Assembly: GCA_963790475.1 (NCBI GenBank)
Contig: CAWBOS010000010.1
Span: 1,152,001 to 1,216,000 of the forward strand
Reading direction: 5' to 3'
DNA: 64,000 bases
DNA from: an uncultured delta proteobacterium
Lineage (GTDB): Bacteria > Desulfobacterota > RBG-13-43-22
A model generated the notes under the pieces. The model worked only from the letters and a program-made list of their open reading frames with translations, did no database searches and had not been told where the DNA came from. This document shows, in pieces, positions 1 through 64,000 of this stretch (its first letter is position 1; every line of letters begins with the position of its first letter). The position numbers and the translations under genes were made by a program.

Positions 1-166
1 GTACCAGGGTGAATCCCATAACGGCCACAGCCCAAATGCCACTTAAAATGAGTATGGACAGGGTGGACTCATTGGTCGTTATTACCGGAACCAAGAGGAT
101 CATGAGAACCACCAGCCCAAGGACCGCCTTGGGGACAACGTTTTTATAGTCGATATAAGTCATCAT
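1..166 (-). CDS. Branched-chain amino acid-type ABC permease (LivM-like), runs off the window start
   Basis: Manual translation (M)MTYIDYKNVVPKAVLGLVVLMILLVPVITTNESTLSILILSGIWAVAVMGFTLV; hydrophobic, start overlaps the stop of the LivH-like gene. Confidence 0.75.
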   Translation of the reverse strand, partial: MMTYIDYKNVVPKAVLGLVVLMILLVPVITTNESTLSILILSGIWAVAVMGFTLV

Positions 167-1014
167 TTTAATGAAGCTCCAAAAAGGCCCTGAGGCCTGA
201 CCAGCAGGATGATGATGACCAATACGAAGAGGACCACCTCGGAAAAGTAGGACAAATGATAAGCTACGACACAGTTTATAAAACCCAGAATGAGGCCCCC
301 CACAATAGCACCGGTGAGGCTGCCGATGCCGCCGATGACAATGGCCAACAAAGACATGAGCATGGGGACACCTCCGATAAATGGACTAACCGTGTAAAGG
401 GGGGCGATGATTCCTCCGGCCAGGGCTGCCAAGCCGCAGCCAATGCCCATAACTATCAAAGATAAACGCTCTACGCTGACGCCGTATAGGCTGGCGGCAT
501 CGGGTTGTTGGGCCGTGGCCCTGATAGCCAATCCGATTTTGGTGAAATTCAGCATGATGTACAGGATAATCATGATTACCAGGGTAAAAGAAACCACAGC
601 AAGCTTCTGGTAGCTCACACTGAAGGTGCCCAGGTTGAGGACACCGGGAAGAACCATAGCCAGACCTTTATCCTGCATGCCAAAGACCATGCTGGCTGCA
701 CCTTCAAAAAGAAAAATGAGCCCCATGGTAGCCGCACTCACGTACAATTCGCCGGTGATCTGGTCGATAATAATCTTTTTGACCAGCATACCCAATCCGG
801 CTACCAGAACGCCGGCCACCAGAAGACTCAGCGGAAAAGGAATGCCGGCGACTGTAATGGCATAATAGACAACGAAGGCACCCAGCATATAGAACTGCCC
901 GTGGGTCCAGTTCAATATCCCCAGGATGCTGAATACCAGAACCATGCCAAAGGCCATGGTCATGTAGGCGCAGCTTTGGATCAATCCATCAATCCATATA
1001 CCAGCCGGAGGCAT
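163..1014 (-). CDS. Branched-chain amino acid-type ABC permease (LivH-like)
   Basis: GLAIRATAQQPDAASLYGVS and LLVRPQGLFG motifs; multiple TM segments. Confidence 0.9.
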   Translation of the reverse strand: MPPAGIWIDGLIQSCAYMTMAFGMVLVFSILGILNWTHGQFYMLGAFVVYYAITVAGIPFPLSLLVAGVLVAGLGMLVKKIIIDQITGELYVSAATMGLIFLFEGAASMVFGMQDKGLAMVLPGVLNLGTFSVSYQKLAVVSFTLVIMIILYIMLNFTKIGLAIRATAQQPDAASLYGVSVERLSLIVMGIGCGLAALAGGIIAPLYTVSPFIGGVPMLMSLLAIVIGGIGSLTGAIVGGLILGFINCVVAYHLSYFSEVVLFVLVIIILLVRPQGLFGASLK

Positions 1015-1082
1015 AAACGCTCTCCTTTCTTATTATTAACCTCACCCCTCTGGACGACTTGAGGTCTAAATAGCTTTGGGAT

Positions 1083-1162
1083 TTGAGGATCCTGGGGATC
1101 AAGGGTCCAAGTGAAAGGCCTGGAATTAAACCCTTTCGAAACCTTGAACCCTTGAACCCTTG
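1083..1162. repeat. Intergenic octamer-repeat hairpin (GATCAAGG / CCTTGAAC units)
   Basis: gaggatcctggggatcaagggtccaag faces ccttgaacccttgaacccttg. Confidence 0.55.
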
Positions 1163-1176
1163 TATCCTATCATTTG

Positions 1177-2391
1177 TTACGGTATCGGTTTTGAGGGATG
1201 TTCGCTAAGGTAAACTTCCTTGTCCCCTTTGATCACACAAAGGGCGGCCGGGGTTCCGAAAACTACCGGCGACCCCCAGGTTTTTTCTCCTGACATGGTC
1301 CATTTGCCAATGGTTGTGTCAAAAGTGCCACCCCGGATGGCTTTCATGATAGCATCAGTGTTGTCTACGGTACCGGCCTTTTGCATGGCCTGGGCCAGGA
1401 TCAGCAAGTGATTCGGGAGCCAGCCTACCCACCCACTGTAGTTAAAGGGCTTGCCTTGTTTCTTCGAGACAATCGCATTGACCTCTTGGCACATTTTGAT
1501 ATATTTAGGATTCACCTTGGTCTTCTTGAAATCCCAGTTGGCCCAATACTGCCCGATCATACCCTGTGCTGCATCTGCGCCGACAACCGCAGTATACATG
1601 CCTACATCGACAAAAGGACCGGAGTGACCCACTTTCATATCCTTGAAGCCCATCTCCCAGCGTTGTTTGGCGAAGGCCATGGTCTCCCCAACCCATCCGG
1701 CAATATAGACAATATCGCATCCTGCCTCTTTGAATCGGGTGATATAGGGCGTGAAGTCTTGTTGTCCGAAGGGGAACCATTCCCTGGCATACCGAATTCC
1801 ATTCTTTTTAAAGAACGCATCAACATAGGCTTCCGGACCCTTGCCCACAACACAATCCAGAACCCCTATTTTTTTGTAATTGGGATAGGCTGCCACAAGG
1901 GCCAGGTGATCGTAAAGATATTGATCAAAAGAGTTATTGGCGAAAACCACGTAAGGAAATTTTTTGGGGTCGTAGATACCACCGGGAAAGACCTCATTTC
2001 CAGTCCTGGTCAGTAAAATGGCCTTGGCCTGGGTGGCCACTGTAGCCACCGCCGGGAAATTCCAGGTCCAATGTCCGGCCAGGAACTTGCAGCCTTCGTT
2101 GTAGATGAGTTGTTTGGCTGCGGCAGCGCCGCCTTCGGGGGTGTTTTTGTCATCAACGGTGATTAGTTTAAAATTGTAGGTCTTGCCCCCCACTTTAAAG
2201 CCTTCTTTATTGAACAGTTCAATCCAGGCTAAATAGGGTTCCATACCAATCTGACCCCAGGGGGCTGCCGGACCGCTCAGACAGGTTGGCATCCCTACTT
2301 TGATGATGATAGGTGCCGTCTGGGCACCGGCTTGGCCAAAAGCCATTACCGTGACAAATAAAACTGCCCACAGCATAGTCCATTTCTTCAT
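1177..2391 (-). CDS. ABC substrate-binding protein, LivK/leucine-binding family
   Basis: Signal peptide; IKVGMPTCLSGPAAPWG and DFTPYITRFK motifs. Confidence 0.9.
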   Translation of the reverse strand: MKKWTMLWAVLFVTVMAFGQAGAQTAPIIIKVGMPTCLSGPAAPWGQIGMEPYLAWIELFNKEGFKVGGKTYNFKLITVDDKNTPEGGAAAAKQLIYNEGCKFLAGHWTWNFPAVATVATQAKAILLTRTGNEVFPGGIYDPKKFPYVVFANNSFDQYLYDHLALVAAYPNYKKIGVLDCVVGKGPEAYVDAFFKKNGIRYAREWFPFGQQDFTPYITRFKEAGCDIVYIAGWVGETMAFAKQRWEMGFKDMKVGHSGPFVDVGMYTAVVGADAAQGMIGQYWANWDFKKTKVNPKYIKMCQEVNAIVSKKQGKPFNYSGWVGWLPNHLLILAQAMQKAGTVDNTDAIMKAIRGGTFDTTIGKWTMSGEKTWGSPVVFGTPAALCVIKGDKEVYLSEHPSKPIP

Positions 2392-2511
2392 GATTTCAGT
2401 TCCTCCTTCTCTTATTGAATATTGAACTTATTTCCTTTCAAATCTTTTCCGGTTTAAATTTCCCCCTCCTTTCCCATGGTTTCGCTGACTGAACCCAATA
2501 TTAAAGTCAAA

Positions 2512-2796
2512 CTAACCCCCGGCAACAGCCAGCCCTAAATCAAGCTTATCACCGTCCTTAAGGAGGACATCTTCATCCTTCCTTAAACTCCGGCCGTTAA
2601 GCAGGAACAGGCTGTTATCCCAAAGGGAGGTCTTCTTTTTCACCCCCATGGATTGAAGTTTTTTCTGAAATACAGGACCGTATTTTTTATCGATGGCCTC
2701 CCTGACTTCGGTTACCCGGTTAGCTTCGATCGTAATCGATGGTTCGCCGAGAAACAATCTCAGGGGGCCGAGGAAATTGATCGTAACCTTTGCCAT
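2512..2796 (-). CDS. MoaD/ThiS family sulfur carrier
   Basis: 94 aa with LLNGR...LKDGD and C-terminal AVAGG; directly downstream of AOR. Confidence 0.85.
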   Translation of the reverse strand: MAKVTINFLGPLRLFLGEPSITIEANRVTEVREAIDKKYGPVFQKKLQSMGVKKKTSLWDNSLFLLNGRSLRKDEDVLLKDGDKLDLGLAVAGG

Positions 2797-2849
2797 AACT
2801 CGGGAACTCGCGCCTCGTTCATAATCGATGCAAATATTAACATTATCTC

Positions 2850-2935
2850 AGCTCGGAGTAAATAGTTCGGAGTTAATACCTCGGTGCAAAATATCCTACT
2901 CCGAACTCAAAACTCCGAACTGCGGACTAATACTC
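2850..2935. repeat. Intergenic AGTTCGG/CCGAACT heptamer hairpin
   Basis: gctcggagtaaatagttcggagtt ... actccgaactcaaaactccgaact; same family at 4814, 40157, 41150 and 58719. Confidence 0.7.
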
Positions 2936-2944
2936 AGTCTTATG

Positions 2945-4792
2945 CTACATAGCCCCAATTGAGGCAGCGATTTCCGGCATATCCAAACTTTGCAGACGTT
3001 TCTTCGAGGGTCTGCCGCTGACCTGATCCCAGTCTCTGATCTCATAGTACTCCGGCAGCATCTTTTCCATGTTGGGCACGTGTCCTTCCTGTCCGCCGTC
3101 GGGAATAGGCCGCATGACCAGCCCCGGGAGTTGGTCATCCCCGGCGTTGATTCCCAGCTTGCAGGACAAAGCCCGCTGCAATTGAAATATGCGTTCGCCG
3201 GCCTTCAATAGCCGGTCCATATCCATATCCCAGCCCGTAGCGGCATTCACCATATCAACTATCAAGGAGAAAGGTATTTGAGCGAAATGGCAGATCCCCA
3301 GGGAATCGGTCAAAGCACGAAAATTCTGGCTTTTGAAAACCATTTCCGCTTTATCATCTCCCCATCGGTCGGAGGCGTCAAGACCCAGGTCAGGATGCCC
3401 GGCGCCGCCTTCCACCTGATATCCGTCGCTTTTATTATGATCCGCACCCCGCGGAGCCGTGGCATAAACCAGTCCCATGGAGTGATAGGCCCTTGGGTCA
3501 TGCATGGGAATCTCAAGGCCCTTGGTCTGCACGGCTTCGCCCAAAGGCCGTCCGTATCGTAGGCTCATCCGCTTGGTCCCTTCAGCGACTATGGCCCCGA
3601 AACCCCGGTTCTTTCCAATCAGATGCAACAGTTCGATGGCCGCCTGGGTGTTTCCCCAGGTGAGTTTAAGACCGCCGGTGTCTTTATCGGAAATTACTCC
3701 CAACTCATAGAGATAGAAGGCGTAACCGGCGCTGGCGCCGCCGCTGATGGTATCAAAGCCATAGCGGTTACACAACTCGTTTAAGTAAACGGCCGCGGAC
3801 ATGTCCAGATCGAGTCCCATCATAGCCCCTAAAGCAATCAGGGTTTCATATTCGGGGCCTTCGACCTTTTCGTAAAGATACTTCCCTCCTTTGATTTGCA
3901 GCACCTTCCGACAGCGGATAGGACAACCAAAACAGGCGGTATGACCGATCTGACAGGTCTCCACCATTGTCGCCCCGCTTATGGTTGTAGCTTCCGGCAT
4001 AGTAGGGGCGGTGTAATATCTGGTCGGGCCGTCGCCATAAGCAATAGCCGAATCCACCCAGGAAGCCGTACCGCCCTCATGCATCCACTGGGTCAAAAAG
4101 GCTTCCTTGACCTCGGTCATGGCCTTGCGGGCGACCTCACGAAATTCTTCCGCGTCTGCCATAGGCAGCTTCATCCGGCCGCGAACGGCAATGGCTTTTA
4201 GCTTCTTGGAACCCATGACGCAACCCAATCCGGCCCGGCCCAGGCTGTGACCATGTTCAGACATGACGTTTCCGAAAGGAACCAGATTTTCAGAGGCAGG
4301 ACCGATACAAGCAATTTGCAGGCCTTTGTCCCCGCAGGTCCTTTTGATTTCTTCCTGGGTCTGGGTGGTATCCTGGCCCCACAGGCCGGCGGCGTCTCTA
4401 AGTTCAGCCAGGCCGTCTTTGAGGTAAAGATAAACCGGCTTGAAGGCCCGGCCTTTGAGGATAATACCGTCATAACCGGCTTTCTTAAGCTCCGCACCGA
4501 ACCAGGCCCCGGCATTGGAATCTCCATAATGCCCGGTATAAGGCGATTTGGTCGCCCCTCCCCAGCGGCTGACACTGGGCCCGCTGGTGCCGTTCAGGAG
4601 TCCGGTCATAAGGATTAGAGGATTGTCCGGACCGTGCGGGTCGGTCTTTTCATCGACCAGGTCAAACAGGTATCGGGCCGCCAAACCGGTCCCGCCAAGG
4701 AAATCCCGGGCATATTTTTCGTTCAAGGGCTCATCCGTGAGCGTTCCCGTCGTCAAATCGACTATTAATAATTTGCCCTGATATCCGTGCAT
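2945..4792 (-). CDS. aor: Aldehyde:ferredoxin oxidoreductase (W/Mo-pterin AOR family)
   Basis: LGRAGLGCVMGSKKLKAI, ACFGCPIRC, EGPEYET, GFDTISGG, HDPR, RGADH and DSLGIC motifs. Confidence 0.93.
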   Translation of the reverse strand: MHGYQGKLLIVDLTTGTLTDEPLNEKYARDFLGGTGLAARYLFDLVDEKTDPHGPDNPLILMTGLLNGTSGPSVSRWGGATKSPYTGHYGDSNAGAWFGAELKKAGYDGIILKGRAFKPVYLYLKDGLAELRDAAGLWGQDTTQTQEEIKRTCGDKGLQIACIGPASENLVPFGNVMSEHGHSLGRAGLGCVMGSKKLKAIAVRGRMKLPMADAEEFREVARKAMTEVKEAFLTQWMHEGGTASWVDSAIAYGDGPTRYYTAPTMPEATTISGATMVETCQIGHTACFGCPIRCRKVLQIKGGKYLYEKVEGPEYETLIALGAMMGLDLDMSAAVYLNELCNRYGFDTISGGASAGYAFYLYELGVISDKDTGGLKLTWGNTQAAIELLHLIGKNRGFGAIVAEGTKRMSLRYGRPLGEAVQTKGLEIPMHDPRAYHSMGLVYATAPRGADHNKSDGYQVEGGAGHPDLGLDASDRWGDDKAEMVFKSQNFRALTDSLGICHFAQIPFSLIVDMVNAATGWDMDMDRLLKAGERIFQLQRALSCKLGINAGDDQLPGLVMRPIPDGGQEGHVPNMEKMLPEYYEIRDWDQVSGRPSKKRLQSLDMPEIAASIGAM

Positions 4793-4813
4793 GAATTCTT
4801 CCTTTTAGGCGTG

Positions 4814-4894
4814 ATTAGTTCGGAGTATTTAGTTCGGAGTACGGAGTGGAGGGTTCAGAGAAATCACACGCTCCGAACTCTGAACTCCGAACTT
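4814..4894. repeat. Intergenic AGTTCGG/CCGAACT heptamer hairpin
   Basis: agttcggagtatttagttcggagtacggagt ... ctccgaactctgaactccgaact. Confidence 0.7.
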
Positions 4895-4901
4895 TTCCGT
4901 C

Positions 4902-6074
4902 TCAAAAATCAATTGGTCGTCCCACATAGGCATATCGGAATATTTTATCCAGATCTTCCTCACCGGGAACACGGGTAACGGTAATCGTCATGACCTCATT
5001 CAGTGCCCGATCTATCAACCCGGGAATCGATTCTTCATATTTGGCTTTATCGATGCCCAGATCCTTGACCGAAAGCGGCTGTTTGATTTCCTTGGCCAAT
5101 CCGCGGATCTTCTTTACCAGGGCCTTGGCGCATTCCAGATCCGTGCCGGAGGTTATACCGCAGAAGCGGGCTATCTCGGCGTATTTGGCGGTTGTTTCCT
5201 CTGAACCATTAATCAGATATTCCATGGTATAGGGCAGAAAAAGGCCGACCGATCGCCCGTGGGGCTGATGATAAATAGCCCCAAGGGCGTGGCCGGTACT
5301 ATGACCGAGTCCGGCCATGGAATTACCGAAGGACATGCCGGCCAAGGTGGCGGCATACATCATCTCTTGGCGGGACTGGAGGTCATCACCGTTTCGAAAG
5401 GCGAGGGGCAGATACTTAAAGGCTTGCCGTGAGGCAATCAATCCCGGGGCATCCGTAAAACTGCTACCCCAGGTGGAGACATATCCTTCAATGGCGTGGG
5501 TGAGGACATCCATACCGGTCTCGGCTGTAAGTTGCGGGGGCATACCGGCTACCATCACCGGATCCAGGATGGCCACATCCGGCATACATTCGGTGGTTCC
5601 CAGGCCGACTTTACGCTGAAATTCCGTGTCGGTGAGAACAATGGCCCAGGTCGCTTCGGAGCCCGTTCCGCTGGTAGTTGGTATGGCCATCAACCTGGCC
5701 TTGTCTCGAAAATTATAGGTATCGGAGGCCACAATCCCATCCGGATCGAGGTCCGGCCTGACCAGTAGAATGATAATCGCTTTGGCCGCATCCATACAGG
5801 ACCCGCCACCCAGGCCGATCACCCAGTCGGGTTGATATTTTCCTACTGCGACACCCCCCTTTTTAATGGTGAGTAGCGATGGCTCCGGCTCGACATCATC
5901 AAATATTTGCCATTCGATGTTCGCGGCCTCTAATTGATCGGTGACCGGCTTGGTCAATCCGAGTTTGACGATGTTTTTGTCGGTGACAATGAAGGCTTTT
6001 TTGCCCCGTATCTGGGCCAGGTAGTCGAGGGCATTATCTCCATAGGCGATAAAGGGAGTCGAAAAAGTCCACAT
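4902..6074 (-). CDS. Iron-containing alcohol dehydrogenase
   Basis: GLGGGSCMDAAK, IPTTSGTGSEAT, DVLTHAIE, H..GHALG and PHG motifs. Confidence 0.93.
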   Translation of the reverse strand: MWTFSTPFIAYGDNALDYLAQIRGKKAFIVTDKNIVKLGLTKPVTDQLEAANIEWQIFDDVEPEPSLLTIKKGGVAVGKYQPDWVIGLGGGSCMDAAKAIIILLVRPDLDPDGIVASDTYNFRDKARLMAIPTTSGTGSEATWAIVLTDTEFQRKVGLGTTECMPDVAILDPVMVAGMPPQLTAETGMDVLTHAIEGYVSTWGSSFTDAPGLIASRQAFKYLPLAFRNGDDLQSRQEMMYAATLAGMSFGNSMAGLGHSTGHALGAIYHQPHGRSVGLFLPYTMEYLINGSEETTAKYAEIARFCGITSGTDLECAKALVKKIRGLAKEIKQPLSVKDLGIDKAKYEESIPGLIDRALNEVMTITVTRVPGEEDLDKIFRYAYVGRPIDF

Positions 6075-6096
6075 AGAATCCTCCTTGGCAAAAAAA

Positions 6097-6163
6097 GGTT
6101 TGAGGTTTGAGGTTTAAGATCCAAGAAAAACCGTATATCGTAAACCGTATACCGTAAACCTTG
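6097..6163. repeat. Intergenic heptamer hairpin (GGTTTGA / AAACCGT units)
   Basis: aggtttgaggtttgaggtttaag ... aaaccgtatatcgtaaaccgtataccgtaaacct. Confidence 0.65.
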
Positions 6164-6164
6164 T

Positions 6165-6584
6165 TTATTCCAACCACTCTGTAGGTATTTTGGCGGTGAT
6201 GTTGGTCAACTCATTGGCCGCCTTGGTATAACGCATGATTTTGGACATGGTTCCCCGACTGCCGGTCATCAGCTTGGATTGTTTGGTGATCAGGGCCTGA
6301 GTGGAATCGAGTTGTTTCAGGCAGATCCTCTTCCATATGGCATAAGGTGCCAGGATGATGAACTCCGGGTTATATTTTTTGGGATCGGTAACGATCTCGG
6401 CTTGTCGACATTTTCCGTGGTAAAGATCGACATAAGCATAAATAGGCTCTTTGACCGGACCACCTTTATCGGTAATGAAATAAAAATCCCCTTCCCAGGT
6501 CTTGCCCGCCTCTTCGTAACCCTTGCTTTTGTTAATCTCCTCCTTGTAAATATCATACCATTCCTGCGTTCCATACTTAGCCAT
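6165..6584 (-). CDS. SCP2 sterol/lipid-binding domain protein
   Basis: EW...Y..EIN...Y....KTWEGDF, DLYHGKCR and APY..WK.I...LD..QAL...K pattern of stand-alone SCP2 proteins. Confidence 0.75.
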   Translation of the reverse strand: MAKYGTQEWYDIYKEEINKSKGYEEAGKTWEGDFYFITDKGGPVKEPIYAYVDLYHGKCRQAEIVTDPKKYNPEFIILAPYAIWKRICLKQLDSTQALITKQSKLMTGSRGTMSKIMRYTKAANELTNITAKIPTEWLE

Positions 6585-6704
6585 GGGAAATACCCTCCTT
6601 CAAATCTCCTTCAGAAAAATTTAAAATTACTTTATTTAATCGGGCAAAAAACCCTTTTCCAAATCGCTTAATGACTTTCCCTAACCAACATCGACTTTTA
6701 TGTT

Positions 6705-6788
6705 TCTATATTCCGTGTAAGGATAACTGTCAATATATTTATTGTGTTTCATCAACGATGCTTCACTATCTTAAAACAGAAACTTGTT
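6705..6788 (-). promoter_or_regulatory. Sigma70 promoter (TTGACA-17-TATAGA) plus upstream TGTTTCAT-N18-TTAAAACA-N6-TGTT candidate operator
   Basis: -35 at 6733-6728, -10 at 6710-6705; motif boxes at 6745, 6771 and 6785; close match to 25246-25328. Confidence 0.7.
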
Positions 6789-6890
6789 ATCTCCGATTCA
6801 CGGTGAGATTAAGGGTACCGGCCATTCGAGGGTCCAGGAGAGCAGACCCTCCCAGGCAACTGGTCATAGTTCCCGACCAGGCGAACAAGG

Positions 6891-7223
6891 CTACAGATCG
6901 TCAAGGATCTTGCCGGAACGGGCCTTTTCAACGGTCTCATCAAAACGGGGGCCCAAGTCCACGCCCAATTCCTTGACTCTCTTTTTGGCCCAAAGCCCGA
7001 CATTCCGATCATCCTTGTAGAAGGAGTCATCCCGGGGCCTTCGGGTGTCGAATTCAGTCAATCGCTGTGACTCGGTTCTGTGGACTACCACACGGGAAAG
7101 GATCCGCACCAGACGATCCCCCCGGCAGTGTCGGCACAATACCTTCTCGCTTTGTTTCGGATTAAGGATCAGGGCAGCAGTGATCTTTCCACAGGACTCA
7201 CACTGGTATTCATAGATAGGCAT
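6891..7223 (-). CDS. FmdB-family zinc-ribbon protein
   Basis: MPIYEYQCESCG...CRHCRG...RILS. Confidence 0.88.
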   Translation of the reverse strand: MPIYEYQCESCGKITAALILNPKQSEKVLCRHCRGDRLVRILSRVVVHRTESQRLTEFDTRRPRDDSFYKDDRNVGLWAKKRVKELGVDLGPRFDETVEKARSGKILDDL

Positions 7224-7312
7224 GCCATTTCCTCTCTCGTTTGCTTTTGATCGTCAAGACCCTGAGAAGTTTTGACCAGGAAATGGACTTGCCAAATCCC
7301 TGGCTTCAATCT

Positions 7313-8305
7313 TTACTTTTTTTCTCTTATCTCATTTATTTTTTTGGTTAGCCCGGGGACAAAATCAAGGATGTCCGCCACGATGGCGATATCAGCCGCC
7401 TGAAAAAAAGGAGCCTTGGGATTTTTGTTTATGGCAACAATAAACGGATTACCCTTTATCCCGGCCAGATGTTGAAAAGCACCGCTTATGCCTAAGGCCA
7501 TATAGACCTTCGGCTTTACCGTCTGGCCCGAGTTCCCGACTTGCCGATCTTTAGTAAGCCATTTTGCGTCCACGATGGGTCTGGAACAAGAGACGTCTCC
7601 TCCCATCGCCCTTGCCAGATCGAAGACTAATTCGAGATTATCTTGATCTTGTATTCCCCGGCCCACGGAAACCAGTATCTCCGATTGAGCAATATTGACT
7701 TCTCCGATTCCTGTCTCAATGAATTCCTGGAAATAGCGTTTTGTTTGGGGTATCTCCCCTTCCAGCGCTTCAGCCGTTTTATCAATGACTCGGCCATTTC
7801 CTGCTTGGCCTTCTTCTCCCTTGAAACTCCCGGGTCGTACTGTAAGGACAGCACCAGGGGTAAGGTCACAATCCACATGGGCATTCACAAGTCCGTTATA
7901 TTCTTGTCTCACGGCCTTGATCTGATTATCGTTTACCCCTTGGAACTCAACCACATCGGAAAGAAAGGAAGCCCCCAGCAGAATGGAAAGGCCGGGGGCA
8001 AGATCCATTCCGAAATGTTCGTGAGGAATAAGCACGATGGTTTTTTTCGGGATAATCCGAACGAGCAGCGGTCGAATCACCTCTGCATCAGGATAGGAAA
8101 CTCTTTCGTGGCCAATCTTCCAAACCTCTTCATAATGCTGAGCGGCTTTTTGGCAGACCGCGTCAAGATCGGCACCGACCCCGAAAACAACAGCGGTAAT
8201 GGCGGCACCAGGATCAATCATTTTGGCCGCGGAAATCATTTCCAGGGCCGTATCATCGATCGCCCCTTTATGGTGTAGTATGTAGGCGTACATCCGGCGA
8301 GACAC
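7313..8305 (-). CDS. etfA: Electron transfer flavoprotein alpha subunit
   Basis: VSVGRG, SRPIVDAKW, QVGNSGQTVKP, GISGAFQHLAG and AINK motifs. Confidence 0.95.
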   Translation of the reverse strand: MSRRMYAYILHHKGAIDDTALEMISAAKMIDPGAAITAVVFGVGADLDAVCQKAAQHYEEVWKIGHERVSYPDAEVIRPLLVRIIPKKTIVLIPHEHFGMDLAPGLSILLGASFLSDVVEFQGVNDNQIKAVRQEYNGLVNAHVDCDLTPGAVLTVRPGSFKGEEGQAGNGRVIDKTAEALEGEIPQTKRYFQEFIETGIGEVNIAQSEILVSVGRGIQDQDNLELVFDLARAMGGDVSCSRPIVDAKWLTKDRQVGNSGQTVKPKVYMALGISGAFQHLAGIKGNPFIVAINKNPKAPFFQAADIAIVADILDFVPGLTKKINEIREKK

Positions 8306-9096
8306 TATTTGATCCCTCCTTTTGATCTCAGAAGGTCTATCAGTTTTTCAATAATTTTCTCGGTGGTCCCTTCAAGGATTTCAGCTCCCCCACATACATC
8401 AGGTAGAAAATAGTCCTGCCGTTTTACTTTGGCCTTTAGTCCCCCCACAGAATCCGCCGTAAGACCCAGGTCCGCTGCATCATGAATCGGGATATTCAGG
8501 TTGGATGCTTTCATAATGCCGCGTACGGGGACATACCGCGGTTCATTGATGCCGGTCTGGATGGAAAGAACACAGGGGAGATCGATCTCGTAGACCTCCC
8601 GGTTTCCCCCGGCGACTTCGCGATGGATTCTGAGCTTTCGGTCATCAAGCACCTCAAGGTGATTGACTATTGAGGCAAACGGCCAACCGAGCATGGCCGC
8701 GAGCATCCCTCCTACCTGACTTGCGCCATCCTCTGCCTGAACCCCGGTAAAAATAAGATCGTATCGACCTTTTTCGATCTCCGCTTTTAATATGCTGGCT
8801 AACCCCTGACCGTCGGATCCCGGGAAGACATCATCCCAAATATGGATGGCCTTATCCGCACCCATGGCCAATTCTCTTCTTAATACCTCATCTCCTTCTG
8901 CACGGTCAATGGTGACCACGGTAACCGTCCCTCCCCTATGTTCTCGGATCCGTATCGCCTCCTCCACAGCGTAATTATCCGATTCATTGACGGAATAGAC
9001 GAGATCATCCCGTTTGATATCGGTCCCCTCCGGGTCCAATTGGATTTCATTTTCAACTGGGTCGGGAACCCTTTTCACGCAGACCAAAATCTCCAT
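8305..9096 (-). CDS. etfB: Electron transfer flavoprotein beta subunit
   Basis: ILVCVKRVPD, YAVEEA, LAMGAD and INEPRY motifs. Confidence 0.95.
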   Translation of the reverse strand: MEILVCVKRVPDPVENEIQLDPEGTDIKRDDLVYSVNESDNYAVEEAIRIREHRGGTVTVVTIDRAEGDEVLRRELAMGADKAIHIWDDVFPGSDGQGLASILKAEIEKGRYDLIFTGVQAEDGASQVGGMLAAMLGWPFASIVNHLEVLDDRKLRIHREVAGGNREVYEIDLPCVLSIQTGINEPRYVPVRGIMKASNLNIPIHDAADLGLTADSVGGLKAKVKRQDYFLPDVCGGAEILEGTTEKIIEKLIDLLRSKGGIK

Positions 9097-9117
9097 GTTT
9101 CCTCCAAAGGCTCTTGA

Positions 9118-11184
9118 TTAATAAACCATGTGACTATCGATCAATTCTGCCAGATCAATGACCTGCATTTCTCCTTCCATCCCACTGGTTTTAATCCCAT
9201 CTTCGATTTGGACCAGGCAGAAGGGACAAGCGGTCACAATTACCTGAACGCCGGCCTGTCTGGCCAGGTCCACTCTGATCCGTCCCATCCTCTTTTCTTC
9301 TACGGGCTCATAGAAAAGGGCCAAACCGCCGCCCCCGCAACAAAAAGACCTATCCCGGCAACGGGCCATTTCCACCCTCTTTATCCCCGGAATGGCATCG
9401 ATCACCGCCCTTGGTTCTTCGTAGATCCCATTGTGTCGTCCAAGATAACAGGAATCATGATAAGTATAAATTATGTCGGGGTCTTCCACCCCCCGTAAGG
9501 AAACCTTTCCGGATTTTATCTTTTCTTCCAGAATTTGTGAGATATGTAAAACAGGCAGATTTAGATGATAGTCGTGTTTTAAGGCATTTAAGGCATGCGG
9601 ATCAGAGGTAACGATGCTCTCGACGCCGGTATTGGAAATGGCCAGGGTATTCTTTTTCTTCAGATTGATAAAGAGCATTTCCTCTCCAAATCGTCTTACT
9701 TCATGTCCGCTGTCTCTTTCTTCGGCCCCGAGAATCCCAAAATCAATATTAGCCGCTTTGAGAAGGCGGGCCGTTGCTTGAGCGATCTTCAGTGCCCGGT
9801 CATCATAGGAGGTAACACTATCGACAAAATAAAGGGTTCTGGAGGTTTCATCCCGCCCGATAATTTTTACCGAAGAAGTTTCCGAGAGACCTTTAACCCA
9901 GTCCCCCCTCTTTTTTTCGGTTATTCCATAGGGATTCCCTCGTTTTTCGATTAACTTGAGAGGCTTTTGAAGGGAAGGGGGAACCAGGCCGTTGTCCACC
10001 AGGCCTCTTCTCAAATCCACTATCTTGTCGATGTATTCGATCATGAGCGGACATTCTGCCTCGCAAGCCCCGCAAGTCGTGCAGGACCAGATTTCATCTT
10101 CTTCGAGGACCTGACCGACCAAAGACCTTCCAGCTCCCCTTTCCCCTCGGACAAGGGGATTTTTTTCAAAGACATGGTCGCGGCATTTGATGGTAAGAAA
10201 TCTGGGGGACAGGGGACGCCCGGCTGCATTAGCCGGGCACTGGTCGGAACACCTGCCGCAATCCGCACAGGAATAAAAATCGAGAATGTGCTTCCAGCTA
10301 AAATCCTCCATTTTTTTAACACCGACGGATTCGAGAGCTACTATTTTTGACTCGTCAAGCCCCCATCGGACGGGCTTCACGGTCCCCGGGTCGAGTTTCA
10401 TCAGAAAAATATTAGGCAGAGAGGTAATGACATGAAAATGTTTTCCCAGAGGTAGAAAACAAAGAAAGAAGAAAAAGAGAAGATCATGAAGGTAATAGGA
10501 GGTCAAATGAATACCTTGTAATGACGAAATAGAGGTTTTCTTAAATATCTGAGTGATCAGCCACACCCCTGTACCCGGAATAACAAGACCAGCCTGTAAT
10601 CCCTTCCGTATGCCGGCCGATGTCAGACTGGCTTCGAAAATCATATCGCACAGCATCAACCCGGATATAAGCACAAGCACGGCCAGGGCCTCTCCGGTGT
10701 GGGCTTTTCCATATTTGGCCGGCACCGCATATCGTCTTGGCTTAAAAAACCCTCGCCTGATTATGGCCATAATGCAGACAATCAAAACCACTGTGGCCGA
10801 TAGGTCTTTTAGTAAGGCGTAGGACCTGCCTAGGCCCCCCCCTAAACCAGGCAAAGTGAATCCTTCAAAAATACCTGAAAGAATCAGGGTGATCGACCTT
10901 AAGGACAAAATGACAAAGCCGGCAAAGATAAAGATATGAAGCATACCGGCGAACCGATATCTCGGTTGACGATACTGGAGGATGGCATACTTGAGAAGAC
11001 TAAAAAACCGTTCCGGGATGCGATCCAGACGAGGATCGGCTGCCGCGTTGAGCAACGGCCTTAAACGTCTCATCATGATGTAGGTAAACAGGGATAGTCC
11101 GATCACCGAAATCAGTATCGACCAGACGACGCCCGGAATACTCAGGATAGTTGCCTCAGCTGGCGAGATTAAATCTGTTTCCAT
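9118..11184 (-). CDS. Membrane Fe-S oxidoreductase, EMO/HdrF-like (ETF:menaquinone oxidoreductase type)
   Basis: N-terminal TM helices with His residues (GKHFH), two CxxCxxCxxxCP, degenerate first CCG domain (ERDSG), HDSCYLGR and FCCGGGG; adjacent to etfBA. Confidence 0.85.
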   Translation of the reverse strand: METDLISPAEATILSIPGVVWSILISVIGLSLFTYIMMRRLRPLLNAAADPRLDRIPERFFSLLKYAILQYRQPRYRFAGMLHIFIFAGFVILSLRSITLILSGIFEGFTLPGLGGGLGRSYALLKDLSATVVLIVCIMAIIRRGFFKPRRYAVPAKYGKAHTGEALAVLVLISGLMLCDMIFEASLTSAGIRKGLQAGLVIPGTGVWLITQIFKKTSISSLQGIHLTSYYLHDLLFFFFLCFLPLGKHFHVITSLPNIFLMKLDPGTVKPVRWGLDESKIVALESVGVKKMEDFSWKHILDFYSCADCGRCSDQCPANAAGRPLSPRFLTIKCRDHVFEKNPLVRGERGAGRSLVGQVLEEDEIWSCTTCGACEAECPLMIEYIDKIVDLRRGLVDNGLVPPSLQKPLKLIEKRGNPYGITEKKRGDWVKGLSETSSVKIIGRDETSRTLYFVDSVTSYDDRALKIAQATARLLKAANIDFGILGAEERDSGHEVRRFGEEMLFINLKKKNTLAISNTGVESIVTSDPHALNALKHDYHLNLPVLHISQILEEKIKSGKVSLRGVEDPDIIYTYHDSCYLGRHNGIYEEPRAVIDAIPGIKRVEMARCRDRSFCCGGGGLALFYEPVEEKRMGRIRVDLARQAGVQVIVTACPFCLVQIEDGIKTSGMEGEMQVIDLAELIDSHMVY

Positions 11185-11364
11185 TACTTAAATATTTTCA
11201 TTATTGCTTAAATCAAGTCAGATGAAAATGTCTCCTGACTTGGGATATCATTCAAGGACTGCATCTTTGAAAGATTTCAAGGCTAAAAGGATCTTGGCCC
11301 TCTATCGTTTATGATAAAGGGCCAAAATCCGACCATTCAAGTTTATGGGGTTTTCCAAAAGCTA

Positions 11365-13659
11365 TTACCCTTCTATCTCCAAACCTTTTCCTCCTGGCCG
11401 GAGCCAGTTTACGGGTCGGAGTTGTCTGGCAACAAGGCCTTCCTGCTTGAACTTGGGATAACCCAGAACCATAGCCGCCTGGATCCGCCATGGTTCTTGG
11501 AGGCCAAGCTTATCCTTCACATCGGCGATCAGTTCAACCGTTGCGCCGAAACCGGTCCAGCAAAAACCAAGTCCTAACGATTTGGCCGCCAGGTTCATGT
11601 TCTGTCCACAGATTCCGGCATGAAGTGGGGGACCTTGCAGTAGGTCATTGCAGGCCACAAAAATCACCGCCGGCGCTCCCAAAAAGACCGGCAACTCTTT
11701 CTTGACCACACTGCCCATCCCACCCTGAATGCGTGGATCAAATACACCGAAGGGAATGGGCTGTCCAAGCGATTGCACCAGGGTCATGACCATGGCCTCG
11801 TTATGGTACATGTTGTGCATCATGCTCAACAGGCCGTATAGGTCTTCCTCCATTTTGTTGATAAAATCCCGGTCGGTAACCACTACGAATTTCCAGGGCT
11901 GGTGGTTGCCGGCGCTTGGGGCGAACCGCCCGGCCTCCAGCACTCGTCGAATGAGCGGCTCGGGCACGGGGTCGGGTTTGAAATTACGAACACTCCTCCG
12001 CTCCAGAATGGTTTTTTCCACTTCAGTCCACTTATCGGGTTTTCCTTCTCCGTTTAAGGGTTGAAGCGGCATTTTGACTTGTGGATATCCGACATCAAAG
12101 AAACCTTCGTCGGCGTGATAAGGTTTGACAATGGAGATAGCCTCTACCGGGCAAGACACCATGCAGTTGAAACAGGAAAAACAGGCATTTTCATCTTTCA
12201 TCTTCGGCACTTCGTTTTCGTCCATTTCCCAACATTTAAAAGGGCAGTTCAAAAGACAAAGCCCGCAAGAGGTGCACTTGTCCGGATCGGCCATCATAAC
12301 ACCAACGTGCACTCCGATCGGGCGCAACATGGGTTTTAATTCTTCAAAGGTCGGACCGGTCGGGCCTTCGGCCGTCTGGGTCACCGGGGCCGTGCCTAAC
12401 TTGACATCCAGGACCAGACGGCCTTTTCCTAACCTTTCCGCACCATCAAGGGCCAGAGTCTCATTGGTGCCGTCCTCGACCAGGGCGGCGCGGGCGTCCC
12501 GGAAGAGCTTTTCAATGTGATACTCCTTGGACATTCCGTAGCCGCCAAAAATCTGAACTCCTTGGCTGGCCACTCTAAAGGCCGTTTCAGTGGAAAGGAC
12601 TTTGCTCGCCATAGAATAATGAACAGCCATGGGCTGTCCTTGCAAAAAAAGATCCGTATTATAAAGAGAAACTCGGCGGGCCAGAGACCGGGCCGCCTCG
12701 ATCGATACGAACATGTCAAAGAGTTTCAACCTTATATTTTGATGTTCAAAAATGGTCTTGCCACCCTGCACCCTCGATTTGGCATAGGCCAGTGCTTCCT
12801 CAAAGGCGGCTTGGGCGCAGCCAACAAAGCACAAACCCATCCAGCCGTTGGCTATACCCAACTGCATATTGGAAAACGTCTTATAAGTAGCCGGATCAGC
12901 AGCGATCATCATTTTTTTAGGAATTCTCACATTATCGAAAAAGATTTCCCCCTGATTTAGGGCCCTTTGGCCGAGCTTGTTTAAGGGTTTCCCCCGGGAA
13001 ATGCCGGGCAGGTCAAGAGGGAGAACGGCGATCCCTCCGCCTTCATTGCCCCGGGAGGGGTCCAAGGAAAGCCAGAGAGCAGCATACTTAGCCAGGGTGC
13101 CGTTGCTTACCCAGGAAGATTTTTGACCGTTAATCACATAGTGGTCACCATCCAGGACAGCCTGGACCTGATTGGCTAATTCAGGAACATTTCCGTATTC
13201 CCCCTCGAAACGGAGTGAATCCGATCCATGATTCGGTTCGGTGATGGCCCAACAACCGGTCATCGTACCTTTATCCGCCATAAATTGTCGAACCAAGTCC
13301 TGCATCTCCTGGTCCGGAGACATGGTGGCCCAGAAATAGGGGGTCGTGCAGCATCCGAAACTGACCGCCAGGTCGGAAGCCGCCCAGCCCATCAATTCTG
13401 TGACCAAGGCGAAACTCATGGGATCCGCCTCCATCCCTCCTACCGCTTTCGGAAATAACAGCCCGTGATAGCCCAACTCATAGGTTTGGCGCAACACATC
13501 CCACAATGCTGAACCTTCGGCGATCACATCGGCTGGATCAGCCAGTTTATCCAGCTCAATGGCCGCGGGACGCCAGACCTTTTGAACAAATTCTTTGGTG
13601 GATTTCCAAAGGGCCACATGTTGTTTGTTTAGATCAATGTTCAGATCTCTTAATCCCAT
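11365..13659 (-). CDS. Fusion: acyl-CoA dehydrogenase + 2x[4Fe-4S] ferredoxin + nitroreductase domain
   Basis: ACAD motifs (CWAITEPNHGSD, GQKSSWVSNG, IFGGYG, EKLFRDAR); CTSCGLCLLNCP and CFSCFNCMVSCP; RRSVRNF, APSAGNHQPW, LAAKSLGLG and LGYP; single uninterrupted frame. Confidence 0.9.
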   Translation of the reverse strand: MGLRDLNIDLNKQHVALWKSTKEFVQKVWRPAAIELDKLADPADVIAEGSALWDVLRQTYELGYHGLLFPKAVGGMEADPMSFALVTELMGWAASDLAVSFGCCTTPYFWATMSPDQEMQDLVRQFMADKGTMTGCWAITEPNHGSDSLRFEGEYGNVPELANQVQAVLDGDHYVINGQKSSWVSNGTLAKYAALWLSLDPSRGNEGGGIAVLPLDLPGISRGKPLNKLGQRALNQGEIFFDNVRIPKKMMIAADPATYKTFSNMQLGIANGWMGLCFVGCAQAAFEEALAYAKSRVQGGKTIFEHQNIRLKLFDMFVSIEAARSLARRVSLYNTDLFLQGQPMAVHYSMASKVLSTETAFRVASQGVQIFGGYGMSKEYHIEKLFRDARAALVEDGTNETLALDGAERLGKGRLVLDVKLGTAPVTQTAEGPTGPTFEELKPMLRPIGVHVGVMMADPDKCTSCGLCLLNCPFKCWEMDENEVPKMKDENACFSCFNCMVSCPVEAISIVKPYHADEGFFDVGYPQVKMPLQPLNGEGKPDKWTEVEKTILERRSVRNFKPDPVPEPLIRRVLEAGRFAPSAGNHQPWKFVVVTDRDFINKMEEDLYGLLSMMHNMYHNEAMVMTLVQSLGQPIPFGVFDPRIQGGMGSVVKKELPVFLGAPAVIFVACNDLLQGPPLHAGICGQNMNLAAKSLGLGFCWTGFGATVELIADVKDKLGLQEPWRIQAAMVLGYPKFKQEGLVARQLRPVNWLRPGGKGLEIEG

Positions 13660-13755
13660 AGTAAGCCTCCTTTTTTGGTTTGATTAATTAGTTAGCCATT
13701 TAAGACGACAGTCTTAACTAAAACCAAGAAACGGATAGACCCTCTTCCGGACTTA

Positions 13756-15009
13756 TCATTTTTTAAGAATAGTTACGGATAAAGCCGCCTCGGAGCCGCC
13801 CACGCTACCACCGGCATTCTGGGCCAGGGCCGCTTTGGCGCCTTCCACCTGCCTTTTACCGACCCGACCGCCGCCAGCCAGGTGCCGATAAAGCTCCACC
13901 ACCTGGCGCACCCCTGTCGCTCCGATGGGATGGCCCTGGGACTCCAGGCCTCCGGACACGTTTATCGGCAGCTTGCCGCCTAAAGTGCTATGTCCCGCCT
14001 CGGCAAAAAGGCCGCCTTCCCCCAGTCCGCAGAAACCCAGTTCCTCGGAAGCATACAGCTCCCCAATGGCTGTGGCGTCGTGGACTTCAGCCAGGTTGAT
14101 ATCTTGCGGACCGATACCGGCTCGTTCGTAAGCCGCTTTGGCTAACCGCGCCAGGGTACTCTCTTTGCCTTCTCTGGAGGGATCCTCACCACTGGCCAGC
14201 ATACAGGCCGCTATCTCCACCCCATGGCTGACGCCGATCTTCCGAGCATACTCCTCGGAACAAATAACCAGCGCAGCAGTACCATCACCGATAGGGGAGC
14301 ACATCGGTCTGGTCAGGGGCCAGGCCACCTCCGGAGCCTGCAGCACCTCTTCCACGGTGTACAGGTTTTGGTACTGGGCCAATGGGTTCAGGGAGGAATG
14401 GTAGTGGTTCTTGGAAGAAATCGCAGCCAACTGCCGCTGGGTGGTCCCGTACTTCTTCATGTGGTTTCTAGCCATGATTGCATAGACATCCATGAAAACG
14501 GAGCGCTGCCCGGACTTCTGCTTCTCGCCTTCACCCCGGGCTATCCGCTCTTTCTTGATCTTTTCCTCTTGTTCGGAGAATAATTGCATAAGCTGAGGCA
14601 GGATCTCCACGTCCAGACAGCCTATAAAGGCGGGCAACACCTTGCTTCGGTCCTCGAAGTACATCTTTTCCATGCCCACGACCAGGGCCACCTCCATCTC
14701 CCCGAGGGCCACCATGGCCCGTGCCCCGTGAAGGGCTGTGGCCGAAGAGGCACAGGCGTTTTCGACGTTGATCACCGGGATGCCCCCGATACCCATGGCC
14801 CGCATAACCACCTGGCCGCGGATGGATTCCTGACCCATTAAAACGCCCTGGGAGGCGTTGCCGACCCAGACCCCCTCAATCCGTTCCTTGGACAGGCCGG
14901 CGTCTTCGAGGGCCTCATTGACCGCCTCGGCCACCAGGGACTTTAAATTACGGTCCATATGGCGGCCGAACTTGGTCATGCCTCCGCCGATTATCTTGAC
15001 TTTACGCAT
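13756..15009 (-). CDS. Thiolase, SCP-x/non-specific lipid-transfer type
   Basis: VENACASSATA, CSPIGDG, AEVHDA and NVSGGLESQGHPIGATG motifs. Confidence 0.9.
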   Translation of the reverse strand: MRKVKIIGGGMTKFGRHMDRNLKSLVAEAVNEALEDAGLSKERIEGVWVGNASQGVLMGQESIRGQVVMRAMGIGGIPVINVENACASSATALHGARAMVALGEMEVALVVGMEKMYFEDRSKVLPAFIGCLDVEILPQLMQLFSEQEEKIKKERIARGEGEKQKSGQRSVFMDVYAIMARNHMKKYGTTQRQLAAISSKNHYHSSLNPLAQYQNLYTVEEVLQAPEVAWPLTRPMCSPIGDGTAALVICSEEYARKIGVSHGVEIAACMLASGEDPSREGKESTLARLAKAAYERAGIGPQDINLAEVHDATAIGELYASEELGFCGLGEGGLFAEAGHSTLGGKLPINVSGGLESQGHPIGATGVRQVVELYRHLAGGGRVGKRQVEGAKAALAQNAGGSVGGSEAALSVTILKK

Positions 15010-15035
15010 GGAATTTTTCTCCTTTCTCAGAATAA

Positions 15036-16643
15036 TTAATAGAAATTTTTAAGCGGAAAGACATTTTCGGATTCCGGATTGAATGCTTCCCGCAGCAGCC
15101 GGTCGAGATTTTTCTCTGAAGCGGACTTTGGTATTTCCTGGACCACCTGAATATAGGTCGGCACGCTGTTACGGTCCAGGTTGGTCCGGCAAAGTTCGAA
15201 GATACTTCTGATGTCGGGTGTGCGCCCTTCAGTGGGGACGATAGCAGCCACCAGGTCGCTTTCACCCGGAGCACCGGAGGCAGCCGGAACCCCATAAACG
15301 CAGATGTCGGTCACGTCGGAATGCTGGGCGATCACGCCCTCAACGAACTCGGGCATAATGAAGTCCCCCTGACGCCTCAGTCCCCCGCCTTTGCGGAAGT
15401 CGAAATAGAGCCAGCCGTCAGCGTCTTTGTGGACCATGTCGCCTGAGCGCAGCCAGCCCCCGCGGGTCTTGGCCTCGGAGGCCTCTTTCTTGCCGTGGTA
15501 TTCCACTTCTGTCTCCCCCATAACCGCACGGGAAAGGAGTTCTCCGATCTCACCGGGCTGACATTCACTATCATCTTCCCGGACCACTTTCATCTCCATA
15601 ATCCCCTCCAGGGGTTTGCCGAATGAGCCGACAGGGCCGACTCCGGGCGGTTTGTGGGCAAAGCCCCCTTCCACCGCCCCATACCATTCATGTATCTTGA
15701 CCTTAAAGCGCTGTTCAAAGGCCTCCCAGATACTTCGTGGTGTCCCCGCGCTGAGGACGACCTTGATCGGATTATCTCTATCGTCGGGCCGGGCGGGCTC
15801 GGAATAAATACCCATCATCATCCCCCCCAAGAGCGAAAAAGTTGTACAACCATAGCGCCGACAGACATCCCAGATGCGGCTCTTGGTGAATTTACGGGAA
15901 ATCACGGCCGGGATGGAACGGAACAAGGCCGGATTCAGAGTCACCGCCTGAGCGTTTCCGTGAGTCAAGGAGAGCCCGGTGTACAGTTTGTCCTCCGGGG
16001 TGTACTGCCAGACGAGATCGGCCAGCAAGACGTAGCCCTGCAGGCGATCGGCCCGCATGCGAACACCCTTGGGATTACCGGTGGTGCCGGAGGTATAGAT
16101 GATCATGAAGTAGTCCCGCGTTGATTGACCATCGGGATCAAACATCATCGCTTGGGAGCCTTCCAGGACTTCTTTCAGGTCCGGATACTTAGGAGAGACC
16201 GGAATACCAAACTCAGGGTTATACAAACAGCCGATGGTTTTTACATCGGGCATCCAGGAAAGGGCTTCGTCCATGGAGTCCATAAATTCAGCAGCAAAGA
16301 TAACGCCTTTGCTACCCGAGTCTCTTATCTGATACCTTAGCTTTTCCCCTTTGGATCTAGGATCAATCGGGACGAGTACGGTCCCTAAGACCGACGCGGC
16401 ATACATGGACAGAACGACCTCCGGATGATTACGCATCACAATGGAAAAAGTGTCCCCGCGGACAAAACCCAATTTTTCCATGGCTCGGGCCAACCTGGTG
16501 CCCTTGAAGACCAGATCGGCATAGGTGAGAATCTCATCCGGGTGGGGGTGATTTTCAAAGGTCACCACGGGGAAATCGGGGTTATCTTCCGCCTTGGCCA
16601 TCATGTCAAAAGCCAGGACTCCTGGAATTTTGCTTTCAGTCAT
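15036..16643 (-). CDS. AMP-forming acyl-CoA ligase (CaiC-like)
   Basis: YTSGTTGNPKG, HGNAQ, EWYGAVEGG and GWLRSGD motifs. Confidence 0.9.
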   Translation of the reverse strand: MTESKIPGVLAFDMMAKAEDNPDFPVVTFENHPHPDEILTYADLVFKGTRLARAMEKLGFVRGDTFSIVMRNHPEVVLSMYAASVLGTVLVPIDPRSKGEKLRYQIRDSGSKGVIFAAEFMDSMDEALSWMPDVKTIGCLYNPEFGIPVSPKYPDLKEVLEGSQAMMFDPDGQSTRDYFMIIYTSGTTGNPKGVRMRADRLQGYVLLADLVWQYTPEDKLYTGLSLTHGNAQAVTLNPALFRSIPAVISRKFTKSRIWDVCRRYGCTTFSLLGGMMMGIYSEPARPDDRDNPIKVVLSAGTPRSIWEAFEQRFKVKIHEWYGAVEGGFAHKPPGVGPVGSFGKPLEGIMEMKVVREDDSECQPGEIGELLSRAVMGETEVEYHGKKEASEAKTRGGWLRSGDMVHKDADGWLYFDFRKGGGLRRQGDFIMPEFVEGVIAQHSDVTDICVYGVPAASGAPGESDLVAAIVPTEGRTPDIRSIFELCRTNLDRNSVPTYIQVVQEIPKSASEKNLDRLLREAFNPESENVFPLKNFY

Positions 16644-17003
16644 TTTTCCCTCCTTGACCCTATTGGGTCATACAATCTGTTGAAAACAACCCTTGTCTCA
16701 AACATTCTCGTCGTTGCAGACAAAGGCCAATAGGATTTTTCAAACAGTTCAGAAGGTCCGCCGGGACCATATTTCCCGATCGCTATTAAAGGTGGCGGCC
16801 AAAATTCTATCTGTGGCTGTGGTGACTACAACTTTGGGCGCCTTAAGCCGGCCGCATCGTCGTGACCGCCGGGGATGTAAAATGTGAATTTTAGAATCTT
16901 GTAGTCAGGATCCATGATATCCTCTGCCTAAGAAAAAGTATTGTAAAATCATAATACACAAGATTAGATAGAAAATAACTTTCCATTCTTTTGATATCTG
17001 GTT

Positions 17004-17086
17004 TTTGTATTTTGTGCCAAAATATTTGTCAATGTTTTTAAAATGTTTCATATTGATTTTATCTTACTATAAAACATTTTTTTGTT
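17004..17086 (-). promoter_or_regulatory. Sigma70-like promoter (TTGACA-17-TACAAA) plus TGTTTCAT-N17-ATAAAACA-N6-TGTT candidate operator
   Basis: -35 at 17032-17027; motif boxes at 17044, 17069 and 17083. Confidence 0.6.
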
Positions 17087-17764
17087 TTTTGAGTGACCCA
17101 TAATCCTTAACAATAGTCCTATTCTGAGAAAGAACGCCAAATCGGGTAGATATTGGATAAAAGGAGTAAATGGGGAGGTAAGGGAGCAGCAAACGATGGT
17201 ATTGAAGAAGTACTGAAATCTATCCCAACACCGCCTTACCTGCGTTTCCTTTCTGCCATACAACAAAAACTCCTCGTCTAAGTCTCCACTTACGCCGGGT
17301 CAAGTAAAAAAAACAAATCTGAAGTAATTAACCGATAACTCTTTGGACTATATCAGATCCGGTCTGTTTTCGTGGCCTGGCTCCGCCGTTGGCCTGGCCA
17401 GGAATTTTGGGTGTTTGTTCCAAATTTCTACCATCTCTTCCCTCTATCCTTTACAAAAAATTATATTTAGTGTCTCAACATCGTGTTAAGATAGCCTTTA
17501 ATTTTATTAAAATATTTCATTAAAAGGGGATATCTTTGACTTAGCTCATAAAAACTATATGAATTTTATAGACATAGTCATCGGGGTCAGCCCTTTGTAC
17601 GACACTACTTGAGATCCGGAATAATTATGAGGCCTATAAATCGGGCGTGAGCTTGTCCGAATCCGGGCATTTGATTCCAACGGGTCTTCTAAAATCTTGT
17701 CAATGCCGGGTGCAACTTTCTTTAAAAAAATTTTCCATCTAAAAATCAAGAAGGAGAAAATATT

Positions 17765-19996
17765 ATGAAGGAAAATGATAAAGCACTATCGGCCCTTCTG
17801 GCTGTTTTCCCGACTCCCGAGACTTTAGTTCAATTCTCCGAAAACATGGATAATAAAAAAGCCCTGGAGTCCTTTATGGACTTCGCGGTTAGAAACAATC
17901 TCATAAAAAAGAAGGACAGAAAAAGTCTGCTGAACCTTATTAGTCAGCATCGCCGGTCAACCCAAGATTTAACGCCGCCGAATAATCTTAATTTTGAAGA
18001 ATTGCTTGAAAAAAAGAAAGGGATCCTCAAATTGAATTTTTCAGGGAGAATATTGACGAACCGAGTCAATGCCCTGATTGCTGAACACCGGATAGAATTA
18101 CCCAGGGTGAGCAATTCCATGCTGAGCCGATTAAAAAAGGAGTCGACTGACACGGCCCATAAAGAGAATGTCTTAAGAAGCCTGGCCTTCTGGTTGGGTC
18201 ACGAACGAAAGGAACTGGGGCCCCTCTGGAATTTTGAAACCTTGGTTAAACTCTGCGGGGAAAGAAAACCGCAGGAAAATTTTCGGGAAGGGGTCCGAAT
18301 CGGGTTTGCCCTCTACAGCCAGGGTGATGTTATCGACCATGACATCATCAATTGGCTTCGAAAGGCCCTGAAAAATTACATCGAACAATCGGTAGGTCAC
18401 TTTCTCTATGGCCGGTGGGGCAAAGTTCGATCGCACGATATCACTACTTTATTTTTGGATTTTCCCAAGGAAGAGGAAGCTGAAGACCCGGCTTATTATC
18501 ACCAATGTCTTAGAAGCGCTGTTTCATTAGCCCATCAGATCGCCCTCCGCTGGGCCTTGTCTAAACACTGCACCAAAAACCGTTTTTTATCCATCGGGAT
18601 CGCCGCCGGCGAATATGCCAATCTGGATAATTACCTGCTCCCCACCTTAAAGGCCAAGCTGCCCGGTGATCCGGTGATTCGGGTTACCGACTATGTCCGG
18701 CAGTGCTTGCTGATCAACGATATCCGGGCCATACTCTGCGAACATCCCAATGAAATTACCCTGTTTACCGGAGAATCTCTGACCATTTGGTGGGTCGTAG
18801 CCCTCTGGAGTAACCTCTATTTTGATTTTGTTCCGGATTTACTGGAAGACCATATCTTAAAAAATACCCCGGCTTCTATTGAGGCCTTGACCCGGTTGCT
18901 CTGGTTGTCACCGGACGAGAGACCCAACTCTTCCGAAATCAATGAGCCGAATGCGGTTACAACTTTTTTTAAATTTCCTCACAATTCGCTCCTGGGGGTG
19001 GAAATTGCCAAAACCCTTTATTTTCGACGGCGTTTCCGGGAAGCGTTGGAGATTCTTCGTATCGTCCTTTCCATCGATCCGACCCATCTGGTCCCCAGGA
19101 CGCTGAGAATGGTTCTGTTCCACAATCTGGCCCTCGACGCGCCGTCTTATACGGCTGCAGAGCATTTATTTAATCAATCGGAACATGAAGCTTTTTTCGT
19201 CGAGGAAAAATGTACCAATCTATCCGAAGATTTTTATTGCGAATATGGGTTGTGTTACCAAACTAAAGCCATGTTGATGGTCCGACTCATGCGCCAAGGA
19301 GAGAAGCCCTTCCCGGACTTGCAAGATCTGGAACAATCAAGGGAGATCGTTTTTCTGGCCTTAAGTAAGGCGGAAAATCTTTTTGAAAAAGGAATGACCA
19401 TATCGCCATCCGGGATCCGATCCTCCTTCCTGTTGGGCAGTGCGAGACTGGTTAAATCGATTTTAAAGAATAACAAAGACCTCTTCATCAATCCCAAGCT
19501 ACCCATCGACAGCAAACCTGAAATAGTCAGGCAGACAGGTAGAGATCTTTATTTGCAACTAGGTCTTTTAAGGCATGAACTTCCGCCGCAACTCCAATAC
19601 GACTTCCTAATCCGATCCGTGTATGACAAATTTGAAATCCATGACAGTTCAATATCTTTACAAACCTATAGAGCCACCACTTATTTCCGTACCGCCGTAG
19701 TCCTGTGGGATTTTGTACCATTTATAAGGACTGCGGCCGTGGCCAAGAAGACTGTCCAATTGATAAATGATGCCAAAGAAATTGCCCAATCGATTGAAAA
19801 AAATGATCTCTCCATTTACTCGTTTAACCGAACCTTGATTGAAATGGTCCCGGTTAAGGAGTTTGTACGGCAGATGGAAAAATCGCTTGAAATGATCAAA
19901 GAGTATGTCGGACGAGATCTAACAATTCTGGATGACCAGGAAATTATCGAATCAAACGGGAGTCTTTCATCAATACTCATGACACTTAATTTTTGA
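17765..19996 (+). CDS. Hypothetical regulator: XRE-like HTH + degenerate class III cyclase-like domain + TPR/helical region (paralog 1)
   Basis: 743-aa ORF with AAGGAG RBS; close paralog at 25385; domain reading by eye (VSNSMLSRLKK, LSIGIAAGEY, ALEILRIVLSIDPTH). Confidence 0.65.
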   Translation: MKENDKALSALLAVFPTPETLVQFSENMDNKKALESFMDFAVRNNLIKKKDRKSLLNLISQHRRSTQDLTPPNNLNFEELLEKKKGILKLNFSGRILTNRVNALIAEHRIELPRVSNSMLSRLKKESTDTAHKENVLRSLAFWLGHERKELGPLWNFETLVKLCGERKPQENFREGVRIGFALYSQGDVIDHDIINWLRKALKNYIEQSVGHFLYGRWGKVRSHDITTLFLDFPKEEEAEDPAYYHQCLRSAVSLAHQIALRWALSKHCTKNRFLSIGIAAGEYANLDNYLLPTLKAKLPGDPVIRVTDYVRQCLLINDIRAILCEHPNEITLFTGESLTIWWVVALWSNLYFDFVPDLLEDHILKNTPASIEALTRLLWLSPDERPNSSEINEPNAVTTFFKFPHNSLLGVEIAKTLYFRRRFREALEILRIVLSIDPTHLVPRTLRMVLFHNLALDAPSYTAAEHLFNQSEHEAFFVEEKCTNLSEDFYCEYGLCYQTKAMLMVRLMRQGEKPFPDLQDLEQSREIVFLALSKAENLFEKGMTISPSGIRSSFLLGSARLVKSILKNNKDLFINPKLPIDSKPEIVRQTGRDLYLQLGLLRHELPPQLQYDFLIRSVYDKFEIHDSSISLQTYRATTYFRTAVVLWDFVPFIRTAAVAKKTVQLINDAKEIAQSIEKNDLSIYSFNRTLIEMVPVKEFVRQMEKSLEMIKEYVGRDLTILDDQEIIESNGSLSSILMTLNF

Positions 19997-20023
19997 CCTT
20001 GCAGGTTAAAGCCAGATTTATTT

Positions 20024-20065
20024 TGTTTCATTAAAATTGTGTTTTGCTATAAAAGATCATCTGTT
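20024..20065 (+). promoter_or_regulatory. Fourth, degenerate copy of the candidate operator/promoter motif
   Basis: TGTTTCAT-N17-ATAAAAGA-N5-TGTT directly upstream of a decayed paralog fragment. Confidence 0.5.
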
Positions 20066-20145
20066 TTCTCTCCTAAGAAAATGTCCTAAGGCTGACTTTC
20101 CAATTTCAACAAGGGTGTAGCGTAACCATATCGAAGATTATAAAA

Positions 20146-20266
20146 GTCCCTTATGGAATATTGAGACCTGGCGAAAGCTTGGTAAGGAAAGGAAGCCATC
20201 GGAAAATTACCGTGAAGGGGTTCGATCGGGTTTTTCCTTTGCGGCCGGAGGATTGTCATATAACCA
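20146..20266 (+). pseudogene. Remnant of a third copy of the 742-aa regulator family
   Basis: Translates as PLWNIETWRKLGKERKPSENYREGVR then a frameshift to IGFFLCGR; paralog 2 reads PLWNYETLRKLCGERKPSENYREGVRIGFALYGR. Confidence 0.85.
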
Positions 20267-20283
20267 GGCTTTAAATCAACGGC

Positions 20284-21225
20284 TCAGGGCAAGGCCTTTA
20301 TAATTTTTTCCGCATTCCCTCCCAAAAGGGCCTTGATTTCTTCTTGGGTGAAGGTAAGCCCATCGGGAGCGTTTTCCGGTAAGTCCTGGAAAATTTCCAG
20401 CCAGTGCGTGGTCGAGATGGTACCTTCCAGACTGGGATTATCGGTCCCCCAGAGGAATTTTTCGGCCGTGGCTTCATCGAAGGCCTCGCGCAAGATCCGG
20501 CAGAATTTGGCCAAATTTCTTCGGGCCTGGCCCTGCCAGCCGGAGACATCGGCATAAAAGCTCGTCTCTTTGGTCGCTATGAGGTTGACCAGCTCCGGCC
20601 ACCAGCAAAAACCCAGATGGGCTCCGACGACGGTGAGGTGAGGGAAATCGCTGATTACTGCGTCGAGGTTTGCCGGTTGGCCGTATTTACTCTTTAGGGG
20701 CCTGGAGATGGGACCCAAATGGCTGATCAGGGGAATACCCAGTTCCTGGGCTTTGGCCAAAACCCGGTAGGACTCCTCGCCATCCGGATAAAATCCCGAG
20801 GTGGGATGATACTTGAGGCCCCGGCAGCCGTAGTCATTCACCGCCCGGTCCAGGATATCAACGGCCCCTGGCCGCCGCGGATCGATTCCGGCGAAGGCCA
20901 CGATCCGGTCCGGAAAGGCCTTGGCTATCGAACCGTAGAAACGGTTGATCTCATCAATTGACATAGCCGCTTCACCGATTCCGTACCCCCAATCCAGGGC
21001 CAGAATAAAGGTCTTATCCACGCCGGCCTCATCCATCCTGGCGATGAGTTTCGAGCCGTCCGGGTCCATCCATCCGTCCATGATCATAGTCTTGGCCTGA
21101 AGGGAGGTGATTTCGCCGAGCTTATTCCTCCGGCAGTAGGCCACCACCAGGCCGGCCAATTCATCCCAGTAACGGTCCGGCAGGATATCCCAGGTCCAAA
21201 CATGACAATGAGCATCGATGATCAT
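20284..21225 (-). CDS. Amidohydrolase family protein (Amidohydro_2)
   Basis: IIDAHCH, GLKYHP, GAHLG and LWGTDNP motifs. Confidence 0.9.
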   Translation of the reverse strand: MIIDAHCHVWTWDILPDRYWDELAGLVVAYCRRNKLGEITSLQAKTMIMDGWMDPDGSKLIARMDEAGVDKTFILALDWGYGIGEAAMSIDEINRFYGSIAKAFPDRIVAFAGIDPRRPGAVDILDRAVNDYGCRGLKYHPTSGFYPDGEESYRVLAKAQELGIPLISHLGPISRPLKSKYGQPANLDAVISDFPHLTVVGAHLGFCWWPELVNLIATKETSFYADVSGWQGQARRNLAKFCRILREAFDEATAEKFLWGTDNPSLEGTISTTHWLEIFQDLPENAPDGLTFTQEEIKALLGGNAEKIIKALP

Positions 21226-21341
21226 GTCTTATTTCTTCGCTTTCCAAAACACTCCCAGGGAATAGGCCAATCCTGAGGGCAATCAGTCGTTGATCTTATT
21301 TTTATCCTTCAAGGGCTGGCTTGGGTAAAGAAGCGTTACCT

Positions 21342-22319
21342 CTATTTCCGAAGTATTCGGACGCCTGTACCGGCCAGCAGTATGGCCAGAAGAAGGATGA
21401 CACCCTGAATCATGGTCGTATAATAGCCCGGCACCATCATGATGATCAAGCCGTTTATGGCCACAACGACAATGATAACACCCACCAGAGTTCCCCAAAT
21501 ATGGAATTGGCCGATCCGTATGGTGGCCGCGCCGATAAAGCAGGCCCCGAAAGCATCCATCAGATAAGAAGTGCCCTGAGTGGCATTGGCCCCCAATACG
21601 GCCGAGGCGAGGACGATACCGCCGATGGCCGAGCAAAAACCGGACAGGACGAACCCCAGGAGACGGTTGAAGCGGACATCGATACCGGACATGCGGGAGG
21701 CTTCCGGATTGCCGCCGATGGCCTCCATGCGCCTTCCGGTGGTGGTAAAGCTGTGGAAGAGGGCCACCAGGGCCAGCAGGATGATCATCACAAAAAAGCG
21801 GACTGGAATGCCTAAAAAATCACCCCGGCCGATAATGCCGAAATCTTCGGGTAAATTCCAGATGGAAAGCCCCTTGGTAATGGCTAAGGACGTCCCCGTC
21901 AGGACGCTCATGGTAGCCAGGGTGCAGACAAAGGCCGGAAGCTCCAAATAAGCCACCAAAAGACCGTTAACCAAGCCGGCCGCAATTCCGACCAGCAGGC
22001 CGAAAACAATGGACAGGAAAATGCTGTAACCGGCCACCAACGCTAATGCGGTTACGATCCCGGCCATGGCCGCTATGGCCCCTATTGAAAGATCAAAGTC
22101 ACCCATTTTCAAAACGCAGGTCATGCCGGCGGAGAAAATTGAAAGGAGGGCCAACTGCCCCAGCACATTAACCAGGTTTTCCGGGGAGCGGAAGGGGGGC
22201 AGCAGAACGCTGAAGCACAAAACCATGAGCGCCAGGAAAATAAAGGTCCCGTATTTCCCGACGTAAGTAATCCATTTTATCCGCGCACTCGGTGCGCCGG
22301 TTGTTTTCGTCATGTTCAT
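21342..22319 (-). CDS. Ribose/sugar-type (CUT2) ABC permease
   Basis: DFDLSIGA, PAFVCTLA and GRRMEAIGGNPEASRMSGI motifs. Confidence 0.92.
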   Translation of the reverse strand: MNMTKTTGAPSARIKWITYVGKYGTFIFLALMVLCFSVLLPPFRSPENLVNVLGQLALLSIFSAGMTCVLKMGDFDLSIGAIAAMAGIVTALALVAGYSIFLSIVFGLLVGIAAGLVNGLLVAYLELPAFVCTLATMSVLTGTSLAITKGLSIWNLPEDFGIIGRGDFLGIPVRFFVMIILLALVALFHSFTTTGRRMEAIGGNPEASRMSGIDVRFNRLLGFVLSGFCSAIGGIVLASAVLGANATQGTSYLMDAFGACFIGAATIRIGQFHIWGTLVGVIIVVVAINGLIIMMVPGYYTTMIQGVILLLAILLAGTGVRILRK

Positions 22320-22381
22320 ACCTTTCTTCTATGTTTCCTTTTTTCTCAAAAAATTGGCCGAAGCTCCGCCCATAAGCCGGT

Positions 22382-23908
22382 TTAATTCCCCAGCAATAGA
22401 TCCATAACCTTTTGTAAGTCGGCCCGGCTGTTGTCCAGTTCGGCTTTGATTTCACCCTTTTCCAGGACCAACACTCTATGGGCCAAACCGACCACCTCGG
22501 TCAGGTCCGAGGAAATCAAAATAATCCCGGTTCCCCTGCGAGCCAGCTCGGTGATCAGTTCGTATAGGGCGAACTTGGCCCCTACGTCGATCCCCCGGGT
22601 CGGTTCATCGCAGATCAAGACCTTGGCCTCGCTGCAAAGCCATTTCGCTAAGATGACCTTCTGCTGGTTGCCGCCGCTTAAAAGGGATACGCTTTGGTCC
22701 AGACCGGAGGCTTTGATATTGGTCGACTCATAAAAAGGCCTGGCCGCCAGGCCTTCCTTGGCCCGGCTTATGACCGGGACCTTGGCCCAGCGCCGGAGCT
22801 TTTGCAGACTGGCCAGGGTAATGTTCTGCTTGACGTCCATGGGCAGGACCAGACCGTCCCGACGGCGTTCTTCCGGAACCAGGGCCACTTTTTGGCTAAT
22901 GGCCTCTTTAGGCGATTTAATTTCAACCGGCTTTCCTTCAATGAAGATCTCACCGGAGTCCTTCTGAAGTGCTCCGAAGATCAGACGGGCCAGAACCGAA
23001 CGGCCCGAGCCGACCAGTCCGGCCAGGCCTAAAATTTCTCCGGCATGGAGTTGAAAACTGACCTTCCGGACCGCCCACCCCCGACTCAGGTCCTTGACTT
23101 CCAAAAGGGTCTTTTCTTGAGGAGGATGCCGTTGGGGGAAGATGTCCCGCAGCTCCCGGCCCAACATCATCTGGTAGAGCTTGCCCGAATCCATCCCAGC
23201 CACATCGGCCGTATCTACTCTTCGAGCGTCGCGGATGACCGTAACCCGGTCGGCGATGCGGAACACCTCTTCCATCCGATGGGAGACGTAAACAATAGCC
23301 TTGCCGGTCGACTTGAGATCGGCGATGGAGTGAAAAAGCTCGTTGACCTCCTCATGGGTGAGCGATGAGGTAGGCTCATCCATGAAGATGATACGGGATT
23401 TTAAGGCCAAGGCCCGGTTAATGATGGTTTTCCATTGCTGGATGATGGTCAAGGCCGAGGCCGGCAAGCGCAGGTCGGCCCCGATAGGCAAAACATCCGG
23501 GATGGTTTGGACCATTTCCACCATCTTGGCCAGGTTGACCAACTTGAAGCGGTTAAGGGGATAACGGCCGAGGAAGATATTTTCCGCCACGGAGAGATGG
23601 GGCACGATATTAAGTTCCTGGTGGATAAAGGCCAGCCCCAGGTCCTGGCTGTCACTCGGGCTGTTGATCTCACAGGGCCGGCCATCGATAAGGATTTCCC
23701 CTTGATCTTCCTTATATAACCCGGCTATGACCTTGATTAAGGTTGATTTTCCGGCCCCGTTTTCCCCCACCAGGGCATGGACTTCACCAGGTCGAACATC
23801 GAAATCCACCTGATCCAGTGCCCGCTGTCCGGGAAAATCCTTGACAATGCCCCTGGCTTCCAGAATCGTTTCCTGACTCATTTTATTAATGGACATAATA
23901 GACTTCAC
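22382..23908 (-). CDS. Sugar-type ABC ATP-binding protein with two NBDs (RbsA-like)
   Basis: GENGAGKST, DEPT, LSGGNQQK and DEPTRGIDVGAK; exact start uncertain. Confidence 0.93.
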   Translation of the reverse strand: MKSIMSINKMSQETILEARGIVKDFPGQRALDQVDFDVRPGEVHALVGENGAGKSTLIKVIAGLYKEDQGEILIDGRPCEINSPSDSQDLGLAFIHQELNIVPHLSVAENIFLGRYPLNRFKLVNLAKMVEMVQTIPDVLPIGADLRLPASALTIIQQWKTIINRALALKSRIIFMDEPTSSLTHEEVNELFHSIADLKSTGKAIVYVSHRMEEVFRIADRVTVIRDARRVDTADVAGMDSGKLYQMMLGRELRDIFPQRHPPQEKTLLEVKDLSRGWAVRKVSFQLHAGEILGLAGLVGSGRSVLARLIFGALQKDSGEIFIEGKPVEIKSPKEAISQKVALVPEERRRDGLVLPMDVKQNITLASLQKLRRWAKVPVISRAKEGLAARPFYESTNIKASGLDQSVSLLSGGNQQKVILAKWLCSEAKVLICDEPTRGIDVGAKFALYELITELARRGTGIILISSDLTEVVGLAHRVLVLEKGEIKAELDNSRADLQKVMDLLLGN

Positions 23909-23920
23909 CTTTGAGAAACG

Positions 23921-23954
23921 TATCCTTCTCCCCGGAAAGCCGGGGAGAAGGATA
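23921..23954. terminator. 15-bp perfect hairpin after the binding-protein gene (mRNA stabiliser or partial terminator)
   Basis: tatccttctccccgg-aaag-ccggggagaaggata. Confidence 0.7.
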
Positions 23955-23961
23955 GGATGGT

Positions 23962-25002
23962 TTACTTTACTTTAAAATTTGGTTTGCCCTTATAACCGCA
24001 AGGGTTGTAATAATAGCCCGGCGGCGGCACATTGGCCTTGGTCACGAGGTCTGGCATGGAAAACCATACCTCCTCGTCCGTAAACGGCTTTCCGGCAAAG
24101 ATCTTGTCGAGATTCAGGAAAAGACGTTCGGTCCATCTGGGGGCATCCCAGTTGGCACCCGAGGTAGCATAAAGGTTAGGTTGCTCTCGGATCTCTTTGT
24201 AGGTGTTGGGGGCATCATCAGTGGTGGTGACGACGACATCACTTCGCCTCATATCCTTGGCCGCCCTGGCAGCCGGGATGCCGTAACCTTCCCAAGTAGT
24301 CCAAATTCCTTTTATCTCCTTCTTAGTGTCGGCCAGGAGGGCATTTTTAATGGCTTCATAACAGGCTTGTGAGGGATCTCCTCCCGTGCCGGTGTATTGT
24401 AGTTCCTGGGAAATTTTCAGTTTGTACGATTCAAAGACGACTTTGGCTACGTTGAATCGGAACATACCGGTGCTTACCCTGGGATCATAATAAACAAGGA
24501 CTTTATCCCCCGGACGAAGCTGGGAGACTAAAGCCAGGGAGCTCAAAGCCGCGAAGCCCGCTTCCGGGGCTATGCCGTGTGAAATTACCCCCGGGACCAT
24601 GGCTCCGCAGGCGATCCCCTGAACCGGGATCCCCTTTTTGTAGGCTTTCAGAATTTGCTGATCTTCATATTTGAAGTCCGTCCAGTTAATGATAATGCCG
24701 TCATAGCCGGCGGTAATCATGTTGTCCATGGTGGCCTGCGCTTTGGCAACATCTCCCTGAATATCAAAAATCTGCAGGTCCCAGCCCCGCTTTTTGGCAT
24801 ATTGCCGGTAATAATTGTTGGCCAGGGCCGAGACCTCGATTCCACCAATCAAATCCAGGACGCCGATTTTTATCTTTTTCTTCCCCTTGGGTTGAATCTG
24901 AAAAACCCCGGCCTGGGCGGATCCGAGGGTTGTGGCCAGGAATATCACGGCCACCAAAAGCATGAGCACGACTTGCATCCTTTTCATCATGTTTTTTCCC
25001 AT
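23962..25002 (-). CDS. Sugar-type ABC substrate-binding protein (Peripla_BP_4-like)
   Basis: Signal peptide; D.QGDVAKAQATMDNMITAGYDGIII and KKGIPV pattern; operon context. Confidence 0.82.
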   Translation of the reverse strand: MGKNMMKRMQVVLMLLVAVIFLATTLGSAQAGVFQIQPKGKKKIKIGVLDLIGGIEVSALANNYYRQYAKKRGWDLQIFDIQGDVAKAQATMDNMITAGYDGIIINWTDFKYEDQQILKAYKKGIPVQGIACGAMVPGVISHGIAPEAGFAALSSLALVSQLRPGDKVLVYYDPRVSTGMFRFNVAKVVFESYKLKISQELQYTGTGGDPSQACYEAIKNALLADTKKEIKGIWTTWEGYGIPAARAAKDMRRSDVVVTTTDDAPNTYKEIREQPNLYATSGANWDAPRWTERLFLNLDKIFAGKPFTDEEVWFSMPDLVTKANVPPPGYYYNPCGYKGKPNFKVK

Positions 25003-25245
25003 GTTACTCTCTCCTTTTATCGATGTTGGTTTAAAAAAAAATGGTTTGCAGACGTCGACCCGGGTTAGGTGGTTCCCTGTGGCCGATGAGAACTATTAAA
25101 CAATCGCCTCCTTTCCTTTGGTAACAAACATTCCACTTCAGCCCCTCCTTAAGGGTAACAATCATTAACTTGGGGGGTTTTATGAAAAAAGGGCCGGATC
25201 AAATTGCCATAGGGTCTTTTCTTGACAAACGAAGGTTTTTATGAC

Positions 25246-25328
25246 TCTATATTCTTTGTTAAAACAACTGTCAACTTTTTAAATTGTTTTATTAAAAATA
25301 TCATTTTATCATGAAACATTCTATTGTT
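25246..25328 (-). promoter_or_regulatory. Sigma70 promoter (TTGACA-17-TATAGA) plus TGTTTTAT-N18-ATGAAACA-N6-TGTT candidate operator
   Basis: -35 at 25274-25269, -10 at 25251-25246; motif boxes at 25285, 25311 and 25325. Confidence 0.7.
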
Positions 25329-25384
25329 TTTTCATTCCCCAATCCCCACTTTGATAAAATATATTGTAAAAAAGGAATAACTGC

Positions 25385-27613
25385 ATGAAAAAAGAAAATA
25401 ATTCCCTGTCCGCCCTTTTGGCGGTTTTCCCGACCATAGAAACCTTTACCGAATTCTATGAAAATATGGATAATAAAAAATCCGTGGAATCTTTTGTTGC
25501 CTTTGCCTTCCAAAACGATCTTATTAAAAAAGAGGATGGTAAAAGTCTTCAGGCCCTTATCCGCCAGCATTCCCGACCAAAGACGGAGTTAATTCCGCCC
25601 AACCATATTAATTTTGAGGACTTGCTGGAAAAAAAGGAAGAGTTCCTCAAAATGAATCTATCGGGACGGGCCCTGACAGACCGGGTCAATGCCCTTATTA
25701 AAGAACACCGGATCGAATTGCCCAAGGTGAGTAATTCCATGCTGACCCGGCTGAAAAAAGAACCAGCCGATACACTTTATAAACGGAATGTATTGAGAAG
25801 TCTGGCCTTCTGGTTGGGTCATGAGAGGGCGGACCTGGGTCCCTTATGGAATTATGAAACCTTGCGAAAACTCTGCGGAGAAAGGAAACCCTCGGAGAAC
25901 TATCGGGAGGGGGTCAGGATCGGTTTTGCCTTGTATGGACGGGGAGACGTTATCGACCATGATATCGTCGGCTGGCTTAAAAAAGCCTTGAGAAATTATA
26001 TCGAACAATCCCTCGGGCATCTTCTTTACGGCCGGTGGGGTAAGGTTCGTTCTCATGATATCACCACGCTGTACGTGGATTTTCCCAAAGAAGAGGAGGC
26101 TGAAGCCCCGGCTTCTTATCGGCAGTGCCTCAGGAGTGCTGTTTCCCTGGCCCATCAGATCGCCATCCGTTGGGCCTTGTCCAAATACTGCACCAAAAAC
26201 CGCTTTTTATCTATCGGAATCGCAGCCGGCGAATATGACTCCCTGGACAACTATTTACTTCCAGTTCTGAACGCCAAGCTGCCCGGCGATCCGGTGATAC
26301 GGGTAACCGACTATGTGCGTCAATGCCTGCTGATCAACGATATCCGGGCCATACTCTGCGAACGTCCCAACGAAACTGCCTTGTTTAACGGGGAGGCTCT
26401 GACCATCTGGTGGGTCACAGCCTTATGGAGTACCCTCTATTTCGATTTTGTCCCCGACTTGCTGGAAGACCGGATACTACAAACCGATCCTGAATCTGTT
26501 AAGGCCTTAAATCATCTTTTGTGGCCCTTGGAAGAAACAAGCCCCCCTTCATCTGAAAAGGATGAACCCAATGCCGTTACCACCTTCTTTAAAGTCCCTC
26601 ATAATTCTCTCCTGGGTGTGGAAATCGCCAAAACCCTCTATTACCGCCGCCGTTTCTGGGAGGCCCTGGAAATACTTCGGATCGTTCTTTCCATCGATCC
26701 GACCCATTTGGTGGCCAGGACTTTGCAGATGGTCCTGTTTCGCAATTTGGGCCTAGTCGCCCCGAACTTTTCCATTACTCAAGGTATGTTCAAACAGGCC
26801 GAACAAGAGGCTTTATATATTTTGAAAAACTGTGTCAGTCCGTCAGAAGATTTTTACTGCGAATATGCGGGCATTTATCTGGCCAAATCCATGTCCACTA
26901 TCAGGTATATGCGAAAAAGTAAGGGGGTTTTCAACGGACCGGGAGATCTCTTTTCCTTAAAACAGATGATTTTTTCAGCCTTCGACCAGGCCGAAAATCT
27001 TTTCGAAAAGGGGATGACCGGATCTCCTTCGGGAATTCGATCATCGTACCTGCTGGACAGTGTGAGGGTGTTAAAAGAGATCATGAAAAATAACGAAGAC
27101 CTATTTGTGAATCCCAAAGAACCCATCGACCATATCCCTGAAATTGTAAGACAACCCTCCATCAACCTCCAGTGGGAAATCGGCTTTTCGAGGGATGATA
27201 TTCCCCCTCAACAGAGATATGATTCTATCTTCCAGTCGACCCTTCAGAAATTTAAGATTTACGATGATTCGATTTCCTTGCAAGCCTATCGGCCCACGAC
27301 CTATTTTTGCCATATCGTTTCCTTATGGGATTTCGCCCCCATCAGGACCGTAGCCATTGCCAAAAGGGCCTTTCAATTACTAAGAGAGGCCATTGAAATA
27401 GCCAGGTCCGTAGAAAAAGATGATCTTTGTATCTATTCTTATACCCGGACCTATGGAGAAATGCTCCCGGCCCAAGAATTTATTCAGCATGTGGAAAAAT
27501 CGTTAAAAATGATTGAAGATTATCTGGGAGGAGACCTGTCTAACCGTGATGACCGGGAAATCATAGGCCAGAAGGGAAATCTTTCATCTATCCTGATGAC
27601 CCTTAATTTCTAA
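25385..27613 (+). CDS. Hypothetical regulator: XRE-like HTH + degenerate cyclase-like domain + TPR/helical region (paralog 2)
   Basis: 742 aa, collinear with 17765-19996, same C-terminus LSSILMTLNF. Confidence 0.65.
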   Translation: MKKENNSLSALLAVFPTIETFTEFYENMDNKKSVESFVAFAFQNDLIKKEDGKSLQALIRQHSRPKTELIPPNHINFEDLLEKKEEFLKMNLSGRALTDRVNALIKEHRIELPKVSNSMLTRLKKEPADTLYKRNVLRSLAFWLGHERADLGPLWNYETLRKLCGERKPSENYREGVRIGFALYGRGDVIDHDIVGWLKKALRNYIEQSLGHLLYGRWGKVRSHDITTLYVDFPKEEEAEAPASYRQCLRSAVSLAHQIAIRWALSKYCTKNRFLSIGIAAGEYDSLDNYLLPVLNAKLPGDPVIRVTDYVRQCLLINDIRAILCERPNETALFNGEALTIWWVTALWSTLYFDFVPDLLEDRILQTDPESVKALNHLLWPLEETSPPSSEKDEPNAVTTFFKVPHNSLLGVEIAKTLYYRRRFWEALEILRIVLSIDPTHLVARTLQMVLFRNLGLVAPNFSITQGMFKQAEQEALYILKNCVSPSEDFYCEYAGIYLAKSMSTIRYMRKSKGVFNGPGDLFSLKQMIFSAFDQAENLFEKGMTGSPSGIRSSYLLDSVRVLKEIMKNNEDLFVNPKEPIDHIPEIVRQPSINLQWEIGFSRDDIPPQQRYDSIFQSTLQKFKIYDDSISLQAYRPTTYFCHIVSLWDFAPIRTVAIAKRAFQLLREAIEIARSVEKDDLCIYSYTRTYGEMLPAQEFIQHVEKSLKMIEDYLGGDLSNRDDREIIGQKGNLSSILMTLNF

Positions 27614-27655
27614 AATGGACAACAACCGGAAATGGGCTTTGTCAATTACTCTTTT

Positions 27656-28153
27656 TTAGGGGGAGGATAGACCCGGGCCAGGATCGGTTCCAGATCGGCT
27701 TGCCCCCCCGACGAAATTGATCGGGTATTTAAAACCCACTTTAGCCAGTTTTTTCAGACCTGAAATGGCCCGGGGGATTTCTCCCGGCGCCAGGGCCAGA
27801 GAAATCTCATCATCGGCCACTTGTCCCATGGACCTTTCTCCATAACAGGGTATGGAAAGCTGGGGCTTATGGGTTCGATAGCACTCCCCCAGGGAATCGG
27901 CGCAGGCCCCTTCTCCGATAAAGAAGAATGGGAACCTTTCATATTTCTCTTTCTGCAAGCCACAAAGGAGCATCATGATTTGAGCCGGATTTCCGTAAAA
28001 AAGGAGGACTTCCGGTTCAAATTTCTCTTTGGCTAAAGGGGCCAAGGCAACTGCTTCGGCCACCGGGACCCGGGGGGTCTCCATCTGCTGCTTATAGGCA
28101 TCTTCCGCTGTTCCGAACCAGGTAGTTGAAAGCATGGCTGCCTCAGCCCTCAT
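27656..28153 (-). pseudogene. DUF169-family protein, C-terminal half only
   Basis: EPEVLLFYGNPAQIMML, GEGACAD and SIPCYGER motifs; the N-terminal half of the family is absent. Confidence 0.65.
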
Positions 28154-28450
28154 ACTTTTCTCAAAAGTTCTAACTACAGCCTACCTAGGAGCATGACCAA
28201 AAAGAGCGATTGCTCTATTCACCTTTTTATAATTCAAATTAAGCAGCCAGCCAAAATTACTGCAATAATCCCAATTAAAGTATTTTCCCTATCCTGCCGA
28301 TAATTCATGTAACCAAAAAAAATGGTCAACCCACAAATTGCTTGGGTTTGCCCGAACACCATAGTACGTCTGACCTCGTTTCCGATGACCTTATTGGGAT
28401 TGTTAGCCGATTCAATTGCTTTTATTAAAAAAAATATATGAAAGGATGCA

Positions 28451-29888
28451 GTGATGGTGAATAATCTCTTTATCTCTCTGGGGCTGATTGTAGCCCTTAT
28501 GGCCAGCCTTGAACTGGTTCTTTACGCCATTTTCGGCAAGAATCGTCCCACGAAGCTTTTCCGGTCGGCGGCCACATGCTTCCTGGTAACAGCGGTTTCT
28601 TTTTCTTTTATAGGACAAGGGGGGAGGAGTTTTTTCCCCGGATTTATTCTGATCTTCTTGGTCTGTCTGACGGCTTTGACCCTCAACTTTTTGGTCATCA
28701 ATTCTATGGTGACCAAGACCCCTGAACCGGATCATTTACGGTATTAATAATGGCGGGGTCAAGGTGGCCAACGCTTCCCGGTTGGTCCGGCGCTCCAGCA
28801 AGGAATTGGCCGAAGGGGCAGCTCATCAGGCCTCGGGGATCGAAGAAAATTCAGCGGCCCTGCAGCAGATCGATTCTCTGGCCCATCAAAACACCAACCA
28901 TGCCAATCAAAGCAAGCTGGCCATTACTGATGCCGGTCAACTGCTTTCAGTAGTTAATAAACAGATGGACCAATTATCCGAAGCTATGGGAAAAATCAAC
29001 CAGGCCAGCAACGAGACGAATGTGATTATTAAAAGCATCGACCAAATAGCCTTCCAAACCAACCTGTTGGCCTTAAATGCGGCGGTCGAGGCCGCCCGGG
29101 CCGGAGAAGCCGGAGTTGGATTTGCTGTGGTTGCCGAAGAAGTCCGAAATCTCGCCCGACGCGCAGCCGAAGCGGCCAAGAATACCAGCGGGCTTATTGC
29201 TAAAATTCTGGATTCCGTCAGGACCGGCAGTGACTTGACAAAATCAACCCATGAAGCCTTTAAAAAGAATATGGAGGCCGTGGATAAAGTCGCCGGCCTG
29301 GTCGAAGGTATCGCCTCAGCCAATCAGGAACAGGCGGAAGGCATTGCCCAGATCAATACTGCTTTGCATCAAATGGATACCGTGACCCAAAAGAACAGCA
29401 CCCTCGCTGAAAACCTGGCCTCGGCGGCCAAAGAAGCCAAGGACCAGGCCAAGGACTTAGGAACAGGAGTAGAGAAATTGACTTCCATGTTGGGAGTCGG
29501 GGCCAAAGTCACCCCCTCCGAGGCCAAAAGAAGGGTGAAAAAAGCGATCCAATTTCTGAAAGAGGTGGGACCCAGGGCGGCTTTTGCCGAGTTCGATAAC
29601 AGCCAAGGCCGGTTTTCCGATATGGATTCTTATATCACGGTTTATGACGTAAACGGGATATTAAAGGCCTATCCTATTAATAAACAATCGATCGGAACCA
29701 ATGTCCTGGAAACTAAGGATACCCGGGGGAAGTTTTTTGTAAGAGAATTAATCGAAATGGTCAAGGCCAAGGGGAGAGGCTGGGTGGAGTATCTATATCG
29801 CAACCCGGCCTCCGGCCAAGAGGAGCCGAAACTGTCTTACTCCGAACGGATCGGCGATCTGATCGTATCTTCCGGGGCATATAAGTAG
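28451..29888 (+). pseudogene. Methyl-accepting chemotaxis protein with C-terminal single Cache domain, frameshifted near 28715
   Basis: TM ORF 28451-28747 joins 28764-29888 if one base is removed (VTRPLNRIIYGINNGGVKVANA); IAFQTNLLALNAAVEAARAGEAG signalling core; KDTRGKFFVRE...GWVEY.YRNP...EPKLSY Cache pattern. Confidence 0.8.
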
Positions 29889-29921
29889 CTCTGGAAAGGC
29901 CTCCATTCGGTCAAAAAAGTG

Positions 29922-29969
29922 GGGCAAGAAGCAATAACCAGTGTTCAACACCGGTCTTCTTGCCCTTTT
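29922..29969 (+). terminator. Probable intrinsic terminator
   Basis: gggcaagaag ... cttcttgccc followed by tttt. Confidence 0.5.
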
Positions 29970-30145
29970 ATATTTCAGGCCTAAGATCATAAGACCACCT
30001 CCTGCTGCCTTCATCCGTCATCCACTATTCAGGCCACCTTTTTAAACGCTCCTTAAGAATGATTCAAATATCTTTGACAGCTATCGGATGTTTGATTATA
30101 CTTGCCTCCAGAGAATTCAATCATCAACCAAGCCAGGAGGAAAAA

Positions 30146-31261
30146 ATGTTAAAAACCAAACTTACGGAATTACTCGGAACCAAACACCCTATCATTCAAG
30201 CCGGTATGGGTCCTTTCAGCAATAACAATTTATGTGTAGCCGCCAGCAACGCGGGGGTGCTGGGCTTGCTGTCAACCAGCGGAATTTTTAATAAAACGGA
30301 ACAACCCTGGATTTACAACGCCTTTGTTGAGACCGCCGAAGCCACGATGGACGATGATATGCCCACGGTGCTGGAGAAGGTTTTGAAGCGGACCTATCGT
30401 CTGACCAAGGACCAGGGAGGGATATTCGGCATTAATGTGATGGTTTCGGCGGAATTGGTCCCCTTGTCAACGGTTCTCATCGATACCGCCATAAGGGTAG
30501 TGAAAGAAAATCCGGAAATGAAAAATAATTTTAAAGTCATTTTTACTTCTGCCGGTGATCCCCTGCCTTGGGGGGAAAAAATTAAGTCAACCGGATTTAC
30601 CTGGTTGCACGTCGTCCCCTCGGTCAAGGGGGCCCAGAGATGCGCCAAGGCAGGGGTGGATTGCATCGTAGCTTCGGGGCATGAAGGGGGATTCCACACC
30701 GCTTGGGAGCCAGTCCATTCCATGACCTTATTGCCCTCTGTGGTTGAGGCCCTGGCCGATAAAAATATTCCGATAGCGGGAGCTGGTGGATTCTGCGACG
30801 GTAAAACCCTGGCTGCCGCCCTGGTCCTGGGCGGAGCCGGTGCCCAAATGGGGACCCGATTCCTGGCGACTCAGGAAAGTGACTTTCATCCATTGTGGAA
30901 AGAACAGGTGGTCAAAACCCAGGACCGCGGTACCCTGGTAGCCCGCGGTGTGGTTGGTCCGGCCCGGTGGCTCAAAACTGCAACCAGTCTTGAACATCAA
31001 AAAAATACATTAAAAAAATCGCCTTCCATATATTTGGACACTCCCGACGACTTCAGCACTTCCGAAGCTCAGGAACTGGTGACCTATGAACGAGAAGCGA
31101 TCAAGGCCGTCTGCACCGGGGATCGGGAAAAAGCGATGATGGCCGGGGGTGAATGCGCCCAGAGGGTGGAAGATCTGCCTAAGGTCCAGGATCTGGTTGA
31201 CCGGATCATGCAGGAAGCAACGGATATCCTGCAAAATGCACCCAAGTTTGTGATAGCCTGA
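30146..31261 (+). CDS. Nitronate monooxygenase / FabK-like FMN oxidoreductase, copy 1
   Basis: HPIIQAGMG, SGHEGGFH, GAGGFCDG and GAQMGTRF; start moved to the ATG after AGGAGG. Confidence 0.88.
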   Translation: MLKTKLTELLGTKHPIIQAGMGPFSNNNLCVAASNAGVLGLLSTSGIFNKTEQPWIYNAFVETAEATMDDDMPTVLEKVLKRTYRLTKDQGGIFGINVMVSAELVPLSTVLIDTAIRVVKENPEMKNNFKVIFTSAGDPLPWGEKIKSTGFTWLHVVPSVKGAQRCAKAGVDCIVASGHEGGFHTAWEPVHSMTLLPSVVEALADKNIPIAGAGGFCDGKTLAAALVLGGAGAQMGTRFLATQESDFHPLWKEQVVKTQDRGTLVARGVVGPARWLKTATSLEHQKNTLKKSPSIYLDTPDDFSTSEAQELVTYEREAIKAVCTGDREKAMMAGGECAQRVEDLPKVQDLVDRIMQEATDILQNAPKFVIA

Positions 31262-31269
31262 TTTTTTCC

Positions 31270-31302
31270 GGTACTCCCTCCGGTTCAGCCGGGGGGAGTA
31301 CC
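31270..31302. terminator. GC-rich hairpin after NMO copy 1
   Basis: ggtactccctccgg-ttcag-ccggggggagtacc. Confidence 0.6.
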
Positions 31303-31745
31303 AAGGTCATGCCGACAATGAAGTAAATCGATGTCGGAGTATTAACCCCTTCTTTCTCAACAACAGGATGCCTTTTATCCATCCTTAATCTTTCCCGGTT
31401 GTTTTGCTTCCATGGCTTCTTTTTCAGATCTCTAAAGGGAAATATGACCTTGCCCGAAATCTTTCTCCAGGGTGGCCATTGTTCGCGTAAGTGAAGGAAA
31501 GAACTATATCATTTTCTCCTTGACCTTTCTTCCTAAGCTAATCTATTATCCTAAAGACAAAAAGCATACGCTTATTAACCATGAGACCTTTGAAAAATGT
31601 TCAATTTTGTCCAAGGTCAAGGAAAACGAAAATTTTAACCACAGGAATACATTTAGTATTTCGAGGATTAAAATTTGAGTCTGACGAAGAGATTGGGTAA
31701 AAGGGGACGTTTTTCAAAGGTCTCACCATAGAGGAGGATCATGAT

Positions 31746-33449
31746 ATGAGTGATCGAGAAGTAATGGACGTTGATGTGCTTTTTGTCGGAGGAGGGATCG
31801 CCTCTTTGTCGGGGGCCTTCCATTTGTCTAATTTAATAAAACAATATAATGAAAAAATAGAGCAAGGAGGAAACGGTCAAAAAATTTCTGATGAATTCAT
31901 GATCGCCGTCTTGGAAAAAGGGGCCTATGTCGGATCTCACAGTATATCCGGGGCCGTCATGAATCCGGTGGCTTTGAAGGAACTTATCCCGGACTTCGTG
32001 GCCCAGGGGGCTCCGCTGGAAGGGGAAGTCAAGAAGGAAGAAATTCTTTTCCTGACCAAAACAGGGAAAATAAAATCTCCCATCACTCCTCCCCCGCTCG
32101 ATAATCACGGCAATTATGTTGTATCCCTGTCAAGATTGGTGGAATGGCTGGGGCAGAAAGTGGAAGAACAAGGGGTCACCATCTTTCCCGGATTTGCCGG
32201 CACGGAGGTCCTTTATGAGGGCGAGAAAGTTATCGGTGTCCGCACCGGAGATAAAGGTATCGATGCCGACGGAAGTCAAAAATCCAATTTTGAACCGGGT
32301 ATTGATCTAAAGGCCAAGGTCACTGTTTTTGGAGACGGCTCCAGAGGTAATCTGACTAAGACGCTCATCCAAAAATTCAAGCTGGGTCAGGGTAAAAACG
32401 GTCAAGGCTATGAGGTGGGGGTCAAAGAAATCTGGGAGCTGCCGGACGACAAAATCAAGCCGGGGGATGTGATCGAAACCATGGGCTATCCCCTGAAAAC
32501 CGATACCTTCGGCGGAGGTTTTATTTATGGGATGCGGGATAACCGGATCGCCATCGGTCTTTTGACCAGTTTGGATTATGCAGACCCGTTTATGGATCCC
32601 CATCGTGAGTTCCAAAAATTAAAACTTCATCCTTACATTGCCGGACTATTAAAAGGCGGAAAGATGGTTCAATACGGCGCCAAGACGGTCCCGGTTAGTG
32701 GTTTTTTTTCGATGCCCGAGCCTGTTTTCAATGGGGGTATCCTGGTGGGTGATGCCGCCTGCCTCTTTAACGGGATGAAAATCAAAGGGATCCACTATGC
32801 CATGAAATCAGGAATGCTGGCCGCTGAAACCATCATGGACTGCCTTATCCAAAATGATTTTTCCCTTGGCCAGCTTAAAAAATACCGCACCCGGCTGGAG
32901 AATAGCTATATCCATAAGGACTTACATAAGGTCCGTAATTTCCATCAGGCTTTTCAAAAAGGTTTCTGGCCGGGGATGATCAAAGCCGGTTTCCAGTTTC
33001 TGCTTGGCGGCAGGGTCCTGAAAGACCGAATTGAAGCCGGACCCGATTTTGAGCATATGAAGAAAATAGTCGATTATTATAAAACTCCAACCCCCGACGA
33101 TGACCAAAAAGGGGATATCAAATATGATGGGGTCCAAACCTTTGATAAAGCCAGTGATGTTTATTACGCCGGAGCCACCCATGAAGAGAAACAACCGGCT
33201 CATTTGAAGGTATTGGATCTGAATACCTGTTATAACCGCTGCACCAAGGAATATGGAAACCCATGCGTAAGATTCTGTCCGGCCGGGGTTTATGAAATGG
33301 AAGTTGATGAAAAGACCGGTAAGCAGAAACTGATCGTTAACTTTTCCAACTGTGTCCATTGCAAGACCTGTGATGTGAAAGACCCTTATGAAAATATCAC
33401 CTGGGTGCCTCCGGAAGGCGGCGGCGGCCCCAAATATACTATGACTTAA
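31746..33449 (+). CDS. Electron transfer flavoprotein:quinone oxidoreductase (ETF-QO)
   Basis: GGGIASLSG, GSHSISGAV, KIKGIHYAMKSG, RFCPAGVYE and NCVHCKTCDVKDP...WVPPEGGGGP motifs. Confidence 0.93.
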   Translation: MSDREVMDVDVLFVGGGIASLSGAFHLSNLIKQYNEKIEQGGNGQKISDEFMIAVLEKGAYVGSHSISGAVMNPVALKELIPDFVAQGAPLEGEVKKEEILFLTKTGKIKSPITPPPLDNHGNYVVSLSRLVEWLGQKVEEQGVTIFPGFAGTEVLYEGEKVIGVRTGDKGIDADGSQKSNFEPGIDLKAKVTVFGDGSRGNLTKTLIQKFKLGQGKNGQGYEVGVKEIWELPDDKIKPGDVIETMGYPLKTDTFGGGFIYGMRDNRIAIGLLTSLDYADPFMDPHREFQKLKLHPYIAGLLKGGKMVQYGAKTVPVSGFFSMPEPVFNGGILVGDAACLFNGMKIKGIHYAMKSGMLAAETIMDCLIQNDFSLGQLKKYRTRLENSYIHKDLHKVRNFHQAFQKGFWPGMIKAGFQFLLGGRVLKDRIEAGPDFEHMKKIVDYYKTPTPDDDQKGDIKYDGVQTFDKASDVYYAGATHEEKQPAHLKVLDLNTCYNRCTKEYGNPCVRFCPAGVYEMEVDEKTGKQKLIVNFSNCVHCKTCDVKDPYENITWVPPEGGGGPKYTMT

Positions 33450-33504
33450 CATCGAAAGGTTTCGTAAAATGATTTTTTTGTGATTTTAGATATAGCCTAT
33501 TAGT

Positions 33505-33548
33505 AAAAGAAAGCCTGCCCGATTTTGCGATCAGACAGGCTTTCTTTT
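33505..33548. terminator. Bidirectional terminator between convergent genes
   Basis: aaaagaaagcctg ... caggctttctttt. Confidence 0.7.
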
Positions 33549-33624
33549 TCAAGGAGCCGGATGATGAATCCGGAGACGTCGCCCGGGAAATACCGGACGA
33601 ATTCAATTGGCCTGATATCTTTTT

Positions 33625-34182
33625 CTAAGCCCAGGTGGCGATAATTTCCGTGTAGGGAGCCCCTTTGGACAACGATTGGGTGATAAGGATCTTCACGTTT
33701 TTACAACCGCTGATTTCCAGGGCCTTTTCCATCCAACCGGCAATACGATTTTCAATCAATGCCGAAGGTTCTGAAAATTTGGTGATGTGCACCACCGCCT
33801 TCCGGTCTTCCTGAGCCACCACCTTCATTTCGCTGGGTTGATAATAGCTGGTAAAAATGGCACTGGCCCTGCGGATCAAAAATTCGGGAGATCCCAATTT
33901 GACGAATATACGATAAACCCCTTTCAAACCCTTTTCGGCGCTGAACCGGCCGCCTTCCCTGGCGCCCTTTAAATCCCCCCGATAGAACAATTCACACATC
34001 TTTCTCGTCGGTTCCACCATGATTTCTTTTATCGGATACCAGTTCCCGGCCAGGATAGCCCCCGCATAGATCCTCCGGGGGTTTTCCGAAAGGGCATTCA
34101 GCCACTGGTTTAACCCTTCTTTTCCAAATTTTCCAAGAATGAATTCGGGAATGGAATTGATGGCCGTACCTTTCACTTCCAT
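33625..34182 (-). CDS. Hypothetical protein, DUF2378-like (V4R/H-NOX-like fold inferred)
   Basis: VKG, WYP, GRFSAE, YRIFVKLGSPEF and GWMEKALEISG pattern; start at ATG after GGGGAG. Confidence 0.6.
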   Translation of the reverse strand: MEVKGTAINSIPEFILGKFGKEGLNQWLNALSENPRRIYAGAILAGNWYPIKEIMVEPTRKMCELFYRGDLKGAREGGRFSAEKGLKGVYRIFVKLGSPEFLIRRASAIFTSYYQPSEMKVVAQEDRKAVVHITKFSEPSALIENRIAGWMEKALEISGCKNVKILITQSLSKGAPYTEIIATWA

Positions 34183-34500
34183 AAGGTCTCCCCCTTCCGT
34201 TTTTATTTCCTTTTGGTCTTTTATCGGCACCATTTCTTGTTTTCTTAAGTGCCAATCCAACCTTTTAATATATTCCCGACTTTTTGCGGCCCTTTTGGTC
34301 AAAGGGGAATGCCAAGTCAATCATAATTAACTGTTACCAAGAGATAGTAGGATTGGATCATTTTACCCTTGAAATAAAAGAGGTTTCCTTTTATTCTTTA
34401 GCTAACGATCCAAATGGATTCCCATTGCCTATAACCTGTCTGTCGTCCCTTAGATCGAAAATGTTTATGCCAACCCTATTTTTTTAGCGTGGAAAAGAAC

Positions 34501-36999
34501 ATGGCAAAAAAGACCACTAACGATAATCCGAAAGTAGGGAAATCCTCTTCCCAAGAACCGCCACCTGACAACCAACCGCTGAAAGCTCTGATTGATCTAT
34601 TTTCCGATTGGTACTGGGAACAGGACCCTGAATTCCGCTTCACACGGTTTGAGGGGAGGAACAGCGATATTTTTATCGACGAAAGTCCTCTCGGCAAACG
34701 GCCCTGGGAAACCGGTCTGGAGATCGAAGGCGGATGGGAGACCTATCGGTTATTGCTCAAAACACACCAACCTTTCCGTGAAATCGTCATGCATCGATCA
34801 TTGCCGAAGGGGACGCGGCGCTATCTCCGCATGAGCGGCCTACCGATCTTTGACGACCGGGGCCGATTCCTGGGTTACCGGGGAATCGCTCAGGACTTTA
34901 CCGAACGTAAACTGGCCGAAGAGGCCCTGATCCAGAGTGAGGAGAGATACCGTTCTATTCTGGATAATACCCGGGAAGGCTATTTTGAGGCTGACCTGGC
35001 CGGTAATTTTACCTTTGTTAACGATGCCGAGTGCCACGATCTTGGCTATACCCGGGAAGAATTGATCGGGATGAACTACAAGCAGTATACCGATGAGACC
35101 GAAGGGAAAAAATTGCTGGAGGTCTCCCTTGGGGTTTTTAGAACCGGGGAACAAATCAATGCCTTTGATGGGGAATTTATCAAGAAAGACGGAACGAAAG
35201 GGTTTAACCAAGTTTCGTTATCTCTGATAAAAAACCAAGAAGGCCAACCCATCGGATTCCGCGGTCTTTCCCGGGACATAACCGAACGCAAGAAAATGGA
35301 GGAGACCATCCGTCAATCGGAGGAGAGATATCGGACCATCATCGAAGAAATGAAAGAATGGTATTTTGAAACCGACCTGTCCGGCAATATCATCTTTTTC
35401 AATGAAATCTTTGCCGATGTCTTGGGATATTCCGAAGGCGCCCTGACCGGGCTGAATTTTCGCTCATTATTCAAAAAGGAAGAATCGGACTCTATCTACG
35501 AAATATTTAATCAGGTCTTTAAAACCGGCCAGCCTTCCAGGAACTTTCCTCATGAGTTTATCCAACCGGATGGCACGATGACCTCGGCCGAATTTTCCAT
35601 ATTTCCTAAACGGGACGGGGACGACCGGATAGTGGGATTTCGTGGGGTAGGACATGACATCACCGAACGCAAAATTGCCGAAAAGCGGATTCAATACCTG
35701 GCCACCCACGATGCCCTGACCGACCTGCCCAACCGCATGATGTTCAGCCAGCTTCTGAACCACACCCTTCAGTCTGCCCGGCGTTTCAAACGACAATTCG
35801 CCGTCTTTTTTATCGACCTGGACCGCTTCAAAGTGATCAATGACACCCTGGGACACGAAGCCGGTGATCAATTGTTGCAGGAGATAGCGAAAACATTTAA
35901 AAGGGTGCTGCGGGAAATCGATGTGATCGCCCGTCTGGGAGGAGATGAGTTCGTTATCCTGATTGAAGAAGTCGACGATTTGACGCAAATTACCGGAGTC
36001 GCCCAAAGGGTTCTTTCCGCTGCCATGAAACCCATGGTTATTATGGGTCAGGAATGCCGGATAACGGCCAGCATCGGCATAAGTGTGTACCCCAAGGACG
36101 CGCAAGACGAACAGACGTTAATGAAGAATGCCGATCTGGCCATGTATCTGGCTAAGGAAGAAGGCAAGAATAATTACCAGTTCTACACCCCCAAAATGAA
36201 GTCCCAATCTTTCGAACGGTTGTCTCTGGAGACCAACCTGCGCCACGCTCTGGAGCGTCAGGAGTTCTATTTACATTATCAAGCCAAGCTGGATTTCAAA
36301 ACCGGGGGCATCACCGGGGTCGAAGCCCTGCTGCGTTGGCAGAACCCGGACCTGGGCAACGTGTCGCCCACCCGATTCATCCCGATGGCCGAAGAGACCG
36401 GTCTGATCGTGCCGATCGGCCGCTGGGTGTTAAAGACCGCCTGTTCCCAAAACGTAGCCTGGCAAAGCCAGGGTCTGGCAACGGTTTGTATGGCGGTAAA
36501 TCTTTCTATACGTCAACTCATGGACGATACTCTGGTCCCGGACATCAGGGCTGTCCTCAAAGAATCCGGTCTGGCCCCGAGTCTGTTGGAACTTGAGATT
36601 ACCGAAAGTATGTTGATGCAAGATCCTGAACGGGTAATTAAAATTCTGACCGAAATTAAAAAAATGGGGGTTCGCCTGGCCATCGACGATTTCGGTACCG
36701 GCTATTCCTCACTCGGCCAACTCAAACGCTTTCCAATCGACACCCTCAAGGTGGATCGATCTTTCATCCGCGACCTCTCCAGAAATTCTGAGGACCGGGG
36801 AATCACCGAAGCGATTATTGCCATGGGCAAGACCCTGAGTCTGACCGTTATCGCCGAAGGGGTGGAAACCGAGGAGCAGGAGGCCTTTTTGCGGTCCCAC
36901 GCCTGCGACGAGATGCAGGGGTATTACTTCAGCAAACCCACTCCGCCTGACCAGTTTGCTGAATTGCTGCGAAAACATGTTCCCCCGCTGGTCAGGTAG
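34501..36999 (+). CDS. PAS(x3)-GGDEF-EAL diguanylate cyclase/phosphodiesterase
   Basis: Three PAS/PAC units ending DxTERK; RLGGDEF, EALLRW, ELEITES, DDFGTGYSS and QGYYF intact. Confidence 0.95.
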   Translation: MAKKTTNDNPKVGKSSSQEPPPDNQPLKALIDLFSDWYWEQDPEFRFTRFEGRNSDIFIDESPLGKRPWETGLEIEGGWETYRLLLKTHQPFREIVMHRSLPKGTRRYLRMSGLPIFDDRGRFLGYRGIAQDFTERKLAEEALIQSEERYRSILDNTREGYFEADLAGNFTFVNDAECHDLGYTREELIGMNYKQYTDETEGKKLLEVSLGVFRTGEQINAFDGEFIKKDGTKGFNQVSLSLIKNQEGQPIGFRGLSRDITERKKMEETIRQSEERYRTIIEEMKEWYFETDLSGNIIFFNEIFADVLGYSEGALTGLNFRSLFKKEESDSIYEIFNQVFKTGQPSRNFPHEFIQPDGTMTSAEFSIFPKRDGDDRIVGFRGVGHDITERKIAEKRIQYLATHDALTDLPNRMMFSQLLNHTLQSARRFKRQFAVFFIDLDRFKVINDTLGHEAGDQLLQEIAKTFKRVLREIDVIARLGGDEFVILIEEVDDLTQITGVAQRVLSAAMKPMVIMGQECRITASIGISVYPKDAQDEQTLMKNADLAMYLAKEEGKNNYQFYTPKMKSQSFERLSLETNLRHALERQEFYLHYQAKLDFKTGGITGVEALLRWQNPDLGNVSPTRFIPMAEETGLIVPIGRWVLKTACSQNVAWQSQGLATVCMAVNLSIRQLMDDTLVPDIRAVLKESGLAPSLLELEITESMLMQDPERVIKILTEIKKMGVRLAIDDFGTGYSSLGQLKRFPIDTLKVDRSFIRDLSRNSEDRGITEAIIAMGKTLSLTVIAEGVETEEQEAFLRSHACDEMQGYYFSKPTPPDQFAELLRKHVPPLVR

Positions 37000-37064
37000 A
37001 AATTTAACGCTATTCAACTAAAACCTTAACCATGTATTTCAAAAAGCAAGTCAGGAGGATAAAA

Positions 37065-38180
37065 ATGTTAAGAACCAAGCTTACGGATTTACTCGGAATC
37101 AAACACCCCATCATTCAAGCCGGCATGGGCCCCTTCAGCAATAACAACCTTTGCGTCGCCGCCAGCAAGGCCGGGGTGCTGGGATTGCTTTCGACCAGCG
37201 GTATTTTTAACAAAACCCAGCAACCCTGGATCTACAATGCCTTTGTGGAGACCGCTGAAGCTACCATGCATGATGATATGCCTACGGTGCTGGAAAAGGT
37301 ATTAAAACGAACTTATCGTCTGACCAAAGACCAGGGGGGCATTTTCGGTATCAATGTCATGGTATCCGCGGAATTAGTGCCTCTTTCGACAATCCTCATC
37401 GACACGGCCATTAGAGTCGTTAATGAAAACCCGGAGATGAAGAATCATTTCAAAGTGATTTTTACTTCGGCCGGCGACCCCGTTCCCTGGGGGGAAAAAA
37501 TTAAAGGTGCCGGATTCAAATGGCTGCACGTCGTCCCCTCGGTTAAAGGGGCTCTCAGATGCGCTAAAGCCGGGGTAGACTTAATTGTGGCCTCCGGCCA
37601 TGAAGGCGGATTTCATACTTCCTGGGAACCGGTCCATTCCATGACTTTATTGCCCTCCGTGGTCGAGGCCCTGTCAGGAACGAATATCCCGGTGGCCGGC
37701 GCCGGCGGGTTCTGCGACGGAAAAACTTTGGCGGCGGCTCTCGCGTTGGGCGCGGCCGGAGCCCAAATGGGGACCCGATTCCTGGCCACTCAGGAGAGCG
37801 ATTTCCATCCCCTCTGGAAGGAACAGGTTGTAAAAACCCCGGATAGAGGCACGCTGGTGGCCCGCGGCATGGTGGGGCCGGCCCGTTGGCTGAAAACGCC
37901 TTCAAGTTTGGAGCATCAAAGAAATACCCTGGCCAAATCTCCGTCAATCTATCTGGATACACCGGATGACTATAACACCCCTGGAGCCCAGGAACTGGTC
38001 GCCTATGAAACGGAAGGGATCAAGGCCGTGTGTATGGGCGACCGGGAAAAAGCGATGATGGCCGGAGGGGAATGTGCCCAGAGGGTGGAAGATCTGCCTA
38101 AGGTCCAGGATCTGGTTGACCGGATCATGGGGGAAGCAACGGATATCCTTCAAAATGCACCCAAGTTTGTAATCGCCTAA
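37065..38180 (+). CDS. Nitronate monooxygenase / FabK-like FMN oxidoreductase, copy 2
   Basis: Near-identical protein to 30146-31261; AGGAGG RBS. Confidence 0.88.
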   Translation: MLRTKLTDLLGIKHPIIQAGMGPFSNNNLCVAASKAGVLGLLSTSGIFNKTQQPWIYNAFVETAEATMHDDMPTVLEKVLKRTYRLTKDQGGIFGINVMVSAELVPLSTILIDTAIRVVNENPEMKNHFKVIFTSAGDPVPWGEKIKGAGFKWLHVVPSVKGALRCAKAGVDLIVASGHEGGFHTSWEPVHSMTLLPSVVEALSGTNIPVAGAGGFCDGKTLAAALALGAAGAQMGTRFLATQESDFHPLWKEQVVKTPDRGTLVARGMVGPARWLKTPSSLEHQRNTLAKSPSIYLDTPDDYNTPGAQELVAYETEGIKAVCMGDREKAMMAGGECAQRVEDLPKVQDLVDRIMGEATDILQNAPKFVIA

Positions 38181-38187
38181 TTTTTTC

Positions 38188-38218
38188 GGGAATCCTCCGG
38201 CCGTGCCGGGGGATTCCC
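38188..38218. terminator. GC-rich hairpin after NMO copy 2
   Basis: gggaatcctccggc-cgt-gccgggggattccc. Confidence 0.6.
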
Positions 38219-38245
38219 TGGTTTAAATGGGAAGGGACTTAAGAT

Positions 38246-39061
38246 ATGTCGGATTACCAACAGATCATTTACCAAAAGCAGGATGCGGTTGCCCGGGTGA
38301 GAATGAATCGGCCGCGCTTTCGAAATGCGCAATCCAGGATGTTGCTGGAAGAACTGGACGCGGCTTTTAAGGAAGCCGTTGCTGATAATGATATTCGGGT
38401 GATCATTCTGTCGGGCGAAGGAGATCATTTCAGCTCGGGCCACGACCTGGGCACCCCCGAACAAAAGGAAGACGAAGCCCGGAGGCCCTACCCTTCCGGG
38501 ATTTTGGGGCAGTATCAGAAGCAATGGGGGCAATTTCATGATATGGGCATCCGCTGGCGGGACCTGCCGAAACCGACCATAGCCGAGGTCCATGGATACT
38601 GTATTTTCGGAGGCTGGCTTATTGCCTCGGCCATGGACATTATTGTCGCCGCGGAGGATGCCCTGTTTCTTCCCTCTTTACTCCAGTACTTCAGTGTGCC
38701 CTGGGACATCGGGGTAAGGAAGGCCAAAGAAATTCTTTTTCAGACACGATTTGTCACCGCTCGGGAAGCCGGTGAACTTGGTTTTGTCAATGCCGTTGTT
38801 CCGAGGGACAAACTTAAATCGGAAACTCAAAGATTGGCCGAACGGATTGCCGAATCGGATCCTATCTTTACCCGCCTGGCGAAACTCTCGATCAACCAGG
38901 TTCAGGATGCCGCCGGATTTCGCGTCGCCGCACAATCGGCCTTTTCCAACTACATGATTTTTCATCAGGCCGGGTTGGTCCGGACCGAAAAGGAAAAACA
39001 GGAAGGAAAACGCAGTCTTTCCCGGGTGGATCGGGCTCTCCGGCACCTCAAAGGTGCGTAA
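38246..39061 (+). CDS. Enoyl-CoA hydratase/crotonase family protein
   Basis: NRPRFRNAQS, FSSGHDL and PKPTIAEVHGYCIFGG motifs. Confidence 0.9.
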   Translation: MSDYQQIIYQKQDAVARVRMNRPRFRNAQSRMLLEELDAAFKEAVADNDIRVIILSGEGDHFSSGHDLGTPEQKEDEARRPYPSGILGQYQKQWGQFHDMGIRWRDLPKPTIAEVHGYCIFGGWLIASAMDIIVAAEDALFLPSLLQYFSVPWDIGVRKAKEILFQTRFVTAREAGELGFVNAVVPRDKLKSETQRLAERIAESDPIFTRLAKLSINQVQDAAGFRVAAQSAFSNYMIFHQAGLVRTEKEKQEGKRSLSRVDRALRHLKGA

Positions 39062-39140
39062 TTAGGATAAGTGAATAGACTCTCTTGTTATTTTGACTTA
39101 TAATAGCAAAGATCCCAATAAAGCTGAGGAGATCCTCCAG

Positions 39141-40091
39141 ATGTTCAATATCTTTATAGACGGCCGGGAAGGAACGACGGGATTACAAATCCACGAAAGA
39201 CTCAAATCCAGAACCGATATCAACCTTCTTGAGATACCGGAACAGGATCGCAAGAATCCGCAGGTCAAAAAACGTTTATTAAACGGAGCGGATGCGGTGC
39301 TCCTTTGCCTTCCCGATGAGGCCTCCCGAGAATCCGTTACCCTGATTGAAAATGAGAAAACCAAGGTGATCGATTCCAGTACGGCCTTTCGGACCGCTGA
39401 AGGATGGACCTACGGCATTCCGGAATTGAACCGGCAACAACGGGACTTGATCAAAAAAACAAAACGCCTGACTAATCCGGGGTGTCACGCCACCGGTTTC
39501 ATCATGGCCCTTTATCCGCTGATTCAGGAGCGGATCGTGCCCCTGGATTATCCGGTGTTCGCCCAGTCGCTAACCGGCTACAGCGGCGGCGGGAAAAAAT
39601 TGATTGCCCTCTATGAGTCGGGAGAAACCCCGGAAGTGCAACTTAAAGGACCCCGGCACTATGCCTTGAATCTCAATCATAAACATCTGGCGGAAATGCA
39701 AAAGGTCACCGGGCTGCAATATCCGCCCTTATTCACACCGATTGTCGGCCAGTATTATCAGGGGATGGTGGTTTCCATCCCCCTGCTGTCCCGAATGATT
39801 CCCAAAAGGATGACTGCCCGGAATATTCGGGAGATTTTGGCCGATTATTATCAATCGGAACCTTTTGTCCGGGTGGTCCCTTTCGGTGACAATACTTATT
39901 TGGACAATGGTTTTCTCATACCCACGGAATGCAATCAGACCAACCGAATCGACCTGTTTGTCTTCGGCAATGATGAGCAGATTCTGGTGGCTGCCCGATT
40001 GGACAACCTGGGTAAAGGGGCCTCCGGAGCAGCGGTTCAGAACATGAATATTATGCTCGGGGTTGAGGAAGGGACCGGATTGTCAAGTTAA
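39141..40091 (+). CDS. argC: N-acetyl-gamma-glutamyl-phosphate reductase (type 2)
   Basis: IFIDGREGTTGLQI, NPGCHATG, GYSGGGK and DNLGKGASGAAVQNMN motifs. Confidence 0.95.
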   Translation: MFNIFIDGREGTTGLQIHERLKSRTDINLLEIPEQDRKNPQVKKRLLNGADAVLLCLPDEASRESVTLIENEKTKVIDSSTAFRTAEGWTYGIPELNRQQRDLIKKTKRLTNPGCHATGFIMALYPLIQERIVPLDYPVFAQSLTGYSGGGKKLIALYESGETPEVQLKGPRHYALNLNHKHLAEMQKVTGLQYPPLFTPIVGQYYQGMVVSIPLLSRMIPKRMTARNIREILADYYQSEPFVRVVPFGDNTYLDNGFLIPTECNQTNRIDLFVFGNDEQILVAARLDNLGKGASGAAVQNMNIMLGVEEGTGLSS

Positions 40092-40156
40092 GAACAGACC
40101 TGGTTTAAATTTTAATTTTGAGATAAAAGAATCTGAGAGTATCCAAATTCAAATTC

Positions 40157-40219
40157 AAGTTCGGAGTTGGGAGTTCGGAGTTAGAGTTTCAACTCGGAAC
40201 TAATCACTCCGAACTGACT
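40157..40219. repeat. AGTTCGG/CCGAACT heptamer hairpin between convergent genes
   Basis: aagttcggagttgggagttcggagtt ... aactcggaactaatcactccgaact. Confidence 0.7.
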
Positions 40220-40284
40220 GAGACAGTTAATCCCCTTCAATCCTCTTTCAATCTACAGGGCTTCCCCAAAAAGAAATGACTTTT

Positions 40285-40866
40285 TCACCGGACCCTCCGA
40301 GGGCGGCGGCGAAAATGAGGTAAGGGCGAGCCAAAAAGAAAGGCCTGATAGATATCTCCGATCGCCTTATCCGCCCCATTCATCGTGCCGACTACTACCA
40401 ACCGGGCCAGACCATCGATAAATTCATCAAATGATTGACGGCCATGAAAATGGTCTTCGTGGATATGTTTATAGATATGATGGGTCCTGAATTCTTCAAA
40501 CGATTCCCGATGAAGCCTGTTCTGCAGAACCTCGTCAAAAGGTTGGGGCCAAAAGTAGACGGCATAGAGGCGTTTCTCCGGCAGGGACCGGTAACGGAGT
40601 AAGGCCCCCTGGATCTCTTCCAGAATTTCATCGACCCCGTTTTCTGCGCCTATGGCCACCCCTTCGGCCAGGTGACGGACAAAGGTTTCATAGCTGTCGA
40701 ATCGATCGGAATAAACCCCTTGATAAATCCCGGAAAAGGCCTTGGCTCCTTGAATGACAGCCTCAAAGGCTTGCTTTAGATCAGTCTTGATGACCCACTT
40801 GTATTCCTCGGGCCAATACCTTTCCGCCGCCGCATCCTCTTCATCGGTGTCCGGCATATCGTGCAT
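40285..40866 (-). CDS. Hypothetical protein built from two internal repeats
   Basis: WP...IY...F..F...LA..V..G..NG.D....I..A.L....LP..R occurs twice. Confidence 0.75.
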   Translation of the reverse strand: MHDMPDTDEEDAAAERYWPEEYKWVIKTDLKQAFEAVIQGAKAFSGIYQGVYSDRFDSYETFVRHLAEGVAIGAENGVDEILEEIQGALLRYRSLPEKRLYAVYFWPQPFDEVLQNRLHRESFEEFRTHHIYKHIHEDHFHGRQSFDEFIDGLARLVVVGTMNGADKAIGDIYQAFLFGSPLPHFRRRPRRVR

Positions 40867-40912
40867 TATAATTTCGGGTCCTCAGGCCAACAAAAAGGTT
40901 CAAGGTACGAGG

Positions 40913-41071
40913 TTGATGAGTTCGTAAAAAGTTGTCACCCCGGTAAAAGCCGGGGTCCAGGAAATTACAATCAGTTAATAAGACTGGATTCCGGCTGGAG
41001 TCTATCCCGCACTTGATGCGGGATCGGAATAACTCACAGTGGCTGATTTTTACTTTTTACGAAATTCTCAA
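40913..41071. repeat. Nested palindromic element (MITE-like ends around a REP-like doublet)
   Basis: Ends ttgatgagttcgtaaaaagt / actttttacgaaattctcaa; inside are gtcaccccggtaaaagccggggtccag, ctggattccggc and atcccgcacttgatgcgggat. Confidence 0.7.
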
Positions 41072-41163
41072 GGTTAATGATTAAAAAGAACTACAGGCTG
41101 TTTACTTGGCCCTGATTTTCTCACTCACTCTTTTTCTCCAAAACTCTTCACTCCGAACTGCAT

Positions 41164-41949
41164 TCAAGGTCCGCCTTTGACCTTAATCACTTGACCGGAA
41201 ACATAGCCGGATTCATCCGAGGCCAGAAACAAGGCGACGCTGCTTACATCTTCCACCGTTCCCAGTCGCCGCAAAGGAATATGGGCCAGGGCGGCTTTCT
41301 TGAAGTCCTCCAGGAACATCCCCTCAACCTTGATGCTTTCCCTGGTCATCCGGGTCTGAAGAAAGTCCGGGGCGATGCAGTTGACATTGATATTATAGCC
41401 GCCCAGTTCTATAGCCAGGGATTGGGTGAGTCCCATCAAACCGGCATTGGCCGTGCTATAATTGAGGGTGCCGGGTTTTCCCAGTCCGGGAGGAACCGGA
41501 GAGGCAATGACAATGATCTTCCCGTACTTCTTTTCCACCATATATTTCCGAACTGCTTTGGCGCAGTTGAAACAACCTTTCAACGATACGGCAAGAACTT
41601 TGTCCCACTGGGATTCACTCAGCGAGTGAAGGAAGGCGTCCTGCCTTATACCCGCATTCGATACCAGGATATCCACTTTCCCGTAAGCGGCGGCGGCCTT
41701 GCTGAAGAGGGCCTCCATCGCTTCCGGATCGGTTACGTCGCCCTGGAAAGGGATGGCCCTCATTCCCCTTTCCTTTATCTTTTCGGTGACACTCTCCGCG
41801 GCCATCAGGCTGAGGTCATTGGCCACTACATCGGCGCCTTCCACCGCAAACCTTAAAGCGATCGCCCGTCCGATATCACCGGCGGCCCCGGTAATGACGG
41901 CCACTTTACCTTCGAGTCTCATGCCTCCTCCCGAAAATCTTTCTGCCAT
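41164..41949 (-). CDS. SDR family oxidoreductase (FabG-like)
   Basis: TGAAGDIG, SNAGIRQD and NCIAPD; catalytic motif reads YSTAN rather than YxxxK. Confidence 0.88.
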   Translation of the reverse strand: MAERFSGGGMRLEGKVAVITGAAGDIGRAIALRFAVEGADVVANDLSLMAAESVTEKIKERGMRAIPFQGDVTDPEAMEALFSKAAAAYGKVDILVSNAGIRQDAFLHSLSESQWDKVLAVSLKGCFNCAKAVRKYMVEKKYGKIIVIASPVPPGLGKPGTLNYSTANAGLMGLTQSLAIELGGYNINVNCIAPDFLQTRMTRESIKVEGMFLEDFKKAALAHIPLRRLGTVEDVSSVALFLASDESGYVSGQVIKVKGGP

Positions 41950-42602
41950 CGATCGTCCACTGCGGAAAACCGTCTTTGCTTAATTTGATTAATGAGGTCC
42001 CGCTCACCTTCGATTTTTTCTTCAAAAATAGTATAACAAGCCCCCACGCCCAGGATGGCATGGGCGTCACTTCCCCCTGTCCCGGGAAGATGAAGATGAT
42101 GGGCAACCGCTTTGGTAAATGAAGTTTCTTTTAATCCGGCACGCCCGTTATAGATCTCCAGGGCGTCGACTATTTCAAATACCGCGCGGTTCCTGATAGT
42201 GTTTATTCCCCTGGGGATAATTTCATTTGAATCGGATTCCGAAAGGTCAAAGGTGCTATAGAGTTCAGGCTCAGTTCGGAAAGGATGGGCCATGATCATG
42301 ACCCCATCGGCTTCATCGACCATCGTTTTTAAGGAAACAGCACTGTAAACCTGCAGGACAGGCCGATGCAGGCCGAAAACCAGTATCTCGCCCAGGTCGG
42401 TGCTGACTTCCACCCCGCCGATGACCAGGAAGTCGTGTTTTTCCCGGAGACGATCAATCGCTTCCTTTTCCCATAATTGATTGTGCTCCGTGATGCAGAC
42501 CCCATCAAGCCCCGTGAGTTTGGCCCGCTGAATAAGCTGATCCGGATCCATATAGGCACACGCCGATCCGTAGAGGGTGTGGAGATGGAGATCGATTTTC
42601 AT
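41919..42602 (-). CDS. PHP-domain phosphoesterase
   Basis: DLHLHT, ITEHN, GVEVST, AHPFR and GGSDAH motifs. Confidence 0.9.
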   Translation of the reverse strand: MKIDLHLHTLYGSACAYMDPDQLIQRAKLTGLDGVCITEHNQLWEKEAIDRLREKHDFLVIGGVEVSTDLGEILVFGLHRPVLQVYSAVSLKTMVDEADGVMIMAHPFRTEPELYSTFDLSESDSNEIIPRGINTIRNRAVFEIVDALEIYNGRAGLKETSFTKAVAHHLHLPGTGGSDAHAILGVGACYTIFEEKIEGERDLINQIKQRRFSAVDDRWQKDFREEA

Positions 42603-42639
42603 TCTTTAGAACAGCCTGTCAATACGATAGCTTTTCAGA

Positions 42640-43221
42640 TCAGGCCCTTTTGGCCTCAAACTGACAGTAGCCCTCTTTGGGAATGGCGGCCGTCATGCTG
42701 ATTAAGGCGTCAATCTCCAGATCCTCATGTATGGTCCGGCAGGCGGTCAGGCAGGCATGTTTACAGGCTAGAAGGCCGGCGACCTCTTCCCCGCATTTTT
42801 CCTTTATTTTATTAAAGGTTTTACAATTTAACATGCGGTAGATCAATCGTTCATGATTGTTTTCCACAATAGGCAGAATCGAAATCTCTTGGGTACTAAG
42901 ATAGGCTATCTCGATAAACCGCTGGGGGACCAAGGCAAATTTCAGGTATCCATTCGTTTTATCCACCGCTTCGAGAAGAACTTCATAGGTCCGGTCGGGA
43001 TATTGGTCTCCAAGTTTATGGGTCTTTTTCATCCAGTCCCGGCCATAAGATTCAAAGAGTTCCTTTCCTATGGTCTCAATCTCCGATTCGGTTTTCCCCT
43101 TGACGGCCTCGGCAAAGCGGGCGGCCAGCTTATCCACCTCAAATTCCTGGCCCAGGAGGTGGAGCATTTCCGGGTTGAGTTCAAAGGAATAGTGTTTTAT
43201 GTCATATTGTAAATCAGTCAT
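42640..43221 (-). CDS. Hypothetical protein, Cys-containing V4R-like fold inferred
   Basis: Start MTDLQY after GGAGG; C-terminal CKTF...CKHACLTAC...GYCQF. Confidence 0.6.
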   Translation of the reverse strand: MTDLQYDIKHYSFELNPEMLHLLGQEFEVDKLAARFAEAVKGKTESEIETIGKELFESYGRDWMKKTHKLGDQYPDRTYEVLLEAVDKTNGYLKFALVPQRFIEIAYLSTQEISILPIVENNHERLIYRMLNCKTFNKIKEKCGEEVAGLLACKHACLTACRTIHEDLEIDALISMTAAIPKEGYCQFEAKRA

Positions 43222-43232
43222 GATCCCTCCAA

Positions 43233-43505
43233 TTAGACCTTCTGGGTCCCGGGAAAAGTAATGGTCAAGGCATCCACGGGACAAAGTTCGATGCAAAGAT
43301 TACAGCCGGTACATTTGTCCCGAAAAGGGGCGAACACCATATAATTCCCCGGCTCTTTAGGATTGGTCTCCCGGCCTCTTTCCACCTTCAAAGCGGCCAC
43401 CTGGAACACCGATTGGGGACACCCCTGGAGGCAAAGTTTACAATCAAAGGGGGTGGTGCATTTCGTCGAATCAATCTTTATCATCGCAAAATTAGGAGCC
43501 GCCAT
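43233..43505 (-). CDS. 2x[4Fe-4S] ferredoxin
   Basis: CTTPFDCKLCLQGCP and CTGCNLCIELCP. Confidence 0.85.
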   Translation of the reverse strand: MAAPNFAMIKIDSTKCTTPFDCKLCLQGCPQSVFQVAALKVERGRETNPKEPGNYMVFAPFRDKCTGCNLCIELCPVDALTITFPGTQKV

Positions 43506-43506
43506 T

Positions 43507-44358
43507 TTACCAAACCTCCTTTAAACCGGGAAGACTGGTTCGATCAATCAGAGAAATCGCCTTTCTGGGACAGGCCGTCTCGCAAAGTCCGCACCCAAAA
43601 CATTTCATCTGATCAATATTCGTTTTTTCCATGGTGACCTCAAATTTGATGGCCCCGAACTGACAGCGTTGGACGCAGATTCCGCAGCCGTTACAAAGGT
43701 CATAGTCCATAAGGGCCACGGAGTGGCTTTTGAGACAGCCGGTCGTGATCCCGTAATCAACCCGGTTTCTAATCATTCCACAGTCCGGATAATCGCAATT
43801 ACAGATGCCGCCGACATAGGATCCCCCGAAGGTCATCAGGATATGGACCATCCCCTTTTTGTTCCATTTGACCAACCACTCCTTGGCCTCATCAGGGGTC
43901 ATAAAATTAACGCCCCCCTTATATCTTTCCGGCCACCGTTCCCATTTAAACATCCCCACTCCCAGACCGGTGCAGGAATATTCATGTTCATTTCTTTCTT
44001 CATGGGCCCGAGAGTGAATCCGGCAGATACAGGACATGGAGGTCACCGGGTAAGACATCTCAACCGCCTTGAAGGCCTCCTGAATAGGAATGACCTGACC
44101 GATCTGGAAGGGACCTTTCTCCCTCATATCATTGGCCTCTTTGATCAACTGTTGAAATTTTACCGGATCCTCAAAACGGAGGTTCATGATTTCCCGGATG
44201 GTCCTTCCGGATTGGGCCTCAGGGTCAGAGCCGTAGGCCGCATCCTTTTGTCCCGGTTTTTTTATTTTATACATCTGCCGGGAATGGTTCTTGGGATTAA
44301 GGTACCATTTCCCACCCCCAAACTCCGGATCACCATAAGCGTCGCAAACCCAACACAT
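43507..44358 (-). CDS. Multi-Cys Fe-S protein with C-terminal 2x[4Fe-4S] domain
   Basis: MCWVC start after GAGGAG; CICR...C...CNCDYPDC plus two CxxCxxCxxxC motifs. Confidence 0.82.
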   Translation of the reverse strand: MCWVCDAYGDPEFGGGKWYLNPKNHSRQMYKIKKPGQKDAAYGSDPEAQSGRTIREIMNLRFEDPVKFQQLIKEANDMREKGPFQIGQVIPIQEAFKAVEMSYPVTSMSCICRIHSRAHEERNEHEYSCTGLGVGMFKWERWPERYKGGVNFMTPDEAKEWLVKWNKKGMVHILMTFGGSYVGGICNCDYPDCGMIRNRVDYGITTGCLKSHSVALMDYDLCNGCGICVQRCQFGAIKFEVTMEKTNIDQMKCFGCGLCETACPRKAISLIDRTSLPGLKEVW

Positions 44359-44387
44359 AAATTTTTTCTCCTCTATTTTTAGAATTA

Positions 44388-44540
44388 TAGGTTCAAAGTT
44401 CAAAGTTCAAAGTTCGAGGTCTCAGGTCTCAGGTTTAAGGTTTAAGGTTTAAGGTTTGAAATTTACAATTTGCAATTTGACTTTTCTTGCCCAAGGTTTA
44501 AGGTAAAATCCTTACACCGTAAACCGTGTACCTTATACCG
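44388..44540. repeat. Long heptamer tandem array with drifting unit, plus hairpin
   Basis: (gttcaaa)3, (ggtctca)2, (ggtttaa)3, atttaca/atttgca ... ccttacaccgtaaaccgtgtaccttataccg. Confidence 0.75.
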
Positions 44541-44548
44541 GTCTTTTC

Positions 44549-46114
44549 TTACAACAGTCGGGTACTGGTTTCAAAACAAAGTTGGCCCCGGTCAAAGATA
44601 CAATTACCACACATCCGGCAATTTAGACAGCGTTTGGCCTCCTCAATGACCTGCCATTCCGTATATCCTAAATCGGTTTCCTGAAAGGAACGCGTGGCGT
44701 CGCTGTTGGAGAGGGAAGGCATGTTCCAGCGGTCTTTTCTAACCAGGAAGGAAGGGATAACGGTCTCTTCCCCAAGTTTAAACACTTCCTGTGTCTTTTT
44801 CTTCGGTTTCGATTTGAGCTCTTTTCCTCTCAGATATTGATCGATAGAACGGGCCGCCCGATGCCCGGCGGCAATCGCTCCGACAATCGTACCCGGCATG
44901 GCCGCCGCATCTCCGGCGGCAAAAACACCCTTAAGGTTAGTGGCCATAGTCTCCGGATCGATTTTAAAGGTTCCGCCTTTATTCAGATCGACCCCTTGGA
45001 TAAAAGAAGGGTCAGGGACCTGCCCGATGGCCACAATCACCAGGTCCGCTTTCAGGGCTGCTTCACTCCCCGGGCCGGATTCAAGTTCCCAACTGAGCTG
45101 CCCATCCACCCCCCTGTTCATGCTGGCAACCTTGGTAAAGGCCACTCGCTGCGCTTTCCCACCCACTCTGGCGATGATCTTTTGCGGTGCCAGGGAAGGG
45201 AGTATTTCAACCCCCTCTTCTTCGGCCTTTTCGATTTCCCAGGCGAAGGCCGGCATATCGGCCCTGGATTCCAGACAGGCCAGGGTTACCTTTTCCGCTC
45301 CTAAGCGCAATGCGGTCCGGGCGGCATCCACGGCCACGTTCCCGCCGCCGATGATGACCACCTGCCCCTTGATATGACGCTTATCTCCCAGCTTGACCTC
45401 CCGCAGGAAATGGAGGGCCTGAACGACACCCTTCAGATCAATGCCGGGTATGTTCAGTTCAGCGCTTTTCCAGGCCCCGGTGGCCAGAAGGACGGCCTTG
45501 TATCCCTGATTCCAAATATCTTCAAGAGTAAACTCTTTCCCGATACGCATATTCGTTTTAATGTCAACCCCCAGGGCCCTGATATAATCCACTTCGAATT
45601 TTACCACAGGTTTGGGTAGATTAAAATCCGGTATCCCGGCAGCCAGCATCCCACCGGCCACGGGAAGGGCTTCAAAAACACTCACTCCGTAACCGGTTTG
45701 GGCCAGGTCGTGAGCGGCGGTCAAACCCGCGGGGCCCGATCCGATGATCGCCATCCGTTCTTTGGTTCCGCGTTGGGTTCGCGGCTTCTTATGGCCATTA
45801 CCTTGTTCCACCTGGCCGATGAATCTTTTCAGCCATTCAATGGCAATAGGCCGGTCAACGAGCGACCGGGTGCAGGCCTCCTCACAAGGATGATGACAGA
45901 CCCGGCCGCAGATGGAAGGAAATGGATTGGTCTGTCGCACAATAGCCATGGCTTCCTTGAATTTACCCTGGGAAAGGGCAATGACATAGCTCGGGATGTC
46001 CATATGAATGGGGCAGGCCTCTTCACAAGGAGACAGTTTATCCACCATAGGCCAGCATTTTTCCCCATGAACCCGGGAAAGGTTCAGGCTAACTTTTTTC
46101 CGTCCGTGTCCCAC
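44549..46114 (-). CDS. GltD/NfnL-like FAD- and NAD(P)H-dependent Fe-S oxidoreductase
   Basis: PCEEACP, CGRVCHHPCEEAC, GSGPAG, GGGNVAVDAAR, FAAGD and C-terminal EEAKRCLNC. Confidence 0.9.
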   Translation of the reverse strand: MGHGRKKVSLNLSRVHGEKCWPMVDKLSPCEEACPIHMDIPSYVIALSQGKFKEAMAIVRQTNPFPSICGRVCHHPCEEACTRSLVDRPIAIEWLKRFIGQVEQGNGHKKPRTQRGTKERMAIIGSGPAGLTAAHDLAQTGYGVSVFEALPVAGGMLAAGIPDFNLPKPVVKFEVDYIRALGVDIKTNMRIGKEFTLEDIWNQGYKAVLLATGAWKSAELNIPGIDLKGVVQALHFLREVKLGDKRHIKGQVVIIGGGNVAVDAARTALRLGAEKVTLACLESRADMPAFAWEIEKAEEEGVEILPSLAPQKIIARVGGKAQRVAFTKVASMNRGVDGQLSWELESGPGSEAALKADLVIVAIGQVPDPSFIQGVDLNKGGTFKIDPETMATNLKGVFAAGDAAAMPGTIVGAIAAGHRAARSIDQYLRGKELKSKPKKKTQEVFKLGEETVIPSFLVRKDRWNMPSLSNSDATRSFQETDLGYTEWQVIEEAKRCLNCRMCGNCIFDRGQLCFETSTRLL

Positions 46115-46364
46115 GTTGCTTTTCTCCTTAATAAATAATCCCCATCAGAATATTTAATGAATTTTGGTGACCGAGAATCTCACCTTTGGATAAACCTGAT
46201 CAGATCCGAATCAAGATCTCAGAATAAAAGGAGGGTCTATTAATTCAGGGTCCTTATATAGTCATTATTTTATCAACTTTCTTTTTAGACTGTCAAGCCC
46301 AAAAAAATGCATATTGAACTTGCCCTTCTCTTCATTTCTTTGTATTATAATCATCTGGTGCGGA

Positions 46365-47012
46365 ATGTTCAAGATTGATTTGCATGTTCATACTGTTTTC
46401 GGTGGTGACTCTATTATCAAACCGCAGGAGTTAGTTTCTCGTTCCCGACAAGTGGGTTTGGATGCGGTCTGTGTAACGGAACACCATTCTTACTTTCTTA
46501 GCGATCCTTACAAAAAAATTGCTCTGGAAACGGGCTTTCCTATCTTTCAAGGCCTGGAATACCGCGCTCATGAAGGGCATCTGTTGGTTTTCGGACTGAA
46601 AGTCGAACAAGAAGATCTTCCCCCAAGACTGCCGATGCAATGGACCCTGGATTGGGTTCATGGGCGGGGAGGCGTCGCTATCCCGGCCCACCCTTTTCAA
46701 AAATGGGACTCCAACGGCTTTCCCGGGAATCGGATCCATCAATTAAATAATCTTTTCGCCCTGGAAGCCCTGAATGCCAGCCTGTCATCTCAAGAAAATC
46801 ATTTGGCCGCCAAAGCGGCCACCGACCTGAATATTCATAGTATCGGGGGGTCGGACGCCCACGGGCCATCGGTTCTGGGCCGGGCCTATACCCTGTTTCC
46901 GGCCCCGATCACAACTGAGGAAGAACTGGTTCAGGCCTTACGCAACGGTGGATATATCCCCTGTTGGAACGATAATTTTTACAAGGCTGAACATTTAGAC
47001 CATTGGATGTGA
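46365..47012 (+). CDS. PHP-domain phosphoesterase, second copy
   Basis: DLHVHT, VTEHH, GLEY, AHPF and GGSDAH motifs. Confidence 0.9.
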   Translation: MFKIDLHVHTVFGGDSIIKPQELVSRSRQVGLDAVCVTEHHSYFLSDPYKKIALETGFPIFQGLEYRAHEGHLLVFGLKVEQEDLPPRLPMQWTLDWVHGRGGVAIPAHPFQKWDSNGFPGNRIHQLNNLFALEALNASLSSQENHLAAKAATDLNIHSIGGSDAHGPSVLGRAYTLFPAPITTEEELVQALRNGGYIPCWNDNFYKAEHLDHWM

Positions 47013-47035
47013 ATTTTCCCAATAATGGAGAACCC

Positions 47036-48346
47036 TTGAAAAAAAATTTGTTCTTATTAATGGTTTTTGTTTTTTCTTTAACCTTGGGATCAGCTCAGGC
47101 CGCAGCTCCGAATCAACCGGTTTCCGATCCCTTAAGCGGGGCCAGTCTATATGAAACCGTAATGAAATATTCTGAATTTGAAAATCATCAGACCGGAAAT
47201 AAAGGTGATGTCGCCACCTCGAACTGGATTATGGATGAATTGAAAAAGGCCGGTCTGAAAACGGAATTGAAACCATGGAAGCTGCGTCAGTTTTTCCTAA
47301 AAGACTGTGAATTGAAAGTGGATGGTAACCGTTTCGAGAGTTTTCCCGGGTGGCATCCCAATACTCATCCGGTCAAAGGCCCGCTGGCCCTCTTCGACCC
47401 TTCCAATACCGGCAATTTGAAGGGTCATATTGCCTTTGCCGGTCTCAAATACGGTGCGGTTTCCAATACCGGTATGCTTAAAATAGTGGAAAAGGTCCGC
47501 GAGGCCGGGGCCATCGGCCTTATCGTCGCCTGTAAAAATTTCGGCGACTCCGGTATGTTGACAGCCGCCAATGCGGAGAAAAAAGGCCAGGGACCGGAAT
47601 ATTATCAGACCCCGTTGCCTCTACCCGCCGTGGTCGTTGCCGGTGATGATGAAACCCAATTGACCGAGGCCGCTTCGGCCGGAAAAAAAGCGTCAATAAA
47701 GATTACCGGTGTTTCCAAAAAAAACGTGACTGCCTACAATGTGGTCGGTACGCTTAAAAGAGGGGATCAATGGGTCATCATTACCACACCGTCGTCCGGG
47801 TGGTTCCAATGCAGCGGCGAGAGGGGGCCGGGGGTGGCCCTTTTCCTGGGATTGGCCCGATGGACGGCGAAAACGGATTCCAAATACAGTTACATTTTCA
47901 TCGCCAACTCCGGTCACGAGATGGCCTACATGGGGGCTCATTATGTTCCGGCTGAATATCTGCCCGAAAATAAAATCACCAAGGAAAACGTCGCCTGCTG
48001 GTTCCACCTGGGCGCGGCCATCGCTTGCCGGGCCTGGAAAAAGAGGGACATCCTCTACGAACCGCTTAACGAACCCAATAAGGTCTGCTATCTGACTGCC
48101 GTCCCCGGATTGCTCGATTTGGTGAAAGCATCCTTCGGCGAGGTCAAAGGACTGACCATAGGCAGCGGCACTTATGCCGGCGAATTACTCAATATCGTCA
48201 AAGACGGGTATAATGCCTGCGGTTTTTTTGGGTCCAATTATTTTTTCCACACCCGACAGGATAATGACAATGAAACCAGTCCCGCGCTGTTGGACCCGGT
48301 GGGAAAAGGGATGGTCAATTTTTTCAAAACCCTCGAGAAACGCTGA
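47036..48346 (+). CDS. Exported PA-domain / M28-like metallohydrolase
   Basis: TTG start after GGAG, signal peptide, AREAGAIG-type PA segment, YNVVGTL, NSGHEMAYMG and FFHTRQD. Confidence 0.6.
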   Translation: MKKNLFLLMVFVFSLTLGSAQAAAPNQPVSDPLSGASLYETVMKYSEFENHQTGNKGDVATSNWIMDELKKAGLKTELKPWKLRQFFLKDCELKVDGNRFESFPGWHPNTHPVKGPLALFDPSNTGNLKGHIAFAGLKYGAVSNTGMLKIVEKVREAGAIGLIVACKNFGDSGMLTAANAEKKGQGPEYYQTPLPLPAVVVAGDDETQLTEAASAGKKASIKITGVSKKNVTAYNVVGTLKRGDQWVIITTPSSGWFQCSGERGPGVALFLGLARWTAKTDSKYSYIFIANSGHEMAYMGAHYVPAEYLPENKITKENVACWFHLGAAIACRAWKKRDILYEPLNEPNKVCYLTAVPGLLDLVKASFGEVKGLTIGSGTYAGELLNIVKDGYNACGFFGSNYFFHTRQDNDNETSPALLDPVGKGMVNFFKTLEKR

Positions 48347-48377
48347 TAAGGGCCAAGGGAATAACTGGTTAGAGGTT

Positions 48378-48849
48378 TCATTCTTCCGGCTCTACTACCC
48401 GCGCTGCCTCGCTTCCGCAATTCAGGCACTTTCCCCGCATCACCAGGGAGCGTCTCGACATTCCTCCCTCTCGCAGTTGTAACGTCACGATTGTCCGGCA
48501 TTTTGAACACCAGACGCTCTCAAGGATGCTTTGTCTTACCTACTCTGGTATCTTTTCCCATCGTTTCTTTGCCGGAGGTATGAGTTTTGGAAAGGGGTAT
48601 TGCCATGCTTTCCTCGACAAAATGTCGTTTGAAGAGTTCTTTCGCCTTGAGAAAGCCTTCCTCAGTCATTCCCACCGATTTTGCCTTGACAATCGGATTC
48701 GAAATGTAGCCTTTCTCGTGAAGTCTGTTCAGTGTCTCCCAATCGAACCCCTTCCATGCTCGTGCTCCAAGTCCTTCACGTCTTTCATGGGTAACGAGGT
48801 AAAGAAGAGCCAGGGTGTATTCATCTATCTTGTCTTTATCGTAGTTCAT
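48378..48849 (-). pseudogene. DUF6429-like domain plus downstream Zn-ribbon domain (frameshift and nonsense codon); probable gene cassette
   Basis: RAWKGFDWETLNRLHEKGYIS..KAKSV.MTEEG; after a shift at G4 48594-48597 it reads KRWEKIPE*VRQSILESVWCSKC...RGKCLNCG. Confidence 0.7.
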
Positions 48850-48862
48850 TTGTTCTCCTTGG

Positions 48863-48911
48863 GTCGAACGAGAAGCTGAACTGCGGCGTCAGCTTAAGCG
48901 ACTTGTTGGAC
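48863..48911 (-). mobile_element. Short, degenerate attC-like site
   Basis: GTCCAAC-aagtcgcttaagctgacgccgcagttcagcttctc-GTTCGAC directly before the RBS and ATG of the DUF6429-like gene; 49 bp. Confidence 0.55.
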
Positions 48912-49059
48912 CGGTGGCACCCGTCATTATCAAATTAATTATTTTTTTTTCTTTCCCTTTTCGATTACTTCCTTCACTCTGAGTTTAGTAATCTTCGAAA
49001 TTAATTCATATGGAATTGGCTTTCCTATGGGGAACCTTTCGATCGATAATAAAAATATC

Positions 49060-50004
49060 TTACAGTTTTCCCTCTTCAATATCCCTTTTCAGGAGATTGA
49101 TCAGTTCAATATCCTGCCGGCGCTGAAGGGCTTCGCCGCGATCCGGCCAATCATAAAATCCCTTCCCGGATTTCATGCCCAGTTCCCCGCGTTCGACTCG
49201 TTCTTTAATTGGCTCCCAGGCTTCCCGGCCGGCGGCTTTGGCGGCATTGTAGGGGAAATCAAGCCCGATCAGGTCGTTTCGGATAAACCAACCCGTGTTG
49301 GTCATACGGCGCCCAAACCCATACATAATGATTTCGTCGATCATCTGGGGGGTGCAGATCTTTTTATTAACCAGATCCATGATCTCCCGGCCAAGGGCTC
49401 CTTGAAGGCGATTACCGGCATGGGCGGGCACCTCGATAGGAATCACCACCGGTTTCTTTTGAGCTCCGACCAGAATTTGACAAGTGCGTTGGATGGTTTC
49501 CGGAGAGGTCTTTTCTCCTCCCACCACTTCGACCAATGGTAGTAAGTGGGGCGGCTGAAAGTAGTGGGCCACACAACAGCGCTCCGGGTGTTTGATTTCA
49601 TTTTCACTGACAATTCTTGTGGTGGTAAAGTTGGAAGAGTTGGTGGTCAGGATAGCCGAAGCCGGACAAAGCCGATCCATGTCAGCGAAGACTTTTCGTT
49701 TCAGGGTTAAAGATTCCGAAACCGATTCGGAGATATAATCCGCCCCTTCACAGGCCTCTTCCAGGCGGGTGGTCGGGTGCAAAAAGCCATAAGCCTTATC
49801 GGCCTCGGACGCGGTCATCATCCCGGCCTCCACAAAAAATCCCAGGGCCTTTCGCGCCCGCTCCATGGACTGACGGCTGGTCTCCTCCCGGGTGTTGTAC
49901 AGCCAGGTCGGATAACCGGCCCTTATAAAATCGACTCCGATACCAAAACCCATAAGGCCGGCACCGATGATCGCCACTTTGTTAACCCCTTCAACTTTTC
50001 TCAT
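49060..50004 (-). CDS. 3-hydroxyacyl-CoA dehydrogenase family protein
   Basis: IGAGLMGFGI, ESVSE...K, TNSS, HYFQPPHLLPLVEVV and GMKSGKGFYDW motifs. Confidence 0.92.
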   Translation of the reverse strand: MRKVEGVNKVAIIGAGLMGFGIGVDFIRAGYPTWLYNTREETSRQSMERARKALGFFVEAGMMTASEADKAYGFLHPTTRLEEACEGADYISESVSESLTLKRKVFADMDRLCPASAILTTNSSNFTTTRIVSENEIKHPERCCVAHYFQPPHLLPLVEVVGGEKTSPETIQRTCQILVGAQKKPVVIPIEVPAHAGNRLQGALGREIMDLVNKKICTPQMIDEIIMYGFGRRMTNTGWFIRNDLIGLDFPYNAAKAAGREAWEPIKERVERGELGMKSGKGFYDWPDRGEALQRRQDIELINLLKRDIEEGKL

Positions 50005-50123
50005 AGTCTCTTCCTTTCTAAAAAAAGCTGGCAATGGAAGAACAATTTCTTACCTATTGCCCTTAGCCTGTTGTCTGTAACTTGTTTTCACCCCTCTGGG
50101 GCATGAGCTTAGAAAAATGGAAT

Positions 50124-50268
50124 TCGATGTTGCATAAAAATTGATCAATAATATAGTAAAATCCAAACTTCACATAGAGTGACTTTTAGCACTGGCAACG
50201 AAACCATTATAACACTTTGGGATTATAAATAAATTGTCATCTCAAGATCAATTTTTACGCAACTTCGA
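50124..50268. mobile_element. 145-bp MITE-like element with 23-bp terminal inverted repeats
   Basis: tcgatgttgcataaaaattgatc / gatcaatttttacgcaacttcga (21 of 23 match), AT-rich non-coding core. Confidence 0.55.
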
Positions 50269-50470
50269 GGTTGATTACGAATCGGCCACTAAAGCCTTAT
50301 GTCTTTTATTACCTTATCCCTTTCTATTTGTAAACCTTGATGTTGCAAAAGTCGAGGATGTGCCAATTTGGCTCCATAATAATCTGAAGGGAAAATAGGT
50401 TGGATACAAGAAACGAAAACGAAAAGGACGTTAGGAAATTTGTATTGTTTTCGCCGATTTTAGATTATCC

Positions 50471-50510
50471 TTGACAGACAGGACATAATGACTATAATGA
50501 CCATAATGAC
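50471..50510 (+). promoter_or_regulatory. vapBC promoter TTGACA-16-TATAAT overlapped by three 9-bp direct repeats
   Basis: cataatgac-tataatgac-cataatgac at 50484-50510. Confidence 0.8.
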
Positions 50511-50528
50511 CTTTTTAAGGGGATCACT

Positions 50529-50792
50529 ATGAATCCAGAAACCATCAGTATCGCCGAGGCCAAAAAAACTTTCTCCGAACTCTTAGGGAAAGTGGCCTAC
50601 GGGAAAAAAAAGATTATGATCACTAAAAGGGGGAAACCAATGGCCTTGTTGTCTCCGCCGGAAAATATCGATTCCCCACTCTTCGAATTCAAGGGTTGGC
50701 TCAACGAATCGGATCCCTTCTTTTCCTCCATTGATCGAATCGTTCAAGAACGGGCCGAACACAAGCCAAGGGTCTCAAAAAGGAAAAAATAG
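50529..50792 (+). CDS. Phd/YefM family antitoxin
   Basis: ISIAEAKKTFSELL...ITKRGKPMALL. Confidence 0.9.
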   Translation: MNPETISIAEAKKTFSELLGKVAYGKKKIMITKRGKPMALLSPPENIDSPLFEFKGWLNESDPFFSSIDRIVQERAEHKPRVSKRKK

Positions 50793-50797
50793 TTCGA

Positions 50798-51205
50798 ATG
50801 TTTCTGCTGGACACCAATATCCTTAGTGAATTAGTTAAGAAGAAACCCAACCCGTATTTGCTTTCCCGTTTATCGTCCCTTCCGATCCATACCCTTTTCA
50901 CCTCGATTATTTGCCTCATGGAATTACGATATGGAAGTGCCCTGCGGGCCGATTTTGATTCCTTTTGGTCGAAAATTGTGGGACAAGTTATTTTCCAGGT
51001 TCAGGTTATTTCATTGGGTCCGGAAGAAGGATTAATAGCGGGAGACCTACTTGCCCGGTTGAGAAGGAAGGGCCAATCGATCGGGTTGGAAGATATCCTG
51101 ATTTCGTCCACAGCCATTGCTCACAATCTTGTTTTAGTGACAGCAAATATAAAGCACTTTTCAAAAATTGATGGATTGACCGTTGAAAACTGGTTAGTTG
51201 TTTAA
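50798..51205 (+). CDS. vapC: VapC PIN-domain toxin
   Basis: LLDTNILSE, ELRYG, DILI..TA, LVTAN.KHF and LTVENW motifs. Confidence 0.92.
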   Translation: MFLLDTNILSELVKKKPNPYLLSRLSSLPIHTLFTSIICLMELRYGSALRADFDSFWSKIVGQVIFQVQVISLGPEEGLIAGDLLARLRRKGQSIGLEDILISSTAIAHNLVLVTANIKHFSKIDGLTVENWLVV

Positions 51206-51276
51206 TCTGAAGAAACAAGAAATACTTTATTACGTTAGTTTGACCCTATTTACGATTTTTATTCCATAAGGTTAGA

Positions 51277-51307
51277 AACTTGAGGTCGCAAATTGTGACC
51301 TCAAGTT
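51277..51307. repeat. 31-bp palindrome
   Basis: aacttgaggtcgcaa-a-ttgtgacctcaagtt. Confidence 0.7.
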
Positions 51308-51535
51308 CATTCAATTGAGTCGGAACCCGCTTTAACGAGGTTGAGGATTTTGCTGAGGGACGGGGGACAGAAAACAGAGTGCAAAGAAAATGAACCTGCC
51401 CCCCGGCCTAAGCATCTGGAGTTTTGTGTACATTTAAGATTTGAATATACCGGTTGAAGAAACCACCCTGTCCAGATGGTTGGTGTCAACCATTCCGGGC
51501 AGGGGTTCCAATGGTTCCGTTCAGGATCCAATCAG

Positions 51536-52306
51536 CTAATTTTTCTTTCGGCAATCAATGCCATATACCTCTCGCATGGATTTGTCCTGATTGGCATCAA
51601 GGTATTGGATTTCAATAGTGTAGGAATCATGGACAATGCGATCAAGGATGGCATCAGCCAGAGTGGTTTCTGAGATTTTCTTGTGCCAGCCCGCCGGGGC
51701 AAACTGGGAACAAAAAATGGTGGATGCGTTTTTATGGCGGGAGTGAATGATTTCCAATAGATCTCTGGCCTCGGTTTCGGTTAAGGAAACCAGCATCCAT
51801 TCATCCAGGATCAGGAGGCTGTACTTTTTATACTGGTTGATACTCTTCTTGAAGCTTCCTTCTCCCCTGGCAACGGCCAGCTCGGCCAGCAATTCCGGAA
51901 GACGGATGTATTTCACGGTGTAGTGGCGTTTACAGGCTTCCATGCCGAAGGCGCAGGCAATGTACGATTTTCCCGCGCCTGTGGCACCAAGAACAATGAT
52001 GTTATGCTTCTCGGTTATGTATTCACAGCTGGAGAGACGCTCAATCAGGTTTTTGTTGAGCTTTCTGCCGGAATGGTAATTAATTTCTGCGATGCAGGCT
52101 CCCGGCTGGTCAAAGGAGGCATTTTTAATCAGCCGGTGCAGGCGGTTGTTTTTGCGGTTGGTATATTCTATGTCCACCAGCATCCCAAGCCGTTCCTCGA
52201 AGGAAAAGCCCTGCAGGGAACTGTCCTGCAACTGGGTACGGAAGGCATGGGCCATGGCGGGTAGGCGCATTTCAATTAATTTGTTGATAGTGGTTATATT
52301 AGTCAT
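51536..52306 (-). CDS. istB: IS21 helper ATPase IstB
   Basis: GATGAGKS, LLILDEW and ADAILDRIVH motifs. Confidence 0.95.
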   Translation of the reverse strand: MTNITTINKLIEMRLPAMAHAFRTQLQDSSLQGFSFEERLGMLVDIEYTNRKNNRLHRLIKNASFDQPGACIAEINYHSGRKLNKNLIERLSSCEYITEKHNIIVLGATGAGKSYIACAFGMEACKRHYTVKYIRLPELLAELAVARGEGSFKKSINQYKKYSLLILDEWMLVSLTETEARDLLEIIHSRHKNASTIFCSQFAPAGWHKKISETTLADAILDRIVHDSYTIEIQYLDANQDKSMREVYGIDCRKKN

Positions 52307-52310
52307 GACC

Positions 52311-53855
52311 TTACCTCCCATAGTAGCCGGCGCCGCGGGTGAAACCATATTCAGCTAAGGCAGAGGATCTTTCTGGCTGTTTGGACCGTTCATCCGTTAG
52401 CTTGTCTTGGCCGGTGGCCAAAATGTTTTTGATGCTCTTATAGCTCGGATGAGGGGTATAGGATAACGCCCTTTTACAGGCCGCTTCCAGGCGCTCCACG
52501 GAATATCGGTCTGCCAGCTTTAAAAGGCCCATACAGCTTTTATAACCCTGCTGTTCCACCCGGTAGGAGGCCAGTATCGATTTAATGGTGATTACGGAAT
52601 GAACGCCGATTTTTTCGGCCCAGGCTATAAAGCGGTCTCTGTCCCATTTCAGGTATTTCTGGTGGTCTTCCGGCATATGGGTCTCAATGGTACTGTATTG
52701 GCCGGGACGTCCATAAAGGCGTTTATGGGAACAGATACGGGTGTTATGGTACAAGACCTCGATGACGTTGCGGGTTGACCGCACATCGACCTTCTGTTTG
52801 ATATATTCGTAAGGAACGGAGTATTGCATCTTGTCTACGGATATATGATAATTGAACTGGACGGTGGCCTGCTTCCAGGTCGCTCGTTCATAGAAGGTAG
52901 CCGGTAACGGGGCCATAAATGGCTTTTCTTCCTCAAAGAAAATACGGTATCGGCTGCCTTCTTTCTTTTGGAAAGGGTGACGGTTATAGGCCTCCAGCTT
53001 GGAGCGGATTTCCCGGTTCAGTTCCTCTAAGGAGAAAAACTTTTCATGGCGAAGAGCCGCGGTAATCCAGGTGGATACGGCCCTTACCGAGCCTTCTACA
53101 TTCGGCTTGTCCTTGGGTCTCCTGACGCGTGCCGGAATCACGGCGGTGCCGTAGTGTTCCGCCATTTCATGGTAGGTTTTGTTGATTATTGGCGTGTACC
53201 AGTCACTGCGGTCCACCCCGGTTTTCAAGTTGTCGGGCACCAGCATGCGTGTTACACCGCCAAAGAATTGATACAGGTTGACATGGGCTGTAATCCAACT
53301 GTCCATGTCCTGTGAAAAGAAGGCTTCTACATAGGCGTATAGGCTGTAGGAAAGAACACCCACGAAAAGGTAGGCAGGAATAATTTCCCCGGTGTCCCGG
53401 TCAACTACACAGGCGGGGTCCCCGGCCCAGTCTACCTCAATCTGGTCTCCCGGTTTCCTCGGGATGTGCATGGTGGCGCGCTTCTTTTCGGAATGCTTTT
53501 GAAAATGAAAACAGAACTGGGAATACATGAGAGGCAGCTCATTACCTTGTCTGCATGCCTCACAGTATTCATTCCAGAGAAGCTTTAAGGTCACGCCATT
53601 CCGCATCATTTCCCTGGCAATGTAGTCATAATCAGGATATTTACGGGATGGTTCCGGTGCTGATTTCTCTGGAAAAAACTGTTCCTCCAGTTCAGCATCC
53701 GTGATTTCGGCCTTTAACGGCCATACCAGGTCCAGCTCTTTGGCACGGTTAAGAACCTTTCGGACCGTTGCCCTGGCGCACTCACAGCTTCCGGCAATAC
53801 TGGTTTGATTAATCCCCAGACTCTGTAGCCGAAGGATTTCTCGGTATTTGGTCAT
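52311..53855 (-). CDS. istA: IS21 transposase IstA
   Basis: EVDWAG, VPDNLKTGV and PARVRRPKDKPNVEGSV motifs. Confidence 0.95.
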   Translation of the reverse strand: MTKYREILRLQSLGINQTSIAGSCECARATVRKVLNRAKELDLVWPLKAEITDAELEEQFFPEKSAPEPSRKYPDYDYIAREMMRNGVTLKLLWNEYCEACRQGNELPLMYSQFCFHFQKHSEKKRATMHIPRKPGDQIEVDWAGDPACVVDRDTGEIIPAYLFVGVLSYSLYAYVEAFFSQDMDSWITAHVNLYQFFGGVTRMLVPDNLKTGVDRSDWYTPIINKTYHEMAEHYGTAVIPARVRRPKDKPNVEGSVRAVSTWITAALRHEKFFSLEELNREIRSKLEAYNRHPFQKKEGSRYRIFFEEEKPFMAPLPATFYERATWKQATVQFNYHISVDKMQYSVPYEYIKQKVDVRSTRNVIEVLYHNTRICSHKRLYGRPGQYSTIETHMPEDHQKYLKWDRDRFIAWAEKIGVHSVITIKSILASYRVEQQGYKSCMGLLKLADRYSVERLEAACKRALSYTPHPSYKSIKNILATGQDKLTDERSKQPERSSALAEYGFTRGAGYYGR

Positions 53856-54261
53856 AAAGATGACCTCCTTTAAAATGAATTTACACCGATTCTCGATGTA
53901 TGAACCCATTATAAAGGAGGGTAAAGGAATTGGCACAAGCCCGGAATGATTGAGACCTTTAACCGGAACGGTTGGAACGGAACTCCGGATTCATTGGGAA
54001 AAGTGGCCCGGAATATTCAAGATTTGACCCTAAATGCTCTACCTAAATGCTCTATGATATGCAGAAGGATTGAAAAAGACTTTGAAGAAGACTTTCAGGA
54101 GATAACTAATAATGATTTAATAGGGATATTGTGTGGGGAGATGCCTTCGGGCAATTAAATCAAGATAAATTGCCATTAACTTTTACTTTGAAGACTCCCT
54201 TACTTTGTGAAGATATACAGAAAAACTTTAGAATAATTTGTTAACCTTGGTAAATATAATA

Positions 54262-54720
54262 ATGATAGAACCTATTGGTATCATACATACGCCCTACGCG
54301 AGAAAAGAGGAATGCCCTATACAACCGCTTTATTCAGCGGATTCGCTCGGTCGCGTCGAGGTATTTGAAAAGTATGAGGCGGGACTGAAGGATATTGAGA
54401 CCTTTTCTCATATTTATCTACTGTATTTGTTTGACCGGGCGGGCAAGATAGAGATGGTGCGTGCAACATTTCTTGACGATGAATCGCACGGCATTTATGC
54501 TTCAAGACATCCGTGTAGGCCGAACGGGTTAGGGCTGTCAGTTGTAAGATTGCTACGACGCGAACAAAACGTCCTAATAGTCGAAGGCGTCGACATGCTG
54601 GACAAATCATCGCTCTTAGATATAAAGCCTTACATCCCGAAGTACGACGCCATTGCTTCTGCATCCGATGGGTGGACTACCGATAAGAAATGGCGTTCCA
54701 AGCCCGAGGGAAGAGAATGA
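54262..54720 (+). CDS. tsaA: tRNA m6t6A37 methyltransferase TsaA/TrmO family, in a gene cassette
   Basis: IEPIGIIHTPY, FSHIYLLYLF, GIYASRHPCRPNGLGLSVV and LLDIKPYIP motifs. Confidence 0.9.
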   Translation: MIEPIGIIHTPYARKEECPIQPLYSADSLGRVEVFEKYEAGLKDIETFSHIYLLYLFDRAGKIEMVRATFLDDESHGIYASRHPCRPNGLGLSVVRLLRREQNVLIVEGVDMLDKSSLLDIKPYIPKYDAIASASDGWTTDKKWRSKPEGRE

Positions 54721-54728
54721 CTAAAAGA

Positions 54729-54791
54729 GGTTAACCATGCCATGCACCCGATCGCGCAAACGGCGCGCTCCGGGTGATGGCCGTGTTAGTC
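54729..54791 (+). mobile_element. attC site (63 bp)
   Basis: R'' GGTTAAC, 5 nt, L'' CATGCACC with extra G, central stem, L' GGTGATG, 5 nt, R' GTTAGTC; R'' is complementary to GTTAACC at 54240. Confidence 0.88.
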
Positions 54792-55195
54792 ATTAGAGGA
54801 GAAAGATGAATCGCGACTACCTCCTTGATAGTCTGGATGGTCTGAAAGGGCTCGTATTCCGGTTGTTACCCGCGGATGTTGTCGCATTGATTGGCTGCGT
54901 TCCAATGACAACCGATGGGCCATGGAGCGATGAAGAGAAGACTGTCTTTGAGACGGTGATAGGAATCCCAAAAGAGCGAGTCTACTGGACGCCTGGAGGA
55001 TTCAAGAACGTACCTTCTGCGGCTGATCGGGATGAGCGTTCAAGGTGGGTCCATGCAGTTGCAGCCATCAAACAAAGGTATTTATTTCTCGATCCAGACA
55101 CAGGCTTCTATACACACCATACCGGGGTATCCGAAAAGATGGTCCTCGTTAGTGAACTCAAAGATATGCTTCGTGGACCGGAGGCGCTGATTATA

Positions 55196-56727
55196 CCTAA
55201 ACGTTGCAAAAGAAATCGCCAAATTTTGAATTATGCTGCCATTTTAAAAGTATCTAAGAATTTGAACAAACCATGTTTAACGACTTCATTACCACTCATA
55301 GTAAGAGTCAGGTTACCCTGGGGTGCTGTGAGTCTTCCTGCTCTTTGAATATAACGATGGCGGATCCATTTTAATTCATGAAAATTCCAAAGCGGGGTTC
55401 TTTTCTCGGAGGTTCCTCGATCTCTATCCCGGGTAGCCATTTGTAATTCCCGGTTCAGGTTATGGGCAAAAATAGCCGCTATCATGTAACATTGGTTTCC
55501 TGAAAGTTTCTTAACCGCAATATAATCCAGTTGGCTTTGGGATTTCAATTCCCCAAAGACACTCTCCTGACTTCCTCGACCATTGTGAAAGACCAGGATC
55601 TTTTTAGCAGAAATCCTCTTGTTGGTTACGATGACCTTATACTCGTACCCATATTCTAAAGGGATAAAGAGATCCAATTGAATCGGGGCTTTTTGGATTT
55701 GCTTGCATCGTTGTCGTATAAAAACAAAACGGAACTTTACCGGCCATTTTTTCGGTTTCCAGGGGGTTTCAAAATACGACCAGCGATTATTTAAATGACG
55801 CCAACGCACTCGATTTTCAATCATCGATTTTAATTCGGCAAAGCGTTCAAAAGGAACGCTGAGGGTAAATTCGATGGATTCCTGGTCTAATAAGGCAACT
55901 ATTTCCTGGCTGAAAAAAGCGCTATCCATCCGGACCTCAAGCGTAATACCCGGCAGTTCTTGTTTGAGCCAGCTAAGGCATTGATGGATAAACTCACTGG
56001 CCCCATTCGAATCATGGACATTGCCGGGGCGATGATAGAAATCAAATACTTGTCCGGTTTGGGCAATGGTACAAAAAAGGGGATAGTAACTTCGGGCTCC
56101 CTTCTTTTTCTTGTTAAATCCAACCGCCGTGCCTTCGGCTTTTCGGGATGTAGATAAAACTGATCCATCAAAGTCAACGGTTAATCGACTCAGACCAGTT
56201 TTTTGGAGACGTTCGATAACCATCTGGCGGTTCAGTTCTCGGATTTTTTGGATGGCTTTTGGATCGGTACTTTTTAAGGCGCGACAAACCGTAGAGACAT
56301 CCGGGAGGCGTTTCATTCCTAATAGTCTTTGAACCAAAGGATCATCTTTATAATAGTCCATATCCCGGAGTCTTCGAAAGCCCAAAAGAATATGGATAAT
56401 CAGCAGCATCATAATTACATGATGTCCTATAATTTCCGAGACGTGCAGGTGACGAAAACACTGGCGCAGTCGTTCTTTCAAACCCAGTTTCTGAAACAAA
56501 GGATGAAAAATTATCAAACCTGAAAAGGATGTAAGTTTCTGATCTTCAAATCGGATCTGAGGAGTTTTATATGCTCGACTAAAAAAATGCCTTTTGCTAT
56601 ACTTCACCTTAGGTGGCCTCCAGTGACGGAAAATTGTGTGATGTGCTAATCTCACTTTAACCAATACTGGAGCCACCTTTCAAGCTCTTTATTACTTTTA
56701 TTACACTTTTTTTATGCCACTATAGAG
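55196..56727 (-). mobile_element. IS1380-family insertion sequence, 1532 bp
   Basis: Imperfect ends cctaaacgttgcaaaagaaa / ctctatagtggcataaaaaa; TATA duplicated at 55192-55195 and 56728-56731. Confidence 0.85.
55231..56607 (-). CDS. IS1380-family DDE transposase
   Basis: LTSFSGL, VDFDGSV, SYYPL, RPGN, RMDSAF and HNGRGSQES.FGELK; GTG start after GGAGG. Confidence 0.92.
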   Translation of the reverse strand: MKYSKRHFFSRAYKTPQIRFEDQKLTSFSGLIIFHPLFQKLGLKERLRQCFRHLHVSEIIGHHVIMMLLIIHILLGFRRLRDMDYYKDDPLVQRLLGMKRLPDVSTVCRALKSTDPKAIQKIRELNRQMVIERLQKTGLSRLTVDFDGSVLSTSRKAEGTAVGFNKKKKGARSYYPLFCTIAQTGQVFDFYHRPGNVHDSNGASEFIHQCLSWLKQELPGITLEVRMDSAFFSQEIVALLDQESIEFTLSVPFERFAELKSMIENRVRWRHLNNRWSYFETPWKPKKWPVKFRFVFIRQRCKQIQKAPIQLDLFIPLEYGYEYKVIVTNKRISAKKILVFHNGRGSQESVFGELKSQSQLDYIAVKKLSGNQCYMIAAIFAHNLNRELQMATRDRDRGTSEKRTPLWNFHELKWIRHRYIQRAGRLTAPQGNLTLTMSGNEVVKHGLFKFLDTFKMAA

Positions 56728-56971
56728 TATATATAGGCATCAATACTTTCCAAACCCAAAGCCACACAACATTGCGGAGTACGTCAGTCCATATGTGTGG
56801 CATAGCTTGCGTATACTAGAAGACGTTGGCTTTGTCAGATTTGTCTATCAGTCACAGGCTGCAAGCTTGTTCTTTATAGCCAAACAAAAGGCAGCTTTGA
56901 CACCTCTGGAAAACGGCCTTCGGCGGGCGTTTCATGGGGTGTCGGCCTCAGTACTCATGAGACGAATAGTG

Positions 56972-57029
56972 GCCTAACCCCGGGCTTCCAGCGGATCGCT
57001 AAACGCTCCCGCTAAAACCCACGTTAAGC
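56972..57029 (+). mobile_element. attC site (58 bp)
   Basis: GCCTAAC-cccggg-cttccagc-ggatcgctaaacgctccc-gctaaaa-cccac-GTTAAGC; central gatcgc...cgctcc shared with the 54729 site. Confidence 0.8.
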
Positions 57030-57050
57030 CATAGAAGCGGATATGAAATT

Positions 57051-57485
57051 ATGTTTTCAAGAAAGACCTTAATAGAATTAATCCAAGCCTTAAATTTTTG
57101 GACTCATGCCGAGGTAGAAAGATTTGGGCTTGAGTTTAATATTGAGGATTCGATTACAGGTACATATGTAAAGGAAAAAGAAACATCTATTGTAAAATAT
57201 CTTGTATCAAATCCAGAAGCGATTGGACCTAATGGTTCCAATATAGCGATTGAGATTGTTGAATATGCAGTAAAGGCCCACCGGGGATTTGACTCGTTCT
57301 CAGAAAGTCATCCAGATTTCGCCCATTTACTCGATAGAGATGGTTATGAACTCACAAGTAGTGGATTAAGAAAGAAGCTCCCAACAGAATTCCCCGTAGT
57401 TGAACAAGAAAATCAATTAATCTCCCTTTTGGAAAAATTTGGATTTACAACTGCTAAGGGACATTATGAAAGAAAGCTTGCTTGA
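57051..57485 (+). pseudogene. Third cassette gene, AT-rich hypothetical protein, apparently 3'-truncated
   Basis: Starts just after attC R'; no closing attC; its end runs into a truncated opposite-strand gene. Confidence 0.6.
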
Positions 57486-57609
57486 TCCCCAGTGCTTCCG
57501 ACTCAGACCTTCTTTCCAGTGTCATGCCCAGTTTATCTTGAAACGTTTTTATGCCTTCTTCAATATCCTTTACCCGTACGACGATATGATCCATTCCTTT
57601 AATTCCCAT
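57454..57609 (-). pseudogene. VOC/glyoxalase (methylmalonyl-CoA epimerase-like) N-terminal fragment
   Basis: AAGGAGG RBS then MGIKGMDHIVVRVKDIEEGIKTFQDKLGMTLERRSESEALGIKQAFF; below the ORF-track length cutoff. Confidence 0.75.
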
Positions 57610-57683
57610 TTTTCCTCCTTTATTATTAAATTGGTTATCCGGATACCAGCTTCATAAACGTTTAGGAGAAACTGAATGCCGGT

Positions 57684-58166
57684 TTATCTCTTATCTCTAT
57701 TCAATTTGGGCAAACGATAGGGTTGTGCAACCCCGCATGAATAACAGGTACGCTCGTACCAGTGCATTTGCGCACGGCATCCGGGACAGCGCCACCGTTC
57801 CTCCTGTTCAACAATCCATTTTTCAGCCCCAATTTCTCGCAAATGGTTAAGATTTTCCAGAACCTCAGCATGGTGACGCATGCCGTCGTTGTTAAAATCA
57901 GTGATCAGGTGGCAGGGGAAATCTGAACAGTCGGCACATTGGGTAACCCCGGGCCTGTCTTCAGCGCAGTGCCGAATCTTACAATCCCTGCAATAGGGTG
58001 TAAGAGAGCCCCCACCAAGGCATCCATCGCATTGACTCTCGTCTTCAGGCATTTTCCATACTTTTAAAATCTCCTCAAGACGTTGAGGATTGTTGTCTCG
58101 TCTGGCCCGATAGAGAGCACACGCCCCACAGTAAAGCCCGCAGACGGCCACTAAAGGCTCTTTCAT
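57684..58166 (-). CDS. DUF3795-family Cys-rich protein
   Basis: AVCGLYCGAC, CDGC, CKIRHC, CADCSDFPC, ENL..LREIG and WRCPGC motifs. Confidence 0.85.
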   Translation of the reverse strand: MKEPLVAVCGLYCGACALYRARRDNNPQRLEEILKVWKMPEDESQCDGCLGGGSLTPYCRDCKIRHCAEDRPGVTQCADCSDFPCHLITDFNNDGMRHHAEVLENLNHLREIGAEKWIVEQEERWRCPGCRAQMHWYERTCYSCGVAQPYRLPKLNRDKR

Positions 58167-58206
58167 CGTTATACCTCCTTTTCTAATATCAACCTACCCA
58201 CCAGGA

Positions 58207-58315
58207 TTATTCAAATCGAACTTTGAGGGGCTTTCGGTCCACGGTGCGAAGATAGGTCCAACTCGGATACCCCATGATCAGGACACTGAATATTTTATGA
58301 CCGTGAAGAAGGTTT
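58207..58315 (-). pseudogene. Nitroreductase-like C-terminal remnant
   Basis: GHKIFSVLIMGYPSWTYLRTVDRKPLKVRFE* with no upstream body. Confidence 0.55.
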
Positions 58316-58327
58316 AATTCTTCCACT

Positions 58328-58686
58328 TCAAATGGCCGCTTTCAAAGGCAGGCGCACCCGCAAGGCGGTAAAGAAATTGATGATGGCAATGGCCGCCCCG
58401 AACAAGAAAACATATTGAAAGCCGAAGGCATTCCAAATAACGCCGCCCACCAGGGCCGACGAAATTGAGAAAACATGGTCAATGGACACCGCGGCGCTAA
58501 GCGCAGGCTGGATGTGATCGGAAATTCGAGGAAGGAACGCTGAAAACCGCTCAGTTGAAAATTGAATTCCAGAAAATTATTGAAGGTTGAATCAATCATG
58601 GAAAATCCCATGCCCAAGGCCAACGCGGCTGTGGCAAACAGCGACAGTTCGCGCGGGGAGGTTTTGATGCGGGCGAGGATATTCAT
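58328..58686 (-). pseudogene. MFS transporter with a large internal deletion
   Basis: N-terminus (FNNFL...LSGFQRSFLEFP) joined out of frame near 58520 to a C-terminus (DHIQPALSAAVSIDHVFSI..LVGGVIWNAFGFQYVFLFGA). Confidence 0.78.
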
Positions 58687-58718
58687 GATTGTAATCTATC
58701 AAGGGGAACGGGTTAAAG

Positions 58719-58812
58719 AAGTTCGGAGTTCGGAGTCGAGGAAAAAATATGGTTATTACTTCTTATGACTCTGAACCCCGAACTAACCTCTCCGTACTAA
58801 CCGTTCCGGACT
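58719..58812. repeat. AGTTCGG/CCGAACT heptamer hairpin
   Basis: aagttcggagttcggagtcg ... actctgaaccccgaact. Confidence 0.65.
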
Positions 58813-60230
58813 CATCCATCCGAACTAAGCTGGTCCCTCAATCGGTAATATTCAAAGGTATTTTTTAAGGCAATAGCCCCCCGTTCAATGTTCGGAAAAG
58901 TGGGGATGCCTTTCCTCTGGAATTTAGACACGGCCTCTTTGACCACCGGCAATTCCTCCAGCGAATAATAGTTAATAATGGAAATGATCGGCTTCCCGGT
59001 TTGGTCTTTGATATTGGAGATCATATCAACCAAGCCGTCCAACCTGCCGTTCATGTTCAGCATCCGGGCCAGGGAAAGAAGGACCAGGTTGTCGATATTG
59101 GGATCCCGGGCCAGGATATTCACGATCCGGTCCATTTCAAACCGGTTCTGGTTGCCCGTATCCACCGGGTTTAGATAACCTCCGCCGATGATATTATAAA
59201 ACTCCCGTAATTTATCATAGGAATCTTCGGTCAGCCTGGGCAAACGCAATCCCGCTTCGGCAAAGGTATCGGCAATATTGACCGATTGTCCTCCGGCACC
59301 TCCGGTTACGCCCACTCTTAGACCACGAACCGGAGGCAGATAGGTCAGGGCATTGGCCGTATCAATCAAATCCTCCATCTCCACGGCACTCAACCCGCCG
59401 CATTGACGGATCATCGCTTCCCAGATGGCATGCGGTACGGCCAGAGATCCGGTGTGCGAAGCAATCGCTCTTCCCCCCTCCTCCGTTCTCCCCCCTTTCC
59501 AGATCACCACCGGTTTTATGGAGGTTGTTTCCCGCAATACCTTCAGGAACCGGTCCCCGTCATTCACCCCTTCCAGGTACATGATAATGACCTTGATCTC
59601 CGGATCCTGGGCAAAGTATTCCAGAAAGTCCGTGGAATCCAGCACCGTTCCGTTCCCGAAACTCACCGACTTATTGACATCCAAGCCCTGCATGTGGGCG
59701 CTTATGCTCATATTGACCGCGTGACCACCGCTTTGGGAGATAATCCCCAAAGACCCGTAAGACCCGGAATATTGTTCCGGGAATTGCCGGTTCCCGAGTC
59801 GGGGATTGAATAATCCCATACAGTTGGGTCCGATGACATGAAGATTGGCCTCTTCCGCCCGCTGTTTAAGCCAATATTCGGCCTGCATTCCCTCTTCGGT
59901 ATCCGTTTCTCTGAAACCGGCGGTGAACATATGGGCCGCGGCTACATCCTTACGAATACAGTCCTCCACTACCTGGGGAACCGCCGCCCGGGGGACGGAG
60001 ATGATGGCCAGGTCCACCGGTTCCGGGATATCCAGGATACTGGTATAGTTGGTTATCCCCAGGGCCTTTATACTTTCGATAGACTCCGGGTTGACTTGCA
60101 CGGAATACAATTTTCCCTGAAAGGTATTCTGGGCTCGCAGCCACTGAAATTCGTTGCGACCGCTGTCTCCTATCACGACCAGGCATTTTGGATTAAAGGC
60201 CCGATTTAATTTATTAAAATCCGCTTTCAA
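58812..60230 (-). CDS. NDP-forming acyl-CoA synthetase alpha subunit (CoA-binding)
   Basis: PVDLAII.VP, IGPNCMG, ISQSGG, SFGN, YLEG and KGGRT..G.RAIASHTGSLA (phospho-His); TTG start after AGGAGG. Confidence 0.88.
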   Translation of the reverse strand: MKADFNKLNRAFNPKCLVVIGDSGRNEFQWLRAQNTFQGKLYSVQVNPESIESIKALGITNYTSILDIPEPVDLAIISVPRAAVPQVVEDCIRKDVAAAHMFTAGFRETDTEEGMQAEYWLKQRAEEANLHVIGPNCMGLFNPRLGNRQFPEQYSGSYGSLGIISQSGGHAVNMSISAHMQGLDVNKSVSFGNGTVLDSTDFLEYFAQDPEIKVIIMYLEGVNDGDRFLKVLRETTSIKPVVIWKGGRTEEGGRAIASHTGSLAVPHAIWEAMIRQCGGLSAVEMEDLIDTANALTYLPPVRGLRVGVTGGAGGQSVNIADTFAEAGLRLPRLTEDSYDKLREFYNIIGGGYLNPVDTGNQNRFEMDRIVNILARDPNIDNLVLLSLARMLNMNGRLDGLVDMISNIKDQTGKPIISIINYYSLEELPVVKEAVSKFQRKGIPTFPNIERGAIALKNTFEYYRLRDQLSSDG

Positions 60231-60513
60231 TTTATTCTCATCCTCCTTAGTTTATAATTATAGTATGAATCCCTTTTGAATCACCCTGCCTGTTGGGGAA
60301 ATGGTCCAGGATTGTAGTCTCCAAGATATTGAATTCTATCTGCTGTCGGATGGTTTTATCAGAAAGAATTTCCCTTGAGGCGTGCCAGGTGTGTCAAAGA
60401 TTATAGGGGAAGGTCTCGGGAAAGGTCAAGAAAATTTAACAAGAAAACAGGCTAGAGGCAATAGGTTGCAAGGAGATCAACCCCTTTTGGCCTATCGCCT
60501 CGTGCCTGCCTTG

Positions 60514-61671
60514 TTAAGCCCGGTTCGGGGAATAACCCAAAGCCGTATTGGCCACAATGGTGGTGTGCATATTCGAAGTCCCTTCCAGGGTCTCAAATTG
60601 CTTGGAATCCCTCAAGAAGCGTCCGCAGGGATATTCATCGGAATACCCGAAGGAACCGAACAACTTCATGCACTCATTGGCGGCGTGGACCACGACCTTG
60701 GCCCCATACAGTTTGGACATGGAGGTCTCCATGACATTCGGCTGTCCCAGGTCCTTGAGCCAGGCCGCCTTGTAAACCAGGGCCGCCAGGGACTCATGTT
60801 CCATCTTCATTTCGGCGATCTGCTGTTGAATCAATTGGAATTTCCCGATCTGCTGACCGAACTGGGACCTTTCGTTGGCATACTTGATCGATTCCTCCAA
60901 TATAGCCCCGGAAAGTCCGAGGGAACCGGCGGAACAGCCGAGTCGGGTGCTGTTCAATTGGGTCATACACATCTGAAAACCCCTATTGACCTGACCGAGG
61001 ACCAGGGTTTTGGGCACCTTGACGTCTTCAAAGGTGAGCTCCGCCGTATCGGAGGCCTTAAGGCCTACTTTATCGTGAATTTTTCTCCGGGTGATACCGG
61101 GAAGACTGTAATCCATAATGAAACAGGTAACCCCCTTGGCCCCGGCGTCTTTGTCCGTTTTCACATAAAGCAAACCGTGGGTAGTGACCGTTCCGTTGGT
61201 GATCCACATCTTGTTCCCGTTGATCAGATAATAATCCCCTTTGTCTTCAGCCCGGCATTTCATCCCGGCCACATCGGAACCGACATCGGTTTCAGTCATG
61301 GCAAAACTGCCGATATATTCCCCGCTGACGAACTTGGGGATATATTGTTTTTTCTGTTCATCCGTTCCGAATTTTTGGATGGTCAAGGCCGGACCCCAGC
61401 ATTGCATGTTAAAAGGCATTCGCCAGGAGGTGTGGACCTTGGCCACCTGCTCGATGGCCAGGGTTCCTTCCAAAAAGCCCATGCCGTTGCCTCCGTATTG
61501 TTCTTCGATACAGAAACCGAAAAAACCCAATTCGGCCATTTTGTCAAAGATCTCTTTGCGCCAGTGCTCATTTTTCTCGTCTTCTTCGACGTGAGGTTTG
61601 ATTTCATTTTCCGCAAAATTTTTAGCCATATCCTGAAGCATTTTCTGTTCTTCGGTCAAGGCGAAATTCAT
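60514..61671 (-). CDS. Acyl-CoA dehydrogenase, resembling the non-decarboxylating glutaryl-CoA dehydrogenase group
   Basis: FAMTETDVGSD, NGNKMWITN, FGSFGYSDEYP, LEGTSN and R...NM in WRMPFNMQ; start after AGGAGG. Confidence 0.88.
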   Translation of the reverse strand: MNFALTEEQKMLQDMAKNFAENEIKPHVEEDEKNEHWRKEIFDKMAELGFFGFCIEEQYGGNGMGFLEGTLAIEQVAKVHTSWRMPFNMQCWGPALTIQKFGTDEQKKQYIPKFVSGEYIGSFAMTETDVGSDVAGMKCRAEDKGDYYLINGNKMWITNGTVTTHGLLYVKTDKDAGAKGVTCFIMDYSLPGITRRKIHDKVGLKASDTAELTFEDVKVPKTLVLGQVNRGFQMCMTQLNSTRLGCSAGSLGLSGAILEESIKYANERSQFGQQIGKFQLIQQQIAEMKMEHESLAALVYKAAWLKDLGQPNVMETSMSKLYGAKVVVHAANECMKLFGSFGYSDEYPCGRFLRDSKQFETLEGTSNMHTTIVANTALGYSPNRA

Positions 61672-61907
61672 CGTATTTCCTCCTGATTCATGGATTACTT
61701 TTATTGATTGATCGGAGCGTTTTTTTCCGCTATAGAAATATAGAGAAAAGAACAATATCCGTCAAGAAGGAAATGACCCTTATCCTTCTATTCTCTTGGT
61801 AACATTTAATTATGATTCAATTGGGCGACCATTATTGACTTTTGCTATAATCTTAACTGCCCTGAAAGAATTCAACAGGGGAAACCCGTAATGAAGGAGG
61901 AGCTTCA

Positions 61908-63341
61908 ATGAAGACCATTCTCGAACCACAGAAAAAAATCCCGGTCATTGATGAAGCCGATGTGATCGTTGTCGGCGGCGGGCCTGCCGGTATTGGCGCG
62001 GCCCTGGCCTCTGCCCGTAACGGGGCCAAGACCATACTCCTGGAACGCTTCGGCAGTTTGGGCGGATTGCAGACCCAGGGGTTTAACGCCTCCTTTTCCT
62101 TTATCGATCCTGAAATCCAAGGCGGGGTTATTTCGGATATCATTTACGGCTTAAAAAGAAACGGCGGTCTCATCCGGGACACCTCGGCCGACACCCGCAT
62201 CGGCAAAGGCATGGGCGGCATATTCTTCGACATCGAGAGCTACAAATTTCTTTTGGACAACCTGATCCTGGAGGCCGGGGTCAAACCCATGTATCACGTC
62301 TTTGGCGCTTCGGCCATCAAAGAGAACCATAAAATCAAGGCCGTCATCATTGAGAGTAAGGAGGGTCGTCAGGCGGTCTTGGGAAAAGTGATCGTCGACA
62401 CCACAGGCAGCGCCGACATCGCCTGGAAGTCCGGCGCGCCCTGCCTGGATGAGGGCTTTCCCCGAGGTCCGAAGAAGGGACGTCATTCGGGGTTCGGCTA
62501 TACCTTTTTCTTCGGCGGTGTCGACTATGCCAAATTAAAGGCCTTTCGAAAAGAAAATCCCGAAGAATGGGGCGGTTTGTTTGGCGGCCGAGAACTGATC
62601 AAGAAGTCCAAAGCCAATGGAGCACTCTATGGAAACCGCGCCGCTTTCCTTTTGAGCGAGATTTGGGGTCATGGATCTATTTGGATTCTGGGTCCCCAAT
62701 ATCCTTTGCCCAGGGGACATCATGGCTGGCTCACCGCGGACATCACCAGCGGGGAAATCGATCTGCGGAAACAGGCCTGGTCCATGTACCATCTGTTAAG
62801 GAAGAATGTACCGGGCTTTGAGAAATCTTATATAGAAAAAACGCCCAATTCCCTGATGCTGAGAGATACGCACCGCCTGCTGGGCGAATATGTCCTGACG
62901 GAAAAGGATATGCGACAGGGGAAGGTCTTTGCTGATTCCATCGCCATCAGCAATATGTGCCCCGACGTCTTCGGCCCCGATGATGAACACGAGTGGATGG
63001 GCGATATCCCCCCCTACGACATTCCTTACCGCTGTCTCCTGTCCAAAGAGACCGAGAACCTTCTGGCCGCCGGTTCGACCATGTCCGCGGATTTTATCAC
63101 CTTCTGTGCCACCCGCTACTGCACTCCCAGTGTCTGCACCGGGCAGGCAGCAGGTACGGCCGCCGCCTTATCGGCCAAGAATAATGTGAGCCCCAAGAGA
63201 CTCGAGGTGAAACTCTTGCAGGATACCTTAAGCGGGCAGGGAGCCCGCATCAGTGTCAAACACCTGGCCAAATCTGTTTTTAATGAATACCAAAAAAAGG
63301 CCCAACAAGCCCAGGAAAGAATAAGAAACCACGCCTTCTGA
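61908..63341 (+). CDS. FAD-dependent oxidoreductase (FAD_oxidored/PF12831-like)
   Basis: DVIVVGGGPAG, LERFGSLGG, IVDTTGSAD, YDIPYRCL, NLLAAG and TGQAAGTAAAL motifs. Confidence 0.88.
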   Translation: MKTILEPQKKIPVIDEADVIVVGGGPAGIGAALASARNGAKTILLERFGSLGGLQTQGFNASFSFIDPEIQGGVISDIIYGLKRNGGLIRDTSADTRIGKGMGGIFFDIESYKFLLDNLILEAGVKPMYHVFGASAIKENHKIKAVIIESKEGRQAVLGKVIVDTTGSADIAWKSGAPCLDEGFPRGPKKGRHSGFGYTFFFGGVDYAKLKAFRKENPEEWGGLFGGRELIKKSKANGALYGNRAAFLLSEIWGHGSIWILGPQYPLPRGHHGWLTADITSGEIDLRKQAWSMYHLLRKNVPGFEKSYIEKTPNSLMLRDTHRLLGEYVLTEKDMRQGKVFADSIAISNMCPDVFGPDDEHEWMGDIPPYDIPYRCLLSKETENLLAAGSTMSADFITFCATRYCTPSVCTGQAAGTAAALSAKNNVSPKRLEVKLLQDTLSGQGARISVKHLAKSVFNEYQKKAQQAQERIRNHAF

Positions 63342-63363
63342 TTTGCCGCTCCGGACATCGGTC

Positions 63364-63400
63364 ATTCAATGACCTCCGCTTCTATTGGAGGTCATTGAAT
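63364..63400. terminator. 14-bp perfect hairpin
   Basis: attcaatgacctcc-gcttctatt-ggaggtcattgaat. Confidence 0.7.
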
Positions 63401-63648
63401 CGGCTTCTATCCTTTCCCTTTCTCCCGGCCAGGAATTCAACCAGCAAACAGTAATAATTAACTGATGATTTATTTGTTTTCCTAAATCTCAGTGCGCAAA
63501 ATATGTAAAACAAATTTCCCTTGACAGGGTTGAATCACCTTAATACTATCTTCTCATCAGCAGAACATTTTTTTATCTTTTCAGCACTCGTTAATGACCA
63601 AAGAAGAAGGGCCAACCCACACACCAACATAATTAAACAGGAGGTTTT

Positions 63649-64000
63649 ATGAAGAGCAATGGTAAAAAGGTAAGTGGAGGACTCAATCGGAGAGAATTTT
63701 TGAAGGGAACGGCAGCGGCAGCAGCCGCTACAGCGGTGTCGGGTCCTTTTTTTCTGGCCCGGGCTGCCAAACCGGAAATTCGGGTGGGTATGACCCTGAC
63801 CTATTCCGGGGTTTATGCCGTCGTCGGGAAACGGGTGGAAAATGGAGCCAGGTTGGCCTTTGCCCTGTCCAAATACAAGGACCAGGTCAAGTTCTTCCCC
63901 GAAGATACCCAGGGCAAACCCAATGTAGCCATTGAAAAAGCCCAAAAACTTTTCGAGAAAGACCAAATTCACATGTTGGTGGGTCCTATCGCCGGCCATG
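63649..64000 (+). CDS. Tat-exported ABC substrate-binding protein (Liv family), runs off the window end
   Basis: AGGAGG RBS; MKSNGKKVSGGLNRREFLKG twin-arginine signal; IRVGMTLTYSGVYA, EDTQGKP and LVGP. Confidence 0.88.
   Translation, partial: MKSNGKKVSGGLNRREFLKGTAAAAAATAVSGPFFLARAAKPEIRVGMTLTYSGVYAVVGKRVENGARLAFALSKYKDQVKFFPEDTQGKPNVAIEKAQKLFEKDQIHMLVGPIAGH

Follow-up and report, generated by a model that had tools for sequence, protein, structure and literature searches.

Two paralogous genes and their divergent operons

The window, which is the whole 64,000-nucleotide stretch of DNA analysed, contains two plus-strand genes of one protein family, each beside a minus-strand operon identified by Pfam and, for copy 1, also NCBIfam models:

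17765..19996, plus strand: copy 1 (P0001, 743 aa; ORF and translation)
25385..27613, plus strand: copy 2 (P0002, 742 aa; ORF and translation)
7313..16643, minus strand: operon divergent from copy 1, with the next six genes
15036-16643, minus strand: acyl-CoA ligase (AMP-ligase)
13756-15009, minus strand: thiolase-like
11365-13659, minus strand: ACAD-Fer4-nitroreductase fusion
9118-11184, minus strand: HdrD/CCG-type Fe-S protein
8305-9096, minus strand: ETF beta
7313-8305, minus strand: ETF alpha
20284..25002, minus strand: operon divergent from copy 2 (Peripla_BP_4 binding protein, ABC ATPase, permease, amidohydrolase_2)
20024..20255, plus strand: third-copy remnant (partial array, then a 40-aa fragment)

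An earlier sequence-only reading proposed that these paralogs are local regulators. The two ORFs lie where it placed them and align end to end with 506/743 identities (68%) and one gap, all peptide strings that it quoted are found in P0001, and both copies face away from a catabolic or an uptake operon as it described. The C-terminal third is indeed more diverged, since identity is 53.6% over residues 451-743 versus 77.6% over residues 1-450; the most conserved region is the cyclase-like part (169-352, 84.8%). The reported absence of LysR, TetR, IclR and sigma-54 activators holds for the 43 Pfam-scanned window ORFs, nearly all of at least 150 aa and several without any Pfam match. The remnant's 40-aa fragment matches residues 149-189 (E 4e-7, 55% identity), and its partial array (TGTTTCA 20024-20030, TGTTTTG 20040-20046, TAAAAGA 20050-20056, TGTTTT 20062-20067) was read by eye and detected by no model.

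P0001 has 334 homologs at E<=1e-3, and the family comprises 202 clusters at 50% identity with a constant length of ~740 aa, mostly from Desulfobacterota with two Halomonadaceae. The family appears to be new, as had been suspected: neither copy is matched by Pfam or NCBIfam models, source annotations say only 'hypothetical' or 'TPR repeat protein', and a literature search found no description of it. The proposed local-regulator position recurs in homologs, with a divergent upstream gene at 65 of 72 loci. An ALDH-Fe-ADH fusion or ALDH is part of the divergent operon in 37/72 loci, and Fe-ADH and/or AOR in 11/72; the pairing with ALDH-ADH is retained even in Halomonas and Vreelandella (L074, L078). 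The gene order of the copy 2 operon also adjoins the closest relatives, L002 and L004. The adjoining alcohol- and aldehyde-oxidising genes are probably the targets of the family.

Domain architecture

Three parts were distinguished in copy 1:

17990..18259, plus strand: residues 76-165, helical, XRE-like atypical HTH candidate
18263..18814, plus strand: residues 167-350, degenerate class III cyclase-homology domain
18953..19909, plus strand: residues 397-715, TPR-like helical repeats

Residues 167-350 have a class III cyclase-homology fold according to Foldseek and a second, independent aligner. This bears out the fold claimed for residues ~175-315 but moves its end to about residue 350. Loss of the first metal-binding Asp had also been claimed, and neither position expected for the metal Asp pair is conserved among 65 members: in a register inferred from secondary structure, the first is hydrophobic in 65/65, and at the second a candidate Asp remains in 19/65, the residue otherwise being variable. 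Pfam gave no PF00211-type match in any of the 65, and hhalign of the family against 24 genuine class III cyclase domains gave E 0.14. The TPR assignment was correct in kind but much too short at residues ~410-455; residues 403-570 superpose on classic 3-TPR modules and helical repeats continue to ~715.

The XRE-HTH assigned to residues ~76-165 was the weakest part of the earlier claim: the data are compatible with it, but no family model matches. The AF2 model has helices at 94-107, 117-125 and 131-147 (pLDDT >90), the second being the predicted recognition helix (SMLSRLKKE in copy 1), and the putative HTH helices are joined by a 9-residue loop (108-116) where a canonical turn has 3-4 residues. 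When aligned with 31 XRE domains by hhalign, the segment matched in the expected register with P=0.013 (controls 0.36 and 0.55), a match that requires a 5-residue insertion at the 108-116 loop. Language-model neighbours of residues 70-168 fall in HTH_3, HTH_31 and HTH_26 clusters (0.85-0.89), which is a lead only. A Pfam search of 65 diverse members at E<=1 returned one chance-level HTH_23 match among HTH models, and the N-terminal profile had no match among PDB sequences (best E 0.31); the fold-search lists were filled by cyclase-domain matches and so bear on that domain rather than on residues 1-165. The most conserved N-terminal stretch, LP.V[ST]NSML[TS]RLKKE...K.NVLRSLAFWLG, has many invariant Arg and Lys residues.

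A heptamer array with a predicted embedded promoter

Upstream of the family genes, T[A/G]AAACA heptamers form an array that is conserved and spans 73 bp:

25260..25332, plus strand: copy 2 array (nhmmer E 1.6e-9 among loci, 2.3e-10 whole genome)
25260-25266: unit A, TAAAACA
25285-25291: unit B, TGTTTTA
25302-25308: unit C, CATTTTA
25312-25318: unit D, TGAAACA
25325-25331: unit E, TGTTTTT
25269-25274: box TGTCAA
25246..25274, minus strand: predicted sigma-70-type promoter, leftward to the ABC-transporter operon (read from sequence)
17019..17086, plus strand: degenerate array within the 1.1-kb spacer that separates the AMP-ligase operon from copy 1 (weak; nhmmer on the spacer alone)
6723..6788, plus strand: orphan array, partly degenerate (genome scan E 0.69, 12.6 bits; sequence)

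Of the 77 eligible genome loci from which an nhmmer model was built, 75 had a match to it in the 400 nt before the gene, as did 52/58 loci of an independent metagenome set, with three more farther upstream. On the coding strand the array precedes the start codon by 75-150 nt, and it accompanies the family gene whichever operon stands opposite. In 464 oriented units pooled from 116 unique arrays, the base counts were T 411 at position 1, A 335 and G 128 at position 2, A 460 at position 3, A 407 and G 55 at position 4, A 460 at position 5, C 400 and T 62 at position 6, and A 360 and G 103 at position 7. Units C and D form GTTTTA-N3-TAAAAC.

A scan of the 6.3-Mb genome with the array model found only the copy 2 site, the orphan site and one noise-level match. 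The orphan array is 139 nt upstream of an operon (2945-6584, minus strand) encoding a 139-aa protein, Fe-ADH and aldehyde:ferredoxin oxidoreductase, and in related genomes (L003, L005, L043, L029, L039) a family member adjoins the Fe-ADH/aldehyde:ferredoxin oxidoreductase operon. Other arrays without an adjacent family gene occur at L008, L041 and L072 (acyl-CoA ligase), L047 (Fe-ADH operon) and L067 (ALDH-ADH fusion). All the orphans point the same way and precede target genes by 74-196 nt. The array at 17019..17086 scored E 0.0018 and, once a large correction for composition was applied, 8.8 bits; the genome-wide scan at E<=10 did not detect it. Its distance is ~375 nt to the start of the ligase gene and ~675 nt to the ATG of copy 1. 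That the only array before copy 1 is degenerate and so distant from the start codon counts against the regulator reading.

The array is predicted to hold a sigma-70-type promoter directed at the divergent operon. At copy 2, the minus strand reads TTGACA (25274-25269) as the -35 hexamer and TATAGA (25251-25246) as the -10 hexamer, with a 17-nt spacer that contains unit A. A minus-strand TTGAC box is present in 96 of 115 unique arrays (TTGACA in 67, TTGACT in 19), and 79 of these 96 have a -10-like hexamer 16-18 nt away, often TATAAA or TATACA at 17 nt, compared with 3-25 of 96 for ten other spacing windows.

Co-variation of the array with the protein

Among 127 array-gene pairs, 15 have at least two units changed to TAAGACA/TGTCTTA, and all 15 of the proteins carry V-D-K-S-M-L-S (Lys117), a residue found in none of the other 112 (Asn in 109, Ser in 3). 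The association holds in the first set (6/6), the independent set (9/9) and among unique pairs (12/12). Heptamer base 4 changes together with residues 116-117, at the start of the predicted recognition helix. Asparagine usually contacts adenine and lysine guanine, and replacement of Asn by Lys alongside A by G would fit these preferences. This co-variation indirectly supports DNA binding by the HTH-like segment.

The 15 Lys117 loci form three separate groups on whole-protein trees. With IQ-TREE the trait needs at least two changes across well-supported branches, a number as low being obtained in 0/500 label shuffles; with FastTree the L193/L194 pair meets the other Lys117 loci only at the root. 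Since a mere ~500 bp separate the operator from the gene's 5′ end, the three lineages could have arisen by recombination of a single module and not independently. Both types can coexist: L024 (Asn type) and L045 (Lys type) are on the same contig, each adjoining its own Fe-ADH/AOR operon. L013 and L046 are both in one MAG.

Proposed function and alternatives

The family is best read, with reasonable though not full assurance, as a new one-component DNA-binding regulator family for alcohol and aldehyde catabolism: cytoplasmic transcription regulators that probably consist of a head that binds DNA, a cyclase-like core without activity and a tail rich in repeats, and that have the array as their operator. 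The N-terminal domain (~76-165) would be an atypical lambda/Cro-like HTH whose recognition helix, beginning at residue 117, reads 7-bp T[A/G]AAACA half-sites. These would be the five units A-E at fixed spacing over 73 bp, with A and B flanking the -35 hexamer of the divergent promoter, C and D forming a palindrome whose half-sites are centred one helical turn from each other, and E lying 6 bp past D. Several protomers may fill the array and, without effector, occlude the near-consensus promoter; the protein would therefore act as a repressor. With the array placed between the promoter region and the regulator gene itself, the protein probably also controls its own expression. The central domain, its catalytic metal site lost, may serve for dimerisation and/or as a nucleotide- or ligand-binding switch, and which effector or partner is recognised would depend on the diverged TPR tail. 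The earlier idea of shared DNA specificity with different effector specificity would fit the near-identical helices and diverged C-terminal thirds of the two copies. The usual targets would oxidise alcohols or aldehydes by an ALDH-Fe-ADH fusion, or by Fe-ADH with aldehyde:ferredoxin oxidoreductase; in this window they would be the acyl-CoA ligase/beta-oxidation operon and the ABC uptake operon.

The sign of regulation is read only from promoter geometry, and repression is somewhat favoured. It is possible that the same DNA binding instead activates transcription in response to an effector, class I/II- or STAND-like (AfsR, MalT): units B-E are upstream of the -35 hexamer, where activators bind, the order of DNA-binding domain, central switch and TPR parallels AfsR-type activators, and activator control is common for catabolic operons. 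However, promoters that depend on an activator are usually not as near to consensus as the one embedded here, and unit A falls within the -35/-10 spacer.

That the protein does not bind DNA at all, but acts through its TPR tail as a signalling scaffold or a non-canonical cyclase-fold enzyme beside an array that is another factor's operator or simply promoter region, is unlikely. The failure of HTH models to match would suit such a protein, as would the greater conservation of the cyclase-like domain than of the N-terminus, and TPR domains usually mediate protein-protein contacts. Cyclase-like domains that lack catalysis and have other roles are known: PDB 6yii is by its title a class III adenylyl cyclase-like ATP-binding protein, and an A. 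baumannii protein of cell division, described in a 2026 preprint, has a nucleotidyl cyclase-like domain. Left unexplained would be the co-variation of base 4 with residues 116-117 and the way the array follows the gene regardless of the opposite operon, and the hydrophobic or variable residues at the expected catalytic-metal positions also count against this reading. More improbable still is an array acting as RNA, transcribed as 5′ leader of the family gene, with hairpins (A:B, C:D or D:E) forming an attenuator or protein site for translational or antitermination autoregulation. Its position on the coding strand upstream of the start codon would allow this; the A:B and C:D pairs have complementary sequences, both stems carry the compensating change where position 4 goes from A to G, and TPR-like proteins can bind RNA, for example IFIT5, which is among the full-length Foldseek matches. 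Against it, one consensus is common to all units without stem-by-stem drift, the 7-bp stems are A/U-rich, A:B position 2 is an A-C mismatch in 18/93 arrays, C:D position 1 pairs in only 63/116, and no Rfam family matches the array region. Nor would RNA account for orphan arrays that precede other operons with no family gene downstream, or for a minus-strand promoter at conserved spacing inside the array.

Comparison with known regulators

Among known systems, the RNPP-type regulators (Rgg, PlcR, PrgX, NprR, ComR; phage AimR) are cytoplasmic proteins with an N-terminal XRE-type HTH followed by a TPR sensor. The present family resembles them in joining HTH-like and TPR parts in one cytoplasmic polypeptide and in its proposed local regulation of neighbouring genes, but has a 185-residue cyclase-homology domain in between and occurs in Desulfobacterota and Halomonadaceae rather than in Firmicutes or phages. 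No gene for a peptide was noticed beside the family genes, and no RNPP protein was among the sequence and fold matches listed. AfsR/SARP-NB-ARC-TPR STAND regulators (also MalT, GutR) have a DNA-binding domain, a nucleotide-binding-type switch and a C-terminal TPR sensor, and this shared domain order makes them a plausible analogue of the working mode. They differ in having a P-loop NB-ARC/NACHT ATPase in place of the palm-like cyclase-homology domain, a SARP/OmpR winged helix, and ~1000 residues rather than 740.

From class III cyclases (PF00211; Rv1264 1y10, CyaB 3r5g, Rv1625c 4p2f) the family is set apart by the lack of a sequence-level match, and the non-catalytic 6yii (P. aeruginosa) and 7sua (A. 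baumannii ACX60_00475) have, by their entry titles, no HTH-like and TPR fusion. The mycobacterial CHD-AAA-TPR-LuxR proteins (Rv0386, Rv1358, Rv2488c; PMC3466318) combine CHD, TPRs and HTH in one chain and are the only described proteins found to do so; there the order is reversed, with an N-terminal CHD and a C-terminal LuxR HTH, an AAA ATPase is included, and Rv0386 is reported as an active cyclase. None of the CHD-AAA-TPR-LuxR Pfam domains was detected in the present family. Compared with lambda, 434 and Cro (XRE) proteins, the family has the 9-residue loop (AF2) for a tight turn, no HTH_3 HMM match and ten times the size, but it shares the recognition-helix pattern S-x-[LI]-S/T-R-[LI]-K/E followed by a hydrophobic helix, palindromic half-sites (C/D) one helical turn apart, and multiple adjacent operators that overlap a promoter.

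Two paralogous genes and their family

The sequence-only reading described two collinear paralogs, and both open reading frames are present, with every peptide string that it quoted found in the translations:

17765-19996 (+), copy 1 (P0001), 743 aa
25385-27613 (+), copy 2 (P0002), 742 aa

The full-length alignment of P0001 with P0002 has 506 identities in 743 positions and one gap, and identity is distributed unevenly: 63% over residues 1-65, 75% over 66-168, 85% over 169-352, 61% over 401-570 and 57% over 571-743. The C-terminal third had been called the more diverged part, and it is (53.6% over residues 451-743 versus 77.6% over 1-450). Neither protein matches any model of Pfam (E<=10) or NCBIfam, and a PDB sequence search with the full-length family profile returned nothing useful (best E 0.15, for a TPR protein).

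Relatives number 334 at E<=1e-3 in a word-indexed search; the best 120 are 52-93% identical, nearly all 741-743 aa long, and annotated no more closely than as "hypothetical protein" or "tetratricopeptide repeat protein". With HMMER, 1.84 billion cluster representatives were searched exhaustively, and 202 clusters match at E<=1e-3, 114 of them at E<=1e-30; the full-length family clusters are collinear, about 730-780 aa long and as little as ~24% identical, and the best 150 of the 202 include no ordinary cyclase, XRE or other multidomain proteins. Carriers with names are Smithella, Smithellaceae, Syntrophales, Syntrophobacteraceae, Desulfatitalea, Desulfatibacillum alkenivorans DSM 16219, Desulfosudis oleivorans and Desulfosalsimonas and, outside the phylum, Halomonas eurihalina DSM 5720 and Vreelandella nigrificans. 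The genome from which the window was taken has two full copies only, plus one 40-residue fragment. One-component regulators are the main bacterial way of sensing the environment, and this family of probable regulators has gone without a Pfam or NCBIfam model under such uninformative names.

Divergent operons and probable targets

Both copies face away from minus-strand operons, the position of a local regulator that the sequence-only reading had pointed out, and the pattern holds across the homologs, with the upstream gene divergent at 65 of 72 loci. It had also stated that the window has no LysR, TetR, IclR or sigma-54 activator, and among 43 window ORFs scanned with Pfam there is no classical regulator of these types. 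The operon opposite copy 1 encodes an acyl-CoA ligase, a thiolase-like protein, a fusion of acyl-CoA dehydrogenase (ACAD), ferredoxin and nitroreductase, an HdrD/CCG-type iron-sulfur protein and ETF beta and alpha; the operon opposite copy 2 encodes a Peripla_BP_4 binding protein, an ABC ATPase, a permease and an amidohydrolase_2 protein. Across the family, the divergent operons most often encode aldehyde dehydrogenase (ALDH), iron alcohol dehydrogenase (Fe-ADH) or aldehyde:ferredoxin oxidoreductase (AOR).

Contents of the divergent operon at the 72 loci with an upstream gene, from a simple ORF caller and blastp clusters
886-aa ALDH-Fe-ADH fusion, or separate ALDH: 37/72
Fe-ADH and/or AOR: 11/72
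F-type conjugation-like genes: 5/72
Sugar-type ABC system, as opposite copy 2: 3/72
Acyl-CoA ligase, as opposite copy 1: 3/72
Branched-chain-type binding protein: 2/72
Something else: 11/72

The 886-aa neighbour was considered as AdhE and rejected (309 bits with the AdhE model, for which the cut-off is 951); its N-terminal half is nearest to non-acylating NAD(P) ALDHs, with 527 bits for the betaine-aldehyde dehydrogenase model, under that model's cut-off. The recurrent target theme is oxidation of alcohol to aldehyde to acid, followed by activation of the acid and beta-oxidation. On the tree, copy 1 groups with homolog locus L041, which has the acyl-CoA ligase/thiolase context, the partners of copy 2 are L002 and L004, which share its ABC/amidohydrolase context, and a third sister group (L003, L005, L043) lies opposite an Fe-ADH/AOR operon.

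For Desulfobacterota that live syntrophically or degrade hydrocarbons (Smithella, Syntrophales, Desulfatibacillum, Desulfosudis, Desulfatitalea), the family offers a candidate regulator of alcohol and aldehyde oxidation genes, together with its predicted operator and promoter. To our knowledge, their gene regulation has hardly been studied, and their genetics are hard; two Halomonadaceae isolates that possess the regulator with an ALDH-ADH neighbour are easily grown aerobes in which it could be tested. Searches of full-text literature, mostly outside subscription journals, yielded no account of the family, nor of any regulator assigned to these operons in these taxa.

A heptamer array with an embedded promoter

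In a comparison of the upstream regions (400 nt) of 69 family genes, TAAAACA was found in 55, at preferred spacings from TGTTTT. The recurring element was captured in an nhmmer model as an ungapped array of 73 nt with five units.

Units of the heptamer array
Unit A: T[A/G]AAA[C/T]A, followed after 2-3 nt by the box TGTCAA
Unit B: TGTTT[T/C]A, 9-10 nt after the box TGTCAA
Unit C: [C/T][G/A]TTTTA, after a 10-nt A-rich spacer that follows unit B
Unit D: T[A/G]AAACA, 3 nt after unit C
Unit E: TGTTT[T/C], 6 nt after unit D

Pooled in one orientation, the units read T-R-A-A-A-C-A with a nearly invariant AAAC core. The array lies no more than 400 nt upstream of the family gene at 75 of the 77 genome loci with enough upstream sequence, a count that is not independent of the model built from those loci. 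In an independent metagenome set, which is biased toward closer relatives because it was recruited with a less diverse alignment, the array lies within the same distance at 52 of 58 loci and further upstream at three more. The array model gives no match at L206 and L207, which are the most distant loci (26-29% identity) and where repeats of TGAAACA/TGTTTCA and TGAAATA-N6-TATTTCA were seen by eye just upstream of the gene.

Only three sites, one of them at noise level, match the model in the 6.3-Mb genome from which the window comes. The arrays of the window and an apparent remnant of the locus are:

6723-6788 (+), orphan array, partly degenerate (genome scan E 0.69)
17019-17086 (+), degenerate array before copy 1 (E 0.0018 with the 1.1-kb spacer searched alone)
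20024-20255 (+), apparent wreck of a third copy, between copy 1 and the amidohydrolase gene
25260-25330 (+), array before copy 2 (genome scan E 2e-10)

The orphan array is 139 nt upstream of an operon for a 139-aa protein, Fe-ADH and AOR, and in five related genomes this operon is directly opposite a family member. The region 20024-20255 resembles a decayed third family copy: a partial array (units B-E, by eye) is followed, about 70 nt past it, by the 40-aa fragment, which matches residues 149-189 with 55% identity (E 4e-7), suggesting past duplication and deletion in the locus. The 1.1-kb spacer before copy 1 (16644-17764) contains no ORF longer than 72 aa and no Rfam match, and the distance from array to start codon is ~670 nt for copy 1 and 75-150 nt to the ATG in its relatives. 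Over 16500-27700, the only Rfam match at E<=1 is a chance-level one inside copy 2.

On the minus strand the box TGTCAA reads TTGACA, and TTGAC is present in 96 of 115 unique arrays. A -10-like hexamer (at least four of six matches to TATAAT, with A at position 2) follows at 16-18 nt in 79 of these 96, compared with 3-25 of 96 at ten other spacing windows; by a stricter definition (five of six) the counts are 29 of 96 versus 0-9 at five other windows. The minus-strand box and the -10 hexamer at a set spacing therefore constitute a near-consensus sigma-70-type promoter directed toward the divergent operon, with unit A in its spacer, unit B just upstream of the -35 and units C-E further upstream. 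For copy 2, the leftward transcript is predicted to start about 7 nt past the minus-strand -10, near 25236-25240; no public RNA run is listed for 24000-26500. Arrays without an adjacent family gene keep this orientation and precede their target genes by 74-196 nt, which is consistent with a promoter inside the array. Their targets are acyl-CoA ligase genes in L008, L041 (where this second array is directly before the gene) and L072, an Fe-ADH operon in L047 and an ALDH-ADH fusion gene in L067; an extra array in L053 is ~100 nt before an uncharacterised ORF of 185 aa.

A promoter of the regulator itself, read on the plus strand as TTGACA-N-TATATT, was considered and rejected in favour of the minus-strand reading. 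Plus-strand TTGAC[A/T] (25222-25227 and its equivalents, read by eye in about ten loci and weakly visible in the consensus) recurs 20-21 nt to the left of a conserved TATA, which is too long a spacing for a promoter with that TATA, and a promoter scan of 24950-25450 did not report it. This TTGAC[A/T] and the array's TGTCAA box are inverted repeats of each other.

Co-variation of the array with residue 117

At six genome loci every unit of the array is TAAGACA/TGTCTTA, a change of A to G at position 4 of the heptamer, and in the six adjacent proteins LPKVDKSMLSRLKK replaces the otherwise near-invariant LPKV[S/T]NSMLTRLKK. The metagenome set contributed nine more G-variant arrays, with Asp116-Lys117 in 9/9. 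Among the 127 array-gene pairs in all, Lys117 is present in 15/15 with at least two G-variant units and in 0/112 others (Asn in 109, Ser in three); with 108 unique pairs, Lys117 is still present in 12/12 G-variant pairs. One locus with a single changed unit (L069) keeps Asn117. The association of Lys117 with TAAGACA is complete, and the array is linked to the protein and co-evolves with it, as the cognate site of a sequence-specific transcription factor would.

On an IQ-TREE phylogeny of 70 full-length proteins the variant requires at least two changes across well-supported branches, and 0/500 label shuffles scored as low as the observed distribution. On a FastTree phylogeny of 109 proteins the variant forms three separate groups, one of which (L193/L194, ~47% identical to P0001) joins the other two only at the root. 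Recombination of the operator and the 5′ gene segment as a single module is possible, and so three independent events are not claimed. Lys- and Asn-type paralogs can coexist, as expected if specificity has diverged to insulate paralogous regulons: Lys-type L045 and Asn-type L024 share a contig, where each adjoins an Fe-ADH/AOR operon of its own, and a single metagenome-assembled genome has L013 and L046 as paralogs of the two types.

Inverted heptamers might alternatively be the stems of a structured RNA. Heptamer position 2 varies without compensation, such that unit A opposite unit B has an A-C mismatch in 18 of 93 arrays, which argues for degenerate half-sites bound by a protein and against RNA stems. 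Residue 117 is at the N-terminal end of the helix that the sequence-only reading had called the recognition helix, and a change from asparagine to lysine together with one from adenine to guanine follows common contact preferences. Asn117 goes with TAAAACA and Lys117 with TAAGACA, a rule of recognition that can be tested directly and that might supply orthogonal regulator-operator pairs.

Domain architecture

The proteins have three parts. A full-length AlphaFold2 model (50-sequence alignment, pLDDT 81.7, pTM 0.72) shows helices up to residue 165, followed by an alpha/beta domain and, over residues 397-715, by helical repeats. The C-terminal part has the stacked helix-turn-helix repeats of 34 residues expected of TPR proteins, in agreement with the TPR-like part originally proposed. 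Foldseek of this model against PDB returned low-TM TPR proteins only, masking the other domains, and therefore residues 1-355 were folded alone, from a 76-row alignment reaching 21% identity (pLDDT 90.6). This model has 64 PDB matches at E<=1e-3, and those listed are all catalytic domains of class III adenylyl or guanylyl cyclases (probability 1.00, target-normalised TM ~0.5-0.67), which bears out the cyclase fold recognized from the sequence. The relationship does not show at the level of sequence: PF00211 matches none of 65 diverse family members at E<=1, none of its 17 matches in the genome of the window (E<=1e-10) is at either gene, an hhalign comparison of the cyclase-like region with 24 genuine cyclase domains, taken from this genome and related ones, is not significant (E 0.14), although it aligns the correct elements ("IGIAAG" opposite "IGINTG"), and residues 170-350 have no usable match in the ESM Atlas.

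Residues ~167-350 are predicted to be a catalytically dead cyclase-homology domain (CHD), as had been suggested, because the metal-binding aspartate and transition-state asparagine positions are lost, in a register taken from secondary structure and the partial hhalign match without residue-level superposition. The position of the first metal-binding aspartate (residue 183) is Leu, Ile, Phe or Val in 65/65 members, the candidate second (D225) is Asp in 19/65, and residue 305, where the asparagine is expected, is Ile in 61/65. True class III cyclases are abundant in the organism beside the two degenerate ones, its 17 genuine PF00211 matches being outside the window and many of them in frames of ~1120-1240 aa. 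No other part of the protein is conserved as well as the cyclase-like domain, which must therefore do something specific. Class III cyclase domains are obligate dimers, and the candidate roles are dimerisation and/or binding of a nucleotide-like ligand; a homodimer prediction with two chains of residues 1-355 scored 0.00 against a mark of 0.42, which is evidence neither way.

The XRE helix-turn-helix that the sequence-only reading placed at residues ~76-165 is, taken alone, its weak point. No XRE-clan Pfam model matches P0001 or P0002 (E<=10) or any of the 65 diverse members (E<=1), one of which matches HTH_23 at E 0.061; an N-terminal family profile found nothing useful among PDB sequences (best E 0.31); and in the AlphaFold2 model helices 94-107 and 117-125 are joined by a loop of nine residues, unlike the canonical tight turn. 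The fold searches of the 1-355 model against PDB and viral structures were filled by the cyclase domain and bear on that domain rather than on residues 1-165; the viral search had cyclase and GGDEF first, and its "immunity repressor" (E 0.26, probability 0.18) and "HTH domain protein" (E 0.38, probability 0.07) amount to nothing. Two observations speak in its favour. In an hhalign comparison with 31 XRE domains from related genomes, ALIAEHRIELPRVSNSMLSRLKKE pairs with helix 2-turn-helix 3 (P 0.013, 19 columns with a five-residue insertion; P 0.36 and 0.55 for two control regions), and by ESM features the named clusters nearest to residues 70-168 belong to HTH_3, HTH_31 and HTH_26 (0.85-0.89), a lead only, since the tool's mark is 0.9. 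The best-conserved N-terminal stretch is LP.V[ST]NSML[TS]RLKKE..DT..K.NVLRSLAFWLG, with many invariant arginines and lysines.

Comparison with known regulators and a proposed mechanism

By analogy, the family may work like an RNPP regulator or an AfsR-type STAND regulator, and it belongs to neither class because their defining domains are absent or replaced. In RNPP regulators an XRE HTH is directly fused to a TPR domain that binds a cognate secreted peptide, whereas here a CHD of 185 residues intervenes; no RNPP chain is among the best 50 structural matches, which says little by itself. AfsR-type STAND regulators have the same order of DNA-binding domain, switch domain and TPRs, but the central domain of STAND proteins (AfsR, MalT) is a P-loop NB-ARC/NACHT ATPase instead of a cyclase fold. 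Neither P0001, P0002 nor the 65 diverse members match AAA, NB-ARC, GerE/LuxR or PF00211 models of Pfam. The only chains found that combine CHD, TPRs and HTH are mycobacterial proteins of the Rv0386 class, which are described as having an active N-terminal CHD, an AAA ATPase and a C-terminal LuxR HTH, with cyclase activity reported for Rv0386 (PMC3466318); compared with that description, the order in the family is reversed and the extra ATPase is missing. The architecture and the use of the cyclase fold are undescribed as far as could be found, while one-component regulators as a kind are already known; the class III cyclase fold has been reused as a non-catalytic module in a probable transcription factor.

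In the proposed mechanism, the N-terminal domain would bind the heptamers, and several protomers would occupy units A and B, which flank the -35, and units C, D and E. Occupancy would repress a promoter that is strong on its own, and the repression would be relieved by an effector for which the TPR tail, the cyclase-like domain or both are the sensor. Judged by geometry only, a repressor is somewhat favoured over an activator. An unlikely elaboration of this mechanism is that the degenerate CHD is more than a dimerisation scaffold, namely a ligand-gated switch in which binding at the former active site drives assembly on the five-unit array, with the TPR tail as a second, paralog-specific input. 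The putative CHD ligand might then be ATP, GTP, a cyclic nucleotide or an acyl-adenylate-like metabolite, and the TPR tail might respond to a partner protein or to a signal derived from an alcohol or aldehyde. If true, the CHD would be a functional equivalent of the STAND NOD ATPase built from a palm-type cyclase fold and a new class of pseudo-enzyme transcription switch, and the Asn117/TAAAACA and Lys117/TAAGACA pairs would be ready-made orthogonal regulator-operator sets.

Other features of the loci and the window

The first gene of divergent operons of the Fe-ADH/AOR or conjugation-like kind always encodes a small protein of 120-190 aa that belongs to no Pfam family. Examples are:

6165-6584 (-), in the window
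L024:7188-7718
L045:7335-7736
L007:4560-4925

A relationship among these small genes (clusters c6, c17, c28 and c16) was rejected in the absence of any blastp link at E<=0.01, and resemblance to SCP2 was rejected in the absence of any Pfam match at E<=1 beyond chance. At L007, L009, L012 and L013, genes for OmpA-like, DsbC-like, TraE and TraK proteins are opposite the family gene, within the upstream 5-8 kb. These four loci, from one Smithella/Syntrophaceae group, are mostly of the Lys117/TAAGACA type (L012 is not), and their F-type conjugation-like clusters may be on a mobile element.

The 764-aa fusion protein in the operon opposite copy 1 (11365-13659, minus strand) has an unusual architecture of ACAD, a 4Fe-4S ferredoxin segment and a nitroreductase/BluB-like domain, and its gene adjoins those of the HdrD-like CCG protein and ETF. 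A 374-aa protein (28764-29888, plus strand) inverts the usual order of chemoreceptors, its single-Cache sensor (residues 236-371) being C-terminal to its MCP signalling domain (residues 64-208). In the region 30059-40091 (plus strand), nitronate-monooxygenase-like paralogs (30059-31261 and 37032-38180) flank an ETF:quinone oxidoreductase and a PAS-GGDEF-EAL protein, and the second is followed by an enoyl-CoA hydratase and a semialdehyde-dehydrogenase-like gene; nitronate-monooxygenase-like and ETF:quinone oxidoreductase genes of the same blastp clusters are also downstream of family members in L004, L005 and L043. Mobile elements occupy 51536-56676: an IS21-type pair, consisting of an IstB-like ATPase (51536-52348) and an integrase/Mu-type transposase (52311-53936), and a DDE transposase (55231-56676).
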